Assembly: GCA_023957375.1 (NCBI GenBank)
Contig: JAMLHB010000003.1
Span: 461,342 to 525,341, forward strand
DNA from: Flavobacteriales bacterium
Lineage (GTDB): Bacteria > Bacteroidota > Bacteroidia > Flavobacteriales_F > PHOS-HE28
DNA: 64,000 nt
Reading direction: 5' to 3'
Shown: piece after piece, positions 1-64,000 of the stretch
How the letters are laid out: every line of letters starts with the position of its first letter
Position numbering within the stretch: position 1 is the first letter of the stretch
Made by a program: the position numbers and the translations under genes
The notes under the pieces: generated by a model
The model's input: the letters and a program-made list of their open reading frames with translations, nothing else
Database searches by the model: none
What the model was told of the DNA's origin: nothing

Positions 1-35
1 GGGAAGGTTAAATTCGCCGTCCATCCAAGGGAACC

Positions 36-3020
36 ATGGCGTACGACCACAAGCGGATCGAGGAGGAATGGCAGCGCCGATGGCGGGAACAAGGAACGTT
101 CCGCGCGGACAACAATTCCGCAAAGCCGAAGTACTACGTGCTGGACATGTTCCCCTACCCCAGCGGCGCCGGCCTGCACGTGGGGCACCCGTTAGGCTAC
201 ATCGCCAGCGACATCGTGGCGCGCTACAAGCGGCACTGCGGCTTCAACGTGCTGCACCCCATGGGTTACGACAGCTTTGGCCTTCCCGCCGAGCAGTACG
301 CCATCCAAACCGGCCAGCACCCGGCCAAAACCACGGAGGAGAACGCCGCCCGCTACCGTGAACAGCTGGACCACATCGGCTTCAGTTTCGATTGGGGCCG
401 CGAGGTGCGCACCAGCAACCCGGATTTCTACAAGTGGACGCAGTGGATCTTCCTGCAGCTCTTCAACAGCTGGTACGATCCCCGCGCCAACCAGGCCCGG
501 CCGGTCAGCGAGCTCATCGCGCGCTTCGAAGGCCAAGGCTGCCAAGGCCAGGATGCCAGCGTGCTCACCGGCGATTCCGAGGAATTCATCGGCGCGTTCA
601 CCGCCCAGGAATGGAACGGCTTTGATGAACGCACCCGCCAGATGGTGCTGCAGCGCTTTCGCCTGGCCTACCTCAGCGATGCCTGGGTGAACTGGTGCCC
701 CGCACTGGGCACCGTGCTGGCCAACGACGAGGTGAAGGACGGCGTGAGCGAGCGCGGAGGCCACCCCGTGGAGCGCAAGCGCATGCCGCAATGGAGCCTG
801 CGCATCACCGCCTACGCCCAGCGCCTGCTGGACGGGCTGGCCCCGCTGGAGTGGCCCGAAAGCCTGAAGGAAACACAGCGGAATTGGATCGGACGCAGTG
901 AGGGGGCCACGGTGCGTTTCCCTGTCGGGGACGACTTCATCGAGGTGTTCACCACCCGGCCCGATACCCTCTTCGGCGTCAGCTTCCTTACCCTGGCCCC
1001 GGAGCATCCGTTGGTGGCCCGGTCCACCACCCCCGACCGCCGTGCCGAGGTGGAAGCCTACGTGCACACCGCCAAGAACCGCAGTGAACGCGAGCGCCAG
1101 GCCGAAGTGGACAAGGTGAGCGGCGTGTTCACCGGCAGCTACGCCAAGCACCCCTTCACCGGTGCCGACATCCCCGTGTGGGTGGGCGACTACGTGCTGG
1201 GCGGCTACGGCACTGGCGCGGTGATGGCCGTGCCCGGCGGCGACCAGCGCGACTGGCGCTTCGCCAAGCACTTCAACCTGCCGATCATCGCTGTTACCGA
1301 AGGTGCCAACATTGGGAAGGAAGCTGACGAACGCAAGGATGCCACCATTTGCAGCGAAGGATTCTTGAAGGGCCTGAAAGTTCCGGATGCCATCCGCCGC
1401 GCCGTCAAGGAACTGGAAAAAATCGGGGCCGGGCAAGGCAAGGTGAACTTCCGCCTGCGCGATGCCGCCTTCGGCCGCCAGCGGTATTGGGGAGAGCCTA
1501 TCCCCATCTACTACAAGGACGACATTCCCTACCCGCTGCCGGAAAGTGAACTGCCTTTGGTACTGCCTGAGGTGGACAAATTCCTGCCCACCGAAAGCGG
1601 CGAGCCGCCCTTGGCCCGAGCGAAGAATTGGACCTATGAAGGCCACCCGCTGGAGACCACCACCATGCCTGGCTGGGCCGGCAGCAGCTGGTACTTCCTG
1701 CGCTACATGGACCCGCACAATGCGGAGCGCTTCGCCTCAGCAGCATCCATCAACTACTGGGGCCAGGTGGACCTGTACATCGGCGGCAGCGAGCACAGCA
1801 CCGGCCACCTGCTCTACTTCCGCTTCTGGACGAAGTTTTTGTTTGACCTGGACCTGATCCCCTTTGATGAACCGGCGAAGAAGTTGGTGAACCAAGGGAT
1901 GATACAGGGGGTGTCGGCTTTGCTGCCTTTCGTCGCAAAAATCAGTGTACCTCGTGGGGTTGAATACTTAAGTGGGAATTCTTTCACCCCCGAAACAACC
2001 CCTCTTCTTTATGTCAGCGGATCATTAGCTGCCCAAAGTGAGGATAAGGTCACTCAGCAGATCCTTGAACGGCTTAGGAAGTACTGGCCGGAATTCCGCG
2101 AGAAGGAGGCTCAAATTCGCATTGAACCCAAGCTTTCCCGCGTCAACGTTGACATCAACTTGGTGGATAGCCATAACGTGCTAAACACGGAGGGATTTGT
2201 TGATGTCAAGAAAAGCCAATTCACCGAACCAAGGGAAATAGACTTCCTGACCGATCAGGACGGGCGAGTAACGACCATCAGGGAAGTCGAAAAGATGTCC
2301 AAGTCGAAGTTCAACGTGGTGAACCCCGACGACATCATTGAGAAGTACGGCGCCGACACCTTGCGGCTCTATGAGATGTTCCTTGGGCCGCTGGAGCAGA
2401 GCAAGCCGTGGGACACCAACGGCATCGAGGGCACCTTCCGCTTCCTGAAGAAATTCTGGAATTTATTCCACAGCGAAGCTGCACCGGCCACTGCACCAGC
2501 CACTGTACCGTCGACCCACCGGGTCGACCCCATACACATTACCGAGGAAGCCCCCACAAAGGCAGAATTGAAAACCCTCCACGCCACCCTGAAAAAGGTG
2601 ACCGAGGACATCGGCCACATGAGCTTCAACACCAGCGTGGCGCAATTCATGATCGCCGTGAATGAGCTGGGTGCGCTGAAGTGCCGCAAGCGCGCCATTC
2701 TGGAGCCGCTCACCATCGCCCTGGCGCCCTTTGCGCCGCACATTGCCGAGGAGCTATGGGCCAAGCTGGGCCACACCGAAAGCATCAGCACCGCGCCCTG
2801 GCCGCAGTGGGATGCGCAATACCTGGAAGAGGACAGCTTCAGCTACCCCATCAGCTTCAACGGCAAAACGCGCCTGCAACTGGAATTCCCGCTCACGTTG
2901 GGCAAGGAAGAACTGGAAGCCGCCGTGCTGGCCAACCCCGAGGTGCAAGCCAAGCTGGAGGGTAAGGCGCCGAAGAAAGTGATCGTGGTGCCCAAGCGCA
3001 TCGTGAACATCGTGGTGTGA
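36..3020 (+). CDS. leuS: leucine--tRNA ligase, 994 aa
   Basis: Full-length ORF. It has a class I aaRS HIGH-type motif ([13 protein letters not shown]) and a KMSKS motif ([13 protein letters not shown]). Editing-domain and anticodon-binding regions are recognisable. Confidence 0.97.
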
Positions 3021-3064
3021 TGACCGGGCGGGCAGTTTGGTACGGGGCTTGCAAATGGGTGGGC

Positions 3065-3883
3065 ATGGCACAGCGACCCCTGATAGCAACCGCCGCCGCA
3101 TGCGTGTTCTCGTTCGGCTTCGCCCAAAGCGGAAGCGCACCGGCACCTGTTGCGGCGCCCAAAATGAACACCTTGCGCACGGTTGAGCACCACGCGTTCA
3201 CGCCGGGCGAAAAGCTCAGCTACGTGCTGCACTACGGCTGGCTCAACGCCGGGGTAGCCACCTTGGAGCTGAAGGAATACCCCCGTGAGATCGGTGGGCG
3301 CAACGTGCTGCACGCCGTGGGGGTAGGCCAAAGCACCGGGGCCTTCAAGACCTTCTACAAGGTGGACGACCGCTACGAGACCTACTTCGACGAAGGCGGC
3401 GTGTTCCCCTACATCTTCGTTCGCCGGGTGGACGAAGGGGGCTACAAGTTCAGCCAGGACTACACCTTCATGCAGCGCAAAGGCCAGGTAACCACCCAGG
3501 AGAAGAAGACCTTCGACGTGCCTGCCCACGTGCAGGACATGCTCAGCGCGTTCTATTTCGCCCGAACCATCGACTTCGGAAATGCCAAGGTCGGCGACGT
3601 GTTCACCATTGAAACCTTCCTGGACAATGAGCTGTGGCCCCTGCGCATGCGGTACGTCGGCAAGGAAACGATCAAGCTGCGCAATGGGAAATACCGCTGC
3701 CTCAAATTCCAACCCGTGGTACAGGAAGGCCGCATCTTCAAGGGCAATGACGACCTCAACGTGTGGATCACTGACGATGCCAACCGCATTCCCGTGCTGG
3801 CGCAGGCCAAGGTGCTGGTGGGTTCCATCAAAATGGAGCTGAGCGGCTACGAGGGCCTGGCCAATCCCATTGCAAAGGAGTAG
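3065..3883 (+). CDS. DUF3108-like secreted protein
   Basis: ORF 3017-3883; the start was chosen at ATG 3065 (MAQRPLIATAAACVFSFGFAQS looks like a signal peptide). The body resembles the DUF3108 family from memory (LSYVLHYGWLNAG...DVWITDD...IPV). The alternative GTG/ATG at 3017/3020 overlaps the leuS stop. Confidence 0.7.
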   Translation: MAQRPLIATAAACVFSFGFAQSGSAPAPVAAPKMNTLRTVEHHAFTPGEKLSYVLHYGWLNAGVATLELKEYPREIGGRNVLHAVGVGQSTGAFKTFYKVDDRYETYFDEGGVFPYIFVRRVDEGGYKFSQDYTFMQRKGQVTTQEKKTFDVPAHVQDMLSAFYFARTIDFGNAKVGDVFTIETFLDNELWPLRMRYVGKETIKLRNGKYRCLKFQPVVQEGRIFKGNDDLNVWITDDANRIPVLAQAKVLVGSIKMELSGYEGLANPIAKE

Positions 3884-3981
3884 CTCTATCCGGCATCGCC
3901 ATTCGGATGTTCCTGCCCACCTGTTGAAAAACGGGCAGCTGCACAACCTTTATCGCGGCCCTTCGTTCCTTCATTCGTGCC

Positions 3982-5259
3982 ATGCGGAAAAAGACCTTGC
4001 TGGGTGTAGGAGGAACGATGCTGGTCGCGGTGGTCGGCGCCTATTTCTATCTGGGGGTGGACCTGTCGCCCCATCAGGAATATGTGGAGGAGCCTGCGAT
4101 CGCAGCGGAAGACAGCCTTCCTGCGCGCCCCAGTGCCTACGGGATCCCACTGGACGGCTTCCGGGTGGACCGCGAAAAACTGAAGTCCGGCGATACGTTC
4201 AGCGCCCTGCTTGCCCCCAAAGGCATCAGTGCCGCACGGATCGACAGCCTGGTGCGCCTGGCCGATCCCGTTTTCAACGTGAACCGGATGCGCGCAGGGC
4301 ACCCCATCGCCTACATCATGCCGGACGACACCGACAGCACACCGGCCTACTTTGTGTACGAGGCCGACCAAGTGGACCACGTGGTCTTCAAACTGGATCC
4401 GCCCTGCTCGGTGCACGTGGAAAAACGGCCGGTACACACCGAGGAGAAAAGCATGAGCGTGGAGGTGACCGGGGCCTTGTGGAATGACCTCATCGGCGCC
4501 GGTGCCGATCCCTCGCTGGCGGCCGAGCTCAGCCGGGTGTTCGCTTGGACGGTGGATTTCTACCGCATCCAAAAGGGCGACCGCTTCACCATGGTGTACA
4601 AGCAGCAAACCGTGGACGGCGAGCCCTACGGCCAGCCCGTACTGCTCGGGGTACGCTATGAGGGGGCTTCAACGCAGGAAGCTTTCCTGTTCGAAAAGGA
4701 CAACGACAAGGGCGGCTATTACGATGCCGAAGGCAAGAGCCTGAAGAAGGCTTTCCTGCAAGCGCCGTTGAAGTACAGCCGCATTTCGTCCGGCTTCAGC
4801 CTGCGCCGCTTCCATCCCGTGCAGAAGCGCATGAAGGCCCACTTGGGAACCGACTACGCCGCTCCTTACGGAACGCCGATCCTCAGCGTGGGCGATGGCA
4901 CGGTGACCAAGGCCGGGTACACCGCCGGCAATGGCAACTACGTGAAGATCCGCCACAACCACACCTACGAAACGCAATACCTGCACATGCGCAAGATCCT
5001 GGTGAAGCAGGGCCAAGCGGTGAAGCAGGGGCAGGTGATCGGCGAGGTGGGCAGTACCGGCCTGGCTACCGGTCCGCACGTGTGCTACCGCTTCTGGAAG
5101 AACGGCAAGCAGGTGGATCCCCGCCGGGAGGTGCTGCCCAGCGCGGAGCCATTGGCCCAGCGCGAGATGCCCGCCTTCGCCCAGGTGCGTGACGGCATGC
5201 TTGCCCGTTTGGACGAGGCCGAGGACAAAGCCAGGCACACGAGCGTGGCCACCTTTTAG
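3982..5259 (+). CDS. M23 family metallopeptidase, 425 aa
   Basis: An N-terminal TM/signal segment precedes a C-terminal LytM/M23 signature (HLGTDYAAPYGTPILSVGDGTV...GNYVKIRHN...TQYLHM...GEVGSTGLATGPHVCYRF). Confidence 0.9.
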   Translation: MRKKTLLGVGGTMLVAVVGAYFYLGVDLSPHQEYVEEPAIAAEDSLPARPSAYGIPLDGFRVDREKLKSGDTFSALLAPKGISAARIDSLVRLADPVFNVNRMRAGHPIAYIMPDDTDSTPAYFVYEADQVDHVVFKLDPPCSVHVEKRPVHTEEKSMSVEVTGALWNDLIGAGADPSLAAELSRVFAWTVDFYRIQKGDRFTMVYKQQTVDGEPYGQPVLLGVRYEGASTQEAFLFEKDNDKGGYYDAEGKSLKKAFLQAPLKYSRISSGFSLRRFHPVQKRMKAHLGTDYAAPYGTPILSVGDGTVTKAGYTAGNGNYVKIRHNHTYETQYLHMRKILVKQGQAVKQGQVIGEVGSTGLATGPHVCYRFWKNGKQVDPRREVLPSAEPLAQREMPAFAQVRDGMLARLDEAEDKARHTSVATF

Positions 5260-5321
5260 CGCGCAAGGCACAGGATATCCCGGTAGCGGTACCGATGGAT
5301 TCCTTCCGCCGGCACCAAGGC
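5146..5321. repeat. 176-bp direct repeat, copy 1 (pairs with 9140-9315)
   Basis: Base-by-base comparison at offset 3994 gives a single mismatch (5154 g vs 9148 a). It contains the authentic 3' end of the M23 gene and, on the minus strand, a copy of the 3' end of the NAD(P)H-binding gene. Confidence 0.92.
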
Positions 5322-5400
5322 ACACGCGACCAATGCCTTGGCCAAGGCGTCGCAAGGCATCACCCCGTAATGGGCTAGCTGGCCTGAGTACCATGGTCTC
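5256..5400 (-). pseudogene. 3' relic of an NAD(P)H-binding (atypical SDR) gene
   Basis: The C-terminal ~48 codons of ORF 5256-5678(-) align with the end of the 9250-9903 gene (...HYGVMPCDALAKALVACALVPAEGIHRYRYRDILCLAR vs ...NYRVMPHDRLAKALVAEALVPAEGIHRYRYRDILCLAR). Upstream of that the ORF looks like noise. Confidence 0.7.
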
Positions 5401-5722
5401 CTGCCGCCATGCCGCTGCTTTGTCGGTCGCCCATCACCGATCGGCCTCCACATAGCTATTCCTTGCCATGCTCTCACAAGAGCCTGGGGAGCGGTTCCCC
5501 TAACGCGGGCATCCAGGAATTCACTCAGGGAAAGGCGAATGCAGCAGGAGCCCGCCAAAGGCGGGTCAAGGGCCTGGCACTCGGCGGGTCGTGGGAAATA
5601 CGGGCAGAGCCATGCGCTTCGACCCGCTACGACAGCGCGCAATGAGCCAAGCGTTGGGGGGGGAAGGAACCAGCGCAACTTTTTCCTGATCCGTAATTCA
5701 CGACGGCATTACTTGCGCCCAC

Positions 5723-6823
5723 ATGTCACGCTCCGCTAGTATCGGCTTCCTTCTGCTCCTTCTTGTCACCGGGTGCAACCAACGGTCAACGGTGGTGGTG
5801 CCAGCGGTTTTCCATTGGCGGAACGGTGATCCGTTGAACTACAGCGAACGTGAGGCCATTGCGGCCAACGGCGTGCAGCGCGTTTACTTTAAGCTGATGG
5901 ACATTGGCTGGAATCCCGCCAATGGTGCTTACCCGGTTTCCGCTGTGACCGTGCCGTACGCATGGCGCAATTATTCCGGTAAGGCCGGTGCGTGGACCGA
6001 CTCCGTGGAGTTCGTGCCCAGCATCTACATCACCAACAGTACCTTCGAGAAGATCAGCGATGCCGGGGTGGACCAGCTCGCTGCCAACCTGCTGCGGAAG
6101 CTGCGGCAGGAATGTCCGCAAAAAATCCACAGCGTGCTGCTGGATTGCGACTGGACAGCCACCACCAAGGGCCGCTTCTTCCGCCTGACGCAGACCTTGA
6201 ACGACAGCCTTGCCGTGCCGCTAATCGCCACCATCCGCTTGCACCAGTTCGCCCATCCGGGCAAGACCGGCGTGCCACCCGCCGACCGCGGTATGCTGAT
6301 GGTGTACAACGTGGGCCAGGTGAACGCGCCCGGTGCCGCGAACTCCATTTTCAACAATGAGGAAGCCGAACCCTACTTCCGAAGGAGCAAGCCCTATCCG
6401 CTGCCGCTGGACATCGCGCTGCCCGCATTTTCCTGGGGAGCACACTTCCGCAAGGGTCATTTCATGGGCATTTTGCAAGAAGCACAGATCAATGAGGCGG
6501 GCAGCCTTGGCCTGCTTTCCGGTTCCTGGGCCGGCACCATGCAAGTGACCAACGAAGACAACGACCGTCTGCCGGAATTGCACCTGGGCGATGTGGTCCG
6601 GATGGAACGGATGACGCCGGATGTGATCAGCGAAGTGGCCCAACTCGCCCGTGGAGCGGTGAACAACGATACCACGGCGGTGGCTTTTTTCGAGGTGGGA
6701 ACGCGGGCTTTCCGCAGCCTCGAGCCAAGCTTTGTCGACAGCGTGTGCCGCGCCTTCGGCCCTCGCGCGGTGCGGAAAGACGCGCTGCCATTCCCTACTT
6801 TCACCCCATCTTCGGAACCATGA
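5723..6823 (+). CDS. hypothetical lipoprotein, 366 aa
   Basis: ATG start with a lipobox-like N-terminus (LLLLLVTGCNQ). The stop overlaps the next start (ATGA at 6820-6823). I do not recognise the family. Confidence 0.7.
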   Translation: MSRSASIGFLLLLLVTGCNQRSTVVVPAVFHWRNGDPLNYSEREAIAANGVQRVYFKLMDIGWNPANGAYPVSAVTVPYAWRNYSGKAGAWTDSVEFVPSIYITNSTFEKISDAGVDQLAANLLRKLRQECPQKIHSVLLDCDWTATTKGRFFRLTQTLNDSLAVPLIATIRLHQFAHPGKTGVPPADRGMLMVYNVGQVNAPGAANSIFNNEEAEPYFRRSKPYPLPLDIALPAFSWGAHFRKGHFMGILQEAQINEAGSLGLLSGSWAGTMQVTNEDNDRLPELHLGDVVRMERMTPDVISEVAQLARGAVNNDTTAVAFFEVGTRAFRSLEPSFVDSVCRAFGPRAVRKDALPFPTFTPSSEP

Positions 6824-9141
6824 AGCGCTCCCTGATCCTCTTGGTGCTCGGCATTTGCTCCTTCGTGCAGGAGCAGGCCAACGGCTGCGGCTGGGACCTT
6901 GGAGCCGAGGAGTTCCGCTTCTGGCTGCTGCAACCCGAGCTTGCCGACACCCGCGACCTGCATCCGTTCTATTTCACCACCGATATCTTCAACGGGCCGG
7001 ATGTGCAGGAACTGAACGATGTGGCCTACCGGATGAACCTGGCTGAGTGGCGTGGCGTGGTGGGCAGCGCGGTTCCCGAGGAGGCCATCGCCCAGATCCT
7101 GTACGGCACCGATCCTGCAGCATTTTGGAGCAACGAAAAGCAGCTTTTCGCGGAGAATGCCTTTCTCCAGCGGCTTACGGCCATGGGCGGCGGTTGGCCG
7201 GAGTTCATCCGCTTTGCGAAGACCGGCGAGCAATTGGTGAACCGCAGCGATCCCTGGGGTTTTGGGGGGAAAGATGTACAGGGCATGCGTAGCGCATGGA
7301 GCGTGGGCAAGAAGCTGCTGAAGAAGTCGAAAGACCCAGTGCTGAGCGCGCGGATCGCCTACCAGATGGTGCGCTTGGCCTCGTATGCGCCGGAACTGAA
7401 GTTGGATGCGCAAGCGGTGTACCAGGAAAACCTTGCCCCGCTGCGCGGCATGAGCTGGCTGGAACCTTCCGCCGCCTTCTATGTGGCCAGCATGAAGCCG
7501 GTCCCGGAGCGTGATCTGGCCTTCTCGGAACTGTTCGACCGTGCGCGGGACAAGCGGTTTCGCATGGTGCAACTTTTCGACAACAGCGCCACGGAGGACT
7601 ACATCACCCGGGCCAAGAGCGACCAGCAACGCGCAACCCTGCTGGTAATGCGCGACCTCCAACATCCGGGGCGTGCACTGAAGGACCTGGAGCGCATTGC
7701 CGCATGGGAGCCCGGCAATGCCCACCTGCCGCTGTTGCTCTGCCGGGAAGTGAACAAGCTGGAGGATTGGCTGTTGACACCACCGTTGACGGGCTATGGT
7801 GCCGCAATCCGGCAATGGGGCAGCCCGGAGGAAGGACTTACAGAGGCCGATGTCGCCCGCGCCGATCTGGCCTATTTGCAGGAGGTGAAATCCTTTATCA
7901 AACGCGTGCTGCCCGATGTTGCCGCCGATCAACACCCGTTGCTGATGCTGCTGGACGGCCACCTCAGCTTCATTGCCGGGGACATGCCCGCCGTGCGCGT
8001 GGCCATGGAGCGCGTGGAACAGGAGCAGCTGGCCAGCACGGCCGTTCGTCTGCAAGCAAAGGTGGACCTGGTGCTCAGCGGCATCATGGCCTCCAAAAAG
8101 CTCACCGATGCCACCCGGCAAGATCTGTTGGACCTGGTGGAGGTCGCCAACCATGCCTCCGACCTCACGCCGGACAGTGGCACGTTGCTGGACCAATTGC
8201 ACCTCTACCTCGGCAAAAAGCTCATCGCCCGCGGTGAAATGGCCGAAGGCGCTTTCCTCTTGGCCCGTTCAGGCCGCGCTTATTCCTCCCCGGTATCGCT
8301 GTGGGGAGCCAATGCCCGGCACGTGGTGTTCGAGCAAGCCGTGCCCGCCGATTACGACCGCATGATCGCCCTGCTGGACAAGCCCGATAAAACACCCTTC
8401 GAGCGTTACCTCGCCGGCACGGGCGAGCAGGAGGATGCGCACTACACCCGCCAGCGGATCGGCGATGCGGGACTCACGCGGGAGAAATTGCTGGACTACA
8501 AGGCCACCCTGTTCGTTCGGGAGGGCATGTTGGAAGAGGGCGCCGCAGTGTTCCTCCAGATCCCCGATGCATTCTGGGAGGGCTACCCCTACGCGATGTT
8601 TGCCGATGACGACCCCTTCGTGGTGAACATCGAAGACCCGCACAATTACAACAAGACCGATCGCGTACGCTACAACAAACGCACGATCGTGGAGCGGATG
8701 ATCCGCTTGCAGCGGGAGGCCGATCGCGATCCAAGCAAGCGGGCGTTGAACCATTATTTGCTCGGGAATGCTTACTACAACATGAGCTGGCATGGGAAAT
8801 ACTGGATCATGTCGCACATCGGTTGGAGCATATGGGAGATGAGTGCCGTGCGCGATCGCGGGGTGGGCCGCCCCGATGATGGGGATTACTACGGCTGCTA
8901 CCGTGCGCGCCACCATTACCAAGTGGCGCTGAAAGAAGCTAACGACCCCGTGCTACAAGCCATGGCCTGCCGCATGGCCGAGGAATGCGAGCGCAACTGG
9001 AGGGCCTTCACTGGCGAGGGCGGCAAGGACGAAACCGAAAACCCCTTCTTGGCTCAACTGACAAGCCGCAAGAGCCAAGAGGCGTATCGTGCCATCGAGG
9101 ATTGTTCGGGCTACGCGGATTTTGTGGCGCGTTTCCGCTGA
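6820..9141 (+). CDS. hypothetical secreted protein, 773 aa
   Basis: An internal ATG at 6820 gives a signal peptide (MKRSLILLVLGICSFVQEQANG), followed by a CGWD motif. It is translationally coupled to the upstream lipoprotein gene. I do not recognise the family. Confidence 0.72.
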   Translation: MKRSLILLVLGICSFVQEQANGCGWDLGAEEFRFWLLQPELADTRDLHPFYFTTDIFNGPDVQELNDVAYRMNLAEWRGVVGSAVPEEAIAQILYGTDPAAFWSNEKQLFAENAFLQRLTAMGGGWPEFIRFAKTGEQLVNRSDPWGFGGKDVQGMRSAWSVGKKLLKKSKDPVLSARIAYQMVRLASYAPELKLDAQAVYQENLAPLRGMSWLEPSAAFYVASMKPVPERDLAFSELFDRARDKRFRMVQLFDNSATEDYITRAKSDQQRATLLVMRDLQHPGRALKDLERIAAWEPGNAHLPLLLCREVNKLEDWLLTPPLTGYGAAIRQWGSPEEGLTEADVARADLAYLQEVKSFIKRVLPDVAADQHPLLMLLDGHLSFIAGDMPAVRVAMERVEQEQLASTAVRLQAKVDLVLSGIMASKKLTDATRQDLLDLVEVANHASDLTPDSGTLLDQLHLYLGKKLIARGEMAEGAFLLARSGRAYSSPVSLWGANARHVVFEQAVPADYDRMIALLDKPDKTPFERYLAGTGEQEDAHYTRQRIGDAGLTREKLLDYKATLFVREGMLEEGAAVFLQIPDAFWEGYPYAMFADDDPFVVNIEDPHNYNKTDRVRYNKRTIVERMIRLQREADRDPSKRALNHYLLGNAYYNMSWHGKYWIMSHIGWSIWEMSAVRDRGVGRPDDGDYYGCYRARHHYQVALKEANDPVLQAMACRMAEECERNWRAFTGEGGKDETENPFLAQLTSRKSQEAYRAIEDCSGYADFVARFR

Positions 9142-9315
9142 GCCATTAGCCCAGCGCGAGATGCCCGCCTTCGCCCAGGTGCGTGACGGCATGCTTGCCC
9201 GTTTGGACGAGGCCGAGGACAAAGCCAGGCACACGAGCGTGGCCACCTTTTAGCGCGCAAGGCACAGGATATCCCGGTAGCGGTACCGATGGATTCCTTC
9301 CGCCGGCACCAAGGC
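9140..9315. repeat. 176-bp direct repeat, copy 2
   Basis: See 5146-5321. Here the M23 3' segment is a non-coding relic that begins inside the stop codon of the 773-aa gene, while the NAD(P)H-binding gene end is the functional copy. Confidence 0.92.
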
Positions 9316-9903
9316 CTCCGCGACCAGGGCCTTGGCGAGGCGATCGTGCGGCATCACGCGGTAGTTTGCCCAGGTACCCGCGAGCAGCGGGCCCAACAAC
9401 TTCAATACCGCACTGCCGATGCCCTCGCCCGCGCGCCGCTCCTTGCGCGGGCCGGTGAGCACCGATGGCTGGAACAGGGCCAAACTACCGAACCCCATGC
9501 CCGCCAACTCCTGCTCCACTTCCCCCTTCACCCGGCTGTAGAAAATGCGCGAACCGGCATCCGCCCCCATGGCGCTGATGATGCAGAACGCAGGCACGCC
9601 TTGTGCCTTGGCCCAGCGCGCAATGCCCAAGGGCAGCACCTTGTCCACCGCAATGAACGCCGCTTGGCTGCCCGCCGCCTTGATCGTGGTGCCCAAGCAG
9701 CAGACCACCGCGTCCACGGCCACTGGCCTCAAGGCATCCAGCAGGTCCTCATCCACCCATTGCTCCAGCTTCAGGTGTTCCATGGCCAATGGCCGCCGCA
9801 CCAAGGCGACCACTTTGCCCACGTGGGCATCGGCCAACAGCAGCGGCAGCACAGCACCGCCCACAAGGCCAGTGGCCCCGGCAAGGAGAATGGTCTTGGA
9901 CAT
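9250..9903 (-). CDS. NAD(P)H-binding protein (atypical SDR/NmrA-like), 217 aa
   Basis: Start at ATG 9903, with a Rossmann motif right at the N-terminus (MSKTILLAGATGLVGG). Confidence 0.8.
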   Translation of the reverse strand: MSKTILLAGATGLVGGAVLPLLLADAHVGKVVALVRRPLAMEHLKLEQWVDEDLLDALRPVAVDAVVCCLGTTIKAAGSQAAFIAVDKVLPLGIARWAKAQGVPAFCIISAMGADAGSRIFYSRVKGEVEQELAGMGFGSLALFQPSVLTGPRKERRAGEGIGSAVLKLLGPLLAGTWANYRVMPHDRLAKALVAEALVPAEGIHRYRYRDILCLAR

Positions 9904-9984
9904 GGAACAAAATTGCAATTGATTATTGTTTATATGATAAACTTGTTTATACTTGTACCTCACTTCACCGCAAACAACATCCCC
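9904..9984. promoter_or_regulatory. AT-rich divergent promoter region with two TTGTTTATA direct repeats
   Basis: This 81-bp spacer lies between divergent starts. TTGTTTATA occurs at 9926-9934 and 9943-9951. TATACTTG (9948-9955) resembles the Bacteroidota -7 element TAnnTTTG, about 30 nt before ATG 9985. Confidence 0.3.
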
Positions 9985-10575
9985 ATGGAACGCGAACTCA
10001 CTCCCTCTGAAAGCCTGAAGCTCATCGAAACGATGATCGATCAGGCCAAGCGCAGCTTCTCACGGATCAGCTTCTTCTTCCTCCTTTGGGGCGTACTGCT
10101 TATCGGGGCCATGTTGGCCACCTATATGCTGCGCAACTCGGGTGAGGCCTGGGGCCATGGCGCCGCATTCGGCATTGCTGGGGCTTTGGGCGGCCTGATC
10201 AGTGGCATTGCCGGGGCGCGCATGGGCGCCTCAGTGCATGTGGCCAACCCCATGGACCGTGTAGTGGGCTGGATCTGGCTGGCCTTCATCATCACCTTGG
10301 TCCTGCTGATCATCGCAACGGCAGGCTACGGAGGCGGCGACCCCAGCGTGGCCATCACCCTGCTCACCGGCCTGCCCACCTTTATCACCGGCCGCATCAT
10401 GCGCTTCAAGCCCTTGGTACTGGGCGGCATTCTGTTTTGGGTGGCCGGCCTGGTCATGGCCTTCAGCAACAGCTACCTGGTAAGCACATGGGCCTATTGC
10501 ACCGCCATGCTCTTCGGCTACCTCATCCCCGGATACCTCCTCAAGCGCCAGGAAGATGGCCTTCGCACCGCTTGA
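9985..10575 (+). CDS. hypothetical multi-pass membrane protein, 196 aa
   Basis: The start was taken at ATG 9985 inside ORF 9289-10575, because the upstream part is antisense to the previous gene. It has 4-5 hydrophobic segments and overlaps the downstream regulator gene by 20 nt. Confidence 0.65.
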   Translation: MERELTPSESLKLIETMIDQAKRSFSRISFFFLLWGVLLIGAMLATYMLRNSGEAWGHGAAFGIAGALGGLISGIAGARMGASVHVANPMDRVVGWIWLAFIITLVLLIIATAGYGGGDPSVAITLLTGLPTFITGRIMRFKPLVLGGILFWVAGLVMAFSNSYLVSTWAYCTAMLFGYLIPGYLLKRQEDGLRTA

Positions 10576-10849
10576 TCCCGTGCTCCACAACCAGCTTCGC
10601 TTAGCCATAGTAAGCTTGCTGGTGGGCGTGGAGAGCGCGGACTTCAACTTCCTGCTGGAGAAGACCGGCGCCACGCGCGGCAACCTCAGCGTGCAGATCA
10701 CCAAGTTGAAGGAGGTGGGCTACCTCACGGTGAAGAAGACCTTCAAGGACAACTACCCGAACACGCGCTGCTCGCTTTCCGCCAAGGGCCTCAAAGCGTT
10801 CGAGAGCTATGTGAAGGCCATCAAGGAATACTTCGGCGGCGTGCAATGA
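10556..10849 (+). CDS. winged-helix transcriptional regulator (HTH_34/MarR-like), 97 aa
   Basis: The sequence LHNQLRLAIVSLLVGVESADFNFLLEKTGATRGNLSVQITKLKEVGYLTVKK is typical of small wHTH regulators. Confidence 0.75.
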   Translation: MAFAPLDPVLHNQLRLAIVSLLVGVESADFNFLLEKTGATRGNLSVQITKLKEVGYLTVKKTFKDNYPNTRCSLSAKGLKAFESYVKAIKEYFGGVQ

Positions 10850-10859
10850 AGCGGTCCCG

Positions 10860-11822
10860 TCACTTGATCGGCTTCAGCTCGGTCCGGACCGTTACGTCCA
10901 TCTGCACCACGTTCGACCGGAACCGGATCACCTCCACGGAACTGGCGGGCCATGTGGTGCGCTTGTTGAACCGGTCCACCCGTTCCTCATCCACGAACAA
11001 GCCTTCGCGCCGGAGGTTGCCGAAGCTTTTCACCAGCGAGGCATGCAAGGCATCCGGGTTGTAGGTGGTGATCGTACGGCCCACCAGCTCCGTTGCATCG
11101 TTCTTGTCCAACCCCACTTCCACCATGGCGGGAAGATCGGGCAGGTCGGGTCGTAGCGGCACTTGGATGTCTTGTACCTTAGCCGGTTGGCGCAGGGATC
11201 CCTTGGGGGGGAACTCCGTTGTGTACATCCCGAGGATGGAGCGGAGCCGGTTCGGCTGCGTTTCCACAAAGGTGTCATAAAGGGAATCAACAAAAAAGTA
11301 GATCCGGGCATCGGGGATCGAAGGTGCATCCCCCATCATGCTCAGCGCATCATTCACACTGCGTTGCATGGCAGCGGTCAGCTCCGCCTTTTCATCCTTC
11401 TTTTCCACCCGGCCCAACAACTTGCCCGAACGATCCAGTTCGTAGAGCACCCCCCACTCGGACAGTGGCTTGTACGCGGCACGGGCCAGGGTGATGGCCA
11501 CAGTCCCTGTATGGTCCAGTTTCGCCGGACCCTTTCCTTCATGCCCGGCATCCACAAGCATTTCCGGTACACCGACCACGGTATTGTGGACCAGGAGTTC
11601 ATACCGGTCCTTCCGCGCAACGTACACCTCAAGCACATAGGTCGAGTTCATCCGGGTGTTCACGGTGGTGCTGTCCACGGTGATCTTCATCTCGGTGTTC
11701 ACTTGAACTTCACGCTTGTCGCCGATCCGCCAATCGGGCGCGGGTTTGATGGCGGAGGATTGCGCCCACAACAACGGTGCGGCCGCCCATGCCGCAGGGA
11801 TCAGAATGGCCCGGTAATGCAT
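10860..11822 (-). CDS. hypothetical secreted protein, 320 aa
   Basis: Start at ATG 11822 gives a signal peptide (MHYRAILIPAAWAAAPLLWAQS). The remainder of ORF 10860-12155 upstream of that is antisense to the SDR gene. Confidence 0.6.
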   Translation of the reverse strand: MHYRAILIPAAWAAAPLLWAQSSAIKPAPDWRIGDKREVQVNTEMKITVDSTTVNTRMNSTYVLEVYVARKDRYELLVHNTVVGVPEMLVDAGHEGKGPAKLDHTGTVAITLARAAYKPLSEWGVLYELDRSGKLLGRVEKKDEKAELTAAMQRSVNDALSMMGDAPSIPDARIYFFVDSLYDTFVETQPNRLRSILGMYTTEFPPKGSLRQPAKVQDIQVPLRPDLPDLPAMVEVGLDKNDATELVGRTITTYNPDALHASLVKSFGNLRREGLFVDEERVDRFNKRTTWPASSVEVIRFRSNVVQMDVTVRTELKPIK

Positions 11823-11895
11823 TGCCAACGGATTTGGTGCAAGATGCACATTCCCGCCGATCTTTTGCGGCCGACCTGCCGACCTTTGCCCGGCC

Positions 11896-12635
11896 ATGAA
11901 GAACAAAACCGTGATCGTCACCGGTGCCGGCTCGGGTATCGGCCGTGCCGTTGCCCTGAAATTCGCCAGGGGCGCCGCCAACGTGGTGGTGGCCGACGTG
12001 CATGAAGCCGAAGGCAAGCGGACCGTGCAGCAGGTGGTGGAACAGGGCGGAAACGCCTGCTTCGTAATGGCCGACACCTCCCGGCCCGCCGATTGTGCGA
12101 ACACCGTGCAACAGGCCCTGGAGCGGTTCGGTGCATTGCACTGCGCGGTGAACAACGCGGGGATCGGCGGGGCCGGCGTAAAGACCGCCGACTACCCGCT
12201 GGAACGCTGGGAGCGTGAGATCGCGGTAAACCTCAGCGGCGTCTTCTACGGCATGCGGTACCAATCGCAGCCATGCTGGAGGGGGGCGGCGGGGCCATCG
12301 TCAACATCGCCAGTGTGCTGGGCGTAACGGCCATTCCGCTGTCGGCGGCCTATATCGCCGCCAAACACGGGGTGGTTGGCCTTACCAAGACGGCCGCGCT
12401 GGAATACGCGCAGCAGGGCATACGCGTGAACGCAGTGGGGCCCGGCTACACCGAAACCCCGCTGCTGGCCAAATACGACGAGGCCCGCCTTGCGGGCGTG
12501 CTGGCGCGCCACCCCATGGGCCGCTTGGCCCGTCCGGAGGAAATCGCCAACATGGTGCATTGGCTTTGCACCGATGAGGCGAGCTATGTTACCGGGGCTT
12601 ATCTGCCCGCCGACGGTGGTTACACCGCACAATGA
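11896..12635 (+). pseudogene. SDR family oxidoreductase, interrupted by a 1-nt frameshift
   Basis: The N-terminal half (11896-12327) carries TGAGSGIGRA and NNAG motifs. The C-terminal half (12273-12635) carries the IAS...YxxxK region (AAYIAAKHG). The two frames join as GVFYGMRYQ/IAAMLEGGGGAIVNIAS around 12262-12266. Confidence 0.8.
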
Positions 12636-12690
12636 GCACTGCACCAGCATTACCTTGACCCCACTAGCCAACTTCACAGCAAACCCCTCC

Positions 12691-13251
12691 ATGTTGCCCG
12701 GAACCTTCAAAACCGTTCAAGAATCCGAAGTGGCGCTGTCCGTGCTGATGCTTCCCTCGCACTCCAACTTCGGCGGCAAGATCCACGGCGGCTACCTGCT
12801 TTCGCTGCTTGACCAGGTGGCCTTCGCCTGTGCCAGCAAGCACAGCGGCCATTACTGTGTTACCGCCAGCGTGGACGTGGTGAACTTCCTGCGGCCCATC
12901 GAAGTGGGGGAATTGGTGACCCTCAAAGCGTCGATCAACTTCGTGGGGCACAGCTCCATGATCGTGGGCATCCGCGTGGAGGCGGAGAACATCCGCACCG
13001 GCGCGCTGAAGCATTGCACCTCCGCGTATTTCTCCATGGTGGCCAAGGACGATGATGAGCGGAGCGTGGAGGTGCCCGGCCTCATCGTGCGGAACAAACG
13101 CGAGGTCTGCCGTTTCCTGAATGGCGCAAAAAGCATTGTGCACCGTGAGGAACAACATCGCGCCTCCTGTGACGTGGACCTTGCCGACGATGCCTACAGG
13201 AAAGACCTGCAGGGATACCGCGTGCAGGTGGACCTCGGGCCTAAGGAGTGA
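12691..13251 (+). CDS. acyl-CoA thioesterase (hotdog fold, YciA-like), 186 aa
   Basis: Start at ATG 12691. The motif LMLPSHSNFGGKIHGGYLLSLLDQVAFACA is typical of this family. Confidence 0.85.
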   Translation: MLPGTFKTVQESEVALSVLMLPSHSNFGGKIHGGYLLSLLDQVAFACASKHSGHYCVTASVDVVNFLRPIEVGELVTLKASINFVGHSSMIVGIRVEAENIRTGALKHCTSAYFSMVAKDDDERSVEVPGLIVRNKREVCRFLNGAKSIVHREEQHRASCDVDLADDAYRKDLQGYRVQVDLGPKE

Positions 13252-13385
13252 TCCCGGGGGAAAACCGCCCTGCGCGAACGCTTGCCACATGGGGTTTGTT
13301 TCCCTGGCGCAGGTGCCACTCCATATCGCCACGGCGTGATGGCTGGCCAGCGCAACGACGCCGATCGCACCGGGCGATCGATCAG

Positions 13386-14705
13386 ATGACGCAAACGATG
13401 AACGGCAGTGCCATGGCAAGGATCAAGGAAGTAACCACAGCGGAAGTAAATGCGGCGATCGGCAGGGCGGATGCACAGCTCGTGGACGTTCGCGACGTAA
13501 ACGCATACAACGGATGGCGCATACGCGATGAGCACGTGGGCGGGCACATCCGCGGTGCGCGGTCACTGTGGGCGAAGTGGGCCGGCTACATGGACTGGAT
13601 CGAGATCGTACGGTCGAAGGGAATTCGCCCGGAACAGCAGGTCATCCTGTACGGTTACGACAGGCACGAGGTGGAAGCCGTTGCGGCGCGGTTCCTGAAG
13701 TCAGGGTACAACAACATCGCATACTACCCGCATTTCCTTGCGGAATGGCAGCAACAGCATCCGGAGCTGATCGATCGCATGGCACGTTGGGACCGGTTGG
13801 TGCCCGCCCAATGGGTGAAGGCGTTCGTGGACGGCAAACCACCAAGGGGGTGTGCGGACAAGCGCACGGTGATCGTGCATGCGCACTACCGCAACCGCGA
13901 CGCCTACCTCAGCGGGCACATTCCCGGCGCCATCGATATGGACACGCTGGCGCTGGAGGCACCTGAAACCTGGAACCGCAGGAGCCCGGCCGAGCTGAAG
14001 CGCGCATTGGAGGCGCATGGCATCACGGCGGACACGCGGGTGATCTTGTACGGCAAGTACATGTCGCCGGACAACGCCGATGAATTCCCGGGCAGTGCCG
14101 CTGGGCATTTGGGGGCCATCCGCTGCAACCTGATCATGCTCTACGCCGGTGTAAAGAACGTGCACGTGCTCAACGGCGGCTTCCGCGCATGGACCGATGC
14201 AGGCTTCCCCGCCAGCACCGATGATGTACCGAAGAAACCCGTGGAGGAGTTCGGCGCCAAGATCCCGGTGCACCCGGAATACATCGTGGACATCGAGGAG
14301 GCCAAGCGAATGATCGCTGCGCCGGGCGCCGACCTCGTATCGGTGCGCAGCTGGCCCGAGTTCATCGGCGAGGTGAGCGGCTACAACTACATCGGGCCAA
14401 AGGGCCGCATCCCAGGCGCGGTGTTCGGCAACTGCGGCTCCGATGCCTACCACATGGAGAACTACCGCAACCTGGACCATACCGTGCGCGAATCCGGCGA
14501 GGTGGTCCGCAACTGGAAGGAAGCGGGCATCGTGCCGGAAAAGAAGCTCGCCTTTTTCTGCGGCACGGGCTGGCGCGGCAGCGAAGCCTTCTACAACGCG
14601 TGGCTGCTCGGCTGGCCCAAGGTATCCGTGTACGACGGGGGCTGGTTCGAGTGGAGTGCCGACCCCAACAACCCGGTGGAGACCGGCGTACCCGCAACGG
14701 CCTGA
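13386..14705 (+). CDS. multi-domain rhodanese sulfurtransferase
   Basis: Rhodanese repeats are present, with a catalytic loop CGTGWRGS near the C-terminus. The start is uncertain (ATG 13386, 13398 or 13413). Confidence 0.78.
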   Translation: MTQTMNGSAMARIKEVTTAEVNAAIGRADAQLVDVRDVNAYNGWRIRDEHVGGHIRGARSLWAKWAGYMDWIEIVRSKGIRPEQQVILYGYDRHEVEAVAARFLKSGYNNIAYYPHFLAEWQQQHPELIDRMARWDRLVPAQWVKAFVDGKPPRGCADKRTVIVHAHYRNRDAYLSGHIPGAIDMDTLALEAPETWNRRSPAELKRALEAHGITADTRVILYGKYMSPDNADEFPGSAAGHLGAIRCNLIMLYAGVKNVHVLNGGFRAWTDAGFPASTDDVPKKPVEEFGAKIPVHPEYIVDIEEAKRMIAAPGADLVSVRSWPEFIGEVSGYNYIGPKGRIPGAVFGNCGSDAYHMENYRNLDHTVRESGEVVRNWKEAGIVPEKKLAFFCGTGWRGSEAFYNAWLLGWPKVSVYDGGWFEWSADPNNPVETGVPATA

Positions 14706-14761
14706 TCATGGTCCGTTGCACGGGGCGGCCGCGATCATGCACACCTTGCAACCCATGAGCG

Positions 14762-16018
14762 TTGTGGTCGGATCACGCCGACATTTGCGCCCTTAACCCA
14801 TTGGCACCCTTGTCGCAGAAGATCAAGAACCGGGCGTTGATCATCACCGTGCTCGGACTGCTCACCACCGTCGGGCCGTTCTCCATCGACATGTACCTGC
14901 CGGGCTTGGGCGCCATTGCGGCGTCGCTCGGGTCCACCATCGACCAGGTGCAGCTCTCGCTCACCTCCTTCTTTTTCGGCATTGCGGTGGGGCAGTTGAT
15001 CTACGGTCCGCTGCTGGACCGCTTCGGGCGAAAGCCCCCGTTGGTGACCGGACTTCTCGTGTATATCGCCACCTCCGTGGTTCTTGCCATGGCGGCCTCC
15101 GTGGAAGCCTTGGTGGCTTGGCGCTTTGTACAGGCGCTGGGCAGCTGTGCCGGCATGGTGGCCGCGCGCGCGTTGGTGCGCGACTATTTTCCGCCCCATG
15201 AAACCGCCCGCGTCTTCTCGCTGCTGATGCTGATCCTGGGGGTTTCGCCCGTGCTGGCACCTACCATCGGCGGCTACCTCATCCACTTCCTCGGCTGGCC
15301 GTCCGTGTTCATCACCTTGGCGCTCATCGTTGCGGCGGTATTGTTGGCGGTGGTGGTGCTGTTGCCGGAAAAGAAGGGACCTGACGCCAGCATCTCCCTG
15401 CGGCCCGGCCGTGTTTTGGCCACCTTCGGCCAGGTGGCGCACCTGCCCCAGTTCGCCGTGTTCGCCACGGCCAGCGCCCTCACTTCCGCAGGGCTCTACG
15501 CCTGGCTTAGCGGATCGGCGTTCGTGATGATGGAGCTCTACGGCATCAACGAGCGTGAGTTTGGCTGGATCTTCGCCTTCCTGGCCTCGGGCATCATTCT
15601 GGCCAGCCAGGCCAACAACCTGCTGCTGAAGCGCTACGACAGCGTTTCCATCTCGCGGGTGGCCGGGGTGTGGCAGGCGCTATGGGGCGTGGCGCTCCTG
15701 GGCACGTCGCTCCTGCCTTCCGTTAGCCTGCCGATGTTCGTGGCCCTGCTCTTCCTCTACCTGCTTTGCGAAGGCTTTGTCTTTCCCAACACTTCGGCCT
15801 TGGCGCTGAACCCCTTTTCCCGCCTGGCGGGCAATGCCTCGGCCCTGATGGGCGCGCTGCAGATGGCGGTGGGCGCGCTTGCCTCCTACCTCACCAGCGC
15901 ATTGTTCAACGGCACCACGTTGCCCATGACCGCAGTGATGGCGGCATGCTCCGTCGCTTGCTGTTGGTTGATCCTGGCACGCGGAACCCGCATGCAGTTG
16001 GTGGAAGAAGTCATGTGA
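14762..16018 (+). CDS. MFS transporter, Bcr/CflA drug-resistance subfamily
   Basis: 12-TM profile with the N-terminal signature GPFSIDMYLPGL. There is no in-frame ATG near the N-terminus; candidate starts are TTG 14762 (used by the ORF track) or TTG 14810. Confidence 0.83.
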   Translation: MWSDHADICALNPLAPLSQKIKNRALIITVLGLLTTVGPFSIDMYLPGLGAIAASLGSTIDQVQLSLTSFFFGIAVGQLIYGPLLDRFGRKPPLVTGLLVYIATSVVLAMAASVEALVAWRFVQALGSCAGMVAARALVRDYFPPHETARVFSLLMLILGVSPVLAPTIGGYLIHFLGWPSVFITLALIVAAVLLAVVVLLPEKKGPDASISLRPGRVLATFGQVAHLPQFAVFATASALTSAGLYAWLSGSAFVMMELYGINEREFGWIFAFLASGIILASQANNLLLKRYDSVSISRVAGVWQALWGVALLGTSLLPSVSLPMFVALLFLYLLCEGFVFPNTSALALNPFSRLAGNASALMGALQMAVGALASYLTSALFNGTTLPMTAVMAACSVACCWLILARGTRMQLVEEVM

Positions 16019-16025
16019 GGCCCGG

Positions 16026-17267
16026 TCACGCCCGATCCACCAATTCGCTCTGGATCTTCACGCCGCCCACCAGCGTGCGGTGCGCCGGGCAACGGTCGGC
16101 GATCTCCAAAATGCGTTGGCGCTGTTCGGGCGTAAGGTCTCCTTCCATGCGCACCCTGCACCGGAACCGGTCGATGCGTGCCGTGGGCCCGCCCGGTTGC
16201 GCACAGTCGCCGATGTGCGCTTTATCATGGTCCACCTCCACCGTGATGTGCTGTAGGTCCCACTGCTTGCGCCGGGCGTAAAGCCGGGCGGTGATCGCCT
16301 TGCACGCGGCCAGTCCGCCTGCCACATAGTCGTAGGGGGAGGGCCCGAGGCCGCCCCCTCCCATGGCTTCCGGCTCGTCAGCCACCAAGTGGTGCCCGTC
16401 CAGCCACATGCTGGTGGTGTACTTGTCCTCCGCAGAGAGGCTGGCCACCGCCCCGGCACCGCCTTCGGGCTCTTCCGTTGCGGGCGTGTCCACATAGCGC
16501 GAGGCCCACTGGCCGATGATGCGGCCTGCGTACAAGGCATCGGCATGGCGGGTGAGCAGGTGGTCCGCCCCGTCCAAGGAGATGAAGCTCTTGGGGTGGT
16601 GGGCCGCCTTGTAGATGGCCTCTGCATTGGTGATGTCCACCGTAGCGTCCTGCGGGGAGTGCAGAATGAGCAGGGCTTTTCCGAAGTCTTTCACCACGCT
16701 GTCCGTGCGCTTGTTGCGCAAGTCGTCCAGAAACTGCTTCTTGATGATGAAGCCGCGCCCTTCCAAGTGCACCGTGGCCGAACCCGTTCGTTCAATCTCC
16801 TCCTCACTGCTTTGCAACAGGCGCGACACATGCTCGGGATCACTGGGTGCACCGATCACGGCCACGGCCTTCACCGAAGGCAGGCGTGCGGCGGCGAACA
16901 ACACGGCCGCTCCACCCAAGGAATGGCCCACCAGCAGCGCCGGGGCGCCATATTCAGCTTCCAAGAACTTCGCCGCCTCCACCAGGTCCTCCACGTTGCC
17001 GGAGAAGTTGGTGTCCGAAAATTCACCCTCACTGGCGCCCAGACCGGTGAAATCGAAACGCAGCACGCCAAAGCCCGACCTGGCCAGTTCGCGGCTGATG
17101 TCCACTGCGGCACGCAGGTTCTTGGAGCAGGTAAAGCAGTGGGCGAAGATCGCGTAGCTGTGCGGTTGGCCGGCCGCCGGCAGTTCCATCCGGCCCGACA
17201 GCAGCTGCCCCGCAGCGTTCTTGAAGGATACTTTCCTGGTCTTCATCTGCTCCAAGGAAACCGCCAT
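16026..17267 (-). CDS. alpha/beta hydrolase fused to an OsmC-family domain, 413 aa
   Basis: Start at ATG 17267. It has a nucleophile elbow (GHSLGG) and a C-terminal OsmC-like region (GGLAACKAIT...RCPAHRTL). Confidence 0.85.
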   Translation of the reverse strand: MAVSLEQMKTRKVSFKNAAGQLLSGRMELPAAGQPHSYAIFAHCFTCSKNLRAAVDISRELARSGFGVLRFDFTGLGASEGEFSDTNFSGNVEDLVEAAKFLEAEYGAPALLVGHSLGGAAVLFAAARLPSVKAVAVIGAPSDPEHVSRLLQSSEEEIERTGSATVHLEGRGFIIKKQFLDDLRNKRTDSVVKDFGKALLILHSPQDATVDITNAEAIYKAAHHPKSFISLDGADHLLTRHADALYAGRIIGQWASRYVDTPATEEPEGGAGAVASLSAEDKYTTSMWLDGHHLVADEPEAMGGGGLGPSPYDYVAGGLAACKAITARLYARRKQWDLQHITVEVDHDKAHIGDCAQPGGPTARIDRFRCRVRMEGDLTPEQRQRILEIADRCPAHRTLVGGVKIQSELVDRA

Positions 17268-17314
17268 GGGCAGCCATTTGTTTGCACGGCGGCAGTTGTG
17301 CGTCGCCTCCAGGG

Positions 17315-19819
17315 TCACGCAACCTTCACCCGCATTCGCCACTTCACCACCTCGTACCACAGCACACTGAGCAAGCCGGCGGCAACGGCCACGGCCAGCA
17401 GCGGCAAGGCGGGGGAGCTCAATTGGAAAAAGTCGCGCAGCGGTGGGAAGTACAGCAGCAGGGCCAGCAACAGCACCGTGGCCAACAGGATGCCACGCAG
17501 CAGCGGGTTTCGGTAGCGCAGTGTTTGGATGAACGAATGGTCGAAGGAACGGTTCACCAGGGTGAGCGCGATGTTGGCCACCACCAGGGTGGTGAACGTG
17601 AGGGTGCGCGTCAGTTCCACGCCCAGATCGAGATGTACCGCGTACCGGTAGCTGAACAACGTTCCCGCGGTGATCACCAACCCTTGCAGCAGGCTGGTGC
17701 GCAGTTCGGCCCAGGAGAGGAAGGTGCGCTCGATCCGCCTTGGCGGGCGCTGCATGGTGCCCGGTTCCATGGGTTCGCTCTCGTAGGCGATGCTGCAGGT
17801 GGGGCCCATCAACAGCTCCAGGAAGATCACGTGCACCGGCGTGAAGATGTTGGGATACACCCAGCCCAACAGCAGCGGCAACGAGACGGTGAGGATGATG
17901 GGCAAGTGGATGCTGATGACGTACTGGATGGCCTTCTTCAGGTTGGCATAGATCCGCCGCCCTTGGGCAATGGCCTGCACCATGTGGCCCAGATCATCGT
18001 CCAACAGCACCAGGTCCGCCGCTTCCTTGGCCAGCTCGCTGCCGCGCTTGCCCATGGCGATGCCGATGTCCGCCGCCTTCAGGGCGGGCCCGTCGTTCAC
18101 GCCGTCGCCGGTCATGGCTGACACATGTCCCTGGGCCTGCAGGGCCTTCACCACGCGCAGCTTGGCCTCGGGGAACATGCGCGTGAAACAGTTGCTGCGC
18201 CGCACGGCTTCCGCCAATTCCCGCTCGCCCATGCGCTGCACCGCTTCACCGTTCACCACTGGGCCATTGTGGCGGAAGCCCACCGACTGCGCCACCGCCA
18301 GGGTGGTGGGGGCATTGTCGCCGGTGATGATCACCGTGCGGATCCCGGCCTGGTCGAATCCCTCCAGCACGGCCCGCATGTTGGCCTTGGGCGGGTCGTG
18401 GAAAGCCACCAAGCCCCGATAGGTGAAGCCGATCTCCTGCTGGGTGGCCGGCCAGGGTTCCGTTGCTTCGGGAGCCTCGGCCACGGCAAGGACGCGCATG
18501 CCCTGCATCGCCATGGCTTCCACTTGGGCCATCACCGCGCTCCGGTGCCCGGCGTCCATGGCGCACACGGCCAGGATCGCCTCCGGGGCACCCTTGGCGG
18601 CCACAATGCGCCGCCCCGTGCCGTTCGCGAAAAGGTGCGTCATCATCGGAGGACGGCCGCTCAGCGGGTACTCGTGCACCATGCGGAAAGCCGGCCGCTC
18701 ATCGGTGGCGGCATGTTCGGCATAAGCCCCGTGCAAGGCGGTTTCCATGGGGTTGAACGGCACCGGTTCACTGGCCCACATGGCGGTGGCCAGCAAGTGC
18801 TGCACGGCATCGCCGTTCCAATCCTCCCGTTTGCGCGGCGCCTCTTCGCCGTCCAATTGCACCATGGCCAGCTCCATCCGGTTCTCGGTGATGGTGCCGG
18901 TCTTGTCCGTGCAGATCACGGTGGCCGCGCCAAGCGTTTCCACGGTGCGGGCCTGCTTCACCAGCACGTTCATGCGCATCATGCGCCAGGCGCCCAGGGC
19001 CATGAAGGTGGTGAACGCCACGGGGATCTCCTCGGGCAGGATGCTCATGGCCAAGGTGAGCCCTTTGAGCAGGCTGTCGGGCAGGTCCCGGCTTTGCAGG
19101 AAGTTGAGGCCCCAGACCACGAGGAAGAACACGCCGCCGATGATGGCCATGCCCTTCACAAAACGCTGTACCTGCCCTTCCAGTGGCGATCGCTTGCGCG
19201 CGGCGCCGGCCATCAGGCCGCCGATGCCGCCCAGGCGGGTGGCCGCACCCACGGCGGTGACGCGGACCACTGCCAGACCGTCCACGGCCTGGGTGCCCCG
19301 GTATATCTCGGCCTCCTTGCCGGCACCCGGTGCCTTCTGCACGGCGAAGGCCTCGCCGGTGAGGATGGATTCGTTCACGGCAAAGTCGTTGGCATGCACC
19401 ACCTGCCCATCGGCAGGCACCAGCTCGCCTTCGCTGACCACGGCATGGTCGCCCACCACCAGCTCATCGGCATGCAGTTCCACCACCTGGTTGTTGCGGA
19501 TGGCGCGGGCCTTGGCCGCAGTAAACTCTTCCAGTGCCGCCAAGGCGCGGCGGCTGCGCTGGTCTTGGTACAGGGAAATGGCGCTCACCAGCACGATGGC
19601 GCCGGTCATGAACCAGGCTTCGCTCCATTCGCCCAAGGCGAAATAGATGCTGGCGGCAGCCACCAACAGCAGGAACATCGGCTCCAGAACGGCATGGCGC
19701 AGGGCATCCCAAAAGCCGCCGTGGCCCGCCTTTTCCAGCGCGTTGCCGCCGTGCACGGCCCGTGAGCGTGTTACTTCAGCATCGCTGAGGCCCGGGAAGG
19801 GAAAGGGGTTTTCCGCCAT
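17315..19819 (-). CDS. cation-translocating P-type ATPase (type II-like), 834 aa
   Basis: Start at ATG 19819. It has the phosphorylation site ICTDKTGTITEN, a TGES-like actuator region, and the hinge MTGDGVNDGPALKAADIGIAMG. Confidence 0.93.
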   Translation of the reverse strand: MAENPFPFPGLSDAEVTRSRAVHGGNALEKAGHGGFWDALRHAVLEPMFLLLVAAASIYFALGEWSEAWFMTGAIVLVSAISLYQDQRSRRALAALEEFTAAKARAIRNNQVVELHADELVVGDHAVVSEGELVPADGQVVHANDFAVNESILTGEAFAVQKAPGAGKEAEIYRGTQAVDGLAVVRVTAVGAATRLGGIGGLMAGAARKRSPLEGQVQRFVKGMAIIGGVFFLVVWGLNFLQSRDLPDSLLKGLTLAMSILPEEIPVAFTTFMALGAWRMMRMNVLVKQARTVETLGAATVICTDKTGTITENRMELAMVQLDGEEAPRKREDWNGDAVQHLLATAMWASEPVPFNPMETALHGAYAEHAATDERPAFRMVHEYPLSGRPPMMTHLFANGTGRRIVAAKGAPEAILAVCAMDAGHRSAVMAQVEAMAMQGMRVLAVAEAPEATEPWPATQQEIGFTYRGLVAFHDPPKANMRAVLEGFDQAGIRTVIITGDNAPTTLAVAQSVGFRHNGPVVNGEAVQRMGERELAEAVRRSNCFTRMFPEAKLRVVKALQAQGHVSAMTGDGVNDGPALKAADIGIAMGKRGSELAKEAADLVLLDDDLGHMVQAIAQGRRIYANLKKAIQYVISIHLPIILTVSLPLLLGWVYPNIFTPVHVIFLELLMGPTCSIAYESEPMEPGTMQRPPRRIERTFLSWAELRTSLLQGLVITAGTLFSYRYAVHLDLGVELTRTLTFTTLVVANIALTLVNRSFDHSFIQTLRYRNPLLRGILLATVLLLALLLYFPPLRDFFQLSSPALPLLAVAVAAGLLSVLWYEVVKWRMRVKVA

Positions 19820-19859
19820 CGGCGCGGAAAGGTAGCCGGATGCGTGCGTGGAATGATCG

Positions 19860-19868
19860 TAAATGACG
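19860..19868. repeat. 9-bp target-site duplication TAAATGACG (left)
   Basis: The identical 9-mer directly abuts both IS ends (19860-19868 and 21094-21102). Confidence 0.8.
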
Positions 19869-21093
19869 GAGTAATGGACAAAAAGAATGGTCTTTTTGAG
19901 ACGTTGAGTCCAAGTGGACAAAACGAATGGTCGGTTTTTCAACAGATGAGCCAGTGTTGTGAGGCATTTCCCAACTTCGCATGTCGGGCCAAACGGAAGC
20001 AGGCTCTGCTGGAGAGCAACCTGCCAGGGATAGCCCGATGACCGAGAAATGATCGGAAGGGAGCGGGAACCTTATGGTTGCCCGTTCCCATTTCGAGGTC
20101 CACATGCCTTAAAAAACTCATCGATGAACTTGCGTTTCCGGGTTGCAGACAGGCCATTGTGGTTGCGCAGTTTGTTCTTCAGGCCGGCGAACATGCCATC
20201 GATAGCGTTGGTGGTGTTCGGGATGCCCAACCCAGGGTGGTCGTACCAAGTGAATAGCCATGGGAGGTTCCGCCGTAGGCTCAGGTAAGCGCTGCGCAGC
20301 CTGCGGTGGGTGTAGCGTGACCGCCCGGTGGCAGCCTCCACGCTGCGTTCAGCGAGGAACGCTGCCCAGCGTTCGTGCCATTGTCCAAGCCCGCCTACGA
20401 AGCTCTCCTTGTCGGTCTTGGTGAGGAGTTGGACCAGGGTCCTCAACTCCTGAGCGGCCAGTAGCTTGGGCCTTCTGGTCAAGTAGCGGGTGATGATCGC
20501 CACCTGATGGAACTGGCACATCTGCGCGGGCATTCCGGAGCACAACTGCAGCAGTCCTCTTCGACCGTCGCAGACGACTGCCTTTATGGCGATGCCCTTG
20601 TCGCGCAAGTGAGCCAAGCCCTCAGCGTACAACTGATTGGTCTCGTACTTCACGTAACACCAATAGAGCACCTGGCCGCTGAGGGCATCACGGAACACCA
20701 TTACTCCAAAGCTCCGGCCGAAGTAGGTCGTGTCCATGAGAACCACTGCTTCACTCGGCTGCGTCAGCTCCTGCCCGGCACCCTCGTACTGGTCAAGCCT
20801 GCGTTGAATGGTCCGGGCCGAACAGCCATGCTTGGCCGCGAGTTGCTCGTAGGTCTGCTTCCCTGACTGGTACTCCCACCACAACTCCTTCGCGCTTACC
20901 CGGTATCCACCCCTGAACTGCTTGCCGCAGCTATGGCATCTAAAGCGCTGAACCTTCCTTACAACCCCGTATTTCTGGGTGTGGCGCGAACCGCAGTGGG
21001 GGCAGTTTTTTTGTTCATGACCTTTGAATCGCCCCTAACCTATGATAGGCAAGGCTTTTCGAAGAATGGACCATTCGTTTTGTCCATTAACCC
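19869..21093 (-). mobile_element. insertion sequence, 1225 bp, single DDE transposase gene
   Basis: The terminal inverted repeats are GAGTAATGGACAAAAAGAATGGTC (left) and GGGTTAATGGACAAAACGAATGGTC (reverse complement of the right end). The 19-nt IR core occurs at 19874-19892, again at 19914-19932, and inverted at 21069-21087. There is a 9-bp TSD, and GC is visibly lower than in the flanks. Confidence 0.87.
20072..21018 (-). CDS. DDE transposase with N-terminal CxxC...CxxC zinc ribbon; the start codon is out of frame by 1 nt at an A7 run
   Basis: The main frame reads ...NCPHCGSRHTQKYGVVRKVQRFRCHSCGKQF...DTTYFGR...VVCDGRRG...TTNAIDGMFAGLKNKLR. The only upstream ATG (21016-21018) is followed by AAC AAAAAAA, and reaching the main frame needs a -1 shift or an eighth A. 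I cannot assign the family from memory (IS1-, IS1595- or IS256-variant-like). Confidence 0.75.
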
Positions 21094-21102
21094 TAAATGA
21101 CG
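21094..21102. repeat. 9-bp target-site duplication TAAATGACG (right)
   Basis: See 19860-19868. Confidence 0.8.
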
Positions 21103-21163
21103 CCTTTGGGAGGCCATGGCCACGCCCATCGTTCGGGTTATCGATCGCGGCCCGGCGCACCGT

Positions 21164-23170
<2,007 letters not shown>

Positions 23171-23377
23171 GGGAGCGCGAAGTTACGGGCCGCATCCAGC
23201 TTGCACTTGACGCCCAAGGCTTGAAACCCGGGGCCATCCACCACAAACCTCAAGCCGCCGGGGCACCCCACACTTCCGCCCTCCTCCCGGCGTTGTGCTG
23301 AACAAGGGCCTGTGGACGATCGGCCCGCGATCTGCGCCAGACGACCTGAATTCCCCGATAATTTTCGCACCTTGCCC

Positions 23378-26047
23378 ATGTTGCGCCTGCTCCGTCGCTT
23401 CGCCCTGATCACCATGGCCGTACTGGCCATGGTGATCATCGCGTTGGCTGCCATTGGATATTTCTTCCAGGACAAGGTGAAGGCCAAGCTGGTGGCCGAG
23501 CTGAACACCCACCTCACTGCGCCTTTGCACCAGGACGGCATCGAGCTCACGCTCATCAAGCGCTTTCCGCAGGCCTCCCTGCGCATCCGCAATGCGTACA
23601 TGCAAGAGGTGCGCACCGACGGCCAACCGGCGGACACGCTGCTCTATGCCGAAGACATTTACTTGGAGTTCAGCCTTCTTTCGTTGCTAACGGGCGAGCA
23701 TGTGGTGCGTGAGGTGCACGGCAACAACGTGAAACTCTACCCCGGCCTGGACGCGAACGGCGCGGAGAACTGGGCGGTGTGGAAGGCGGATACCGCCGCT
23801 ACCCCCACCGGGGAGCACACGGGCATCGACCTGCGGCGCGTCACATTCAAGGGCTTGGGCGGCCGGTTCCGCGATGCCCGAACGGGGCTGGAGGTGGCTT
23901 GCACCAGCGAAAAGCTCGCGCTGCGCGCCCACTTTCGCGATGAGGGCTCGCACCTTGCCGCCAAGGGAGACATCCGGCTGCGGCAATGGGCCAAACAGGG
24001 CGAACTGCTGTTGGCCGACCGCCAAGCGGTATTAGACGCCACCATGGCCTTCGGAGGGCCTTCCGGCGGCTTCCGGGTGGAGAAGGCCGAGCTCCTTTTC
24101 GGCAGGAACACCGTGAACCTTGTCCTGGCGGTGGAGGAAGGCAAGCGCGGGGATGAGCTGGACCTGCGCGCCAACGGCTTCAACCTGGACCTGGCCGACA
24201 TGGTGCAACTGCTGCCCGATGCCCTGCGCAAGGCCATCCATCGGTACGGCGTGGCGGGCCGGGCCGACCTCGCCCTGCACTTCAGCGGCCCACTGGACCA
24301 GGACGGGCCGGCACTTTCCATCGGCATGAAGCTGCACGACGGGCGCTTCACCGAACTGGCATCCCGCACGGTGTTCCGCAAGGTGCAGGGTGAATTCGCC
24401 GCCGACTTCTCGCCGCAATGGGCACCGAAAAAGTTGGTGGTGAAAAACTTCACCGCCACCTCGCCGTCCGGGCCGGTGGCGGGCAACGTGGAACTGGCCG
24501 GCACGCAAAACGCCAAGCTCACCGCCAACATCCGTGCCGACCTGGACCTTGCCGACTTGCTGCGCTTCGCCGGATTGGACACGCTCGAACAGGTCTCCGG
24601 CCGCCTGAAGGCCGAAGCCCGGGCCGTGGGCAAACTGCGCGATGCGGCGGACATCAAGGCCTCCGACCTGCGCAACTTGGCCATCAGTGGCAAGGTGGCC
24701 CTGAAGGACGCCAGCCTGAAGATGAAGGGCCTGCGCCACCGCGTGACCGCGCTGAACGCCGACCTGGCGCTGAACGGCAACGATGCCACCGTGCACGGCC
24801 TGCGCTTCCTGCTGCAGGGCAATGCCATGGAGCTCTCCGGCACGCTGCGCAACCTGATGCCCTTCGCCCTGTTCAAGCACCAGCGGCTCATCATCGAGGC
24901 CAAGGGGGATGCGCCGGTGATCGACCTCGCCTCGCTGCTGGAGGCCCCGGGCACCGCCGCGGCCGGAGCGCAACCGGCATACGCCTTCACGCTGCCCGCA
25001 CTGATCGACCTGGACCTCAAGGCCCGCATCGGCACCCTGAAGATGGAGCGCTTCCAAGCCGACAACATCGTGTGCCGCTTGCGCATCACCGGCCAGCAGC
25101 TGGCCCTGGAGCCACTCTCGTTCAATACCGCGGATGGCCGCGTGGCCGGCAGCCTCAGCCTGGACGCCCGTTCGGCCAGCGCCTATCCCTTGGCCATCAA
25201 CGCAGACCTCAAAGGCATTGATGTGACCAAGCTCTTTGCCGAATTCCAAAACTTCGGGCAGCAATTCATCACCGATGCCCACGTGAAGGGCAAGGGCGAT
25301 GCACAGGTCCGCTTCACCGCACCCCTGCGGCCAGACTTCAGCCTGGACCAACCCAAGCTGCACTGCGTGGCCGACATCATCCTGCGCAACGGCGAGCTGA
25401 ACAACCACGCATCCCTGCTGGCCGTGGCCGACTACCTGCAGCAAAACAAGCTGATCGCCCCCTTCGTGGACGCCGGCGCGTTGCGCAAGGAGCTGAAGCA
25501 CGTTTCCTTCGCCAAGCTGGAGAACCGGATCGAGATCAAGGACCGCGCCGTGTATCTGCCGCTGATGACCGTGAGCAGCTCGGTGATGGACCTGGAGGTA
25601 AGCGGCACCCACTGGTTCGACGGCGCGGTGGACGACCACCTGAATTTCCGCCTGGGCGACCTGTTCCGTTCGGGCAAGGGCAGCGATGATGAATTTGGGC
25701 CGGTGATCGACGACGGCACCGGCCTGCGCATCTTCCTGCACATGTACGGCACCACCGACAACCTGCAGTTCGGTCACGACGGTGCCATGGCGGCCGCGCG
25801 CCGCAAGGAGCGCATGAAGCAGGAATCCGCCCAGCTCAAGGGCATCCTCAAGGGTATCGTTTCCGGGAAGGGAACGGCCAGCGCCGAAGTGCCAAAAACC
25901 CAGCAGCAAGGGCGCATCACCGTGGATTTCGGAAAGGAGGAAGACCTTGCTGCACCCGTTCCGGCACCGAAACCGAAGAAGGGCCTTGGCCGTCTGCTGC
26001 AGAAGAACGACCAAGAAGAACCGAAGGTGACCATCGGAGTGGAATAG
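23378..26047 (+). CDS. AsmA-family / AsmA-like C-terminal-region protein, 889 aa
   Basis: Start at ATG 23378 gives an N-terminal TM anchor (LRRFALITMAVLAMVIIALAAIGYFF). The body is long and beta-rich, as in AsmA/TamB-like proteins. Confidence 0.75.
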   Translation: MLRLLRRFALITMAVLAMVIIALAAIGYFFQDKVKAKLVAELNTHLTAPLHQDGIELTLIKRFPQASLRIRNAYMQEVRTDGQPADTLLYAEDIYLEFSLLSLLTGEHVVREVHGNNVKLYPGLDANGAENWAVWKADTAATPTGEHTGIDLRRVTFKGLGGRFRDARTGLEVACTSEKLALRAHFRDEGSHLAAKGDIRLRQWAKQGELLLADRQAVLDATMAFGGPSGGFRVEKAELLFGRNTVNLVLAVEEGKRGDELDLRANGFNLDLADMVQLLPDALRKAIHRYGVAGRADLALHFSGPLDQDGPALSIGMKLHDGRFTELASRTVFRKVQGEFAADFSPQWAPKKLVVKNFTATSPSGPVAGNVELAGTQNAKLTANIRADLDLADLLRFAGLDTLEQVSGRLKAEARAVGKLRDAADIKASDLRNLAISGKVALKDASLKMKGLRHRVTALNADLALNGNDATVHGLRFLLQGNAMELSGTLRNLMPFALFKHQRLIIEAKGDAPVIDLASLLEAPGTAAAGAQPAYAFTLPALIDLDLKARIGTLKMERFQADNIVCRLRITGQQLALEPLSFNTADGRVAGSLSLDARSASAYPLAINADLKGIDVTKLFAEFQNFGQQFITDAHVKGKGDAQVRFTAPLRPDFSLDQPKLHCVADIILRNGELNNHASLLAVADYLQQNKLIAPFVDAGALRKELKHVSFAKLENRIEIKDRAVYLPLMTVSSSVMDLEVSGTHWFDGAVDDHLNFRLGDLFRSGKGSDDEFGPVIDDGTGLRIFLHMYGTTDNLQFGHDGAMAAARRKERMKQESAQLKGILKGIVSGKGTASAEVPKTQQQGRITVDFGKEEDLAAPVPAPKPKKGLGRLLQKNDQEEPKVTIGVE

Positions 26048-26146
26048 CCGAAATTCGCCCATGGGCAATTCGCCGATGTGTGCCGGCGGATCGCCCAGTG
26101 AGTTGAACCTTTGGCAACTTGTCCGGCCGACGAATTGGGAAATTGA

Positions 26147-27652
26147 ATGAACCTTTACTCCCGCAAGCAACGCTGGAAGCTGGTCCTCGCCCTGCTGGCA
26201 CTGGCCATTGTGGGAGCCTCGCTTTGGTACAGCAACCGCATCGTGAACAAGGTGAGGCAGGAGGAGCGGCGCAAGGTGGAATTATGGGCCGAGGCCGTGC
26301 GCAACCGCGCCCAACTGGTGAACTACACCGACTCGCTCTTCCACCGGCTGCGCTTGGAGGAACGCAAGCGCGTGGAGCTGTGGGCCGATGCCCAGGTGCA
26401 CCTGGCCAGCGACGACGTGAACGACCTGAGCTTCTACCTGAAGGTGGTGAGCGAGAACACCACCATCCCGGTGATCATCACCGACGACAAGGGCCGCCCC
26501 GTGGCCAGCCGCAACGTGGACCCGCGCGTGGAGCACGACAGCGATTCGCTGCGGGCCGAGGCCGCGCGCATGGACGCCGCGCACGAGCCCATCCCCATCA
26601 CCCTGTACGGCAGCCGCCGCCAATACCTGCACTACAAGGATTCGCACATCGTCACCGAGCTGGAACAGGTGATGGACAACATCATCCGCAGCTTCATCAG
26701 CGAGACGGTGATGAACACCGCCGCCGTGCCGGTGATCTACACGGACAGCACCCGGGCACGGGTGATCGAACACAGCAACATCGACCCGGAGGTGATGGCG
26801 GACAGCATGTTGCTGCGCGCGCGCATCCTGGCCATGGGCCAGGCCAACCCGCCCATCGAGGTTTCGCTGGCAGGGCGCGGCAGGCACTACATCTTCTACG
26901 AGGAGAGCCGCGTGATCACTCAACTGCGCTACTTCCCCTACGTGCAGCTCATCATCATTGGTCTGTTCCTGTTGGTGAGCTACGCCCTGTTCAGCCTGTT
27001 CCGCAACGCCGAGCAGAACCAGGTGTGGGTGGGCATGGCCAAGGAAACCGCGCACCAGCTAGGCACGCCCCTCAGTTCGCTGATGGCCTGGATGGAGCTG
27101 CTGAAGGAGAACGGCGCAGACCCCGCGGCCGTGGGCGAAATGCGCAAGGACGTAGCCCGCTTGGAGACCATCACCGAGCGCTTCAGCAAGATCGGCTCCG
27201 CACCCGACCTGGTGCCGGAAAACCTGGACCGCACCCTACGTGAAACCGTTCAGTACCTGCGCCCGCGCATGCCATCACGGGTGAAGATCGATGTAGCCCC
27301 GCCCCATAACCCGGACCTGGCCGTACCGCTGAACCGCGCATTGTTCAGCTGGGTACTGGAAAACCTGATCCGCAATGCGGTGGATGCCATGGAGGGCGAA
27401 GGAAGCATCACCATCGGCACCGAACAGGATGGGAACAAGGTGCATGTGGATGTTACCGATACCGGCAAAGGCATTCCCGCATCGAAGGCCAAGACCGTGT
27501 TCCGCCCCGGCTACACCACGAAGAAACGCGGATGGGGACTGGGCCTCTCACTCACCAAGCGCATCATGGAAAGCTACCACAAAGGCAAGATCTTCGTGAA
27601 GCGCTCCGCACCGGGAAAGGGGACCACATTCCGGATCACCTTGAGGGGGTAA
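26147..27652 (+). CDS. sensor histidine kinase, 501 aa
   Basis: Two TM segments. H-box ETAHQLGTPLSSLMAWMELL, N box LENLIRNAVDA, and G boxes DTGKGI / GWGLGLSL. Confidence 0.88.
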   Translation: MNLYSRKQRWKLVLALLALAIVGASLWYSNRIVNKVRQEERRKVELWAEAVRNRAQLVNYTDSLFHRLRLEERKRVELWADAQVHLASDDVNDLSFYLKVVSENTTIPVIITDDKGRPVASRNVDPRVEHDSDSLRAEAARMDAAHEPIPITLYGSRRQYLHYKDSHIVTELEQVMDNIIRSFISETVMNTAAVPVIYTDSTRARVIEHSNIDPEVMADSMLLRARILAMGQANPPIEVSLAGRGRHYIFYEESRVITQLRYFPYVQLIIIGLFLLVSYALFSLFRNAEQNQVWVGMAKETAHQLGTPLSSLMAWMELLKENGADPAAVGEMRKDVARLETITERFSKIGSAPDLVPENLDRTLRETVQYLRPRMPSRVKIDVAPPHNPDLAVPLNRALFSWVLENLIRNAVDAMEGEGSITIGTEQDGNKVHVDVTDTGKGIPASKAKTVFRPGYTTKKRGWGLGLSLTKRIMESYHKGKIFVKRSAPGKGTTFRITLRG

Positions 27653-27660
27653 CCCTGCCC

Positions 27661-28510
27661 GTCATTGCGAGCCCGCCTCGGGCGAAGCAATCCAGTACAG
27701 GAGCTTTAGGCTGGACTGCTTCGGCCCAGAGCCGCCTCGCAGTGACGAGCCATTGCAACACGTCATTGCGAGCCCGCCTCGGGCGAAGCAATCCAGTACA
27801 GGAGCTGTAGGCTGGACTGCTTCGGCGCAAAAGCCGCCCCGCAGTGACGAACCATTGCAACACGTCATTGCGAGCCCGCCTCGGGCGAAGCAATCCAGTA
27901 CAGAAGCTTAGGCTGGACTGCTTCGGCGCAAAAGCCGCTCCGCAGTGACGAGCCATTGCAACACGTCATTGCGAGCCCGCCTCGGGCGAAGCAATCCAGT
28001 ACAGGAGCTTTAGGCTGGACTGCTTCGGCGCAAATGCCGCCTCGCAGTGACGAGCCATTGCAACACGTCATTGCGAGCCCGCCTCGGGCGAAGCAATCCA
28101 GTACAGGAGCTTTAGGCTGGACTGCTTCGGCGCAAAAGCCGCCTCGCAGTGACGAGCCATTGCAACACGTCATTGCGAGCCCGCCTCGGGCGAAGCAATC
28201 CAGTACAGGAGCTGTAGGCTGGACTGCTTCGGCGCAAAAGCCGCCTCGCAGTGACGAGCCATTGCAACACGTCATTGCGAGCCCGCCTCGGGCGAAGCAA
28301 TCCAGTACAGGAGCTGTAGACTGGACTGCTTCGGCGCAAAAGCCGCCTCGCAGTGACGAACCATTGCAACACGTCATTGCGAGCCCGCCTCGGGCGAAGC
28401 AATCCAGTACAGGAGCTTTAGGCTGGGCTGCTTCGGCGCAAAAGCCGCCTCGCAGTGACGAGCTCATTGCAACACGTCATTGCGAGCCCGTTGAGTGCGA
28501 AGCAATCCAT
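27661..28510. repeat. tandem array: 8 full plus 1 partial copies of a 101-103-bp unit, each made of two inverted REP-like palindromes
   Basis: Units start (GTCATTGCGAG) at 27661, 27762, 27864, 27965, 28067, 28169, 28271 and 28373, with a partial unit at 28476. The units are near-identical with scattered substitutions. Confidence 0.95.
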
Positions 28511-29702
28511 GGTATGGCTTCACGCCTGGCCTGCACCCCGGCAGTGCGGCCGTAGAGTGGAACCGTCCCACCTTTGCCCCGTGGTCGGCCTCTACTTCCA
28601 TATCCCTTTCTGCCACCGGGCGTGCACCTACTGCGATTTCCATTTCAGTACCTCGCTGCGCACCAAGGAACCGGTGCTGGCCGCCATGCGGAAGGAGCTG
28701 CGCGATCGCATGGGTGAACTGGCGGGCGCCCCGTTGGCCACCATCTATTTCGGCGGTGGCACGCCCAGCCTGCTTTCCCCGCAGGAACTTGGCCTGTTGT
28801 TGGACGATGCACGTTCCGTGGCCCGGGTGGAGCAGAATGCAGAGGTCACCGTGGAGGCCAACCCGGATGATGTGACCGCTGAAATCCTGCACGCTTGGCG
28901 CAGCATCGGCATTACGCGCGTCAGCCTCGGCATCCAAAGCTTCCGTGAAGAAAGGCTGCGGTGGATGAACCGCTCGCACAATGCAGCCCAGTCGCAACGC
29001 GCCATTGAGCTGGTGGCCAAAGCAGGATTGGACTCCTGGACCATCGACCTGATCTACGGCCTGCCCGGCATGAACATGGCCGAATGGGACGAGCAGCTCT
29101 CCATCGCCCTGCAACACGGCATGCCCCACCTCAGCGCTTACTGCCTCACGGTGGAAAAACGCACCGCCCTGCACAAGCAAGTGGCCACGGGGCGCGTTCG
29201 CCTTCCCGATGATGGCCAACAGGCGAATCAGTTCCTACACCTCGTTCAGCGCATGGAAGGGGCCGGCCTGCTGCAGTATGAGATCAGCAACTTCGGGCGT
29301 GAAGGGCATTTTGCCAAGCACAACACCAGCTACTGGAAAGGCGTGCCCTACTTAGGCATCGGGCCGTCGGCGCATTCGTTCGACGGCGTGCAGCGCCGCT
29401 GGAACGTGGCCAACAACGTGCGCTACGCGGATGGCGTGGAACAGGGAACCGTGTACTGGGAAGAAGAAACCCTGACGGAAAACCAGCGCATCAACGAACG
29501 CGTGCTCACCGGCCTGCGCACCATGTGGGGCGTGGAGCTGGCCGCGCTCGGCAATTGGTTCCACAAGACCAATGAAGCCGTGATCCAGCATTACTTTGCG
29601 CTGGATGAACTGGAAATGCGCGACGGACGATTGATCCTCACCCCGAAAGGGAGGAACTTCGCGGACCGCATCGCCTCGGACCTGTTCCTGCCCGCCGAAT
29701 GA
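28509..29702 (+). CDS. hemW: radical SAM heme chaperone HemW (HemN-like, oxygen-independent coproporphyrinogen oxidase family)
   Basis: It carries the motif GLYFHIPFCHRACTYCDFHF. The start is uncertain: ATG 28509 lies inside the last partial repeat unit, and GTG 28557 or 28581 are alternatives closer to the conserved N-terminus. Confidence 0.87.
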   Translation: MVWLHAWPAPRQCGRRVEPSHLCPVVGLYFHIPFCHRACTYCDFHFSTSLRTKEPVLAAMRKELRDRMGELAGAPLATIYFGGGTPSLLSPQELGLLLDDARSVARVEQNAEVTVEANPDDVTAEILHAWRSIGITRVSLGIQSFREERLRWMNRSHNAAQSQRAIELVAKAGLDSWTIDLIYGLPGMNMAEWDEQLSIALQHGMPHLSAYCLTVEKRTALHKQVATGRVRLPDDGQQANQFLHLVQRMEGAGLLQYEISNFGREGHFAKHNTSYWKGVPYLGIGPSAHSFDGVQRRWNVANNVRYADGVEQGTVYWEEETLTENQRINERVLTGLRTMWGVELAALGNWFHKTNEAVIQHYFALDELEMRDGRLILTPKGRNFADRIASDLFLPAE

Positions 29703-30457
29703 TCGCCGAGATCACCCACCAAGGCCGTGTTTGGCGCATTGCGCTGGACAGGCCCATCGACCTCAGCATCCCGTTGGACCCGCAGGGAGGCCCGCGCGCC
29801 TGGTACGTGGGCCCGCCCGCCTTCACGCCCGTGGAGCATGGGGGCAAACCCTTTTCAGTGGCCGACGGGGCGGCGGTGAACTTCCGCGATGTGCGCTTCA
29901 ACCCGCATGGCAATGGCACGCACACCGAGGGCGTGGGGCACATCGCCCGCATAGTGCACCCGGTTGGCAGCAGTTTCCAGCGCTATTGGTTCACTGCGCA
30001 GTTGGTAAGCGTACTGCCCGAGGAACGGCGCACACCCCAAGGTCCGGCACGGGTGATCACCATGGAACAGCTGCGCAGCACGGTGAATGACCGCCCGCCC
30101 GAGGCATTGGTGATCCGCACCTGGCCCAATGGTCCGGAAAAGCGCTCCAGAGACTGGAGCGACACCGACCCGCCCTTCGTGGAAGCGGGCGCCTGCGCGT
30201 GGCTGCGCAGCATCGGGGTGAAACACCTGCTGCTGGACCTGCCCAGCGTGGACCGCGAACGCGACGAGGGCAAACTGGTGGCGCACCACGCCTTCTGGGG
30301 CTATCCGCGCAGCACCGACCTCAGTCGCACCATCACCGAGATGATCTACGTGCCGGACGATGTACGCGACGGCGAATTCCTGCTGGAACTGCAGGTCCCG
30401 CATTTCATCAACGATGCCGCACCCAGCCGGCCCGTGTTGTACGCGCCCCTGCCATGA
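29699..30457 (+). CDS. cyclase family protein (kynurenine formamidase-like)
   Basis: It has an HxGTHxD-type motif region (NPHGNGTHTEGVGH) and ATGA start/stop overlaps on both sides. Confidence 0.75.
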   Translation: MIAEITHQGRVWRIALDRPIDLSIPLDPQGGPRAWYVGPPAFTPVEHGGKPFSVADGAAVNFRDVRFNPHGNGTHTEGVGHIARIVHPVGSSFQRYWFTAQLVSVLPEERRTPQGPARVITMEQLRSTVNDRPPEALVIRTWPNGPEKRSRDWSDTDPPFVEAGACAWLRSIGVKHLLLDLPSVDRERDEGKLVAHHAFWGYPRSTDLSRTITEMIYVPDDVRDGEFLLELQVPHFINDAAPSRPVLYAPLP

Positions 30458-30810
30458 ACATCGAACGCTTGCGCCAGCTGTGCCTACGGAAGCCCGGCGC
30501 GATCGAGGAAACCCCGTTCGGCCCGGAAACGCTGGTGTTCAAAGTGGGGGGCAAGATCTTCGCCCTTGCGGACATCGACCTTTTCAACGGGGTGAACCTG
30601 AAGTGCGATCCGGAGCGCGCCGTGGAGCTGCGCGAGGAGCATGGCGGCATCACCCCGGGCTACCACATGAACAAGCGGCACTGGAACACGGTGTCCACCG
30701 ATGGAAGCGTGAAGGACCTGCTGATCGAGGAGCTGCTGGCGCACAGCTATGCACTGGTGGTGGCCTCGTTGCCGAAGCAAGTGCAGGCCAGCCTGCAGCC
30801 TGAAGCCTGA
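30454..30810 (+). CDS. MmcQ/YjbR family DNA-binding protein, 118 aa
   Basis: Matches ETPFGPETLVFKVGGKIFAL...NLKCDPERAVELREEH..ITPGYHMNKRHWNTV. The ATG at 30454 overlaps the upstream stop. Confidence 0.8.
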   Translation: MNIERLRQLCLRKPGAIEETPFGPETLVFKVGGKIFALADIDLFNGVNLKCDPERAVELREEHGGITPGYHMNKRHWNTVSTDGSVKDLLIEELLAHSYALVVASLPKQVQASLQPEA

Positions 30811-30843
30811 CCCCGCCAATCCTGCGGGAAATATCTTCGCCAC

Positions 30844-31419
30844 ATGAACGGTAAGCGCAACTTGGGCCAATTGCTGCTCGGCTACTTCTTCCGCGGGCTG
30901 CTGCTGATCGTGCCCGTGGCAGTGATCGGCCTGGTGGGCTTCGAGGTCTTTGCGTGGCTGGACCAGATCGTGCACGTGGACATCCCCGGCCTGGGGTTGG
31001 TGATCGTGCTGGCCAGCGTGGTGTTGATCGGTTGGCTGGGCTCCACCTTCCTGTACCAGCGGTTGGCGGAGATCGGCGACGACCTGCTGGGCCGCATTCC
31101 CTTCCTGAAAACCGTGTACGACGCGCTGAAGGACCTGATGGAGGGCTTGGTGGGCAGCAAGAAGAAATTCGACCGCCCGGTGCTGATCACCCCGTTGGAC
31201 GGCTCGGGCCTCGGGCAGCTGGGCTTCCTGACGCAGGAAGACCTGGCCCACTTGGGGCTGGGTTCAGACCATGTGGCCGTGTATGTACCGTACAGCTTTG
31301 CATGGAGCGGCCGCCTGTTCATCGTGCCGGTGAAGTGCATCACCCCCATTGATGCCAAGGCCGCCGAGGTGATGAAGTTCATCCTCAGCGGCGGTGTAAC
31401 CCGCATGGACGAGGAATGA
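30844..31419 (+). CDS. DUF502 domain membrane protein
   Basis: Two N-terminal TM segments plus a conserved IPFLKTVYDALKDL region. Confidence 0.72.
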   Translation: MNGKRNLGQLLLGYFFRGLLLIVPVAVIGLVGFEVFAWLDQIVHVDIPGLGLVIVLASVVLIGWLGSTFLYQRLAEIGDDLLGRIPFLKTVYDALKDLMEGLVGSKKKFDRPVLITPLDGSGLGQLGFLTQEDLAHLGLGSDHVAVYVPYSFAWSGRLFIVPVKCITPIDAKAAEVMKFILSGGVTRMDEE

Positions 31420-32279
31420 TGCACCTGAGGCGGCTCCCATTGCTGCTGCTGGCCGTTGCGGCCACCGGCCAACACGCTGCGGGCCAAAGCAACCCTGTGA
31501 TGGGCGCCTTTCAGTACAGCAACGGCGTACATCCTTCGTTCGACGCCTTGCTGGAGGACGCCCCCGTGCGCGAGGTGGAGCGCTACTGGCTGAACGAACT
31601 GAAGGCGATCAGCATGAAGGTGACCACCCGCAAGGAGATCACCGGCCATACCGCGCGCATTCCCGCGGCTTCGCCGGACACCCTGCAGGTGCTCGTGGCC
31701 GTGGAACGGCCCAAGGGTTCACTGTACACCACGGCGCACATCGCATTCTTCACCACCGCCGGCTACGTGGGCCCCGACTCCCCGGAACGGGAGCTGAACG
31801 GATGCACTGAATGGGTGCGGCAACGCACCGTGGCCCTGCGGCGGCAATTGGCCACGAATGCCGTGGACCGCGGCCGGCGCGAGCTGGACAACCTGAACCG
31901 GCAACTGGACATGCTGCGGCGCGAAGGCCAACGCGCGGAGAACAACTTGCGGCGAAGCCGGGAGCGCATCGAGCAAGCCGCCAGGGACAGCACCGAGGCA
32001 GTCCGGCAGCTGCAGGAATTGGCCACCGCACCCGATACCGCCGGCAAGGACAGCGTCGCCATGGCGACCCTCGCGAAGCAGCGCACCCGTGACATCCGCC
32101 GCTGGCAGGACCGGGCCAAGCGTGCCACAAGCACCCGCCAGGGATCGGAGAAAAGGGTGAGCGACCTGCAATGGGCCATCGCGCGCAACCAAACGGACCA
32201 AGTGGCCAAGGAAGCGGAAGTGGCACGGCAGGAGGCCGTGGTGAAGGAGCTGGAAGAGAAGTTGCAGGCCATCAACTGA
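31416..32279 (+). CDS. hypothetical secreted protein with a C-terminal coiled coil
   Basis: Signal peptide (MMHLRRLPLLLLAVAATGQHAAGQS), then an R/E/Q/A-rich heptad-like C-terminal half. Confidence 0.55.
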   Translation: MMHLRRLPLLLLAVAATGQHAAGQSNPVMGAFQYSNGVHPSFDALLEDAPVREVERYWLNELKAISMKVTTRKEITGHTARIPAASPDTLQVLVAVERPKGSLYTTAHIAFFTTAGYVGPDSPERELNGCTEWVRQRTVALRRQLATNAVDRGRRELDNLNRQLDMLRREGQRAENNLRRSRERIEQAARDSTEAVRQLQELATAPDTAGKDSVAMATLAKQRTRDIRRWQDRAKRATSTRQGSEKRVSDLQWAIARNQTDQVAKEAEVARQEAVVKELEEKLQAIN

Positions 32280-32292
32280 CGGCTTCCTTGGG

Positions 32293-33219
32293 ATGAACAC
32301 GGACACCGGCCAATTGACACGGCGCCATGCCGTGCTGCTGCTGCACCTCACCGTCTTCATCTGGGGCTGGACGGGCATTTTGGGGAAATGGATCGAGCAG
32401 AGCGCCGAGCACATCGTGTTGGTGCGCACGGTGATCGCCTGCGCGGGCCTGGTGCTGGTGGCCCGCTGGATGCGCGTCACGTTGTCACCCCGCACACCGG
32501 ACCTTGGCCGCTACCTGCTGACGGGGCTCATTATCCTGGCCCACTGGACCACCTTCTACTTAGCCATCAAGCGGGGCAGCGCCTCGGTGGCCGTCACCTG
32601 CCTCAGTACCAGCACCTTCTTCACCGCCTTGATCACCCCCTACTGGACCAAGCAGCGCATCAGCCCGTTCGAGGTGGTGATGGGCCTGGTGATCATGGGG
32701 GCACTGCTGCTGATCTTCGGCTTGGAGACCCAGTACCGCGAAGGCATGGTACTGGGCACGGTCAGCGCCTTGCTCAGTGCGTGGTTCAATGTGGTGAACA
32801 GCCGCTTGGTGCAGCGGGGTGAGGCCGTGCGGATCTGCTTCTATGAACTGCTCACCGTGATCGCGGGCATGGGCCTTTGGCTGGCCTGGCAGGGAGACCT
32901 GCCCGCACCGCTGTGGAGCATGTCCGTCCACGACGTGGCAGGCTATCTGGTGCTGGGCCTGGTGTGCACCACCTTCGCCTTCACTGCGGGCATCCATGTG
33001 CTCAAGCGGTTGACGCCCTTCACGGTGATCCTCACGGTGAACCTCGAGCCTGTGTACACCATCCTGATCGCCTTGCTGCTGTGGCCCGATAGCGAACGCA
33101 TGCACCTTGGCTCCTACGCCGGCTTTGCCCTGATCTTGATCTGCATCTCCCTGAACGGATGGCGGCAGCGCGCAATGGACACCCGGATGATCCGGCCAAA
33201 GCCCTTGGCGCAAGGTTGA
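32293..33219 (+). CDS. DMT (EamA-like) family transporter
   Basis: About 10 hydrophobic segments arranged as two EamA-like halves. Confidence 0.78.
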   Translation: MNTDTGQLTRRHAVLLLHLTVFIWGWTGILGKWIEQSAEHIVLVRTVIACAGLVLVARWMRVTLSPRTPDLGRYLLTGLIILAHWTTFYLAIKRGSASVAVTCLSTSTFFTALITPYWTKQRISPFEVVMGLVIMGALLLIFGLETQYREGMVLGTVSALLSAWFNVVNSRLVQRGEAVRICFYELLTVIAGMGLWLAWQGDLPAPLWSMSVHDVAGYLVLGLVCTTFAFTAGIHVLKRLTPFTVILTVNLEPVYTILIALLLWPDSERMHLGSYAGFALILICISLNGWRQRAMDTRMIRPKPLAQG

Positions 33220-33472
33220 TCCGATCAACGGGCGCGTTGCCGATCGAAAGACCGGCCCCTTTTCATCGCCTTTTGCTTCCTGGCGGCCCCCCGTGGTCAG
33301 CAACGGGGACGGCATCCTGCCGTGCGTGCCCCATGAACAGGTCATACCCATGTGACATTCAAATCAGTCCAAAGGACGATCCGAATGTCTACAGTGGTAT
33401 ATGCCATGTGTACAAACAAATGATCGGATAAGGCGAAGCCGAGATCGGACCATGTTGTTTGCAACAACGGTA

Positions 33473-34909
33473 TCACTGCCCCAGCTCGATCGCTTCATCC
33501 CCTGGCCGGTAATCCACATAGTTCACGAAGAACTGGAGCATTTCGTCCGTGGTGCGCATGTGCCTGCCTGCCGGGGCAAGCGCGGTGCGGGGCGGACTGA
33601 AGGGGTTGTTCGGGTTGGCCGCCGTGTTGTCCATCACCACTTCCACCTGGATCACGGAATTCCCCGGTATGTGCAACATGCGGGGAAAGGTGTAGGCAAA
33701 CTGCCATCGGAAATCCCAATCGGGGATGCGGATCAATGGGATGGTATCGCCGCTTGATGCAACCGCGTAGGCCAGGAACGATCTGCCCAACAGGTGCAGG
33801 TGCGGGTTGATCGAGAGCACACTGATGTCCGAGGGTACCCGCATGCTCGTGCGGAAGGTCATCACCGTGTCCGGTGGTACCACTAATGCGGGCACCACCG
33901 GGCTGCTGCCCAAGGTGCCTAGGAAGAGCTCCTTCATGGGGCGTTCCGGGGGCACCCTGCCGAACCACAGGTTGAAGCGCGAACGGTCCACGGTATCGCG
34001 CATGCTGGGGCCGAAATGCAGGGTGTTGAGCAGGAAGGCCCCTTGGCGTGCGATCCGGTAGCCGCCAATGCCGGGCGGGTAGACCGGCGGCGAAAGACCG
34101 GGCAGGTAGTTCACCATGTTTGGCGTTAGCAGCGGCCAGGAGCCATCATCATTCTGCAAGCCCAGTTCGGCATAGGCATCCAAGCTCTTGGTGCTGTCCG
34201 CATCAATGTAGGCGAAGCCTTTGCCTGGATCCTTCTTGGCGCCCGCTGCATAGGAGATCATGGCCGCGTTCATGTGGTGCGCGTAACGCCGGTTTCCCGG
34301 CACGTATTCCACCGCCCGCAGGAAGGTGTCCCGCGCTAGCTCAAAGGGTGCCTTGGTGATGATGAAGTGGTCCCGGTTGTCGCCCGGCAGAAAGAAGGGT
34401 TCGGGCAGCCACACCACAGCATCCGGCGGGCCCATGCCGGGGGGCATGCCGCCCTGCGTCCACGCGGAAGGATCCAACCGGGCCAGGCCGGAGGTGTCAC
34501 CGGCGGGTGCGCCCTGGTCCACCCACTTGGCGATGATGGCGATCTGCCGGGCGGTGAGCGTCCGCTCGCCAAGGAAGCGGCTGTAGGCGGTATCCGCTGG
34601 CCAAGGTGGCATCCAGCGGCCCACCACCATTTTGCGCACCGTCTTGGCTTTTCGCCGCACATCCTGGTAGCTGATCAGCGGAAAGGGCCCCACCTGCCCG
34701 GGGCGGTGGCAGCCTGTACAATGCTTGCGGATGATGGGCGCCACATCGGCGAAGGTCACCGTGTCCGGCAGCCCCTGCACCATGGGGACATGGCCCGCGC
34801 CCGCATTGTGCTGCGGCACATCACCAGCGCAGCGGCACAACCCACAGGCGATGCCCATGATCGCCGCGAGGCATGCCATACCCCGTCTGAAGCGCATTAC
34901 TCCCCGCAT
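33473..34909 (-). CDS. cytochrome c domain fused to a PHM/DBH-like copper type II monooxygenase domain, 478 aa
   Basis: It has the heme site CTGCH (FADVAPIIRKHCTGCHRPG). Copper-ligand-like motifs appear in PHM order: AHHM, LNTLH, NPHLHLLG, WDFRWQFAY, TTDEML. The start is uncertain (ATG 34909, 34897 or 34879). Confidence 0.65.
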   Translation of the reverse strand: MRGVMRFRRGMACLAAIMGIACGLCRCAGDVPQHNAGAGHVPMVQGLPDTVTFADVAPIIRKHCTGCHRPGQVGPFPLISYQDVRRKAKTVRKMVVGRWMPPWPADTAYSRFLGERTLTARQIAIIAKWVDQGAPAGDTSGLARLDPSAWTQGGMPPGMGPPDAVVWLPEPFFLPGDNRDHFIITKAPFELARDTFLRAVEYVPGNRRYAHHMNAAMISYAAGAKKDPGKGFAYIDADSTKSLDAYAELGLQNDDGSWPLLTPNMVNYLPGLSPPVYPPGIGGYRIARQGAFLLNTLHFGPSMRDTVDRSRFNLWFGRVPPERPMKELFLGTLGSSPVVPALVVPPDTVMTFRTSMRVPSDISVLSINPHLHLLGRSFLAYAVASSGDTIPLIRIPDWDFRWQFAYTFPRMLHIPGNSVIQVEVVMDNTAANPNNPFSPPRTALAPAGRHMRTTDEMLQFFVNYVDYRPGDEAIELGQ

Positions 34910-35484
34910 TCCACGATACAGCCCACGGCAACCACCTCCGGTTGTTCCTTTCCGTCGGCCAAGTAGCGGTCCAAGGCCTCGGCCAGGTATTGCTTGGTGG
35001 CCAACAATTTCTTACGCCCCTGCCGTACCGGCCGGTCATCCAATGCACCTCTGTACACCACTTCCCCTTCGGGGCCCACAATGAAGCATTCCGGTGTTAC
35101 CCGGGCCTGCAATGCCAGGGAAAGTACGCAGGCGCTGTCCATGACCTGCGGAAAACCGAGGCCTGCGGCGCGGGAAAAGTCTTCAGCGGCGGAGCGTTGC
35201 AGGAACGGGCCGGGGTAGAAACCGACCACGGCCACTCCCTTTGCGGCAAAGTCATCGGCGATCCCTTGAAAGGCCTGGGTGTACAACTGCGTGATCGGGC
35301 AGTCCGGGTCCATGGTGATGAACACGGTGGCCTTCTGCCCCAACATGGAGCGTAGGCTGCGGTGTTCGCCTTGCAAGGTGGCCCATGGCGTGTCTGCCAC
35401 CGGGGCCACCGACGCCGCCGGAGCCAGACAGGCGGTCCAGCCGACCAGCACAAGCAAACCCACTGCGGCAAGGTGCAGGCGCAT
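34897..35484 (-). CDS. thioredoxin-fold (redoxin/TlpA-like) protein, 195 aa
   Basis: Signal peptide, then the active-site position reads DPDCPIT (a single Cys instead of CxxC). The stop overlaps the downstream monooxygenase ORF. Confidence 0.7.
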   Translation of the reverse strand: MRLHLAAVGLLVLVGWTACLAPAASVAPVADTPWATLQGEHRSLRSMLGQKATVFITMDPDCPITQLYTQAFQGIADDFAAKGVAVVGFYPGPFLQRSAAEDFSRAAGLGFPQVMDSACVLSLALQARVTPECFIVGPEGEVVYRGALDDRPVRQGRKKLLATKQYLAEALDRYLADGKEQPEVVAVGCIVECGE

Positions 35485-35554
35485 GGCACAAAGCTACGGG
35501 CGCCGCTTACCTGCACGTGCAGCAGCCTTCCGCCCCGGCCGTGAAGGAGGCGGT

Positions 35555-35962
35555 TTACCGCTGGGCCATCGGACAGGCCAGGGCCACCACATGGGCGTCA
35601 GGGTCCGCGAAATAGACCACCCGGTGCCCCCAATCCCGGTCGCTCGCCGGATCCACTTCCAGGGCGCCAGCCTCCCGTGCCCGCTGTGCCGCAAGCGCAA
35701 GGTCGTCGACCAGCAAATACAGTTCGCAGCGCGGCACCCCCTGCCCTTGTGCAGGATGAGGCAGGGGCCCGCTGATGATGCGTGCTATTCCCTGCTCGGG
35801 CATCAAGCCCAGTTTCACCCCGGGGCCCAATTGAAATTCGGTCATGCCGGGCACTTCAAGCGCCGGAGCCATGCCCAGCAGGTGCCGGTAGAATGCCGTG
35901 CTCCGGGCTTGATCGGCCACGTACAGGATGAACTGGACCTCAGTGGGATTCATAACCTGCAA
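35555..35962 (-). CDS. VOC family protein (glyoxalase/bleomycin-resistance fold)
   Basis: 135 aa with a typical N-terminus (FILYVADQARSTAFYRHLLG) and C-terminal WGHRVVYFADPDAHVV. Confidence 0.8.
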   Translation of the reverse strand: MQVMNPTEVQFILYVADQARSTAFYRHLLGMAPALEVPGMTEFQLGPGVKLGLMPEQGIARIISGPLPHPAQGQGVPRCELYLLVDDLALAAQRAREAGALEVDPASDRDWGHRVVYFADPDAHVVALACPMAQR

Positions 35963-36301
35963 GGTACGGTTTCCTTCCGGGCCGGTTGTGCCATGTGCAG
36001 GGCCGTTGCCGCGTACTCCGCACGGGGTCGCATGCCCTTTTCCCGAAGGAACCGCGCATTCGCATGGATGGACACGGGCGGTGAACCAGTTTGCGTACAG
36101 GGCGTGAAGGCATGGTCCGGGTTAGGCGTTTTCCGTGTGCATCCATCGCCGGAACCGGGATGCCGTGCCGGAGGTGCGCAAGAAGCAATGGCTCTGCTGC
36201 CAAACGGGCACCGGCACGTCGATCTCCGGTCCGCGTGATGATCCTCACCAAGGCCCTTTCACTGCGCGCCCCATCTTTGTGGTGTTCAAAAACCATCCTG
36301 G

Positions 36302-36520
36302 ATGAAACCGAACTTGGGCAATACGGACCGTGTGGTCCGCACGATCATGGCCTTGGCCATTGTGGTGCTGTACTTCACCGGGGCCCTTCCGGGCATTGTC
36401 GGGATCATCCTGCTGCTGTTCGCCATCATCTTCGTGGTGACGAGCTTCATCAGCTTCTGCCCGGTGTACACGCTCCTTGGCATCAGCACCAACAAAAAGA
36501 AAGAAGACCGGCAGGCATGA
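36302..36520 (+). CDS. DUF2892 (YgaP C-terminal-like) small membrane protein, 72 aa
   Basis: The sequence NLGNTDRVVRTIMALAIVVLYF...FCPVYTLLGIST is typical of DUF2892. Confidence 0.8.
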   Translation: MKPNLGNTDRVVRTIMALAIVVLYFTGALPGIVGIILLLFAIIFVVTSFISFCPVYTLLGISTNKKKEDRQA

Positions 36521-36759
36521 AGCGCACGTGGGTCCTTACCATGTTGGGCGTAGCGGTGGGCGCGGTGGCCGGGTGGGTTTACTGGCGCTACTGGGGCTGC
36601 ACCAACGGTTGTGCCATCACCGGCAGCCCGGTGAACAGTTCGCTGTACGGCGCGTTCATGGGCGGCCTCCTGTTCAACTCGTTCAAGAAAGAGGAACCTG
36701 CGACCAAGCCGCAGACCCATGAAGCCCATGGCGGTTCCGCCGGGACTTCAAGAGACTAG
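36517..36759 (+). CDS. small membrane protein with a GCTNGCAITGS motif (DUF6132-like), 80 aa
   Basis: The ATG at 36517 overlaps the upstream stop (ATGA). It has one or two TM segments. The family call is from memory only. Confidence 0.5.
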   Translation: MKRTWVLTMLGVAVGAVAGWVYWRYWGCTNGCAITGSPVNSSLYGAFMGGLLFNSFKKEEPATKPQTHEAHGGSAGTSRD

Positions 36760-36788
36760 CACCGCCCGCCTTGTTGGCCGTGCCGTCC

Positions 36789-37400
36789 TCACCCTGCGAT
36801 CGGCACCGTGTGCACTTCCACCTCGCCCCGGCCCAGGGTTACCCTGCCGTCGGCGCGCAACTGCTGGAGCAGGCGTGTGATCACCTCCCGGGGTGAACCG
36901 AGTTCATCGGCGATCTGCTGGTGGGTAAGTTGCAGGACCCGCTCGCCCGAAGCCTGTGCACGCTTCAGCAGGTAGTTCCACAGCTGTTCGTCCAACTTGT
37001 GGAACGCTACCACCTCAAACGCCTCGAGCAGTTCCTCATAGCGCTGGGCCTGCACCTCGTTCACGAATTTGCGCCATTCGGGGTACACCATCCATTCGTC
37101 CACATAGCGCACCGGGATCATCAGCAGTTCGGCATCCTCCTCCACCACGGCACGCACGTTGCTCACCCGTTTGGCCACGCAGCACGTTAAGGAGGTGGCG
37201 CAGGATTCGCCCGGCAGGATGTGGTAGAGGTAGCGCTCGCGCCCTTCGCCGTCCTGGGCAAGAATGCGCAGGCTGCCCTGCTTCACGATCGGTATCTGCG
37301 TGATGGGGTCGCCCACCTGCATCAGCACGGTGCCTGCAGGCACGTCCTTTCGTACCACCACGCCGTCATACGCCCGCTTCAGGGCTTGGTCCGTGAACAT
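36789..37400 (-). CDS. Crp/Fnr family transcriptional regulator, 203 aa
   Basis: A cNMP-binding-like N-terminal domain and a C-terminal HTH (LTHQQIADELGSPREVITRLLQQL). Confidence 0.85.
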   Translation of the reverse strand: MFTDQALKRAYDGVVVRKDVPAGTVLMQVGDPITQIPIVKQGSLRILAQDGEGRERYLYHILPGESCATSLTCCVAKRVSNVRAVVEEDAELLMIPVRYVDEWMVYPEWRKFVNEVQAQRYEELLEAFEVVAFHKLDEQLWNYLLKRAQASGERVLQLTHQQIADELGSPREVITRLLQQLRADGRVTLGRGEVEVHTVPIAG

Positions 37401-37436
37401 GGCGCGAAGGTAGCCCCGCAGCCCGGCCGCCGGGCC

Positions 37437-38558
37437 TCATTCACTGCCCTGCGAGAGGCGCGTACGCCGCCCGCCGGGTTTGCGTTCCGCTGCTCCGGCG
37501 CTCCCCTTGAGCTGCTTCAGCCAGGTGACTTCCTTTTCCTCCAGGTGGCGCCAATGTCCGCGCGGCAGGTCTTTCTTGGTCAGCCCGGCGAACATCACGC
37601 GGTCCAGCTTCACTACTTCGGCACCTAAGGCACTGAACATGCGCCTCACCACGCGGTTGCGGCCCATGTGGACCAACAGGCCCACCTCGCGCTTGGAATC
37701 GCCGACGAAGCTGGCCTCGTCGGCCTGTGCGGGCCCATCGTCCAGCATCACGCCTTCCACCAGCTTGTGCAGCTCCTCCACCGTGAGGGCGCGGTCCAGA
37801 GTGGCGTGGTAGAGCTTCTGTGCGCCATGCGACGGGTGCGTGAGCTTCTTGGCGAGTTCGCCATCGTTGGTAAGCAGCAGTACGCCTGTCGTATTGCGGT
37901 CCAAGCGCCCCACCGGGTACAGCCGCTCGGGTCCTGCTTTTGCGATCAGCGACATCACGGTGTGCCGTTCACGCGGGTCGTCGGTGGTGGTGATGGTGTC
38001 CTTGGGCTTGTTCAGCAGCACGTAGCGCTTGTGCTCCATGCGCAATTTCTGCCCGCCGAAGTTGACCACATCGTCCGGCTTGACCTGCGTGCCCAGCTCC
38101 GTGACCACCTTCCCGTTCACGGTAACCGCACCACTGGCAATGAGTTGATCACATTCGCGGCGGCTGCCCACCCCGGCATGTGCGAGGTATTTGTTCAGGC
38201 GCACCAAGCCTGCGTTGGCCGGGTTGGGCAGGCTGAACCGGTTGCTCCGCTCACCTTTGCGAAAGGGTCGCCGTGCACCGGCATCCCCCTCTTGGTATTG
38301 GCGCCGGTCCGGGCGTTGCCCGCCATGGGCATCGGCCGGGTCATGGCGGCCCGCTCCGGAAGGACGTTTAGGCCACGGCTTGCCCTTGGGGCCGTTCGTG
38401 CGGGCCTTGGTGGGCGCAGGGCCTTGGCGTTTGCCGCCACGGGGCGGGCCCGCTTCCCCGCCTGACCTGCGGCGTGCATTTCCGCCCGGGCCTGCATCCT
38501 TGCTTGGTTGCGGTGCACGGCTGCGTTGGGGGCGGGGGTCGTTGTTGCGTTTGCTCAT
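37437..38558 (-). CDS. rRNA pseudouridine synthase (RsuA/RluB family) with an R/G/P-rich N-terminal extension
   Basis: It has an S4 domain (VRLNKYLAHAGVGSRRECDQLI) and the catalytic motif PVGRLDRNTTGVLLLTNDG. Confidence 0.88.
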   Translation of the reverse strand: MSKRNNDPRPQRSRAPQPSKDAGPGGNARRRSGGEAGPPRGGKRQGPAPTKARTNGPKGKPWPKRPSGAGRHDPADAHGGQRPDRRQYQEGDAGARRPFRKGERSNRFSLPNPANAGLVRLNKYLAHAGVGSRRECDQLIASGAVTVNGKVVTELGTQVKPDDVVNFGGQKLRMEHKRYVLLNKPKDTITTTDDPRERHTVMSLIAKAGPERLYPVGRLDRNTTGVLLLTNDGELAKKLTHPSHGAQKLYHATLDRALTVEELHKLVEGVMLDDGPAQADEASFVGDSKREVGLLVHMGRNRVVRRMFSALGAEVVKLDRVMFAGLTKKDLPRGHWRHLEEKEVTWLKQLKGSAGAAERKPGGRRTRLSQGSE

Positions 38559-38917
38559 GGGGTGGAATAGAATGCGTCCGGAATGTGCAGGAATTCAGGC
38601 CCGGAGGGCGTGTGGGTGATGCTGAGCACGTCGAAGCGGAGCTCCAGGTCATCGGGCATGCTTTGGACCAGTTCCCCTGCAGCCTGCATCAGGTGGCGGC
38701 GTTTTGCAGGGCCCACGGCCAGCTCGGGGTCGCCCCATCGGGCGCTGCCCCGGGTTTTCACCTCCACCACCACCAGCAGGCTGCCTTGGCGCGCCACAAT
38801 GTCGATCTCATGCCGCCCGTGCCGCCAGTTGCGGTGCAGAATGCGGAATCCATGAGCCTCCAGCCACTGGCATGCCAATTGCTCCCCTTCGGTTCCCGTC
38901 TTGTTGTGCTCGGCCAT
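38555..38917 (-). CDS. YraN family (UPF0102) endonuclease-like protein, 120 aa
   Basis: Start at ATG 38917. The motif GEQLACQWLEAHGFRILHRNWRHGRHEIDIVA...LVVVEVKTR is characteristic. Confidence 0.85.
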   Translation of the reverse strand: MAEHNKTGTEGEQLACQWLEAHGFRILHRNWRHGRHEIDIVARQGSLLVVVEVKTRGSARWGDPELAVGPAKRRHLMQAAGELVQSMPDDLELRFDVLSITHTPSGPEFLHIPDAFYSTP

Positions 38918-39021
38918 TTCATCCCAACGCAAGGCTGTGCGTAACCCGGAAAGGGCTGCCCGCGTTGGAGGGTCAAAGTTCACCATCTTTCCCTCCCGTC
39001 CATCCATTGAAAATACATCCC

Positions 39022-39663
39022 ATGAAAGGATCGATCCGCACATTGACCGTGGCCTGTGGTTTGGCTGCACTTGCCGTGGCCACACAGGCACAGAGTTTTG
39101 AAGGGACCATTGAGTTCACCAAGACCACCGGGCCGGTGGTGACCAACTACAAATACTACGTCAAGGGCGATCACGTGCGCATCGAGGAACTGAGCGCCCG
39201 GGGCAACGTGCAGGGCATCATGCTGGTGGACAACCGCGACCGTACGGTGACCGCCCTGAGCCCGGACCGCAAGTTGTTCATGGACGTGCCCAACATGCGA
39301 TTGCCCAAGGATTTCAAGGCGGAGGTGAAAAAAACCACCGAGATGAAGGACATCGCAGGCTACAAATGCGAGAAGTGGACGGTAAAAAGCCCTTCCGAGG
39401 ACCGGCTGCTGACCTACTGGGTGGCACAGGATGCCTTCGACTTTTTCATCCCCATGCTGGAAACGCTCAACCGCAAGGACGAGCAGGCCTTGTTCTTCCT
39501 GAAGATCGACGGGGCGAAAGGCGTGTTCCCCATGCTGGGCGTGGAACAGAAGGCCGACGGCAGCGAGGTGAGCCGCCTGGAGGTGACCAAGGTGGGCCGC
39601 GGCGCCCAGAAGCCCGAGCTGTTCCAGGTCCCCGCAGGGTTCACCAAGTTCGAGCGCAACTAA
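39022..39663 (+). CDS. DUF4412-like secreted protein, 213 aa
   Basis: Start at ATG 39022 gives a signal peptide (MKGSIRTLTVACGLAALAVATQAQS). The family assignment is from memory. Confidence 0.55.
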   Translation: MKGSIRTLTVACGLAALAVATQAQSFEGTIEFTKTTGPVVTNYKYYVKGDHVRIEELSARGNVQGIMLVDNRDRTVTALSPDRKLFMDVPNMRLPKDFKAEVKKTTEMKDIAGYKCEKWTVKSPSEDRLLTYWVAQDAFDFFIPMLETLNRKDEQALFFLKIDGAKGVFPMLGVEQKADGSEVSRLEVTKVGRGAQKPELFQVPAGFTKFERN

Positions 39664-40583
39664 GCGGCGTCACCGCCGTCCGCGAAGCTCAGCGTGGCGC
39701 CATCGGCCGCCACGCTGAGCTTCGTTTTTTGCCCCAAGGCCAAGGCGCGGTTGTCACCGAGGTGCCCGGCGGGCATACCGAAGCACACTGGGAAATCCGC
39801 GCGGGCCACCGCCCGGGCGATGATGCCTTCCGCGGACAGGCCGAACGGGTCGGAAGGGTCCTTGTCGTGCATGTCGCTCATCCCGCCCACCACCAGGCCC
39901 GCCAGGCCGTTGAACAGGCCGCCCAATTTCAGGTTCATCACCATGCGGTCCACGTGGTAGAGCAACTCATCCAAGTCTTCGATAAAGAGCACTTTGCCCC
40001 GGGTGGACAGGTCATAGGGGGTGCCGCGCAGGGCATACAAGATCGAGAGGTTGCCGCCTATCAGTACCCCGTGGGCGGTACCGGTGCGGTCCAACGGGCG
40101 GGCGCCGGGGCGATGCACGGCGTTGCAGCGGCCGAACAACGCTTGCCTCAGGGAAGCGGTGCATTCCGCGCTTTTGGCGGCGATGTTGAACGGCATCTGG
40201 GCATGCAATGAGGCCAACCCGGCGTGGTGCAGTGCGGAGTGGAGCACCGTGATATCACTGAACCCAACGATCCATTTGGGCCTGCTGCGCAGGATGGAGA
40301 GGTCCAGCAATTCCAATAAGTGGACCGTTCCGTAGCCGCCGCGCGCGCACCAAACAGCCTTTACCTCCGGGTCCGCCAAGGCTTGCTGTAGGTCGGCGGC
40401 GCGCTCCCCGGCCGTGCCCGCCTGCTGAAAATCCTTGCGGCCCACCCCGGCCCCCAAGCGGACCTTCAGGCCCCAGCTCTCCGCCAAGGCCATGCCGGGG
40501 CGAAGCTCTTCCAGCGTAATGGCGCGTGCCGTGGGAACGATGGCGATCGTGTCGCCCGTGCGCAAGGGTGGCGGAGTAACCAT
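39660..40583 (-). CDS. LD-carboxypeptidase (peptidase S66), 307 aa
   Basis: Matches GDTIAIVPTA...AVWCARGGYG...GFSDIT...GHxxxN-type motifs. Confidence 0.85.
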   Translation of the reverse strand: MVTPPPLRTGDTIAIVPTARAITLEELRPGMALAESWGLKVRLGAGVGRKDFQQAGTAGERAADLQQALADPEVKAVWCARGGYGTVHLLELLDLSILRSRPKWIVGFSDITVLHSALHHAGLASLHAQMPFNIAAKSAECTASLRQALFGRCNAVHRPGARPLDRTGTAHGVLIGGNLSILYALRGTPYDLSTRGKVLFIEDLDELLYHVDRMVMNLKLGGLFNGLAGLVVGGMSDMHDKDPSDPFGLSAEGIIARAVARADFPVCFGMPAGHLGDNRALALGQKTKLSVAADGATLSFADGGDAA

Positions 40584-40821
40584 GGCGCGAAGGTCGCACC
40601 AACAGGCCGGTGTCCGGCGCCATCATCGAAGCCAGGGCGGGGCCGTCCTTCGCGGCGGCACTTACCGACCGAACGGGTTTTGCACCGCCTCCATGCAAAG
40701 CCCCCCCACGGCCAAAGCCCCGTGGCGCATGGATTTTCCGTTTGAAATGCAGAACTTCGCATGGCGGAAACGGGCTTGGGCAACCATTCACGCCCCGATC
40801 GCATCATAGCCCAGCAAGGCC

Positions 40822-41367
40822 ATGACGGATGAACAAATGGTAGCCGGATGCCTCAAGCAGGACCCCGCCGCCCAAAAGGCGCTCTATCAAGCCTATGCAC
40901 GCAAAATGATGAGCATCTGCATGCGGTACGCACCCGGGCGCGAGCAAGCGCAGGACATCCTGCAGGACGGCTTCGTGAAGGTGTTCCAGAAAATGGACCA
41001 CTACCGGGGAGATGGCCCTCTGGGCGGCTGGATCGCACGCACCATGGTGAACACCGCCTTGGACCAGATCCGGCGCAACAAGCCCTTCGAACACAGCCTG
41101 GACCTCACCGAGGCCGAACACCTGCACGCCACCGATGAACAAGTGTTCGGCAGCATGGGCGCCGATGAGCTCATGGCGTTGATCCAGGCGCTGCCGCCCG
41201 GATACCGCACCGTGTTCAACCTCTTCGCCATCGAAGGATACCAGCACAAGGAGATCGGAGAAATGTTGAACATCTCCGAGAACACCTCCAAATCACAATT
41301 CATGAAAGCCCGGGCATATCTGCGCAAGCTCATGCCCAAGGAAACCGTGGACCTGCACGGACATTGA
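40822..41367 (+). CDS. RNA polymerase ECF sigma-70 factor, 181 aa
   Basis: Region 2 (ILQDGFVKVF...) and region 4 (LPPGYRTVFNLFAIEGYQHKEIGEMLNISENTSKSQ) are both recognisable. Confidence 0.9.
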   Translation: MTDEQMVAGCLKQDPAAQKALYQAYARKMMSICMRYAPGREQAQDILQDGFVKVFQKMDHYRGDGPLGGWIARTMVNTALDQIRRNKPFEHSLDLTEAEHLHATDEQVFGSMGADELMALIQALPPGYRTVFNLFAIEGYQHKEIGEMLNISENTSKSQFMKARAYLRKLMPKETVDLHGH

Positions 41368-41369
41368 CC

Positions 41370-42443
41370 ATGAGCGACCCATTGGCAAAACTCTTCCAGG
41401 CCCGGTTTGCCGGGCATGAACTGGACGTCCCCCCCGAGGCTTGGGACAACATCAGCGGCCAACTGGCCGCAAGCGCCGGGGATGAAGCGGTGCGGCACCA
41501 TCTCCGCGAGAAGTTCCAAGGCCATGAAGTGGGCGTCGACCCTTCGGCATGGGCACACATCAGTGGCCAACTGGGGCATGCGGGCGTGGCAGGAACCTCC
41601 ATGCACACCGGGTGGATCGCCGCAGGCGCGGCCGCCATCGCCCTCACTGCGGGCCTGTTGATGTGGAACCACCAAGGCGCTGCGCCCTCCGCAGCGTTGC
41701 CGCCCCCGCCCCCCGCAGTTGAGCAGCAGGCAGCCACGCCCCTGGCAGCGGGCAAGCCCGTTGAAACCAATGCCCCCGCCGACGCAACGGCCCCTGCGCC
41801 CCTCGCGGCCGAAAAGCCGTCCACTGGGCAGGGATCCACCCAAGCCACTGATGCAGGAGCCACCGCTTCCACCACCACCTCCAGCCCAAATCGGCCAACG
41901 GAAGCATCGGTTGAGGCAACAAGTGGGGAGGCCACGACCGGTCCGATGGTGCAGGGCCAAACGGAACCGCAAGAAGTCCGGCACGAAGCGACAGTCCATC
42001 CGGTGGCAGCGCCTGCACCCGCAGCCCGGATCGAACCTCGCATGGCCACGAGCCAACCTGATGCACCCAAGCCCGCAACAGCCACGGAGGAAATCGTTCC
42101 GGATCCATCACCCACCGCAGAACAGCAGGTTCCAGCCCCCGGGGTTGCCGCGATGGAGGTTGATAACGACATCTTCATCCCCAATGTGTTCAGTCCGCAA
42201 GGAGACGGGGTGAACGACAAACTAAAAATCGTGGCCGACAACTTTGAACGCGTGGACGTGCGGGTCTTCTCCGCCAAGAGCGGGGCCCTGGTGTTCCGCA
42301 GCAACGACCTGGCCGCCATGTGGGACGGCCGCATGCCGAACGGCAATATTGCCGAAGAGGGCTACTACCGCTGCGTGGTGCTGCTGACCGGCGCTGACGG
42401 CCGCAACCGGGTGAAGACCGAAGTGGTGCGATTGTACCGATAG
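41370..42443 (+). CDS. membrane-anchored protein: duplicated N-terminal motif, one TM segment, P/A/T-rich linker, T9SS type-B (CHU_C) sorting domain
   Basis: The ATG at 41370 is 2 nt after the sigma stop. The motif F.GHE..V.P.AW..ISGQL occurs twice. The TM segment is WIAAGAAAIALTAGLLMW. The C-terminus reads IFIPNVFSPQGDGVNDKLKI...MWDGR. Confidence 0.7.
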   Translation: MSDPLAKLFQARFAGHELDVPPEAWDNISGQLAASAGDEAVRHHLREKFQGHEVGVDPSAWAHISGQLGHAGVAGTSMHTGWIAAGAAAIALTAGLLMWNHQGAAPSAALPPPPPAVEQQAATPLAAGKPVETNAPADATAPAPLAAEKPSTGQGSTQATDAGATASTTTSSPNRPTEASVEATSGEATTGPMVQGQTEPQEVRHEATVHPVAAPAPAARIEPRMATSQPDAPKPATATEEIVPDPSPTAEQQVPAPGVAAMEVDNDIFIPNVFSPQGDGVNDKLKIVADNFERVDVRVFSAKSGALVFRSNDLAAMWDGRMPNGNIAEEGYYRCVVLLTGADGRNRVKTEVVRLYR

Positions 42444-42452
42444 CTGAACAGA

Positions 42453-45404
42453 ATGACGATAGCCAAACTTGCCCTTGGGTTGACCACCGTGCTGATAGGC
42501 GGTATTCAGGCCTTGGCACAGGATACCACCGTCCACTTCACCAACGCCGCGGAATACGATGCCTGGAAAGCGCAGCAGGTTCCGGCCGTGCCCGTCCCGC
42601 CACCCCACCCAGGCGGGCAGCCCGACGATGGGGCCGACCCCAGCCGGGACGGTGTGGCCTCCTGTGAATGCTGGAAAGCCCCCGATGCCACCTACACCAC
42701 CATCAACAACAGCACTCAATGGAATGCGAGCGGATGGGGCAACGGCGATGACGGATCGTACGGCCCGATCAACCTGCCGTTCAGCTTCTACCTCTATGGC
42801 CAGTACTATACGCAGGCCTACATCAACATCAACGGCAACATTTCATTCGGCACCTATTTGGGCGGCTATTCCGCCTCCGCGTTCCCGATGAACGGGCCAT
42901 CGCTGGTGGCACCTTTCTGGGCCGATGTGGACCTGCGCGGCGGCAATGCCACGCAGAACAAGGTGCAGTACAAGGTAACGCCCACTGCGCTGTACGTGAA
43001 CTGGACCAACGTGGGGTACTACAGCATGCAGACGGACAAGCTGAACTCCTTCCAGGTGATCATCACCAACGGGAGCGACCCCGTGATCCCGGGAAATGCG
43101 AACGTTTCCTTCTGCTACGGCACCATGCAATGGACCACGGGCAGTGCCTCCGGCGGCTCCAACGGCTTTGGCGGCACCCCGGCCACCGTGGGCGCCAACA
43201 AGGGCGATGGGATCAACTACATCCAGTTCGGACGCTTTGACCACCCGGGCACCGATTACAATGGCCCCTTTGGTGCCGCGAGCGGCATCGGATGGCTCAC
43301 GGGCAAGTACTTCACCTTCGCCACGGACATCACCACCGGCAATTTGGCCCCCGTGGTCTCCGGGCAATCGGTCTGCGATTCGCTCACCATCTGCACCGGG
43401 GTACCCACCCAGCTGAGCGTGGATTTCCTCTCCCCCGAACCCGGCCAGATCACCAGCGCCACTTCCACGGCCCCTACGCTGGGCAACTATACCCAGATCA
43501 GCAGCACCCCCGGCAACGTGGCCTCGATCACCACACAGATCATCGCCTCATTGGCCGACACCGGGTACCACGATGTTACCTTCTCCGGCACGGACAATGG
43601 CACCCCGGTGCTCACCACCAACCTGCACATCGTGGTGCATGTCGTAGCCTCTCCCCAACTGACCTCCGGCTCCCTGACGGCTTGCGATAACGCAGGATCG
43701 GTGGACATGCTCACCGTGCTGGGCGGCAATCCGCCCGCTGGCGGCGCATGGACCGATCCCAACGGCAATGCGCACAACGGTTTGTTCAACCCGCTCAACG
43801 ACCCTGAAGGCGGATACCTCTACGTGGTTTCCGCAGGTGGCGAATGCGAGGCCACCGGCACGGCCACCATGTCCACGCAAGCACATGCCCATGCCGGGAC
43901 AGACACCAGCTTGGCCTATTGCTCCTCAAGCAATGCCCAAGCCCTGTTCCCCATGGTGCCGGCCGCACCCCAAACGGGCGGAAGCTGGCTTACCCCGGCG
44001 GGGCAGCCGTTCAACGGCACCTTGGAGCCCGCTACCGCCGCGCCGGGCACTTACGCCTACGTGGTGTACGGCACGGCACCCTGCCCCAACGATACGGCCT
44101 TCCTGAACATCGCCATTCCGCAGGCAGTGAACGCCGGCCAAAGCAACTCCCTCGTACTGTGCCGTGATGCCGCATCCTTCAGCATGCGCGCAAGCTTGGG
44201 AGGAACCCCCGATGCCAGCGGCACATGGACCGATGCCAACGGCAACCCCGCGAACGACCTCTTCAACCCCGCCACGGGCACTGCCGGCACGTACACCTAT
44301 TCGGTGACCACCGCACCGCCCTGCACCAACCAAAGCGCCCAGCTCACCGTCACCTTGGACCCGCTGCCCCAAGCGGGCCTGGACAGTTCATTGGTGATCT
44401 GCGCCAACGGAAACAACACCCTGCTCTTTCCACTGTTGGGCGGCAGCCCGGATGCCGGAGGGCACTGGCTCGACCCCAATGGCGCCGCTCTGCCGGACGG
44501 CCTGCTGGACCCTGTGTCGGAACTGTCCGGGAACTACCGCTATGTAGCCATCGGACCGGGTGCGTGCGCCCACCTTTCCGATACGGCCTTGGTGCAGGTG
44601 GCCATCGACCCCCTGCCGGTGATCACCTTCACCGTGGAACCCGACAGCGGTTGCGCCCCTCTGGAAGCTACGTTCACCAACACCACCGACCCGGTGTATG
44701 TCGGCAACTCCTGCCTATGGAACTTCGGCGATGGCAGCAGCCCGGAAGAGAACTGCGGTACCGTGGTGCACAATTACCCACTTGCCGGTTGGTACCATGT
44801 GAAGCTGCGCATCACCACTCCCGAGGGTTGTACCGATGAACTGATCGCACCCGGTGCGGTGCTGGTGGACCCCAAGCCGGAGGCGAAGTTCGTCTTCACC
44901 CCGAACCCCGGCACCTCTGGCGACAGCAAACTGGTCTTCACCGCCACCGACGCCCATGCAACCGAGTTCCTGTGGACCTTCCCCGACGGCTCCACGCAGG
45001 CCGAGCGGCAGGCCAGCTACCTGTTCCCCGACTTTACCAGCGCCAATTACCAAGTGTGCCTTTCGGTGGCCGACCGCTACGGCTGTGCCGACACCCTGTG
45101 CGACAGCATCCCCATCGTGGTCCAGAACTTCTGGGTGCCCAACTCCTTCACCCCGGACGGCAACGGCATCAACGACGTGTTCATGCCGGGCTTGATGGGC
45201 ATGGACCCGGCCGCCTTCCACCTGCGCATCTTCGACCACTGGGGCCGGTTGGTATTTGAAACCACAGACCCCGCCAAAGGATGGGACGGCACACGCAATG
45301 GAGACCCGTTGGCCACCGGGGTTTATGTGTGGCGCATTTTGTACCGCCCCCTCGGGTCTGCCGAAGGCCAGGAACGCTTTGGCACCGTTACATTGATGAA
45401 ATAG
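42453..45404 (+). CDS. NIDO-like domain / PKD-repeat surface protein with T9SS type-B sorting domain, 983 aa
   Basis: Signal peptide, then a NIDO-like block (LPFSFYLYGQYYTQAYININGNISFG...VAPFWADVD). A PKD-like block follows (FGDGSS...HNY...GWYHVKLRI). The C-terminus reads FWVPNSFTPDGNGINDVF...GWDG. Confidence 0.8.
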   Translation: MTIAKLALGLTTVLIGGIQALAQDTTVHFTNAAEYDAWKAQQVPAVPVPPPHPGGQPDDGADPSRDGVASCECWKAPDATYTTINNSTQWNASGWGNGDDGSYGPINLPFSFYLYGQYYTQAYININGNISFGTYLGGYSASAFPMNGPSLVAPFWADVDLRGGNATQNKVQYKVTPTALYVNWTNVGYYSMQTDKLNSFQVIITNGSDPVIPGNANVSFCYGTMQWTTGSASGGSNGFGGTPATVGANKGDGINYIQFGRFDHPGTDYNGPFGAASGIGWLTGKYFTFATDITTGNLAPVVSGQSVCDSLTICTGVPTQLSVDFLSPEPGQITSATSTAPTLGNYTQISSTPGNVASITTQIIASLADTGYHDVTFSGTDNGTPVLTTNLHIVVHVVASPQLTSGSLTACDNAGSVDMLTVLGGNPPAGGAWTDPNGNAHNGLFNPLNDPEGGYLYVVSAGGECEATGTATMSTQAHAHAGTDTSLAYCSSSNAQALFPMVPAAPQTGGSWLTPAGQPFNGTLEPATAAPGTYAYVVYGTAPCPNDTAFLNIAIPQAVNAGQSNSLVLCRDAASFSMRASLGGTPDASGTWTDANGNPANDLFNPATGTAGTYTYSVTTAPPCTNQSAQLTVTLDPLPQAGLDSSLVICANGNNTLLFPLLGGSPDAGGHWLDPNGAALPDGLLDPVSELSGNYRYVAIGPGACAHLSDTALVQVAIDPLPVITFTVEPDSGCAPLEATFTNTTDPVYVGNSCLWNFGDGSSPEENCGTVVHNYPLAGWYHVKLRITTPEGCTDELIAPGAVLVDPKPEAKFVFTPNPGTSGDSKLVFTATDAHATEFLWTFPDGSTQAERQASYLFPDFTSANYQVCLSVADRYGCADTLCDSIPIVVQNFWVPNSFTPDGNGINDVFMPGLMGMDPAAFHLRIFDHWGRLVFETTDPAKGWDGTRNGDPLATGVYVWRILYRPLGSAEGQERFGTVTLMK

Positions 45405-45510
45405 GCCCCTGCCGGACCATCCCGCACCGCGTACCACTGAAGCTGAACACACCCGTGCATTATCTTAGCCAACCCTTCCACAAGCCAGTACAACCCAGCC
45501 CATACCCAAG

Positions 45511-47616
45511 ATGACGAATAAACTCCTAACCCTAGTGATCTTGGCTTTGGCCAGCCCTGGTAGTGCCCATGCCCAAATGGTGGAGCTCACCGTGGACCAA
45601 TACCAGGAAATGAAAGCGGCCGGCACGCTGCCTGCGGAGTTCCACGTGGCCTATTCCACCTTGCCCCCTCCGGAGGTGCAGGCGGTGAACCAAGTGAAGG
45701 GCGGCGGGGGCACCGGCGGAAACTGCAACTGCTGGATCGAGCCCGACAACACGTACACCTTGGCACTGCAACCCAATGATGACGGCTCCTCCTCGCTGAT
45801 CACCCTGCCGTTCACGTTCAACCTCTATGGCGAATCCTACACCACCTGCTACGTGAACAACAACGGCAACGTCTCCTTCCAAACACCCTATTCCACCTAT
45901 TCGGCCCAGGGGTTCCCGAACGCCAGCTTCAAAATGGTGGCCCCGTTCTGGGCGGATGTCGACACGCGCGGCAACGGGGGCACGGTGAAGTACAAGCTCA
46001 CCCCCAATGCCCTGTACGTGAACTGGACGGACGTGGGCTACTACAGCATACAAACGGACAAGCTCAACACCTTCCAATTGATCATCAGCGACGGCACCAA
46101 CACCGATGTGGGCATCGGCAACACCGTTTCGTTCTGCTACAAGGACATGCAGTGGACCACCGGCGCGGCGTCCCAAGGTGTCAACGGCTTCGGGGGGGTC
46201 GCGGCGACCGTGGGAGCCAACCGCGGCAACGGAGTGGATTACATCCAATTCGGCCGGTTCGACCATGCCGGCACCGACTATGACGGACCGTTCGGTGCCA
46301 ACGATGGCATCAGCTGGCTGGACGATAAAAACTTCGTGTTCACCACCGCTACCACCACGCAGAACATTCCGCCCATTGCCAGCAGCACCTCACTTTGCGA
46401 CACGGTGGATGTCTGCGTGCACGAACTGGTGACCTTGGACGTGAATTTCCTTTCCCCCGAGCCGGAGCAGACCACCACGGCGGGCTATACCATCGTCCCC
46501 CCGCTGGTCGGCACCATTACGGAGACCAATACCCCGGGGAACACGGCCAACCTGAACCTGCAGTTCATCCCCGAGGTGGGGGACACGGTGAACGGCGGAT
46601 TACATACGATCACCTACTCAGCCACCGATGATGGAGACCCGGCGATGACCACCACGGTTTCCGTTGTGATCCGGGTGTTTTACGTTGATGCGCCACCACC
46701 GGTGATCACGGGTGATACCATTGCCTGTGCGGGGCAGGGGGTGGTACTGCACGCCACGGGCGGCTATGAAACCTACGTATGGGCCAACGGGTGGAACGGC
46801 CAGGATGTACTGGTGGGGCCTGGCACCTACTATGTGCAGGCCAGCACGGGCGCTTGCATTCTGGTCTCCAATTTTATTACCGTTGTCGAGGCCCCCACGC
46901 CAAGCCCGGTGATCAATGGGGTGCTCTTCAATTGCGGCGGCGAACCGGCCAACCTGTCCACCACGCAACCGTACAGCGGCTACAACTGGAGCACCGGTAG
47001 CACCAACCCGACGGTGAGCGTGGGCACGGGAACCTATACCGTGACAGTAACGAACGAGTTCGGTTGTGAAGGCACTTCCGCCCCGGTGAACGTCCTGAGC
47101 GCCGAACCGCCCGCGGCCTTCTTCACTTCCAATCCCAATGGTACCGTCTTCCCCGGCGACACGGTGGTTTACACCAACCTGTCCAACGCCAGCGGCAGCA
47201 CCATCACCGGGGTTATCTGGACCATCGACTCCGTACCAGCAGGAACGGGGAACACGCTCACGCAGAGTTTCACCGACCCCGGGGAATACCTCATCACCCT
47301 TACGGTTACCACTGCCGACGGCTGCACGGACACGTACACCTTCACCCAATTTGTGGCGCCCACGGAGATCTTCATTCCCAACGTGTTCACCCCCAACCAC
47401 AGCGGGGTGAACGAAGGCTTGGTGTTCGAGGGGGTGCAGTACTATCCCAACACGGCGCTGACGGTGTTCAACCGGTGGGGCCAGGAAGTATACACCAGCA
47501 CGAACTACAAAAACACGTGGAAACCGGCCTCCAACATGCCGGAGGGCACCTACTTCTACATCCTGACCCTGGCAAGCGGCAAGGAATACAAGGGCAGCGT
47601 GACCTTGCTGCGCTGA
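45511..47616 (+). CDS. paralogous NIDO-like / PKD surface protein with T9SS type-B sorting domain, 701 aa
   Basis: The N-terminal ~330 aa are collinear with the previous protein (LPFTFNLYGESYTTCYVNNNGNVSF...VAPFWADVD...FGRFDHAGTDYDGPFG). The C-terminus reads IFIPNVFTPNHSGVNEGL...VFNRWGQEVY. Confidence 0.8.
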   Translation: MTNKLLTLVILALASPGSAHAQMVELTVDQYQEMKAAGTLPAEFHVAYSTLPPPEVQAVNQVKGGGGTGGNCNCWIEPDNTYTLALQPNDDGSSSLITLPFTFNLYGESYTTCYVNNNGNVSFQTPYSTYSAQGFPNASFKMVAPFWADVDTRGNGGTVKYKLTPNALYVNWTDVGYYSIQTDKLNTFQLIISDGTNTDVGIGNTVSFCYKDMQWTTGAASQGVNGFGGVAATVGANRGNGVDYIQFGRFDHAGTDYDGPFGANDGISWLDDKNFVFTTATTTQNIPPIASSTSLCDTVDVCVHELVTLDVNFLSPEPEQTTTAGYTIVPPLVGTITETNTPGNTANLNLQFIPEVGDTVNGGLHTITYSATDDGDPAMTTTVSVVIRVFYVDAPPPVITGDTIACAGQGVVLHATGGYETYVWANGWNGQDVLVGPGTYYVQASTGACILVSNFITVVEAPTPSPVINGVLFNCGGEPANLSTTQPYSGYNWSTGSTNPTVSVGTGTYTVTVTNEFGCEGTSAPVNVLSAEPPAAFFTSNPNGTVFPGDTVVYTNLSNASGSTITGVIWTIDSVPAGTGNTLTQSFTDPGEYLITLTVTTADGCTDTYTFTQFVAPTEIFIPNVFTPNHSGVNEGLVFEGVQYYPNTALTVFNRWGQEVYTSTNYKNTWKPASNMPEGTYFYILTLASGKEYKGSVTLLR

Positions 47617-47636
47617 CTTTGGCCTGAGCATTCCAT

Positions 47637-47672
47637 GGAGGCCCCGGGGTGGATCCGGGGCCTCCTTATTTT
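47637..47672 (+). terminator. rho-independent terminator
   Basis: An 11-bp GC-rich stem, GGAGGCCCCGG (47637-47647) pairing with CCGGGGCCTCC (47655-47665), has a 7-nt loop and is followed by TTATTTT. It lies 20 nt after the stop of the 701-aa gene. Confidence 0.75.
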
Positions 47673-47683
47673 GCACCCCGCAC

Positions 47684-48637
47684 ATGAAAGTCATTGAGCA
47701 CCTGCAGCAGAGGGATGGCACCTTGTTTTCCTTTGAGATCCTGCCGCCGTTGAAGGGCAAGGACATTCATTCCATCTATGCGGGCATTGACCCGCTGATG
47801 GAGTTCAAGCCCAGCTTCATCAACGTGACCTACCACCGTGAAGAGGTGATCTACAAGGAGCGGGGCCAAGGCTTGCTGCAGAAGATCCGCCTGCGCAAGC
47901 GGCCCGGCACCGTGGGCATCTGCGCCATGATCAAGGCCAAGTACGATGTGGACACGGTTCCCCACCTGATCTGCGGCGGCTTCAGCCGGGAGGACACGGA
48001 GGACGCCTTGATCGAGCTCAGCTTCCTTGGTATCGACAATGTGCTGGCCCTGCGCGGCGATGCGGTAAAGAACGAGCCCCACTTCATCCCCGAGCGCGAC
48101 GGCCATGCCCATGCTGAAGACCTGATCCGCCAGATCGCCGGCCTCAACCGGGGCAAATACCTCTACGAGGAGGAACAGGAAGCGTCGCCGACCAACTTGT
48201 GCATCGGAGCTGCCTGCTACCCTGAAAAGCACCAGGAGGCGCTGAACTTGGGCACGGACATCGCCTACCTGAAGCGCAAGGTGGAAGCCGGGGCCGATTA
48301 TCTGGTGACCCAAATGTTCTTCGACAACCAACGCTATTTCGATTTCGTGGAACGTTGCCGGAAAGAAGGGATCCAGGTGCCCATCATCCCCGGCCTGAAG
48401 CCCCTGACCAACTTCCGCCATGTGGCCTTCATTCCCAAAACCTTCCACATCGACCTGCCGGACGCTTATGCCCGCGAGCTGGTGAAATGTGCCACGGATG
48501 ATGCGGTCAAAGCCTTGGGCATTGAATGGACGGTGGCACAAGCCAAGGAACTGCTGGCGCACAACGTGCCGAGCCTGCATTTCTACACCATGGGGAAGTC
48601 GGAGGCGGTGAAGGCGATCGCCTCCCAACTGTTCTGA
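47684..48637 (+). CDS. metF: methylenetetrahydrofolate reductase [NAD(P)H], 317 aa
   Basis: Matches FSFEILPPLKG...FINVTYH...ICGGFSREDTEDAL...ALRGD...ADYLVTQMFFD. Confidence 0.93.
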   Translation: MKVIEHLQQRDGTLFSFEILPPLKGKDIHSIYAGIDPLMEFKPSFINVTYHREEVIYKERGQGLLQKIRLRKRPGTVGICAMIKAKYDVDTVPHLICGGFSREDTEDALIELSFLGIDNVLALRGDAVKNEPHFIPERDGHAHAEDLIRQIAGLNRGKYLYEEEQEASPTNLCIGAACYPEKHQEALNLGTDIAYLKRKVEAGADYLVTQMFFDNQRYFDFVERCRKEGIQVPIIPGLKPLTNFRHVAFIPKTFHIDLPDAYARELVKCATDDAVKALGIEWTVAQAKELLAHNVPSLHFYTMGKSEAVKAIASQLF

Positions 48638-48657
48638 ACTCCGCCTTGTGCGACGCC

Positions 48658-50151
48658 TCAACCGGCGAGCTTTCCACGCGGTGCACCACGCTCCATCCTC
48701 CAGGCAACAACTACAAACCCAAGGAGCACCAACGCGCGCAGGGCATACTTCATCGCACCTTCCAAGGGCAGTTGCTCGCAACCCCACCACAGGAACACCC
48801 CTGCCGCCATATACCCCAACACGCGCTGCACGTTGTACGGTATGGGATAGTGCTTCTGCCCCCACACGTAACTGATGGCGGCCATGCTGGCATAGCAGAT
48901 CAGGGTGGCCCACGCAGCACCGAGGTAGCCCCACACAGGTATCCACCAGAACAGCAGCACCAGCGTGATCACTGCGCCGATGATGGCAATGGTGCCACCG
49001 GCATGCGTGCGGTCGCTCAGCTTGTACCACACGCTCTGGTTGTAATAGATGCCGAGGAACACATTGGCCAGCAGCAGCACGGGCACCACCACCAAGCCGG
49101 GCCAGTAAGCCGGGTTGGGGATGAACCATTTGAACAGGTCCAGGAAAAGCATCACCAGCAGGAAGGCGCCCATGCACACCGCCACGAAGATGTTCATGAT
49201 CCGGGCAAAGGTTTCCGCGCTGTTCTTCTCCCTGGCATGGCTGAAGAAGAACGGCTCCGCCGCGAAGCGGAAGGCCTGGATGAAGAGCGTGATCAGGATG
49301 GCCAGCTTGTAGCACGCACCGTAAATGCCGATCTGCCCATCGGCCACCTCCGCGGGGAGCAGGTGCTTCATCAGCACGCGGTCGGCGGTCTCGTTGGTCA
49401 TGCCGGCCAGCCCCGCCACCAATAACGGCAGACCGAAGGCCAGCATGGGCCCCAGCCGCTTCGCATCGAAGCCGCCGCGCCCGTCCTTGGCCCGCAGGGC
49501 GGGCCATTCGGGCAGCAGCAACAACAACTTCAGCCCGCTGCTGGCCACGTTCGCCAGGAACACGTAGCCCACGCCGAAAGCGGGATCGTACACGGCATTG
49601 ATCAACGCGTTTGCTTCACCGGCGTTGTACCTGGGCATGCAGTAGGCCAGGAAGAAGAGGTTGAGACCGATGTTCACCAGCACGCTCACCACGTTGATCG
49701 CGGCGAACTTCCATGGCCGGTTCTCTTGGCGCAGCCGGGCCATGGGCACCACCGTGAGCGCATCCATGGCGATGACCACCACCAGCAGCCGCACCGAGGT
49801 GGCGTGTTCTGGATAACCGATGAACGCGGCAATGCCATCGCCGAAGAGCAGCCCCAGCAACAGGAAAACCGCCGTGGTGGCGGAGAGCAGGTATACCGCC
49901 GTGGCATAGGTCCGCCCACCATCCTCCTGCTTGTTTGCAAAGCGGAAGAAGGTGGTCTCCATGCCATAGGTGAGCACCACGTTCAGGAAGGCCGTCCAGG
50001 CATAGAGCGAAGTGATCACGCCGTAGGCGGCCGGCGCGAACACCCCTCGGCTGGTGTACAGCGGCGTGAGCAGGTAGTTGAGGAAGCGGGCAACAATGCT
50101 GCTCAACCCGTAGATGGCGGTCTGGCCGGCGAGTTTGCGGAGGACGCTCAT
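48658..50151 (-). CDS. oligosaccharide/polysaccharide flippase (MOP/Wzx-like) family protein, 497 aa
   Basis: Start at ATG 50151 (MSVLRKLAGQTAIYGLSSIVARFLNYLLTPLYT), followed by about 12-14 TM segments. Confidence 0.78.
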   Translation of the reverse strand: MSVLRKLAGQTAIYGLSSIVARFLNYLLTPLYTSRGVFAPAAYGVITSLYAWTAFLNVVLTYGMETTFFRFANKQEDGGRTYATAVYLLSATTAVFLLLGLLFGDGIAAFIGYPEHATSVRLLVVVIAMDALTVVPMARLRQENRPWKFAAINVVSVLVNIGLNLFFLAYCMPRYNAGEANALINAVYDPAFGVGYVFLANVASSGLKLLLLLPEWPALRAKDGRGGFDAKRLGPMLAFGLPLLVAGLAGMTNETADRVLMKHLLPAEVADGQIGIYGACYKLAILITLFIQAFRFAAEPFFFSHAREKNSAETFARIMNIFVAVCMGAFLLVMLFLDLFKWFIPNPAYWPGLVVVPVLLLANVFLGIYYNQSVWYKLSDRTHAGGTIAIIGAVITLVLLFWWIPVWGYLGAAWATLICYASMAAISYVWGQKHYPIPYNVQRVLGYMAAGVFLWWGCEQLPLEGAMKYALRALVLLGFVVVAWRMERGAPRGKLAG

Positions 50152-50189
50152 GGTCGAGGGCGGTTCCGGGCATGCCGCAATGGTGGGTA

Positions 50190-50231
50190 AAATGGACAGC
50201 AATGGCCGAGATCGGCCATTGCTGTCCATTT
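50190..50231 (-). terminator. 20-bp perfect inverted repeat with a 2-nt loop (putative terminator or protein-binding palindrome)
   Basis: AAATGGACAGCAATGGCCGA-GA-TCGGCCATTGCTGTCCATTT lies between the crotonase stop (50243) and the flippase start (50151). Only a short T-run follows on the minus strand. Confidence 0.45.
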
Positions 50232-50242
50232 CCGTCCCACGT

Positions 50243-51028
50243 TCATTGGGCGCCGCCAAAGTTCGCCTTGCGCTTTTCCATGAAAGCGGTGGTGCCCTCC
50301 TTGAAATCTGCCGTGCCGAAGCACTTGCCGAACTCCTCGATCTCCTGCTGCATGCCGTTGGTACCGGGCTCGAACCCGGCATTCACCGCGCGGATGGCCG
50401 CAGCCAGGGCGGTCGGGCTGTTCTTCATGATGACCGTTGCCAGCTCGTTGCACTTGGCCAACAATTGATCTTGCGGCACCACGTGGTTCACCAAGCCCCA
50501 TTGCAGGGCCTCATCAACTTTGATCATGCCGGCGGTGAAGATCATCTCCATGGCCTTGCCCTTGCCCACCAAGCGGGCCAGTCGCTGGGTGCCGCCGTAG
50601 CCGGGAATCACGCCGAGGCCGGTTTCAGGCAGGCCCATCCTGGCATTGTCGCTGGCCACGCGGATGTGGCAGCTCATCGCCAGTTCCAGGCCACCGCCGA
50701 GAGCAAAGCCGTTCACCGCGGCGATCACCGGCTTGCCCAGTTGTTCCACGTGGTCGAAAAGCTGCTTGTGGCCTTCGGCGCTGAGCTGCTTGCCCTCTTC
50801 CGTGCTGAAGTGCGCGAACTCCTTGATGTCGGCACCGGCCACAAAGGCCTTGGTGCCGCTGCCTGTGAGGACCACCACGCGCACACTGCGGTCCTTGTCC
50901 GCCCCGGACAGTGCGCTGTGCAATTCACCGATGGTGGCGCGGTTCAGCGCATTGAGCTGGTCGGGCCGGTTGATGGTGATGGTGCGGATGCCGTTGGCAT
51001 CGGCGATAAGGAGATTCTCGTAGTTCAT
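50243..51028 (-). CDS. enoyl-CoA hydratase/isomerase (crotonase) family protein, 261 aa
   Basis: Start at ATG 51028 (MNYENLLIADANGIRTITINRPDQLNAL). It has oxyanion-hole motifs (FVAGADI, AAVNGFALGGGLELAMSC). Confidence 0.9.
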   Translation of the reverse strand: MNYENLLIADANGIRTITINRPDQLNALNRATIGELHSALSGADKDRSVRVVVLTGSGTKAFVAGADIKEFAHFSTEEGKQLSAEGHKQLFDHVEQLGKPVIAAVNGFALGGGLELAMSCHIRVASDNARMGLPETGLGVIPGYGGTQRLARLVGKGKAMEMIFTAGMIKVDEALQWGLVNHVVPQDQLLAKCNELATVIMKNSPTALAAAIRAVNAGFEPGTNGMQQEIEEFGKCFGTADFKEGTTAFMEKRKANFGGAQ

Positions 51029-51149
51029 GAAATGTGCTGGATTGCCGGAGCTTCCGGTAAAAGAATGGCCAAAGGTATCCGCCCCGGCCGCGCGTGCGTT
51101 CCCGTACTGGTCCGTGGGGGCATGGCCACACCCGCAAGGGGAAATCGGT

Positions 51150-54100
51150 TCAGGCTTGCAGCGGCAGCACCACGAAGAAGCTCGTTCCCTTTCCTTCCTC
51201 CGTGGTGAACCACACCCGCCCTCCCGCATTCTCCACCATCCGCTGCACAATGGCAAGCCCCAACCCCATGCCGCTGGTCTTGGTGGTGAAGCTGGGTTGG
51301 AAAATGCGCTCACGGTCCTGCTCCGCAATGCCCGTACCATTGTCGCGGACCTCGGCCACGGCCTCGGCACCTTCGCGCCGCAAAGACACCACCACCTCGG
51401 CCCTGCGCCCTTCCGGCACGGCCTGCAGGGCGTTGTTCACCAAGTTGTTGAACACCCGCATGAGGTGTTCGCGGTCGGCCAGCACGGGCAAGGGGATCGC
51501 GGCCTGCAAGCGCACCGTGCCGTCCGGCGTATTGGCAAAGAGTTGTACAGCCGCGTCGGCCACTTGGGCCAGGTCCAGTACTGCGGGATGCGCCGGGGGC
51601 ATTTGGGCGAAATGGCTGAACTCGCCCGCGATGCGGCTGAGCACGTCGATCTGTTCCACCAGGTTGTTGCTGAACCGGTCCAGGCGTTCACGCGCATCGG
51701 GGGCGCCCGGTTGCCAGGTGCGCTGGAAATGCTGGATGTTGAGCTTCATCGGGGTGAGCGGGTTCTTGATCTCGTGCGCCACCTGCCGGGCCATCTCGCG
51801 CCATGCACTTTCCCGCTCGCTGCGGGCCAGCCGCACGGCACTTTCCTCCAGTTCGTGCACCTTTCGGTTGTACACGCGCACCAGTTGCCCCAATTCATCG
51901 TTGCCGCGGTATTGGATGGGCTCGTTGCCGGTGCCGAGGCCGATGCGTTCCATGCCGCGCCGCAGCAGTTCCAGCGGGCGGGTGGTCCAGTGGGTGATCA
52001 GCGCAGCGGCCACCACGCTCAACAGGAACAACAAGGTGAACAGGTTGGCCAGGGCCACGTAGCCGGAAGCCCGTTCCTGTTCCACCTCGGCCTGGCGGGC
52101 GAAGTAGGGCAATGCCAAATAGGCCAACACGGTGCCCTGCTCGTTGCGGAAAGGCATGTAGGCGGTACTGAACGCCGCCGTTCCGATGTGCTCGGGGTGG
52201 ACGAAGGAGGATGCGCCTTCCGCAGCCAGGCGGTGGAAGGCCCTGGGGTCCATGCGGCGGCCCAGCAGGCCGCTATTGAAGACCTGCTCGCGCGAGGTGG
52301 CCATCAGCTTGCCGTTGGGGGCATAGAGGGAAAGGTCGGTGAAGAAGATGTCGCTGAGCCTGGTCAGCAGATGGTCCAAGTACGGGCCTGTGGCGGGCAA
52401 CAGAACATCCTCGCCGCGCAGGGTGGTGCGCAGTTCGGCCAGTACGCCGCGCGTGCGCTCCTCCAAGATGCGGGTGCTGCGCTGCTGCTGGCGCACGTCC
52501 AGCATGCGGCGCATGCCGAAGGTGAACAGCAGCAGGCCTGCAACGGCAAAACCGGCCACGCCCAGCCGCACTTTGCCGCTTACGCCCATGCCGGTCATGC
52601 GCCCGCGGCGGAACAGCAGGGACACCAAGGCGGCAAGCCCTCCCAGCAGGCACAGGAAGAGGAAGATGTAGGAAAACGTGGTGACATGGTCCCACCAGGA
52701 AGGCACCCGGTCACCGAGCACCAACAGGGTGCCGTGGGGATCGCCCAGGGCAAGCAGGTCGTATCCCTGCGCCGTCCAGCGCAACCCGGCCTGGGGCACC
52801 GGCTTGTGCCAGGCAATGGGAAAGACGAACGGGCCGATGGCGGAGGTGAGCACGCCGCGCTCGTAGCGCGCCCGCACAAAGCGCCCCGGCTTCATGTAGG
52901 AAGGCCTCGAACCGGCGAGCAGCAGGTCCGGGAATCCGAGCCCGTCGGTCACCAAGCGGGTTCTGATCTCCACGAAAAGCTGCGCACCGCCCATGGCCAT
53001 GCGCCCGATGTAAAGCGCCTCTTCACCCGGCCTTCCGGTAAGCCTCAGGCCGCTGCCTGCTGCCGTCGGCACCCCCTGTTCAAACCGGTCGGCGATGGGC
53101 CCCGCCGAAGGGCCGGCATCGGGCGAGGTGGAGCAATACGCACGGCCATCCTTTGAGGTCAGATGCAAGCGCAGGTCGTAGCGGTCCCAGTAGCCGGAGA
53201 AGTAAGGCTGCCGCACCATGCGGTCCAGTTCGGTGGAGGTGCAACCCGCCCCGCCCTGCAAGCGGGCCGCCAAGGCCGCATCGCCTTCGAGCTTGCGGTG
53301 CGCCTCGCCGAACAACAGCTCGATCACCGGGTCCTCCCGCGTGGTGGCCGATTCGGCCAGTACTTCAAGGTCCATCCCGGTGCGCTTGAAGGTTTGGCGG
53401 TTCAGGACGTGGACCGTGAAGAAGGCCAGCACCGCCACCAGCACCAGGGCCGGTATGGTGCCGCGCCGCCGCCGCATGCGCTCCAGCAACCACAATGCGG
53501 GCAACGGCCAAATGGCCAGTACCAGATCATACTGGCCCAGCAGATGATGGAGAATGATGAACGCGGCACTGGCCGCCACCGAGGCCAATAGGGCCGACCG
53601 CAGGGGCAGCTGCGGGGAGATCCAGCGCACCAATGCATCGCCCAGCACGCACCAGGCCAGCAGCAGCCCGCCGATGGCGCCGAGGGCGGCCAAGCTATAC
53701 CCGTCCATGTTTTGCACGCGGAACAGATCCAGGCTCACGCTGCTGTCGTGCACCAACGCCACCATCACGGCAGCAAGGCCGTCGGCAGCGGCAAAGAGCA
53801 GCAGCAGGGCAAGCACGGCCGCGAGCCAAGGTTTGGCAGGGTGCGGGATCCGGCGCAATACCCGGTGCAGGAAGAGGACCGCGGTCAGCAGCAGGGCGGT
53901 ATTCAGCAGCAGGTCGCCCAGGGAGGGCATCAGGAAGGAGGAAGCAAACAGCGTGGGATTGAACAGGGGGTAGGCGGCCAGTGCATGGAAGGTGCCATGG
54001 GCCAGGGTGGCCACACGCGCCCCGAGCAGCAGGACCGGAAATGCGAGCAGGGCAAGAGGAGATGGCCGCAGCCGTGCCGCAAATAGCCACAGTGCGGCAA

Positions 54101-54713
54101 TGCCGCTTGCCACCCCGGCAATGGCCAGCAGCAGCGCCATCCATGCACGGCGGCCCGGCAGGGGTTCGTCACCCGCCCATTCCAGGCGGAACATCACCTG
54201 GCCGGCGGCATCGCGCACCACAGGGCCCAGCCCAGGGGTGGTATCGGCAACAATGCCCGGTGCCACCCGGAAGCCGGAATCGAACTGGCGGCGCAGGTAC
54301 TGGTTCTCGAAAGGAGGCTGGAACCACATGCGCCGGACCCCGTGCACACTGCGCCCCTCCACGCGTGCAACAGCATGCAGGTAGATGCCGTCGGGAAGGA
54401 GCATGTGCGCTGCCCGGGAAGTGTCCAACGTGGCATCAGGGACGGGGGCGTGATCGGTCCAGGCAACTACCTCATGGTTCCGGTACAAGCGCTGCCCTTC
54501 TTCACCGTGCCCATGGGCAGCACCCATGAACAGGCTGTCCCGGCGCAGGGTTTCCGCCGCCCCGGCAGCCAACTTGGCCGCCGCACGGTCTACCTGCGCC
54601 TGCAGTGAGGCGGCCGCACCGGCCAAGCGCCGGTCAGGGGCGCGCTCGTGCAGCATGGACGCCCCCAGTCCGAGCACCAAGGCCAGCAACAGGAAGAGAA
54701 CCGCACGGCGCAT
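51150..54713 (-). CDS. large sensor histidine kinase, about 1187 aa
   Basis: H-box ARQVAHEIKNPLTPMKL, N box FNNLVNNALQA, and G boxes DNGTGI / GMGLGLAI. The long N-terminal region has many TM segments. The start is likely ATG 54713 (MRRAVLFLLLALVLGLG), although the ORF opens at 54797. Confidence 0.85.
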   Translation of the reverse strand: MRRAVLFLLLALVLGLGASMLHERAPDRRLAGAAASLQAQVDRAAAKLAAGAAETLRRDSLFMGAAHGHGEEGQRLYRNHEVVAWTDHAPVPDATLDTSRAAHMLLPDGIYLHAVARVEGRSVHGVRRMWFQPPFENQYLRRQFDSGFRVAPGIVADTTPGLGPVVRDAAGQVMFRLEWAGDEPLPGRRAWMALLLAIAGVASGIAALWLFAARLRPSPLALLAFPVLLLGARVATLAHGTFHALAAYPLFNPTLFASSFLMPSLGDLLLNTALLLTAVLFLHRVLRRIPHPAKPWLAAVLALLLLFAAADGLAAVMVALVHDSSVSLDLFRVQNMDGYSLAALGAIGGLLLAWCVLGDALVRWISPQLPLRSALLASVAASAAFIILHHLLGQYDLVLAIWPLPALWLLERMRRRRGTIPALVLVAVLAFFTVHVLNRQTFKRTGMDLEVLAESATTREDPVIELLFGEAHRKLEGDAALAARLQGGAGCTSTELDRMVRQPYFSGYWDRYDLRLHLTSKDGRAYCSTSPDAGPSAGPIADRFEQGVPTAAGSGLRLTGRPGEEALYIGRMAMGGAQLFVEIRTRLVTDGLGFPDLLLAGSRPSYMKPGRFVRARYERGVLTSAIGPFVFPIAWHKPVPQAGLRWTAQGYDLLALGDPHGTLLVLGDRVPSWWDHVTTFSYIFLFLCLLGGLAALVSLLFRRGRMTGMGVSGKVRLGVAGFAVAGLLLFTFGMRRMLDVRQQQRSTRILEERTRGVLAELRTTLRGEDVLLPATGPYLDHLLTRLSDIFFTDLSLYAPNGKLMATSREQVFNSGLLGRRMDPRAFHRLAAEGASSFVHPEHIGTAAFSTAYMPFRNEQGTVLAYLALPYFARQAEVEQERASGYVALANLFTLLFLLSVVAAALITHWTTRPLELLRRGMERIGLGTGNEPIQYRGNDELGQLVRVYNRKVHELEESAVRLARSERESAWREMARQVAHEIKNPLTPMKLNIQHFQRTWQPGAPDARERLDRFSNNLVEQIDVLSRIAGEFSHFAQMPPAHPAVLDLAQVADAAVQLFANTPDGTVRLQAAIPLPVLADREHLMRVFNNLVNNALQAVPEGRRAEVVVSLRREGAEAVAEVRDNGTGIAEQDRERIFQPSFTTKTSGMGLGLAIVQRMVENAGGRVWFTTEEGKGTSFFVVLPLQA

Positions 54714-54933
54714 CGGCAACGGGCTATCAAGCCCCGGGCCAAGGTAGCCGATGGGCCCCCAGGTCCTCCACTGATGCCTTCCGCGCGCCTGTGACATTCC
54801 TCACCGTGGGCGCGACCCACGCACCGCCCATCCTTGGCGCCACCTACTTTTGGCCTTGGCCTGCATCGTGGACCAGGGGCTGCACCGCGCGACGCGGACT
54901 TCTCCTGGCAGCCATGTCATCCTGCGGGCCAAC

Positions 54934-55392
54934 ATGCGGAAAATGAACAGAAAAACCATCTCCATCCTCGCCGTCGCGGCAATTGCCTTTATTGCCCTTG
55001 CCTGCCAAGCCTTCTCCAGCCAACAAGGCAGCGACCCCTGGACCAAGGAACAGCTGATGCCTCCGGCCGAGCTGGCCCGAATGATCAAGGACGGCACGGC
55101 CAAGAACGTCCACCTCTTCAACATCGGGCCATCTGGCGACATCAAGGGGTCGGAGGACATCGGCGAAGGCCGCGATCCGGCGAGCATCGCCAAGTTGAAG
55201 GGCCGGTTGAGCGAGCTGCCCAAGGACGCCCAAGTGGTGGTGTACTGCGGGTGCTGCCCGTTCAAGAACTGCCCCAACGTGCGCCCGGCCATGAGCTTGC
55301 TGAACGAAATGCAGTTCACCAACGGCAAGCTGCTGGACTTGAGCGAAAACCTGAAAACGGACTGGATCGACAAGGGCTACCCCATGCAATAA
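54934..55392 (+). CDS. rhodanese-like domain protein, secreted
   Basis: Start at ATG 54934 gives a signal/TM segment. The rhodanese-like loop is VVVYCGCCPFKNCPNVRPA. Confidence 0.6.
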   Translation: MRKMNRKTISILAVAAIAFIALACQAFSSQQGSDPWTKEQLMPPAELARMIKDGTAKNVHLFNIGPSGDIKGSEDIGEGRDPASIAKLKGRLSELPKDAQVVVYCGCCPFKNCPNVRPAMSLLNEMQFTNGKLLDLSENLKTDWIDKGYPMQ

Positions 55393-55427
55393 CCGTGGGG
55401 CTTGATGCCTGCGCCCATCACACGGGG

Positions 55428-56090
55428 TTAGCTGCCCACCACGCCGGTAGCGGTCACCAGCACCGTGTGCATCACCGGCCTGCCATTCACCACGGCCTGC
55501 ACGTAATAGGTGCCGGGGGCCAACCCCTCTGCACGCACAAACACGGCGCTTTCCGTGTAGTTGAGGTCCATGGCCATGAACTGCCCGCGGTTGTTCATCA
55601 GTTTTAGTTCGCTGATCGGGCCGTCCGCCAGCACGGTAAATTGGCCGGGATCCCGGTCTCCGCGGATGCGCATGGCCGGCACGGGCCGGTAATCCACCAC
55701 GAAGTCATCCGAAACCTCCAGCTCGCGGCCGCCAGCCGTGGCCACCAAGCGGTAGTATGACACGCCCGGCATAGGCGCCAGATCCATTGCCTCGTAGGCG
55801 GTGTACCCTTGGCCATCGCCTTCACCATCGTACGTGAATGCCGTGCTCCAATGCAACAGATCGCTGGAGCGCTGCACGGTGAACAAGCTGTTGGGCGGCT
55901 CCGCACCGGTGCTCCACCGCAGGCCCACGCCGCCGCTTGCCAAGGGGTCGGCCACGAACGATACCAGCTCATAGGCGGGTCCGTCCACATGGGCCCCGCT
56001 GCCGGTGCTACCAGCCCATGCCACATCAACCGTTTGGGCCGATGCGGCCGTTGTTGCAACAAGTGCCAAGGTCAATAGCTGTATCCGCAT
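55428..56090 (-). CDS. hypothetical secreted protein with a probable T9SS type-A C-terminal domain, 220 aa
   Basis: Start at ATG 56090 gives a signal peptide (MRIQLLTLALVATTAASAQ). The C-terminal ~75 aa have the beta-rich pattern of Por_Secre_tail domains (GTYYVQAVVNGR...). Confidence 0.55.
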   Translation of the reverse strand: MRIQLLTLALVATTAASAQTVDVAWAGSTGSGAHVDGPAYELVSFVADPLASGGVGLRWSTGAEPPNSLFTVQRSSDLLHWSTAFTYDGEGDGQGYTAYEAMDLAPMPGVSYYRLVATAGGRELEVSDDFVVDYRPVPAMRIRGDRDPGQFTVLADGPISELKLMNNRGQFMAMDLNYTESAVFVRAEGLAPGTYYVQAVVNGRPVMHTVLVTATGVVGS

Positions 56091-56411
56091 GTTCGTTCGA
56101 TGAAAACCGCCCACTGAACGACCAACCATGCTGTAAGGTTACCCCCTCGGCCTTCCTGCTTACCGCTTGAACCGTGCCAACTGTACAGGGTGCCTGCCGC
56201 ACAGAACCCAATGCTGCCATGCTGTGTAGGATGCGATAGCCACGAGGCCGTATCGGAGGCTTCGCCATCGGCGCTGTACTTTGGCTGCCTCATGGGCCGC
56301 GCATGCATCCTCATTCCCGGGCCCGTGGAAGCTGGTCGGCCCCATGGAACATGCCCAAGGTGGAAAACGTGTTTCCCAGCTGCCGCCTGCAACCTGTCAA
56401 AGTGGGATTGA

Positions 56412-57653
56412 ATGGTTGAACTGAAGGTGGTCGAGCTTTTTGCCGGCGTGGGCGGTTTCCGGGTGGGCTTGGAGCGCGCCTCGGCACGCTACAAGGTGGT
56501 ATGGAGCAACCAGTGGGAGCCCGCACGTAAGAAGCAGGAAGCCTCGAACGTATATGTGGCACGCTTTGGCATGGAAGGGCATTCCAACGAAGATATTTCC
56601 ACCGTGGAGGCCGATGCCATTCCCGACCATGACGTGCTGGTGGGCGGCTTTCCCTGCCAAGATTATTCGGTTGCGCGCAGCCTGAACCAAGCCCACGGAC
56701 TGGCGGGTAAAAAAGGGGTCTTGTGGTGGCAGATCCACCGCATCCTGAAAGAGAAGGAAAACAAGCCGGGCTACCTCATCCTGGAGAATGTGGACCGCCT
56801 GCTGCAATCACCGGCCAAGCAGCGGGGGCGCGATTTTGCGGTGATGCTGGCCTCGTTGTCCGACTTGGGCTATGCCGTGGAATGGCGCGTGATAAACGCG
56901 GCCGATTACGGCATGCCCCAGCGGCGGCGGCGCATCTTCTTCCTCGGGTTCCACCGCTCCACGCCACTAGGCCGGGCCCTGCACGATAAACCGGAAATGG
57001 CGGAACGATGGATGCTGGAGGACGGGATCTTCGCCGAGGCGTTCCCCACGGCAGGCACCATGCCCATATTCCGCGAATTCACCTTGGAAGGCGACCTCGC
57101 CGAGCTGACGGACCACTTCAACACCGGCCCCACCTCCGGAACCACTCCCTTTGCCAACAGTGGGTTGATGGTGCAGCGCCATGTGCGGACCATGCCCTCC
57201 ACCCCGGCGTTTTACGGTCCACGCACCACATTGGGCCACATCCTGCAGCCCGAAGAGGAAGTTCCTGAAGACTTTTTCCTGGATGAGGGCGTCCTGGCCC
57301 GTTGGGATTACATGAAAGGAAGCAAGAAGGAGATGCGCAAAAGCAAAGAGGGCTTCGCCTACCACTACGCGGAAGGAGCCATAACCTTTCCGGATGCGCT
57401 GGACAAGCCTTCCCGCACGATCATCACCGCCGAAGGGGGTGCGGCACCGTCCCGCTTCAAGCACGTGGTGCAAACACCCACGGGCCGCCTGCGCCGCCTG
57501 ACCCCCGTGGAACTGGAACGGCTGAACATGTTCCCGGACAACCACACCGCAGGGCTTGCACCCGCCCGGCGCGCGTTCCTGATGGGCAATGCCCTGGTCA
57601 CGGGCATTGTGGAGCGGGTGGGCGCACTGCTGGCGGCCCGCATCAAAAACTGA
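56412..57653 (+). CDS. DNA (cytosine-5)-methyltransferase, 413 aa
   Basis: Motif I ELFAGVGGF, motif IV GGFPCQDYS, motif VI ENV, motif VIII QRRRRIF, and motif X GNALV. Confidence 0.92.
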   Translation: MVELKVVELFAGVGGFRVGLERASARYKVVWSNQWEPARKKQEASNVYVARFGMEGHSNEDISTVEADAIPDHDVLVGGFPCQDYSVARSLNQAHGLAGKKGVLWWQIHRILKEKENKPGYLILENVDRLLQSPAKQRGRDFAVMLASLSDLGYAVEWRVINAADYGMPQRRRRIFFLGFHRSTPLGRALHDKPEMAERWMLEDGIFAEAFPTAGTMPIFREFTLEGDLAELTDHFNTGPTSGTTPFANSGLMVQRHVRTMPSTPAFYGPRTTLGHILQPEEEVPEDFFLDEGVLARWDYMKGSKKEMRKSKEGFAYHYAEGAITFPDALDKPSRTIITAEGGAAPSRFKHVVQTPTGRLRRLTPVELERLNMFPDNHTAGLAPARRAFLMGNALVTGIVERVGALLAARIKN

Positions 57654-57675
57654 AGCGCGGCCCCGGTGGCAGGGC

Positions 57676-57805
57676 TCAGAGCTCCTGCTCGTAGTAGATC
57701 TTGTAATACTTCCTACCCTTCTCATCCACGCCCTGCTCGATCTTGTTGCGGTCGCCGTGGATGTAGATGTGGAAGTTCTTGGCCAACTTCAGCACGCCCT
57801 TGAAG
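57676..57805 (-). pseudogene. 3' relic (43 codons plus stop) of a nucleoid-associated-protein paralogue
   Basis: I count 9 mismatches in about 130 nt against 58814-58943. It translates as NFKGVLKLAKNFHIYIHGDRNKIEQGVDEKGRKYYKIYYEQEL*, preceded by an in-frame stop two codons further upstream. Confidence 0.82.
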
Positions 57806-57806
57806 T

Positions 57807-57883
57807 TCCCTCACCGATCTCCTGAAAGCGGGCCTGAGGTTCCGAGGCATTCAAAGCCCGACCCGCGAGCTCCTTGATGGAGC
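57807..57883. repeat. 77-nt structured repeat, copy B' (pairs with 58708-58783)
   Basis: Hand alignment gives about 13 mismatches plus 1 indel over 77 nt, in the same orientation. It contains CCTCA(C/G)...CTGAGG and CAAGGTC...GACCTTG-type inverted segments. Confidence 0.6.
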
Positions 57884-58023
57884 TGATATGGGCAAAGCAC
57901 CAGGCCGATGGTGGGCATCGGGGGATGATCGGACGATCAGATGATGGAATGCCTTGGCCGCGACGGGATGCGCAAATCAAGTTCAACGTGCTACTGAGAT
58001 CTACCTTTGATCATCAACGTGCC

Positions 58024-58218
58024 ATGGACAACCGCATCCGGTTTGAGACCAAGGAGGAAAGCAATGCACGGCGTGAGCGAGAGTTCTTGGCGCTTACGCC
58101 GCATGAGCGCTTTATGTGGTTCCTGCGCAGCTTCGACAGGCCGGGTTTCAAGCCTCGCGAAAGCAGCAAGAACAAAGGGAACTTCGTGATCAGGAAGAAG
58201 CATGACCCCGTTCGGTGA
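58024..58218 (+). CDS. small hypothetical protein, 64 aa (possible partner of the nucleotidyltransferase)
   Basis: Uses the internal ATG at 58024 of ORF 57874-58218. It overlaps the next gene by 17 nt. No motif recognised. Confidence 0.4.
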   Translation: MDNRIRFETKEESNARREREFLALTPHERFMWFLRSFDRPGFKPRESSKNKGNFVIRKKHDPVR

Positions 58219-58669
58219 GGAGATCAGCGGTTTCCTTCGTGAGGCGCACAAACAAGGGCTGCGGGTGCTTTTGGTCGGAGGCGGCGCTGTCAACTTCCAC
58301 GGATACCAGCGGCATTCACACGACATTGACCTATGGGTGGATGCCAGCCGGGAGAACTTTGAAAAGTTGCTTTCCGTCCTGCGGTCCTTGGGATTTCAGC
58401 TTGAACAACTGCCCGAAGCCGTACTGAGGCAGGAACAAAACATTTCCATCAAGATCTCCCCGGAGATGGAGATCGAACTGATCACCCGGTTCAACCCCGG
58501 CAAGACGTTCGACGAAGCATGGGCTGCGAGTGAGCAGACCGAACTGGCCGGTGAACCGGTAGCCCGTTTCCGCGTACTGGGCTTCGACGACCTGATCGCA
58601 AGCAAGCTGCGCTCCTCAAGGCCCAAGGACCTGCTGGACATCCAAGAACTGAAGCGGAGGCGCGGGTGA
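58202..58669 (+). CDS. minimal nucleotidyltransferase-fold protein (pol-beta superfamily, MNT/AbiEii/DUF6036-like), 155 aa
   Basis: It has a G[SG]-x(n)-DxD signature (LLVGGGAVNFHGYQRHSHDIDLWV) and a C-terminal ASKLRSSRPKDLLDIQEL motif common in these families. Confidence 0.68.
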   Translation: MTPFGEEISGFLREAHKQGLRVLLVGGGAVNFHGYQRHSHDIDLWVDASRENFEKLLSVLRSLGFQLEQLPEAVLRQEQNISIKISPEMEIELITRFNPGKTFDEAWAASEQTELAGEPVARFRVLGFDDLIASKLRSSRPKDLLDIQELKRRRG

Positions 58670-58707
58670 ATTCCGTGCAATAAACAATAGGCGTTGACGG
58701 AGCTTGC

Positions 58708-58783
58708 TCCCTCAGCGATCTCCCGAAGGGGATCCTGAGGTTCCCTGGCATGCAAGGTCCGCTCCGCGAGACCTTGATGGAGC
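58708..58783. repeat. 76-nt structured repeat, copy B
   Basis: See 57807-57883. It lies 30 nt downstream (on the minus strand) of the stop of the nucleoid-associated-protein gene. Confidence 0.6.
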
Positions 58784-58813
58784 CTGTACAACTGACAACT
58801 GCCCACTGGCAGT

Positions 58814-59836
58814 CTACGCCTCCTGCTCGTAGTAGATCTTGTAGTACTTCCTGCCCTTCTCATCCACGCCCTGCTCAATCTTGTTGCGGTCGCCGTGGAT
58901 GTAGATGTGGAAGTTCTTGTCCAACTTGAGCACGCTCTTGAACACGCGTGATTGGCGCTTCACGGCCTGGGCGGAGATCTCGAAGTTGTCCTGCAGTTGC
59001 ACGTCCTTTTCCTCCTGGAAACGGTCACTGTACTGGTTGAAGGAACGGATGGTGTTCTCTTGCTGGAACACCTCATTGGCGAACTCCTCCTTGTCGAAGG
59101 CCTCATGGCTCTTGAAGTATTCCACCGACCGGTTCAGCAGGTCGATCTGGTCGGCTTTCTCCACCACGAAATCCTGCGGCAGCTGCTCGGTGATGAAAGT
59201 CTTGGCCAGGTGCATCACGTCGTTGGTGCTGTTCACGTGGTCCTTCTTGGGACGCGCACGGATGAAGTCCTGCTGCCAGTAGTCGGTGCTGCTCTGGTCG
59301 TCGATGAGGAACAGCGTGTGGCCCTTGGGCGTATACAGCACCAAGCAGGCTTTCTTCGGCTTGTTGCCGCCCAAACCGCGCTTCATGCGCAACAGCACGT
59401 TCTGTTTTTCCACGCGGCTTTCCAGAAATACATCCTTGTCGTCGAACTTGAAGATGCCCACGGCATCGTGTGCCGAACCGCCCATCTCCACATCGCTGAA
59501 GCGCGCCACGACCAACTCGCCGGGCGGCATTTCGTGCCCTTCGGCCACGGCCAGCAGGTGCTTGGCGATGGCCTCGGACCGCTCCACCACGCCGTCGCCC
59601 TTGTGGATGGCAGCACAGTGCTCTTGGAGGATGTTGGGGGACTTCTTGCCTTCCGAGGCGAACTCCGAGGTGAAGGCCATGTTGGCGAAGGGCCGCAGGA
59701 AAAGCTTGCGCAGGAATTGCTGCTCCTCCTCCCCCTTGATCACTGCGCTGAAATCGCTGAACACGCTGGTCTCTGCATCCGTGCCGATGCGGTGCAGTAC
59801 GAATTCCTCCACCAGGCCCTCCTTTCCGTTCACCAT
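58814..59836 (-). CDS. nucleoid-associated protein (NA37/NdpA/YejK family, Bacteroidota type), 340 aa
   Basis: Start at ATG 59836 (MVNGKEGLVEEFVLHRIG). Conserved blocks are DAVGIFKFDDKD and YWQQDFI, and the C-terminus reads KLDKNFHIYIHGDRNKIEQG. Confidence 0.82.
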   Translation of the reverse strand: MVNGKEGLVEEFVLHRIGTDAETSVFSDFSAVIKGEEEQQFLRKLFLRPFANMAFTSEFASEGKKSPNILQEHCAAIHKGDGVVERSEAIAKHLLAVAEGHEMPPGELVVARFSDVEMGGSAHDAVGIFKFDDKDVFLESRVEKQNVLLRMKRGLGGNKPKKACLVLYTPKGHTLFLIDDQSSTDYWQQDFIRARPKKDHVNSTNDVMHLAKTFITEQLPQDFVVEKADQIDLLNRSVEYFKSHEAFDKEEFANEVFQQENTIRSFNQYSDRFQEEKDVQLQDNFEISAQAVKRQSRVFKSVLKLDKNFHIYIHGDRNKIEQGVDEKGRKYYKIYYEQEA

Positions 59837-59929
59837 GGTTGTGCGTTGAATCGCTTTCGCAAAGAACGCGAAGAATGGCGAGGCCTGCTGCAAGGGGCTT
59901 GGGGGCTCACGCGAAGACGCGAAACTTCA

Positions 59930-60620
59930 CTCGTCCGCGTTTGCAACGCGGGCGAAGATCGAGGTGCGCTTGCAGCGCGCACACTGAGCCACTCCCTGCC
60001 TGTCGGGCTTCCCGCCGGGCCGCACGGGTCCTGGTGTTCGTTGAATAGCTTCGCTTCATGTCCAACGGCCCGAGCAGCCTTTCCGATAAGGTCGGGTGGT
60101 CGTTGCAAACGACAGGGAAGGGGCACCCGCGCTGCAAACGCGGGCGGGAATGTCAGGTTGAAGATGTTTTACGATGAGCGATGAAGCGGCCGGAGGCCAA
60201 TGTGAAAGAGGGCACTCGGCACAGCCGAGCGCCGGGAGGGGGGTCATGTGGCAGAGTTGTTCGGTATCCCGGCGCTCGGGTCCGGCCTGTGGGTGGCCTG
60301 TGCGGCCCGAGTGCCCGGCTGTCCAACCGCCTCTGGCGGGCTCCTGCTACTTTCATCTTCATCCGGTTGCGGAAGGCCTTGTTACCTTGCCGGAGCACTA
60401 CGCCCACAGCAGTGCCCATGCGGAGGGCCGGTTGAAGATGTTTTACGATGAGCGATGAAGCAGCCGGGGGCGAATGTGAAAGAGGGCACTCGTCACAGCC
60501 GAGCCCCGGGAGGGAGAGAATGATTTAGGGATGGTCGCTGCAAACGACCGTGATGTTGCGCCCGCTTTGCAAACGCGGGCGAGAATGTGGGAACGCACGG
60601 TTGAAGGATCGAAGGCCGCA
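59930..60620. repeat. non-coding cluster of short GC-rich hairpins with TGCAA(A) loops, plus 85-bp direct repeats
   Basis: Hairpins: CCGCG-TTTGCAA-CGCGG (~59935-59953), GTCGTT-GCA-AACGAC (60099-60113), CCCGCG-CTGCAAA-CGCGGG (60126-60144), GTCG.TGCAAACGAC (60534-60548) and CGCCCGC-TTTGCAAA-CGCGGGCG (~60558-60581, imperfect). The 85-bp repeats are at 60156-60240 and 60430-60514. Confidence 0.65.
60348..60419 (+). pseudogene. 24-codon relic resembling the C-terminal motif of Y1 (IS200-like / REP-associated, RAYT) transposases
   Basis: It translates as YFHLHPVAEGLVTLPEHYAHSSAH. The remembered consensus is YIH.NPV.AGLV..PE.Y.(W/Y)SSA. No catalytic HUH/Y region is present upstream. Confidence 0.4.
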
Positions 60621-60868
60621 AGTCGCCCCCGCTGTACGTGTTGGAACGCACATCATAGTTGGCGGGGAAGACTTGCGGCAGCGGGGGGCTGACCAGTGCC
60701 ACTTCCCCCACCCCACTTTCCCGACCTCCATCGCCTCCCTACGCTCGCCACCGGCATCCACGGACCACCACGTAGGCAACGCACCATGGTCCTGTACCGT
60801 CAGGCACTTTGACGCAAGAATGGTCCCACTTCCCAACAGATCTTCGATCTCATTTCCGGTTGACGCAC

Positions 60869-62119
60869 ATGTACCGCATCCTCCCCGTCCTCCTCGCTTT
60901 CGGACTTCTCGCGCCCCTGCATGCACAACCCACCCGGGTGCTCTTTATCGGCAACAGCTACACCGGCGTGAACAACCTGCCGGAGATGACGCGCCAACTG
61001 GCGCTTTCACTGGGTGATACGCTGGCGGTGGCCAGCTCCAGCCCGGGCGGCTACACCTTCCAGCAGCACAGCACCAATGCCGCCACGCAAGGCCTGATCG
61101 ACCAAGGGAACTGGGATTTCGTGGTGCTGCAGGAGCAAAGCCAGCTACCCTCGTTCCCGCCCAGCCAAGTGGCGAGCGACTGCCTGCCTTATGCGCAAGC
61201 CTTGGTGGACAGCATCCGCGCCCATTCGCCCTGCGTCGAACCGGTGTTCTACATGACCTGGGGCCGGCAGAACGGCGATGCGCAGAACTGCGCCAGCTGG
61301 CCACCGGTGTGTACGTACGAAGGCATGCAGCAGCAATTGCGCCAGAGCTACCTGCAAATGTCCGAGGACAACAGCGCGGCGTGCGCCCCGGCGGGCATGG
61401 CGTGGAAACGGGTGCGCGCCGAATACCCCGCCATCAACCTGTACAGCAGCGACGGCAGCCACCCCACCGTGGCGGGCACCTACTTAGTGGCCTGCACCAT
61501 GTACAGCACGTTCTTCGGCACTTCCACGGTGGGTGCTTCGTTCATTTCATCGCTGGACGCGGGCACGGCGGCAACCTTGCAGATGGTGGCGTCATCTGTA
61601 GTGCTTGATAGCATAGACACGTGGAACATCGGGGTGAACGACCCGGTGGCATTGCCCGAGCACGAGGACCAAGGCAACGGCAACGTGTTCTTCAGTGAAA
61701 ACTCCGTGAACGCCACGGCGCATTCCTGGGACCTCGGCGATGGCAGTACCTCCATGGAAACTTCCTTCACGCACACTTACACCGCCAGCGGCACCTACAC
61801 GGTCACCTACGTGGCCATGGATGATTGCGGGCGCACGGATACCAACACCTTCGCGGTGAACCTCTCCACCACCGGGATCAGCGATCTTCCGAATGAGCGG
61901 TTTTCGCTCTCGGAGCAGGCTGGTGTACTGGTGCTGCACCATGCCAACCGCGCCGGGCTACTGGAACTGTTCGACCTTCAGGGGCGCAAACTGGCCATGC
62001 GTGCCATCCCGGCCGGGCACCAAACCGTGCTTCCGCTTCCCGATGCCACCGTACTGCTGTGGCGTTTCCAGGAACGGGGTGGCCATGGCGATACCGGTGT
62101 GCTGGCCCTGCCACGGTAA
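60869..62119 (+). CDS. SGNH/DUF4886-like hydrolase domain + PKD domain + T9SS type-A C-terminal domain protein, 416 aa
   Basis: Start at ATG 60869 gives a signal peptide. RVLFIGNSYT and SSDGSHPT blocks are SGNH-like. A PKD block follows (WDLGDGSTS...HTYTASGTYTVTYVAMDDCG), then a C-terminal sorting-domain-like tail. Confidence 0.72.
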   Translation: MYRILPVLLAFGLLAPLHAQPTRVLFIGNSYTGVNNLPEMTRQLALSLGDTLAVASSSPGGYTFQQHSTNAATQGLIDQGNWDFVVLQEQSQLPSFPPSQVASDCLPYAQALVDSIRAHSPCVEPVFYMTWGRQNGDAQNCASWPPVCTYEGMQQQLRQSYLQMSEDNSAACAPAGMAWKRVRAEYPAINLYSSDGSHPTVAGTYLVACTMYSTFFGTSTVGASFISSLDAGTAATLQMVASSVVLDSIDTWNIGVNDPVALPEHEDQGNGNVFFSENSVNATAHSWDLGDGSTSMETSFTHTYTASGTYTVTYVAMDDCGRTDTNTFAVNLSTTGISDLPNERFSLSEQAGVLVLHHANRAGLLELFDLQGRKLAMRAIPAGHQTVLPLPDATVLLWRFQERGGHGDTGVLALPR

Positions 62120-62194
62120 CACGGGCTCCCCGGCACTGAAGGAACCGGGTTGCATTCCACGGGCCACCTTTGCGCATTCCTGAAGCACTGCCAA

Positions 62195-62425
62195 ATGTCC
62201 ACGCTCCGTTTCCATTGGGATTTCCTCGGCCCCGACGCGCCCATCACGGCGAAGCACTTCTGCCACCACTTGGAGGAGTTCTGCGAAATGCACCACATCC
62301 CAGAACCGCGCACCTTTACTACGGACCTGCAAGGGCGCTCCGTGGCCTCGCTGGAATGCGATGAAAAGCACCTGCTGCTGGTGCGCGACCTGCTGCGGCC
62401 CAAGCGGGCGGAGCGGTTGGGATGA
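62195..62425 (+). CDS. small hypothetical protein, 76 aa
   Basis: Internal ATG of ORF 62150-62425. No motif recognised; coding status is uncertain. Confidence 0.35.
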   Translation: MSTLRFHWDFLGPDAPITAKHFCHHLEEFCEMHHIPEPRTFTTDLQGRSVASLECDEKHLLLVRDLLRPKRAERLG

Positions 62426-62507
62426 GAGGGTGGCCCGTGTGGAACGAAGCCGCTGTTTCCGCACGCGAACTGCAACTCGTTACCTTTACATCAGCAAACC
62501 ATCCGCT

Positions 62508-62744
62508 ATGGACATTGCCTTGAAGAAGCTGGACCTTGTGCAACGCTTGTTGACCATTTGGGATGAAGCGGCGATAAAGCGCGTGGCCAAGGTGATCGAG
62601 AAGGAAGCGGCAGCGGAAGAGGACTTCACGGATGAGGAAATCGCGGAATTGGACAAGCGGCGGGCGCGCTATCTAAGCGGTGAAAGCCAGCCCCACACCG
62701 TTGAGGAGTCCATGCGACTTGCCCGCGAAGGGGACAAGGCATGA
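62508..62744 (+). CDS. putative antitoxin / addiction-module component, 78 aa
   Basis: A small acidic helical protein (LDLVQRLLTIWDEAAIKRV...EIAELDKRRARYLSGES) whose stop overlaps the toxin start (ATGA at 62741-62744). Confidence 0.6.
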   Translation: MDIALKKLDLVQRLLTIWDEAAIKRVAKVIEKEAAAEEDFTDEEIAELDKRRARYLSGESQPHTVEESMRLAREGDKA

Positions 62745-63029
62745 GCCTCCCCTTATTGGTGCTGCCTGAGGCCACGGCAGAGGTAAAGATGATCTTTCGG
62801 TGGTACGAAAAAGGCAGGCCGGCCTTGGGTGGCGGTTCCAAAGGGCGCTGCAAACATGCTAGAGGACGTGGCACTGCTTCCGTCATTGCAGAAGCGCAAA
62901 GGGGAATACCGGCATGCGTTGGTTGAAGGCTTCCCTTATCGTGTTGTATACGTATGGCATGATGAGGCTGTGGTCATATACCAAGTGCGCCACACCAGCC
63001 GCAAGCCCAGCAGGAGGTTCGGGCCTTAA
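62741..63029 (+). pseudogene. RelE/ParE family toxin, frameshifted
   Basis: The N-terminal part is in one frame (MSLPLLVLPEATAEVKMIFRWYEKGRPALG). The conserved C-terminal part is in another (LEDVALLPSLQKRKGEYRHALVEGFPYRVVYVWHDEAVVIYQVRHTSRKP). The break lies around 62825-62860. Confidence 0.7.
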
Positions 63030-63054
63030 GCACATGGCCGACCAAGACCGCGCA

Positions 63055-64000
63055 TCACCCCATCACCCACCGCATCACCTTCTCCTTCCACGTTGAATAG
63101 GGCGGATAGTGTACACCGGGTTCCGGCAGCAGCCGGGAGGTCGTCACCAAGCCGTGGATGTGGCTGAACACCTCGAAGCTGCGCTTGCCATGGTAGCACC
63201 CCATGCCGCTGGTTCCCACGCCGCCCAAGGGCAAATGTGGATTCCCGAAGTGCAGCAGGCAGTGGTTGATGCAACCACCGCCGAAGGCGATGCGCTCCGT
63301 GAAGAAACGCTGCACGGAGCGGCTTCGTGCAAACAAGTACAGCGCCAATGGCATGGGATTCCGCGCTACCGTTGCCAACGCCTCTTCCGGCTCCTTCCAT
63401 GGGATCACCGGCAACACCGGCCCGAAGATCTCCTCCTGCATCACCGTGCTCTCCAACGAGACGCCGGTGAGGACCGTGGGGGCGATGTAGCGTTCACTTG
63501 CATCGGTGTGGCCGCCGAAGAAGGCGTTCCCTTCCGCCAGGTAGCGCTTTACCCGCTGAAAATGCTTGTCGTTCACCATGCGCGCGAAGTGGGGCGAGTG
63601 TTGCGGGTCCTTCCCGAAGAAAGTCGTGATATGCTTGGACAGGGCGGCCAGGAAGGCATCCAGCACTTCGGCATGCACCAAGGCGTAGTCCGTGGCGATG
63701 CAGGTTTGCCCGGCGTTGAAAAACTTGCTCCAGGCGATGCGTTTGGCAGCGAGGTCCACGTTGGCACTGCGGTCCACGATGGCGGGGCTTTTGCCGCCGA
63801 GTTCCAAGGTGACGGGCACCAACCGTGGGGCTGCCATGGCCAACACCTTGCGCCCAACGGCCGGGCTACCGGTGAAGAAGATGTGGTCGAAGCGGAAGGC
63901 TTCCATCATCGGCGGAAGCACATCGGCTCCCGGGCCTTGCACCACCAACACCTGTTCCGTGCGGAAGGCTTCTGCGATGATCTTCTCCAGCACGGCGGCG
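63055..64000 (-). CDS. aldehyde dehydrogenase (ALDH3-like), 3' portion; the gene continues past the window end
   Basis: It has the catalytic region ELGGKSP and FFNAGQTCIATDY, followed by EEIFGPVLP. The ORF is open to the window edge. Confidence 0.9.
   Translation of the reverse strand, partial: AAVLEKIIAEAFRTEQVLVVQGPGADVLPPMMEAFRFDHIFFTGSPAVGRKVLAMAAPRLVPVTLELGGKSPAIVDRSANVDLAAKRIAWSKFFNAGQTCIATDYALVHAEVLDAFLAALSKHITTFFGKDPQHSPHFARMVNDKHFQRVKRYLAEGNAFFGGHTDASERYIAPTVLTGVSLESTVMQEEIFGPVLPVIPWKEPEEALATVARNPMPLALYLFARSRSVQRFFTERIAFGGGCINHCLLHFGNPHLPLGGVGTSGMGCYHGKRSFEVFSHIHGLVTTSRLLPEPGVHYPPYSTWKEKVMRWVMG

Follow-up and report, generated by a model that had tools for sequence, protein, structure and literature searches.

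The window, by which we mean the whole 64,000-nt stretch of DNA analysed here, carries a run of short inverted repeats between a sensor histidine kinase gene and hemW. The run is open to translation on both strands and resembles, at first sight, several well-known kinds of repetitive DNA. We asked what these repeats are, how they came to lie between the two genes, and whether they do anything there.

A tandem array of alternating hairpin elements

Tandem Repeats Finder identified window positions 27660-28509 as a tandem array with a period of 102, 8.3 copies, 96% matches, 0% indels and a score of 1544. The initial annotation had given a period of 101-103 bp. This range holds, and the unit lengths can now be specified in order as 101, 102, 101, 102, 102, 102, 102 and 103 nt.

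A relaxed scan placed 17 elements in the array, nine on the plus strand and eight on the minus strand. The plus-strand elements start at 27660, 27761, 27863, 27964, 28066, 28168, 28270, 28372 and 28475. The minus-strand elements occupy 27712-27747, 27813-27849, 27914-27950, 28016-28052, 28118-28154, 28220-28256, 28322-28358 and 28424-28460. This element map, together with the Tandem Repeats Finder result, confirms the earlier description of an 8.3-copy tandem array of hairpin repeats in alternating orientation. The array and its parts are as follows.

27660..28509, no strand: the complete array, eight A-B units and then a degenerate A' at the end, 17 hairpin elements in all (Tandem Repeats Finder, element map and unit alignment)
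28066..28100, plus strand: representative A element, CGTC-ATTGC-GA-GCCCG(cct)CGGGC-GAA-GCAAT-CCA (copies 1-8 of the plus-strand series are identical)
28101..28117, no strand: variable spacer within the heads-out dimer, starting with the G of the CCAG tail and ending in CTG (cores 21 nt apart)
28118..28154, minus strand: representative B element, CGTC-ACTGC-GA-GGCGgC(tttt)GCGCC-GAA-GCAGT-CCA (eight copies)
28475..28509, plus strand: terminal A' element, distal part degenerate, no stable fold, with 15 nt, CGAAGCAATCCATGG, in common with the element of the relative L127

The motif GTCAYTGCGAG, with at most one mismatch, matched 16 times (nine plus, seven minus) against 2.6 matches expected from shuffles, and with the same tolerance it had no match in the 64-kb window outside the array. 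The scan exactly recovered the nine plus-strand motif positions of the initial annotation. The two-arm pattern TGCGAG-N5-30-GAAGCARTC gave 14 matches against 0.01 expected. In the unit alignment, 13 differences between units are confined to the spacer, the linker and B, and the outer units are more divergent than the inner ones.

A CRISPR array was considered and rejected, as it had been before. There are no unique spacers, and the complete 102-bp unit, spacers included, is repeated at 96% identity. The array is a non-coding cluster of hairpin repeats, probably amplified locally, and, as repeat clusters go, a fairly ordinary one.

Open reading frames within the array

Two long ORFs run through the repeats.

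27956..28555, plus strand: spurious 199-aa ORF with VIASPPRAKQSS repeats, arising by repetition of a stop-free unit
27865..28467, minus strand: spurious 200-aa ORF with DCFARGGLAMT repeats, arising in the same way

The existence of open frames of 199 and 200 aa could suggest a real repeat protein with 34-residue units, encoded on one of the strands. Both strands are open, however, because a stop-free unit is repeated, and the two ORFs cover the stretch in which units are exactly 102 nt long. The 101-nt units (1 and 3) and the 103-nt unit (8) shift the frame, and at unit 8 the plus-strand repeat peptide switches from ...SDEPLQHVIASPP... to ...SDELIATRHCEP.... All Pfam matches of the repeat ORFs fall below cut-off, with no passing stretch, and the array sequence is absent from orthologous loci. 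Furthermore, the DNA motif of the element occurs in any frame and orientation across phyla. A repeat protein is hardly credible on this evidence. The sequence evidence indicates that the 199- and 200-aa ORFs are artefacts, and the reading of the initial annotation is upheld by the openness of both strands, the frame shifts between units, the Pfam result and the orthologous loci.

Flanking genes and the start of hemW

The array is bordered by two genes and a candidate promoter element.

26147..27652, plus strand: sensor histidine kinase gene (Pfam HATPase_c and HisKA; identical protein on 23 public contigs examined)
28568..28577, plus strand: CCACCTTTGC box, candidate hemW promoter element downstream of the array (TTTG box in 8 of 10 relatives)
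28581..29702, plus strand: hemW with corrected GTG start, 373 aa (public gene call, TIGR00539 profile and conserved start in relatives)

The kinase stop codon, TAA, ends 7 nt ahead of the first CGTC head. At the other end, an ATG at 28509 had been proposed as the hemW start, and the array had been thought to fill the entire gap between the kinase gene and hemW. Public gene calls, TIGR00539 and ten relatives all give GTG 28581 instead, and about 71 bp remain between the array and the real start. The hemW call on the public contig is 373 aa long and corresponds to GTG 28581 (MVGLYFHIPFC). Position 3 of the TIGR00539 HemW equivalog profile aligns with residue 4 of the protein that begins there, and HemW matches in 80 relatives begin at query residue 1-3. 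All ten relatives examined have ATG, GTG or TTG precisely at this position.

Eight of the ten relatives have a TTTG box (CCTTTGC) no more than 25 nt upstream of the hemW start, and we take it to resemble the Bacteroidetes -7 element. Since hemW starts at 28581 and has a TTTG box upstream, the array is bounded by the kinase stop on one side and the probable hemW promoter on the other. hemW is thus probably served by its own promoter downstream of the array. Scans of the array region for sigma-70 promoters and intrinsic terminators returned nothing above background and no U-tract terminators.

Element anatomy and predicted folding

Each element consists of an unpaired CGTC head, a 5-bp basal stem, a 2x3 GA/GAA internal loop, a variable distal hairpin with a 5-bp stem and a loop of 3-4 nt, and a CCA tail. 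The CGTC head is present in 17 of 17 elements, as is CCA after the basal stem. The basal stem reads ATTGC/GCAAT in A and ACTGC/GCAGT in B. The T-A pair at position 2 of A is C-G in B, and since both arms of the stem carry the change, it is compensated and each element can still pair with itself.

As single-stranded DNA, element A is predicted to fold at -8.5 kcal/mol (z -2.75) and element B at -7.7 kcal/mol. One A-B dimer reaches a predicted -26.2 kcal/mol (z -4.4), possibly as a single branched hairpin, and two array units reach -58.7 kcal/mol (z -7.1). The terminal A' (28475-28509) has lost its distal hairpin and is predicted to fold at -2.7 kcal/mol (z +0.5). The initial annotation had credited every element with the capacity to form a hairpin, which agrees with the predicted folding of A and B in the described shape and does not extend to the terminal copy.

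None of the Rfam covariance models matched the window at gathering score, and a permissive search gave chance-level miRNA matches (E 0.5-7). A k-turn or loop-E reading of the GA/GAA loop was dropped on our own reasoning, the strand lengths being unlike the consensus.

The locus in related genomes and other assemblies

The best genome matches are uncultured Flavobacteriales MAGs, many of them from activated sludge, and the nearest has 81% HemW identity. The nearest relative, the sister MAG L127, carries a single degenerate element, CATCATTGCCAGCCGCCACGGCGAAGCAATCCATGG, 5 nt past the kinase stop. The last 15 nt of this element are identical to the end of the window A' plus its flank. Other relatives have unrelated intergenic DNA at the kinase-hemW site, or none.

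In 80 related Flavobacteriales loci (1,298,897 nt), the family gave one strict match and at most five relaxed matches, and the 64-kb window holds no family elements elsewhere. The family appears almost absent from the Flavobacteriales lineage as sampled. A metagenome scan for the dimer-specific spacer gave 0 matches. A second scan, for the A-type centre, gave 31 contigs, two of which are the window locus while the rest come from unrelated organisms, so these scans hold no evidence of a dispersed window dimer.

Independent assemblies bear on the size of the array. One short-read contig (L001) bridges the kinase-hemW gap with 2.3 units, and most others end at the first element. Short-read unit counts are 2.3 or at least 4 and possibly collapsed, so the copy number of 8.3 is that of the window only. 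The array size could accordingly be an assembly artefact, with a true locus of one or two dimers, and this reading gains from L001, which spans the gap with only 2.3 units, and from the contigs that stop at the first element or after about four units. On the other hand, the window contains distinct unit variants in a fixed order. An independent assembly of the same species (L003) reproduces units 1-3 exactly and in order and continues with a unit like 7, which is the pattern expected when short-read assemblers collapse near-identical inner units. At least four distinct units are attested by assemblies other than the window. We regard an artefactual array size as improbable.

The element family outside this lineage

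The family is found well beyond Flavobacteriales. An IMG/VR scan with the pattern GTCAYTGCGAG-N4-30-CGAAGCARTC returned at least 120 stretches, and family members also occur in soil metagenomes. A 32-nt consensus matches plasmids of Novosphingobium (at least 40 places in one replicon), Methylobacterium, Methylosinus, Legionella lytica, Aulosira, Calothrix and Fischerella, and the plasmid hosts span Alphaproteobacteria, Legionella and Cyanobacteria. Helicobacter canis prophage records carry the family as well, one of them (L241) with four copies, all on one strand. A wide spread across unrelated phyla had been suggested in the initial annotation, and the matches in IMG/VR, metagenomes, plasmids and Helicobacter prophages bear this out. 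A dedicated enzyme in the Helicobacter prophage was considered and rejected: the gene of the 'transposase family protein' is a transposase gene of the Mu type, and an element lies close to its 3' end.

Among the IMG/VR matches listed, the base 5' of GTC is T in 96 and C in 79 of 183 copies, the tail of the 183 copies is C-Y-(C/A), and the basal stem starts with ATT/AAT in 181 of 201 elements. The basal stem covaries (TTGC/GCAA, TTCT/AGAA, TTCC/GGAA, TCCC/GGGA, CTGC/GCAG, TCGC/GCGA). In the 183 exact IMG/VR copies listed, the centre measures 4-26 nt and is most commonly CGNAG, which becomes GC-GNA-GC with the flanking G and C. A distal hairpin is present in 173 of 191 elements among the matches listed, with a triloop in 125 and a C(GNA)G tip in 94, most often GCGAAGC.

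The C(GNA)G tips are shared with the mini-hairpin DNA d(GCGNAGC) of Hirao and co-workers. The mini-hairpin d(GCGAAGC) has a Tm of 76.5 C, against 39 C for its tetraloop RNA counterpart r(GCGAAAGC) (review, PMC13037366). The window elements lack this mini-hairpin and have the loops CCT and TTTT on 5-bp GC stems. Because C(GNA)G tips are favoured in DNA, they point to the DNA strand as the structured form across the family, although the window loops differ.

Among the IMG/VR matches listed, 201 elements fall into 165 groups, comprising 131 singletons, 33 pairs and one cluster of four. Close pairs in this set (n=36) are heads-out in 24 cases, heads-in in two and head-to-tail in ten. In the 24 listed heads-out dimers the commonest gap is 22-24 nt, and the spacers begin with CAG and finish with CTG. 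The A> <B dimer of the window has a 21-nt gap and the same CAG...CTG ends. ATTGC elements paired with ACTGC or ATCGC recur as heterodimers in unrelated soil metagenome contigs, so the difference between A and B in the window is a family trait and not a local accident. Judged by orientation, gap and spacer ends, the window dimer is a standard heads-out heterodimer of the family.

With respect to genes, 55% of groups lie within 60 nt of a long-ORF end, as do 17% of random positions. Singletons show no sense or antisense preference relative to the neighbouring ORF (37 vs 31, and 17 vs 16 in a second count). We also searched two loci (L064 and L067) for a gene enclosed by inverted elements in a REPtron-like arrangement and found only short spurious ORFs.

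Singletons that share a contig form 53 same-strand pairs and 7 opposite-strand pairs, and 19 of 24 contigs with at least two singletons are uniform. In 69 of 98 contigs, the strand reading CGTC...CCA is the one richer in C (p ~7e-5, the contigs not being independent samples). By crude ORF calls, this bias is seen in each of three subsets: sense (16:12), antisense (18:4) and no neighbour (58:25). It could reflect a replication-linked mechanism, which we treat as a lead only, given the non-independent contigs and rough gene calls. Truncated 5' arms are found immediately ahead of complete copies, a hint that elements insert into copies already present.

One speculative and rather doubtful possibility is that the bipartite CGTC hairpin family is a cross-phylum single-stranded-DNA element, spread or homed by some enzyme, and that the window locus is a rare amplified dimer that landed in a family-poor lineage. 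Several observations hint in this direction. The arms hardly vary across Flavobacteriales, Alphaproteobacteria, Legionella, Cyanobacteria and Helicobacter prophages; the GNA mini-hairpin tips are DNA-specific; singletons keep to a single strand of each contig, more often the C-rich one; truncated 5' arms are found; and the compensated changes between dimer partners keep each hairpin while spoiling the long palindrome.

Proposed origin and possible role

The array is likely a non-coding tandem amplification of one canonical heads-out CGTC-type heterodimer, generated by local recombination or slippage. In the order of events suggested by one sister species, an ancestral singleton A' would have been located just past the kinase stop, and the element at 28475-28509 is probably this singleton. 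Arrival of an A-B dimer on its upstream side may then have produced A-B-A', in which the two A copies, alike in orientation and spaced at 102 bp, would provide direct repeats for unequal recombination or replication slippage, and hairpin formation could favour such events between A copies. The outcome would be (A-B)n-A', with inner units held nearly identical. The A-type partial end, the identity of all eight A copies and the greater divergence of the outer units fit amplification from A-B-A'.

The array might instead be a selected hairpin barrier that ends kinase transcription or insulates hemW from it, or that protects the 3' end of the kinase mRNA, with copy number as a means of tuning. Its placement lends itself to this reading, as the first element follows the kinase stop by 7 nt and the array stops short of the TTTG box and the conserved start of hemW. 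So do the enrichment of the family near ORF 3' ends and the predicted folding of two units as RNA (-104.5 kcal/mol, z -7.8). In the published view of Di Nocera, De Gregorio & Rocco (2013, PMC3733652), many REPs are transcribed and do their work within RNA. Relatives, however, have one element or none at this site, the intrinsic-terminator scan found no U-tract terminators, and the singletons have no preferred orientation relative to genes. In addition, the commonest tips of the family, C(GNA)G, are far stabler in DNA than in RNA (PMC13037366). With no terminator signature, and with relatives that manage without the array, there is no sign of selection on it, and we consider a selected regulatory device unlikely.

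Neutral or selfish DNA is the most likely description of the array. Physically, it would above all place a long series of stable hairpins or cruciforms in the 3' part of the kinase transcript, ahead of the hemW promoter. A role as a transcription or exonuclease barrier is possible, and would be secondary and putative.

Implications

Short-read assemblies of this Flavobacteriales species are interrupted after the kinase gene, and the array accounts for these breaks. The analysis also removes two false genes of about 200 aa and corrects the start of hemW. As a variable-number repeat, the array could serve strain typing. More generally, the locus suggests that CGTC-type elements can multiply in place, by tandem amplification, in a genome that otherwise has few of them. 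We know of no mobilising enzyme for CGTC-type repeats. Any such enzyme or mechanism must explain the heterodimer rule, the 22-24 nt spacing, the GNA tips and the strand bias.

Comparison with known repeat systems

The CGTC superfamily comprises REP-like palindromes with an unpaired CGTC (variants TGTC and CCTC) at one end (PMC3733652). The stems nearly always begin with complementary A-T at positions 1 and 2, and the repeats have a short unpaired tail near CCA. The repeats are mostly dimers with the CGTC ends outside and spacers of 20-100 nt; heterodimers are frequent and clusters rare. They are described there as sited just 3' of ORFs and without an associated transposase, and their hosts are Proteobacteria, including Alphaproteobacteria, as well as Chlorobi, Bacteroidetes, Spirochaetes and Thermotogae (PMC3733652). 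The window elements share the CGTC head, the A-T stem start (with C-G at position 2 in B) and the CCA tail. The locus likewise has a heads-out heterodimer, a position just 3' of an ORF and no linked transposase.

The likeness ends at the stem. Families CGTC-1 to CGTC-4 have continuous stems of 8-9 bp and loops of 4-5 nt (PMC3733652), whereas the window element has a 5-bp basal stem, an internal loop and a variable distal hairpin. With 17 elements in tandem, the window is an exception to the stated rarity of clusters. Unlike the published CGTC families, the window's family is not high-copy in the lineage sequence sampled. Since the head, A-T start, tail and dimer traits fit but stem and loop sizes differ, we place the window element in the CGTC superfamily and outside its four described families as these are defined in words. 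None of the REP-encoded peptides listed for CGTC-1 to CGTC-4 in the supplement of PMC3733652 corresponds to the window element. A literature search on the arm sequences and on the usual spurious peptides turned up nothing but primers or unrelated text, with no written description of the exact motif.

Enterobacterial BIMEs (REP/BIME-2) and REPINs are likewise tandem, alternating imperfect palindromes with short linkers, and their inverted doublets can fold as long hairpins. The array could be a BIME proper, in which GTAG-type REPs are amplified and maintained by a RAYT (Y1) transposase, and the initial annotation had pointed to a RAYT-like relic near 60348. An ORF at 60174-60458 does contain WQ...YFHLHP, a partial match to the W and Y motifs of class-2 Y1 proteins (PMC6006769). 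This ORF is, however, unmatched in Pfam, NCBIfam, PDB and plasmid tblastn searches, and the HuH part is missing. It lies 32 kb from the array and is flanked by a different set of palindromes, with no CGTC element near. The array heads are CGTC in every element, not GTAG. A crude motif test found 0 HuH-W-Y ORFs in 154 element-bearing loci (1.37 Mb), which agrees with the lack of a dedicated CGTC transposase reported in PMC3733652. BIMEs and REPINs have a GTAG (GT[AG]G) foot, a cognate RAYT flanked by its own REPs and hundreds of dispersed copies, none of which was found in the window or the loci scanned. BIMEs are also marked by linker motifs that bind IHF, gyrase or Pol I. A BIME/RAYT origin is very unlikely, and we set the proposed relic aside; the label BIME-like remains apt for the architecture and not for the family.

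Neisserial intergenic mosaic elements on CGTC-1 repeats, which we take to be the dRS3/NIME elements, interleave several repeat families at many loci, whereas the window has a single locus with a homogeneous 102-bp unit. These mosaics are, like the array, CGTC-type palindromes clustered in intergenic regions (PMC3733652). The array is best classed as a cluster of CGTC-type REP dimers amplified in tandem, unusual in structure and organisation, and not as a BIME/RAYT system.

Strand distribution of single elements

Lone copies of the CGTC-tagged, REP-like hairpin element tend to lie on the same strand within a contig: across the IMG/VR and metagenome loci (L007-L126, L207-L237), 53 pairs were same-strand and 7 opposite, and in 69 of 98 contigs the element-bearing strand was the C-rich one. 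No clear sense or antisense bias relative to adjacent ORFs was found in these loci. Six IMG/VR contigs (L043, L045, L048, L062, L068, e.g. 1-12640, and L073) have a GC content of 53-62% and an extreme GC skew (-0.19 to -0.46) over their full length, and in all six every singleton is carried by the C-rich strand.

The IMG/VR loci also contain sister families (e.g. L067 10081-10245) that have a GTCA head in common and differ in their basal stems. Their internal loop is a symmetric GA/GA, as in GTCATTCTGAG...CGAAGAATC and GTCATTCCGAG...CGAGGAATC, and the spurious peptides they generate are of the VILSEAKNL or RFAQND type.

Region upstream of hemW

A conserved TTTG box (CCTTTGC) is present in the window (28568-28580) and among relatives (L127-L135), 8 of 10 of which carry it 4-25 nt 5' of where hemW begins. 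Its position suggests a closely placed candidate promoter and, because this lies so near the start, the hemW mRNA may be leaderless or almost so. Two related MAG contigs (L128 1-430 and L136 1-330) look chimeric or rearranged directly 5' of the kinase C-terminus or hemW, with the 3' part of the kinase joined, in-frame-like, to unrelated coding sequence. Assembly across conserved sequence may have produced these junctions.

A second repeat region in the window

Window positions 59930-60590 hold another repeat region, unrelated to the array of CGTC elements.

Repeats of the second region (window coordinates)
59930-60590: palindromes, GTCGTTGCAAACGAC and CCCGCG-CTGCAAA-CGCGGG (three copies)
60156-60263 and 60430-60537: 108-nt direct repeat, 85% identity
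60094-60153 and 60529-60588: 60-nt direct repeat

These repeats flank an ORF containing WQ...YFHLHP (60249-60365), which the initial annotation had called a RAYT-like relic. The ORF may be what is left of the C-terminus of a Y1 transposase with its own atypical REPs; database support for a Y1 remnant at 60249-60365 was not found.

Other arrangements of the element

In three sequences unrelated to one another, a full element is preceded, at a distance of 11-20 nt, by a truncated or degenerate 5' arm (CATTGCGAG or CATTGCAAC).

Partial 5' arms with a downstream full element
L234 (about 49-108)
L241, a Helicobacter canis prophage record (14360-14409)
Window linker (e.g. 28155-28167)

Such partial arms may reflect insertion of new copies within or beside existing ones. 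In L052 (2695-2818), four elements are repeated head-to-tail with a period of 33 nt. This tandem array of single elements differs in kind from the window array, which is built of dimers.
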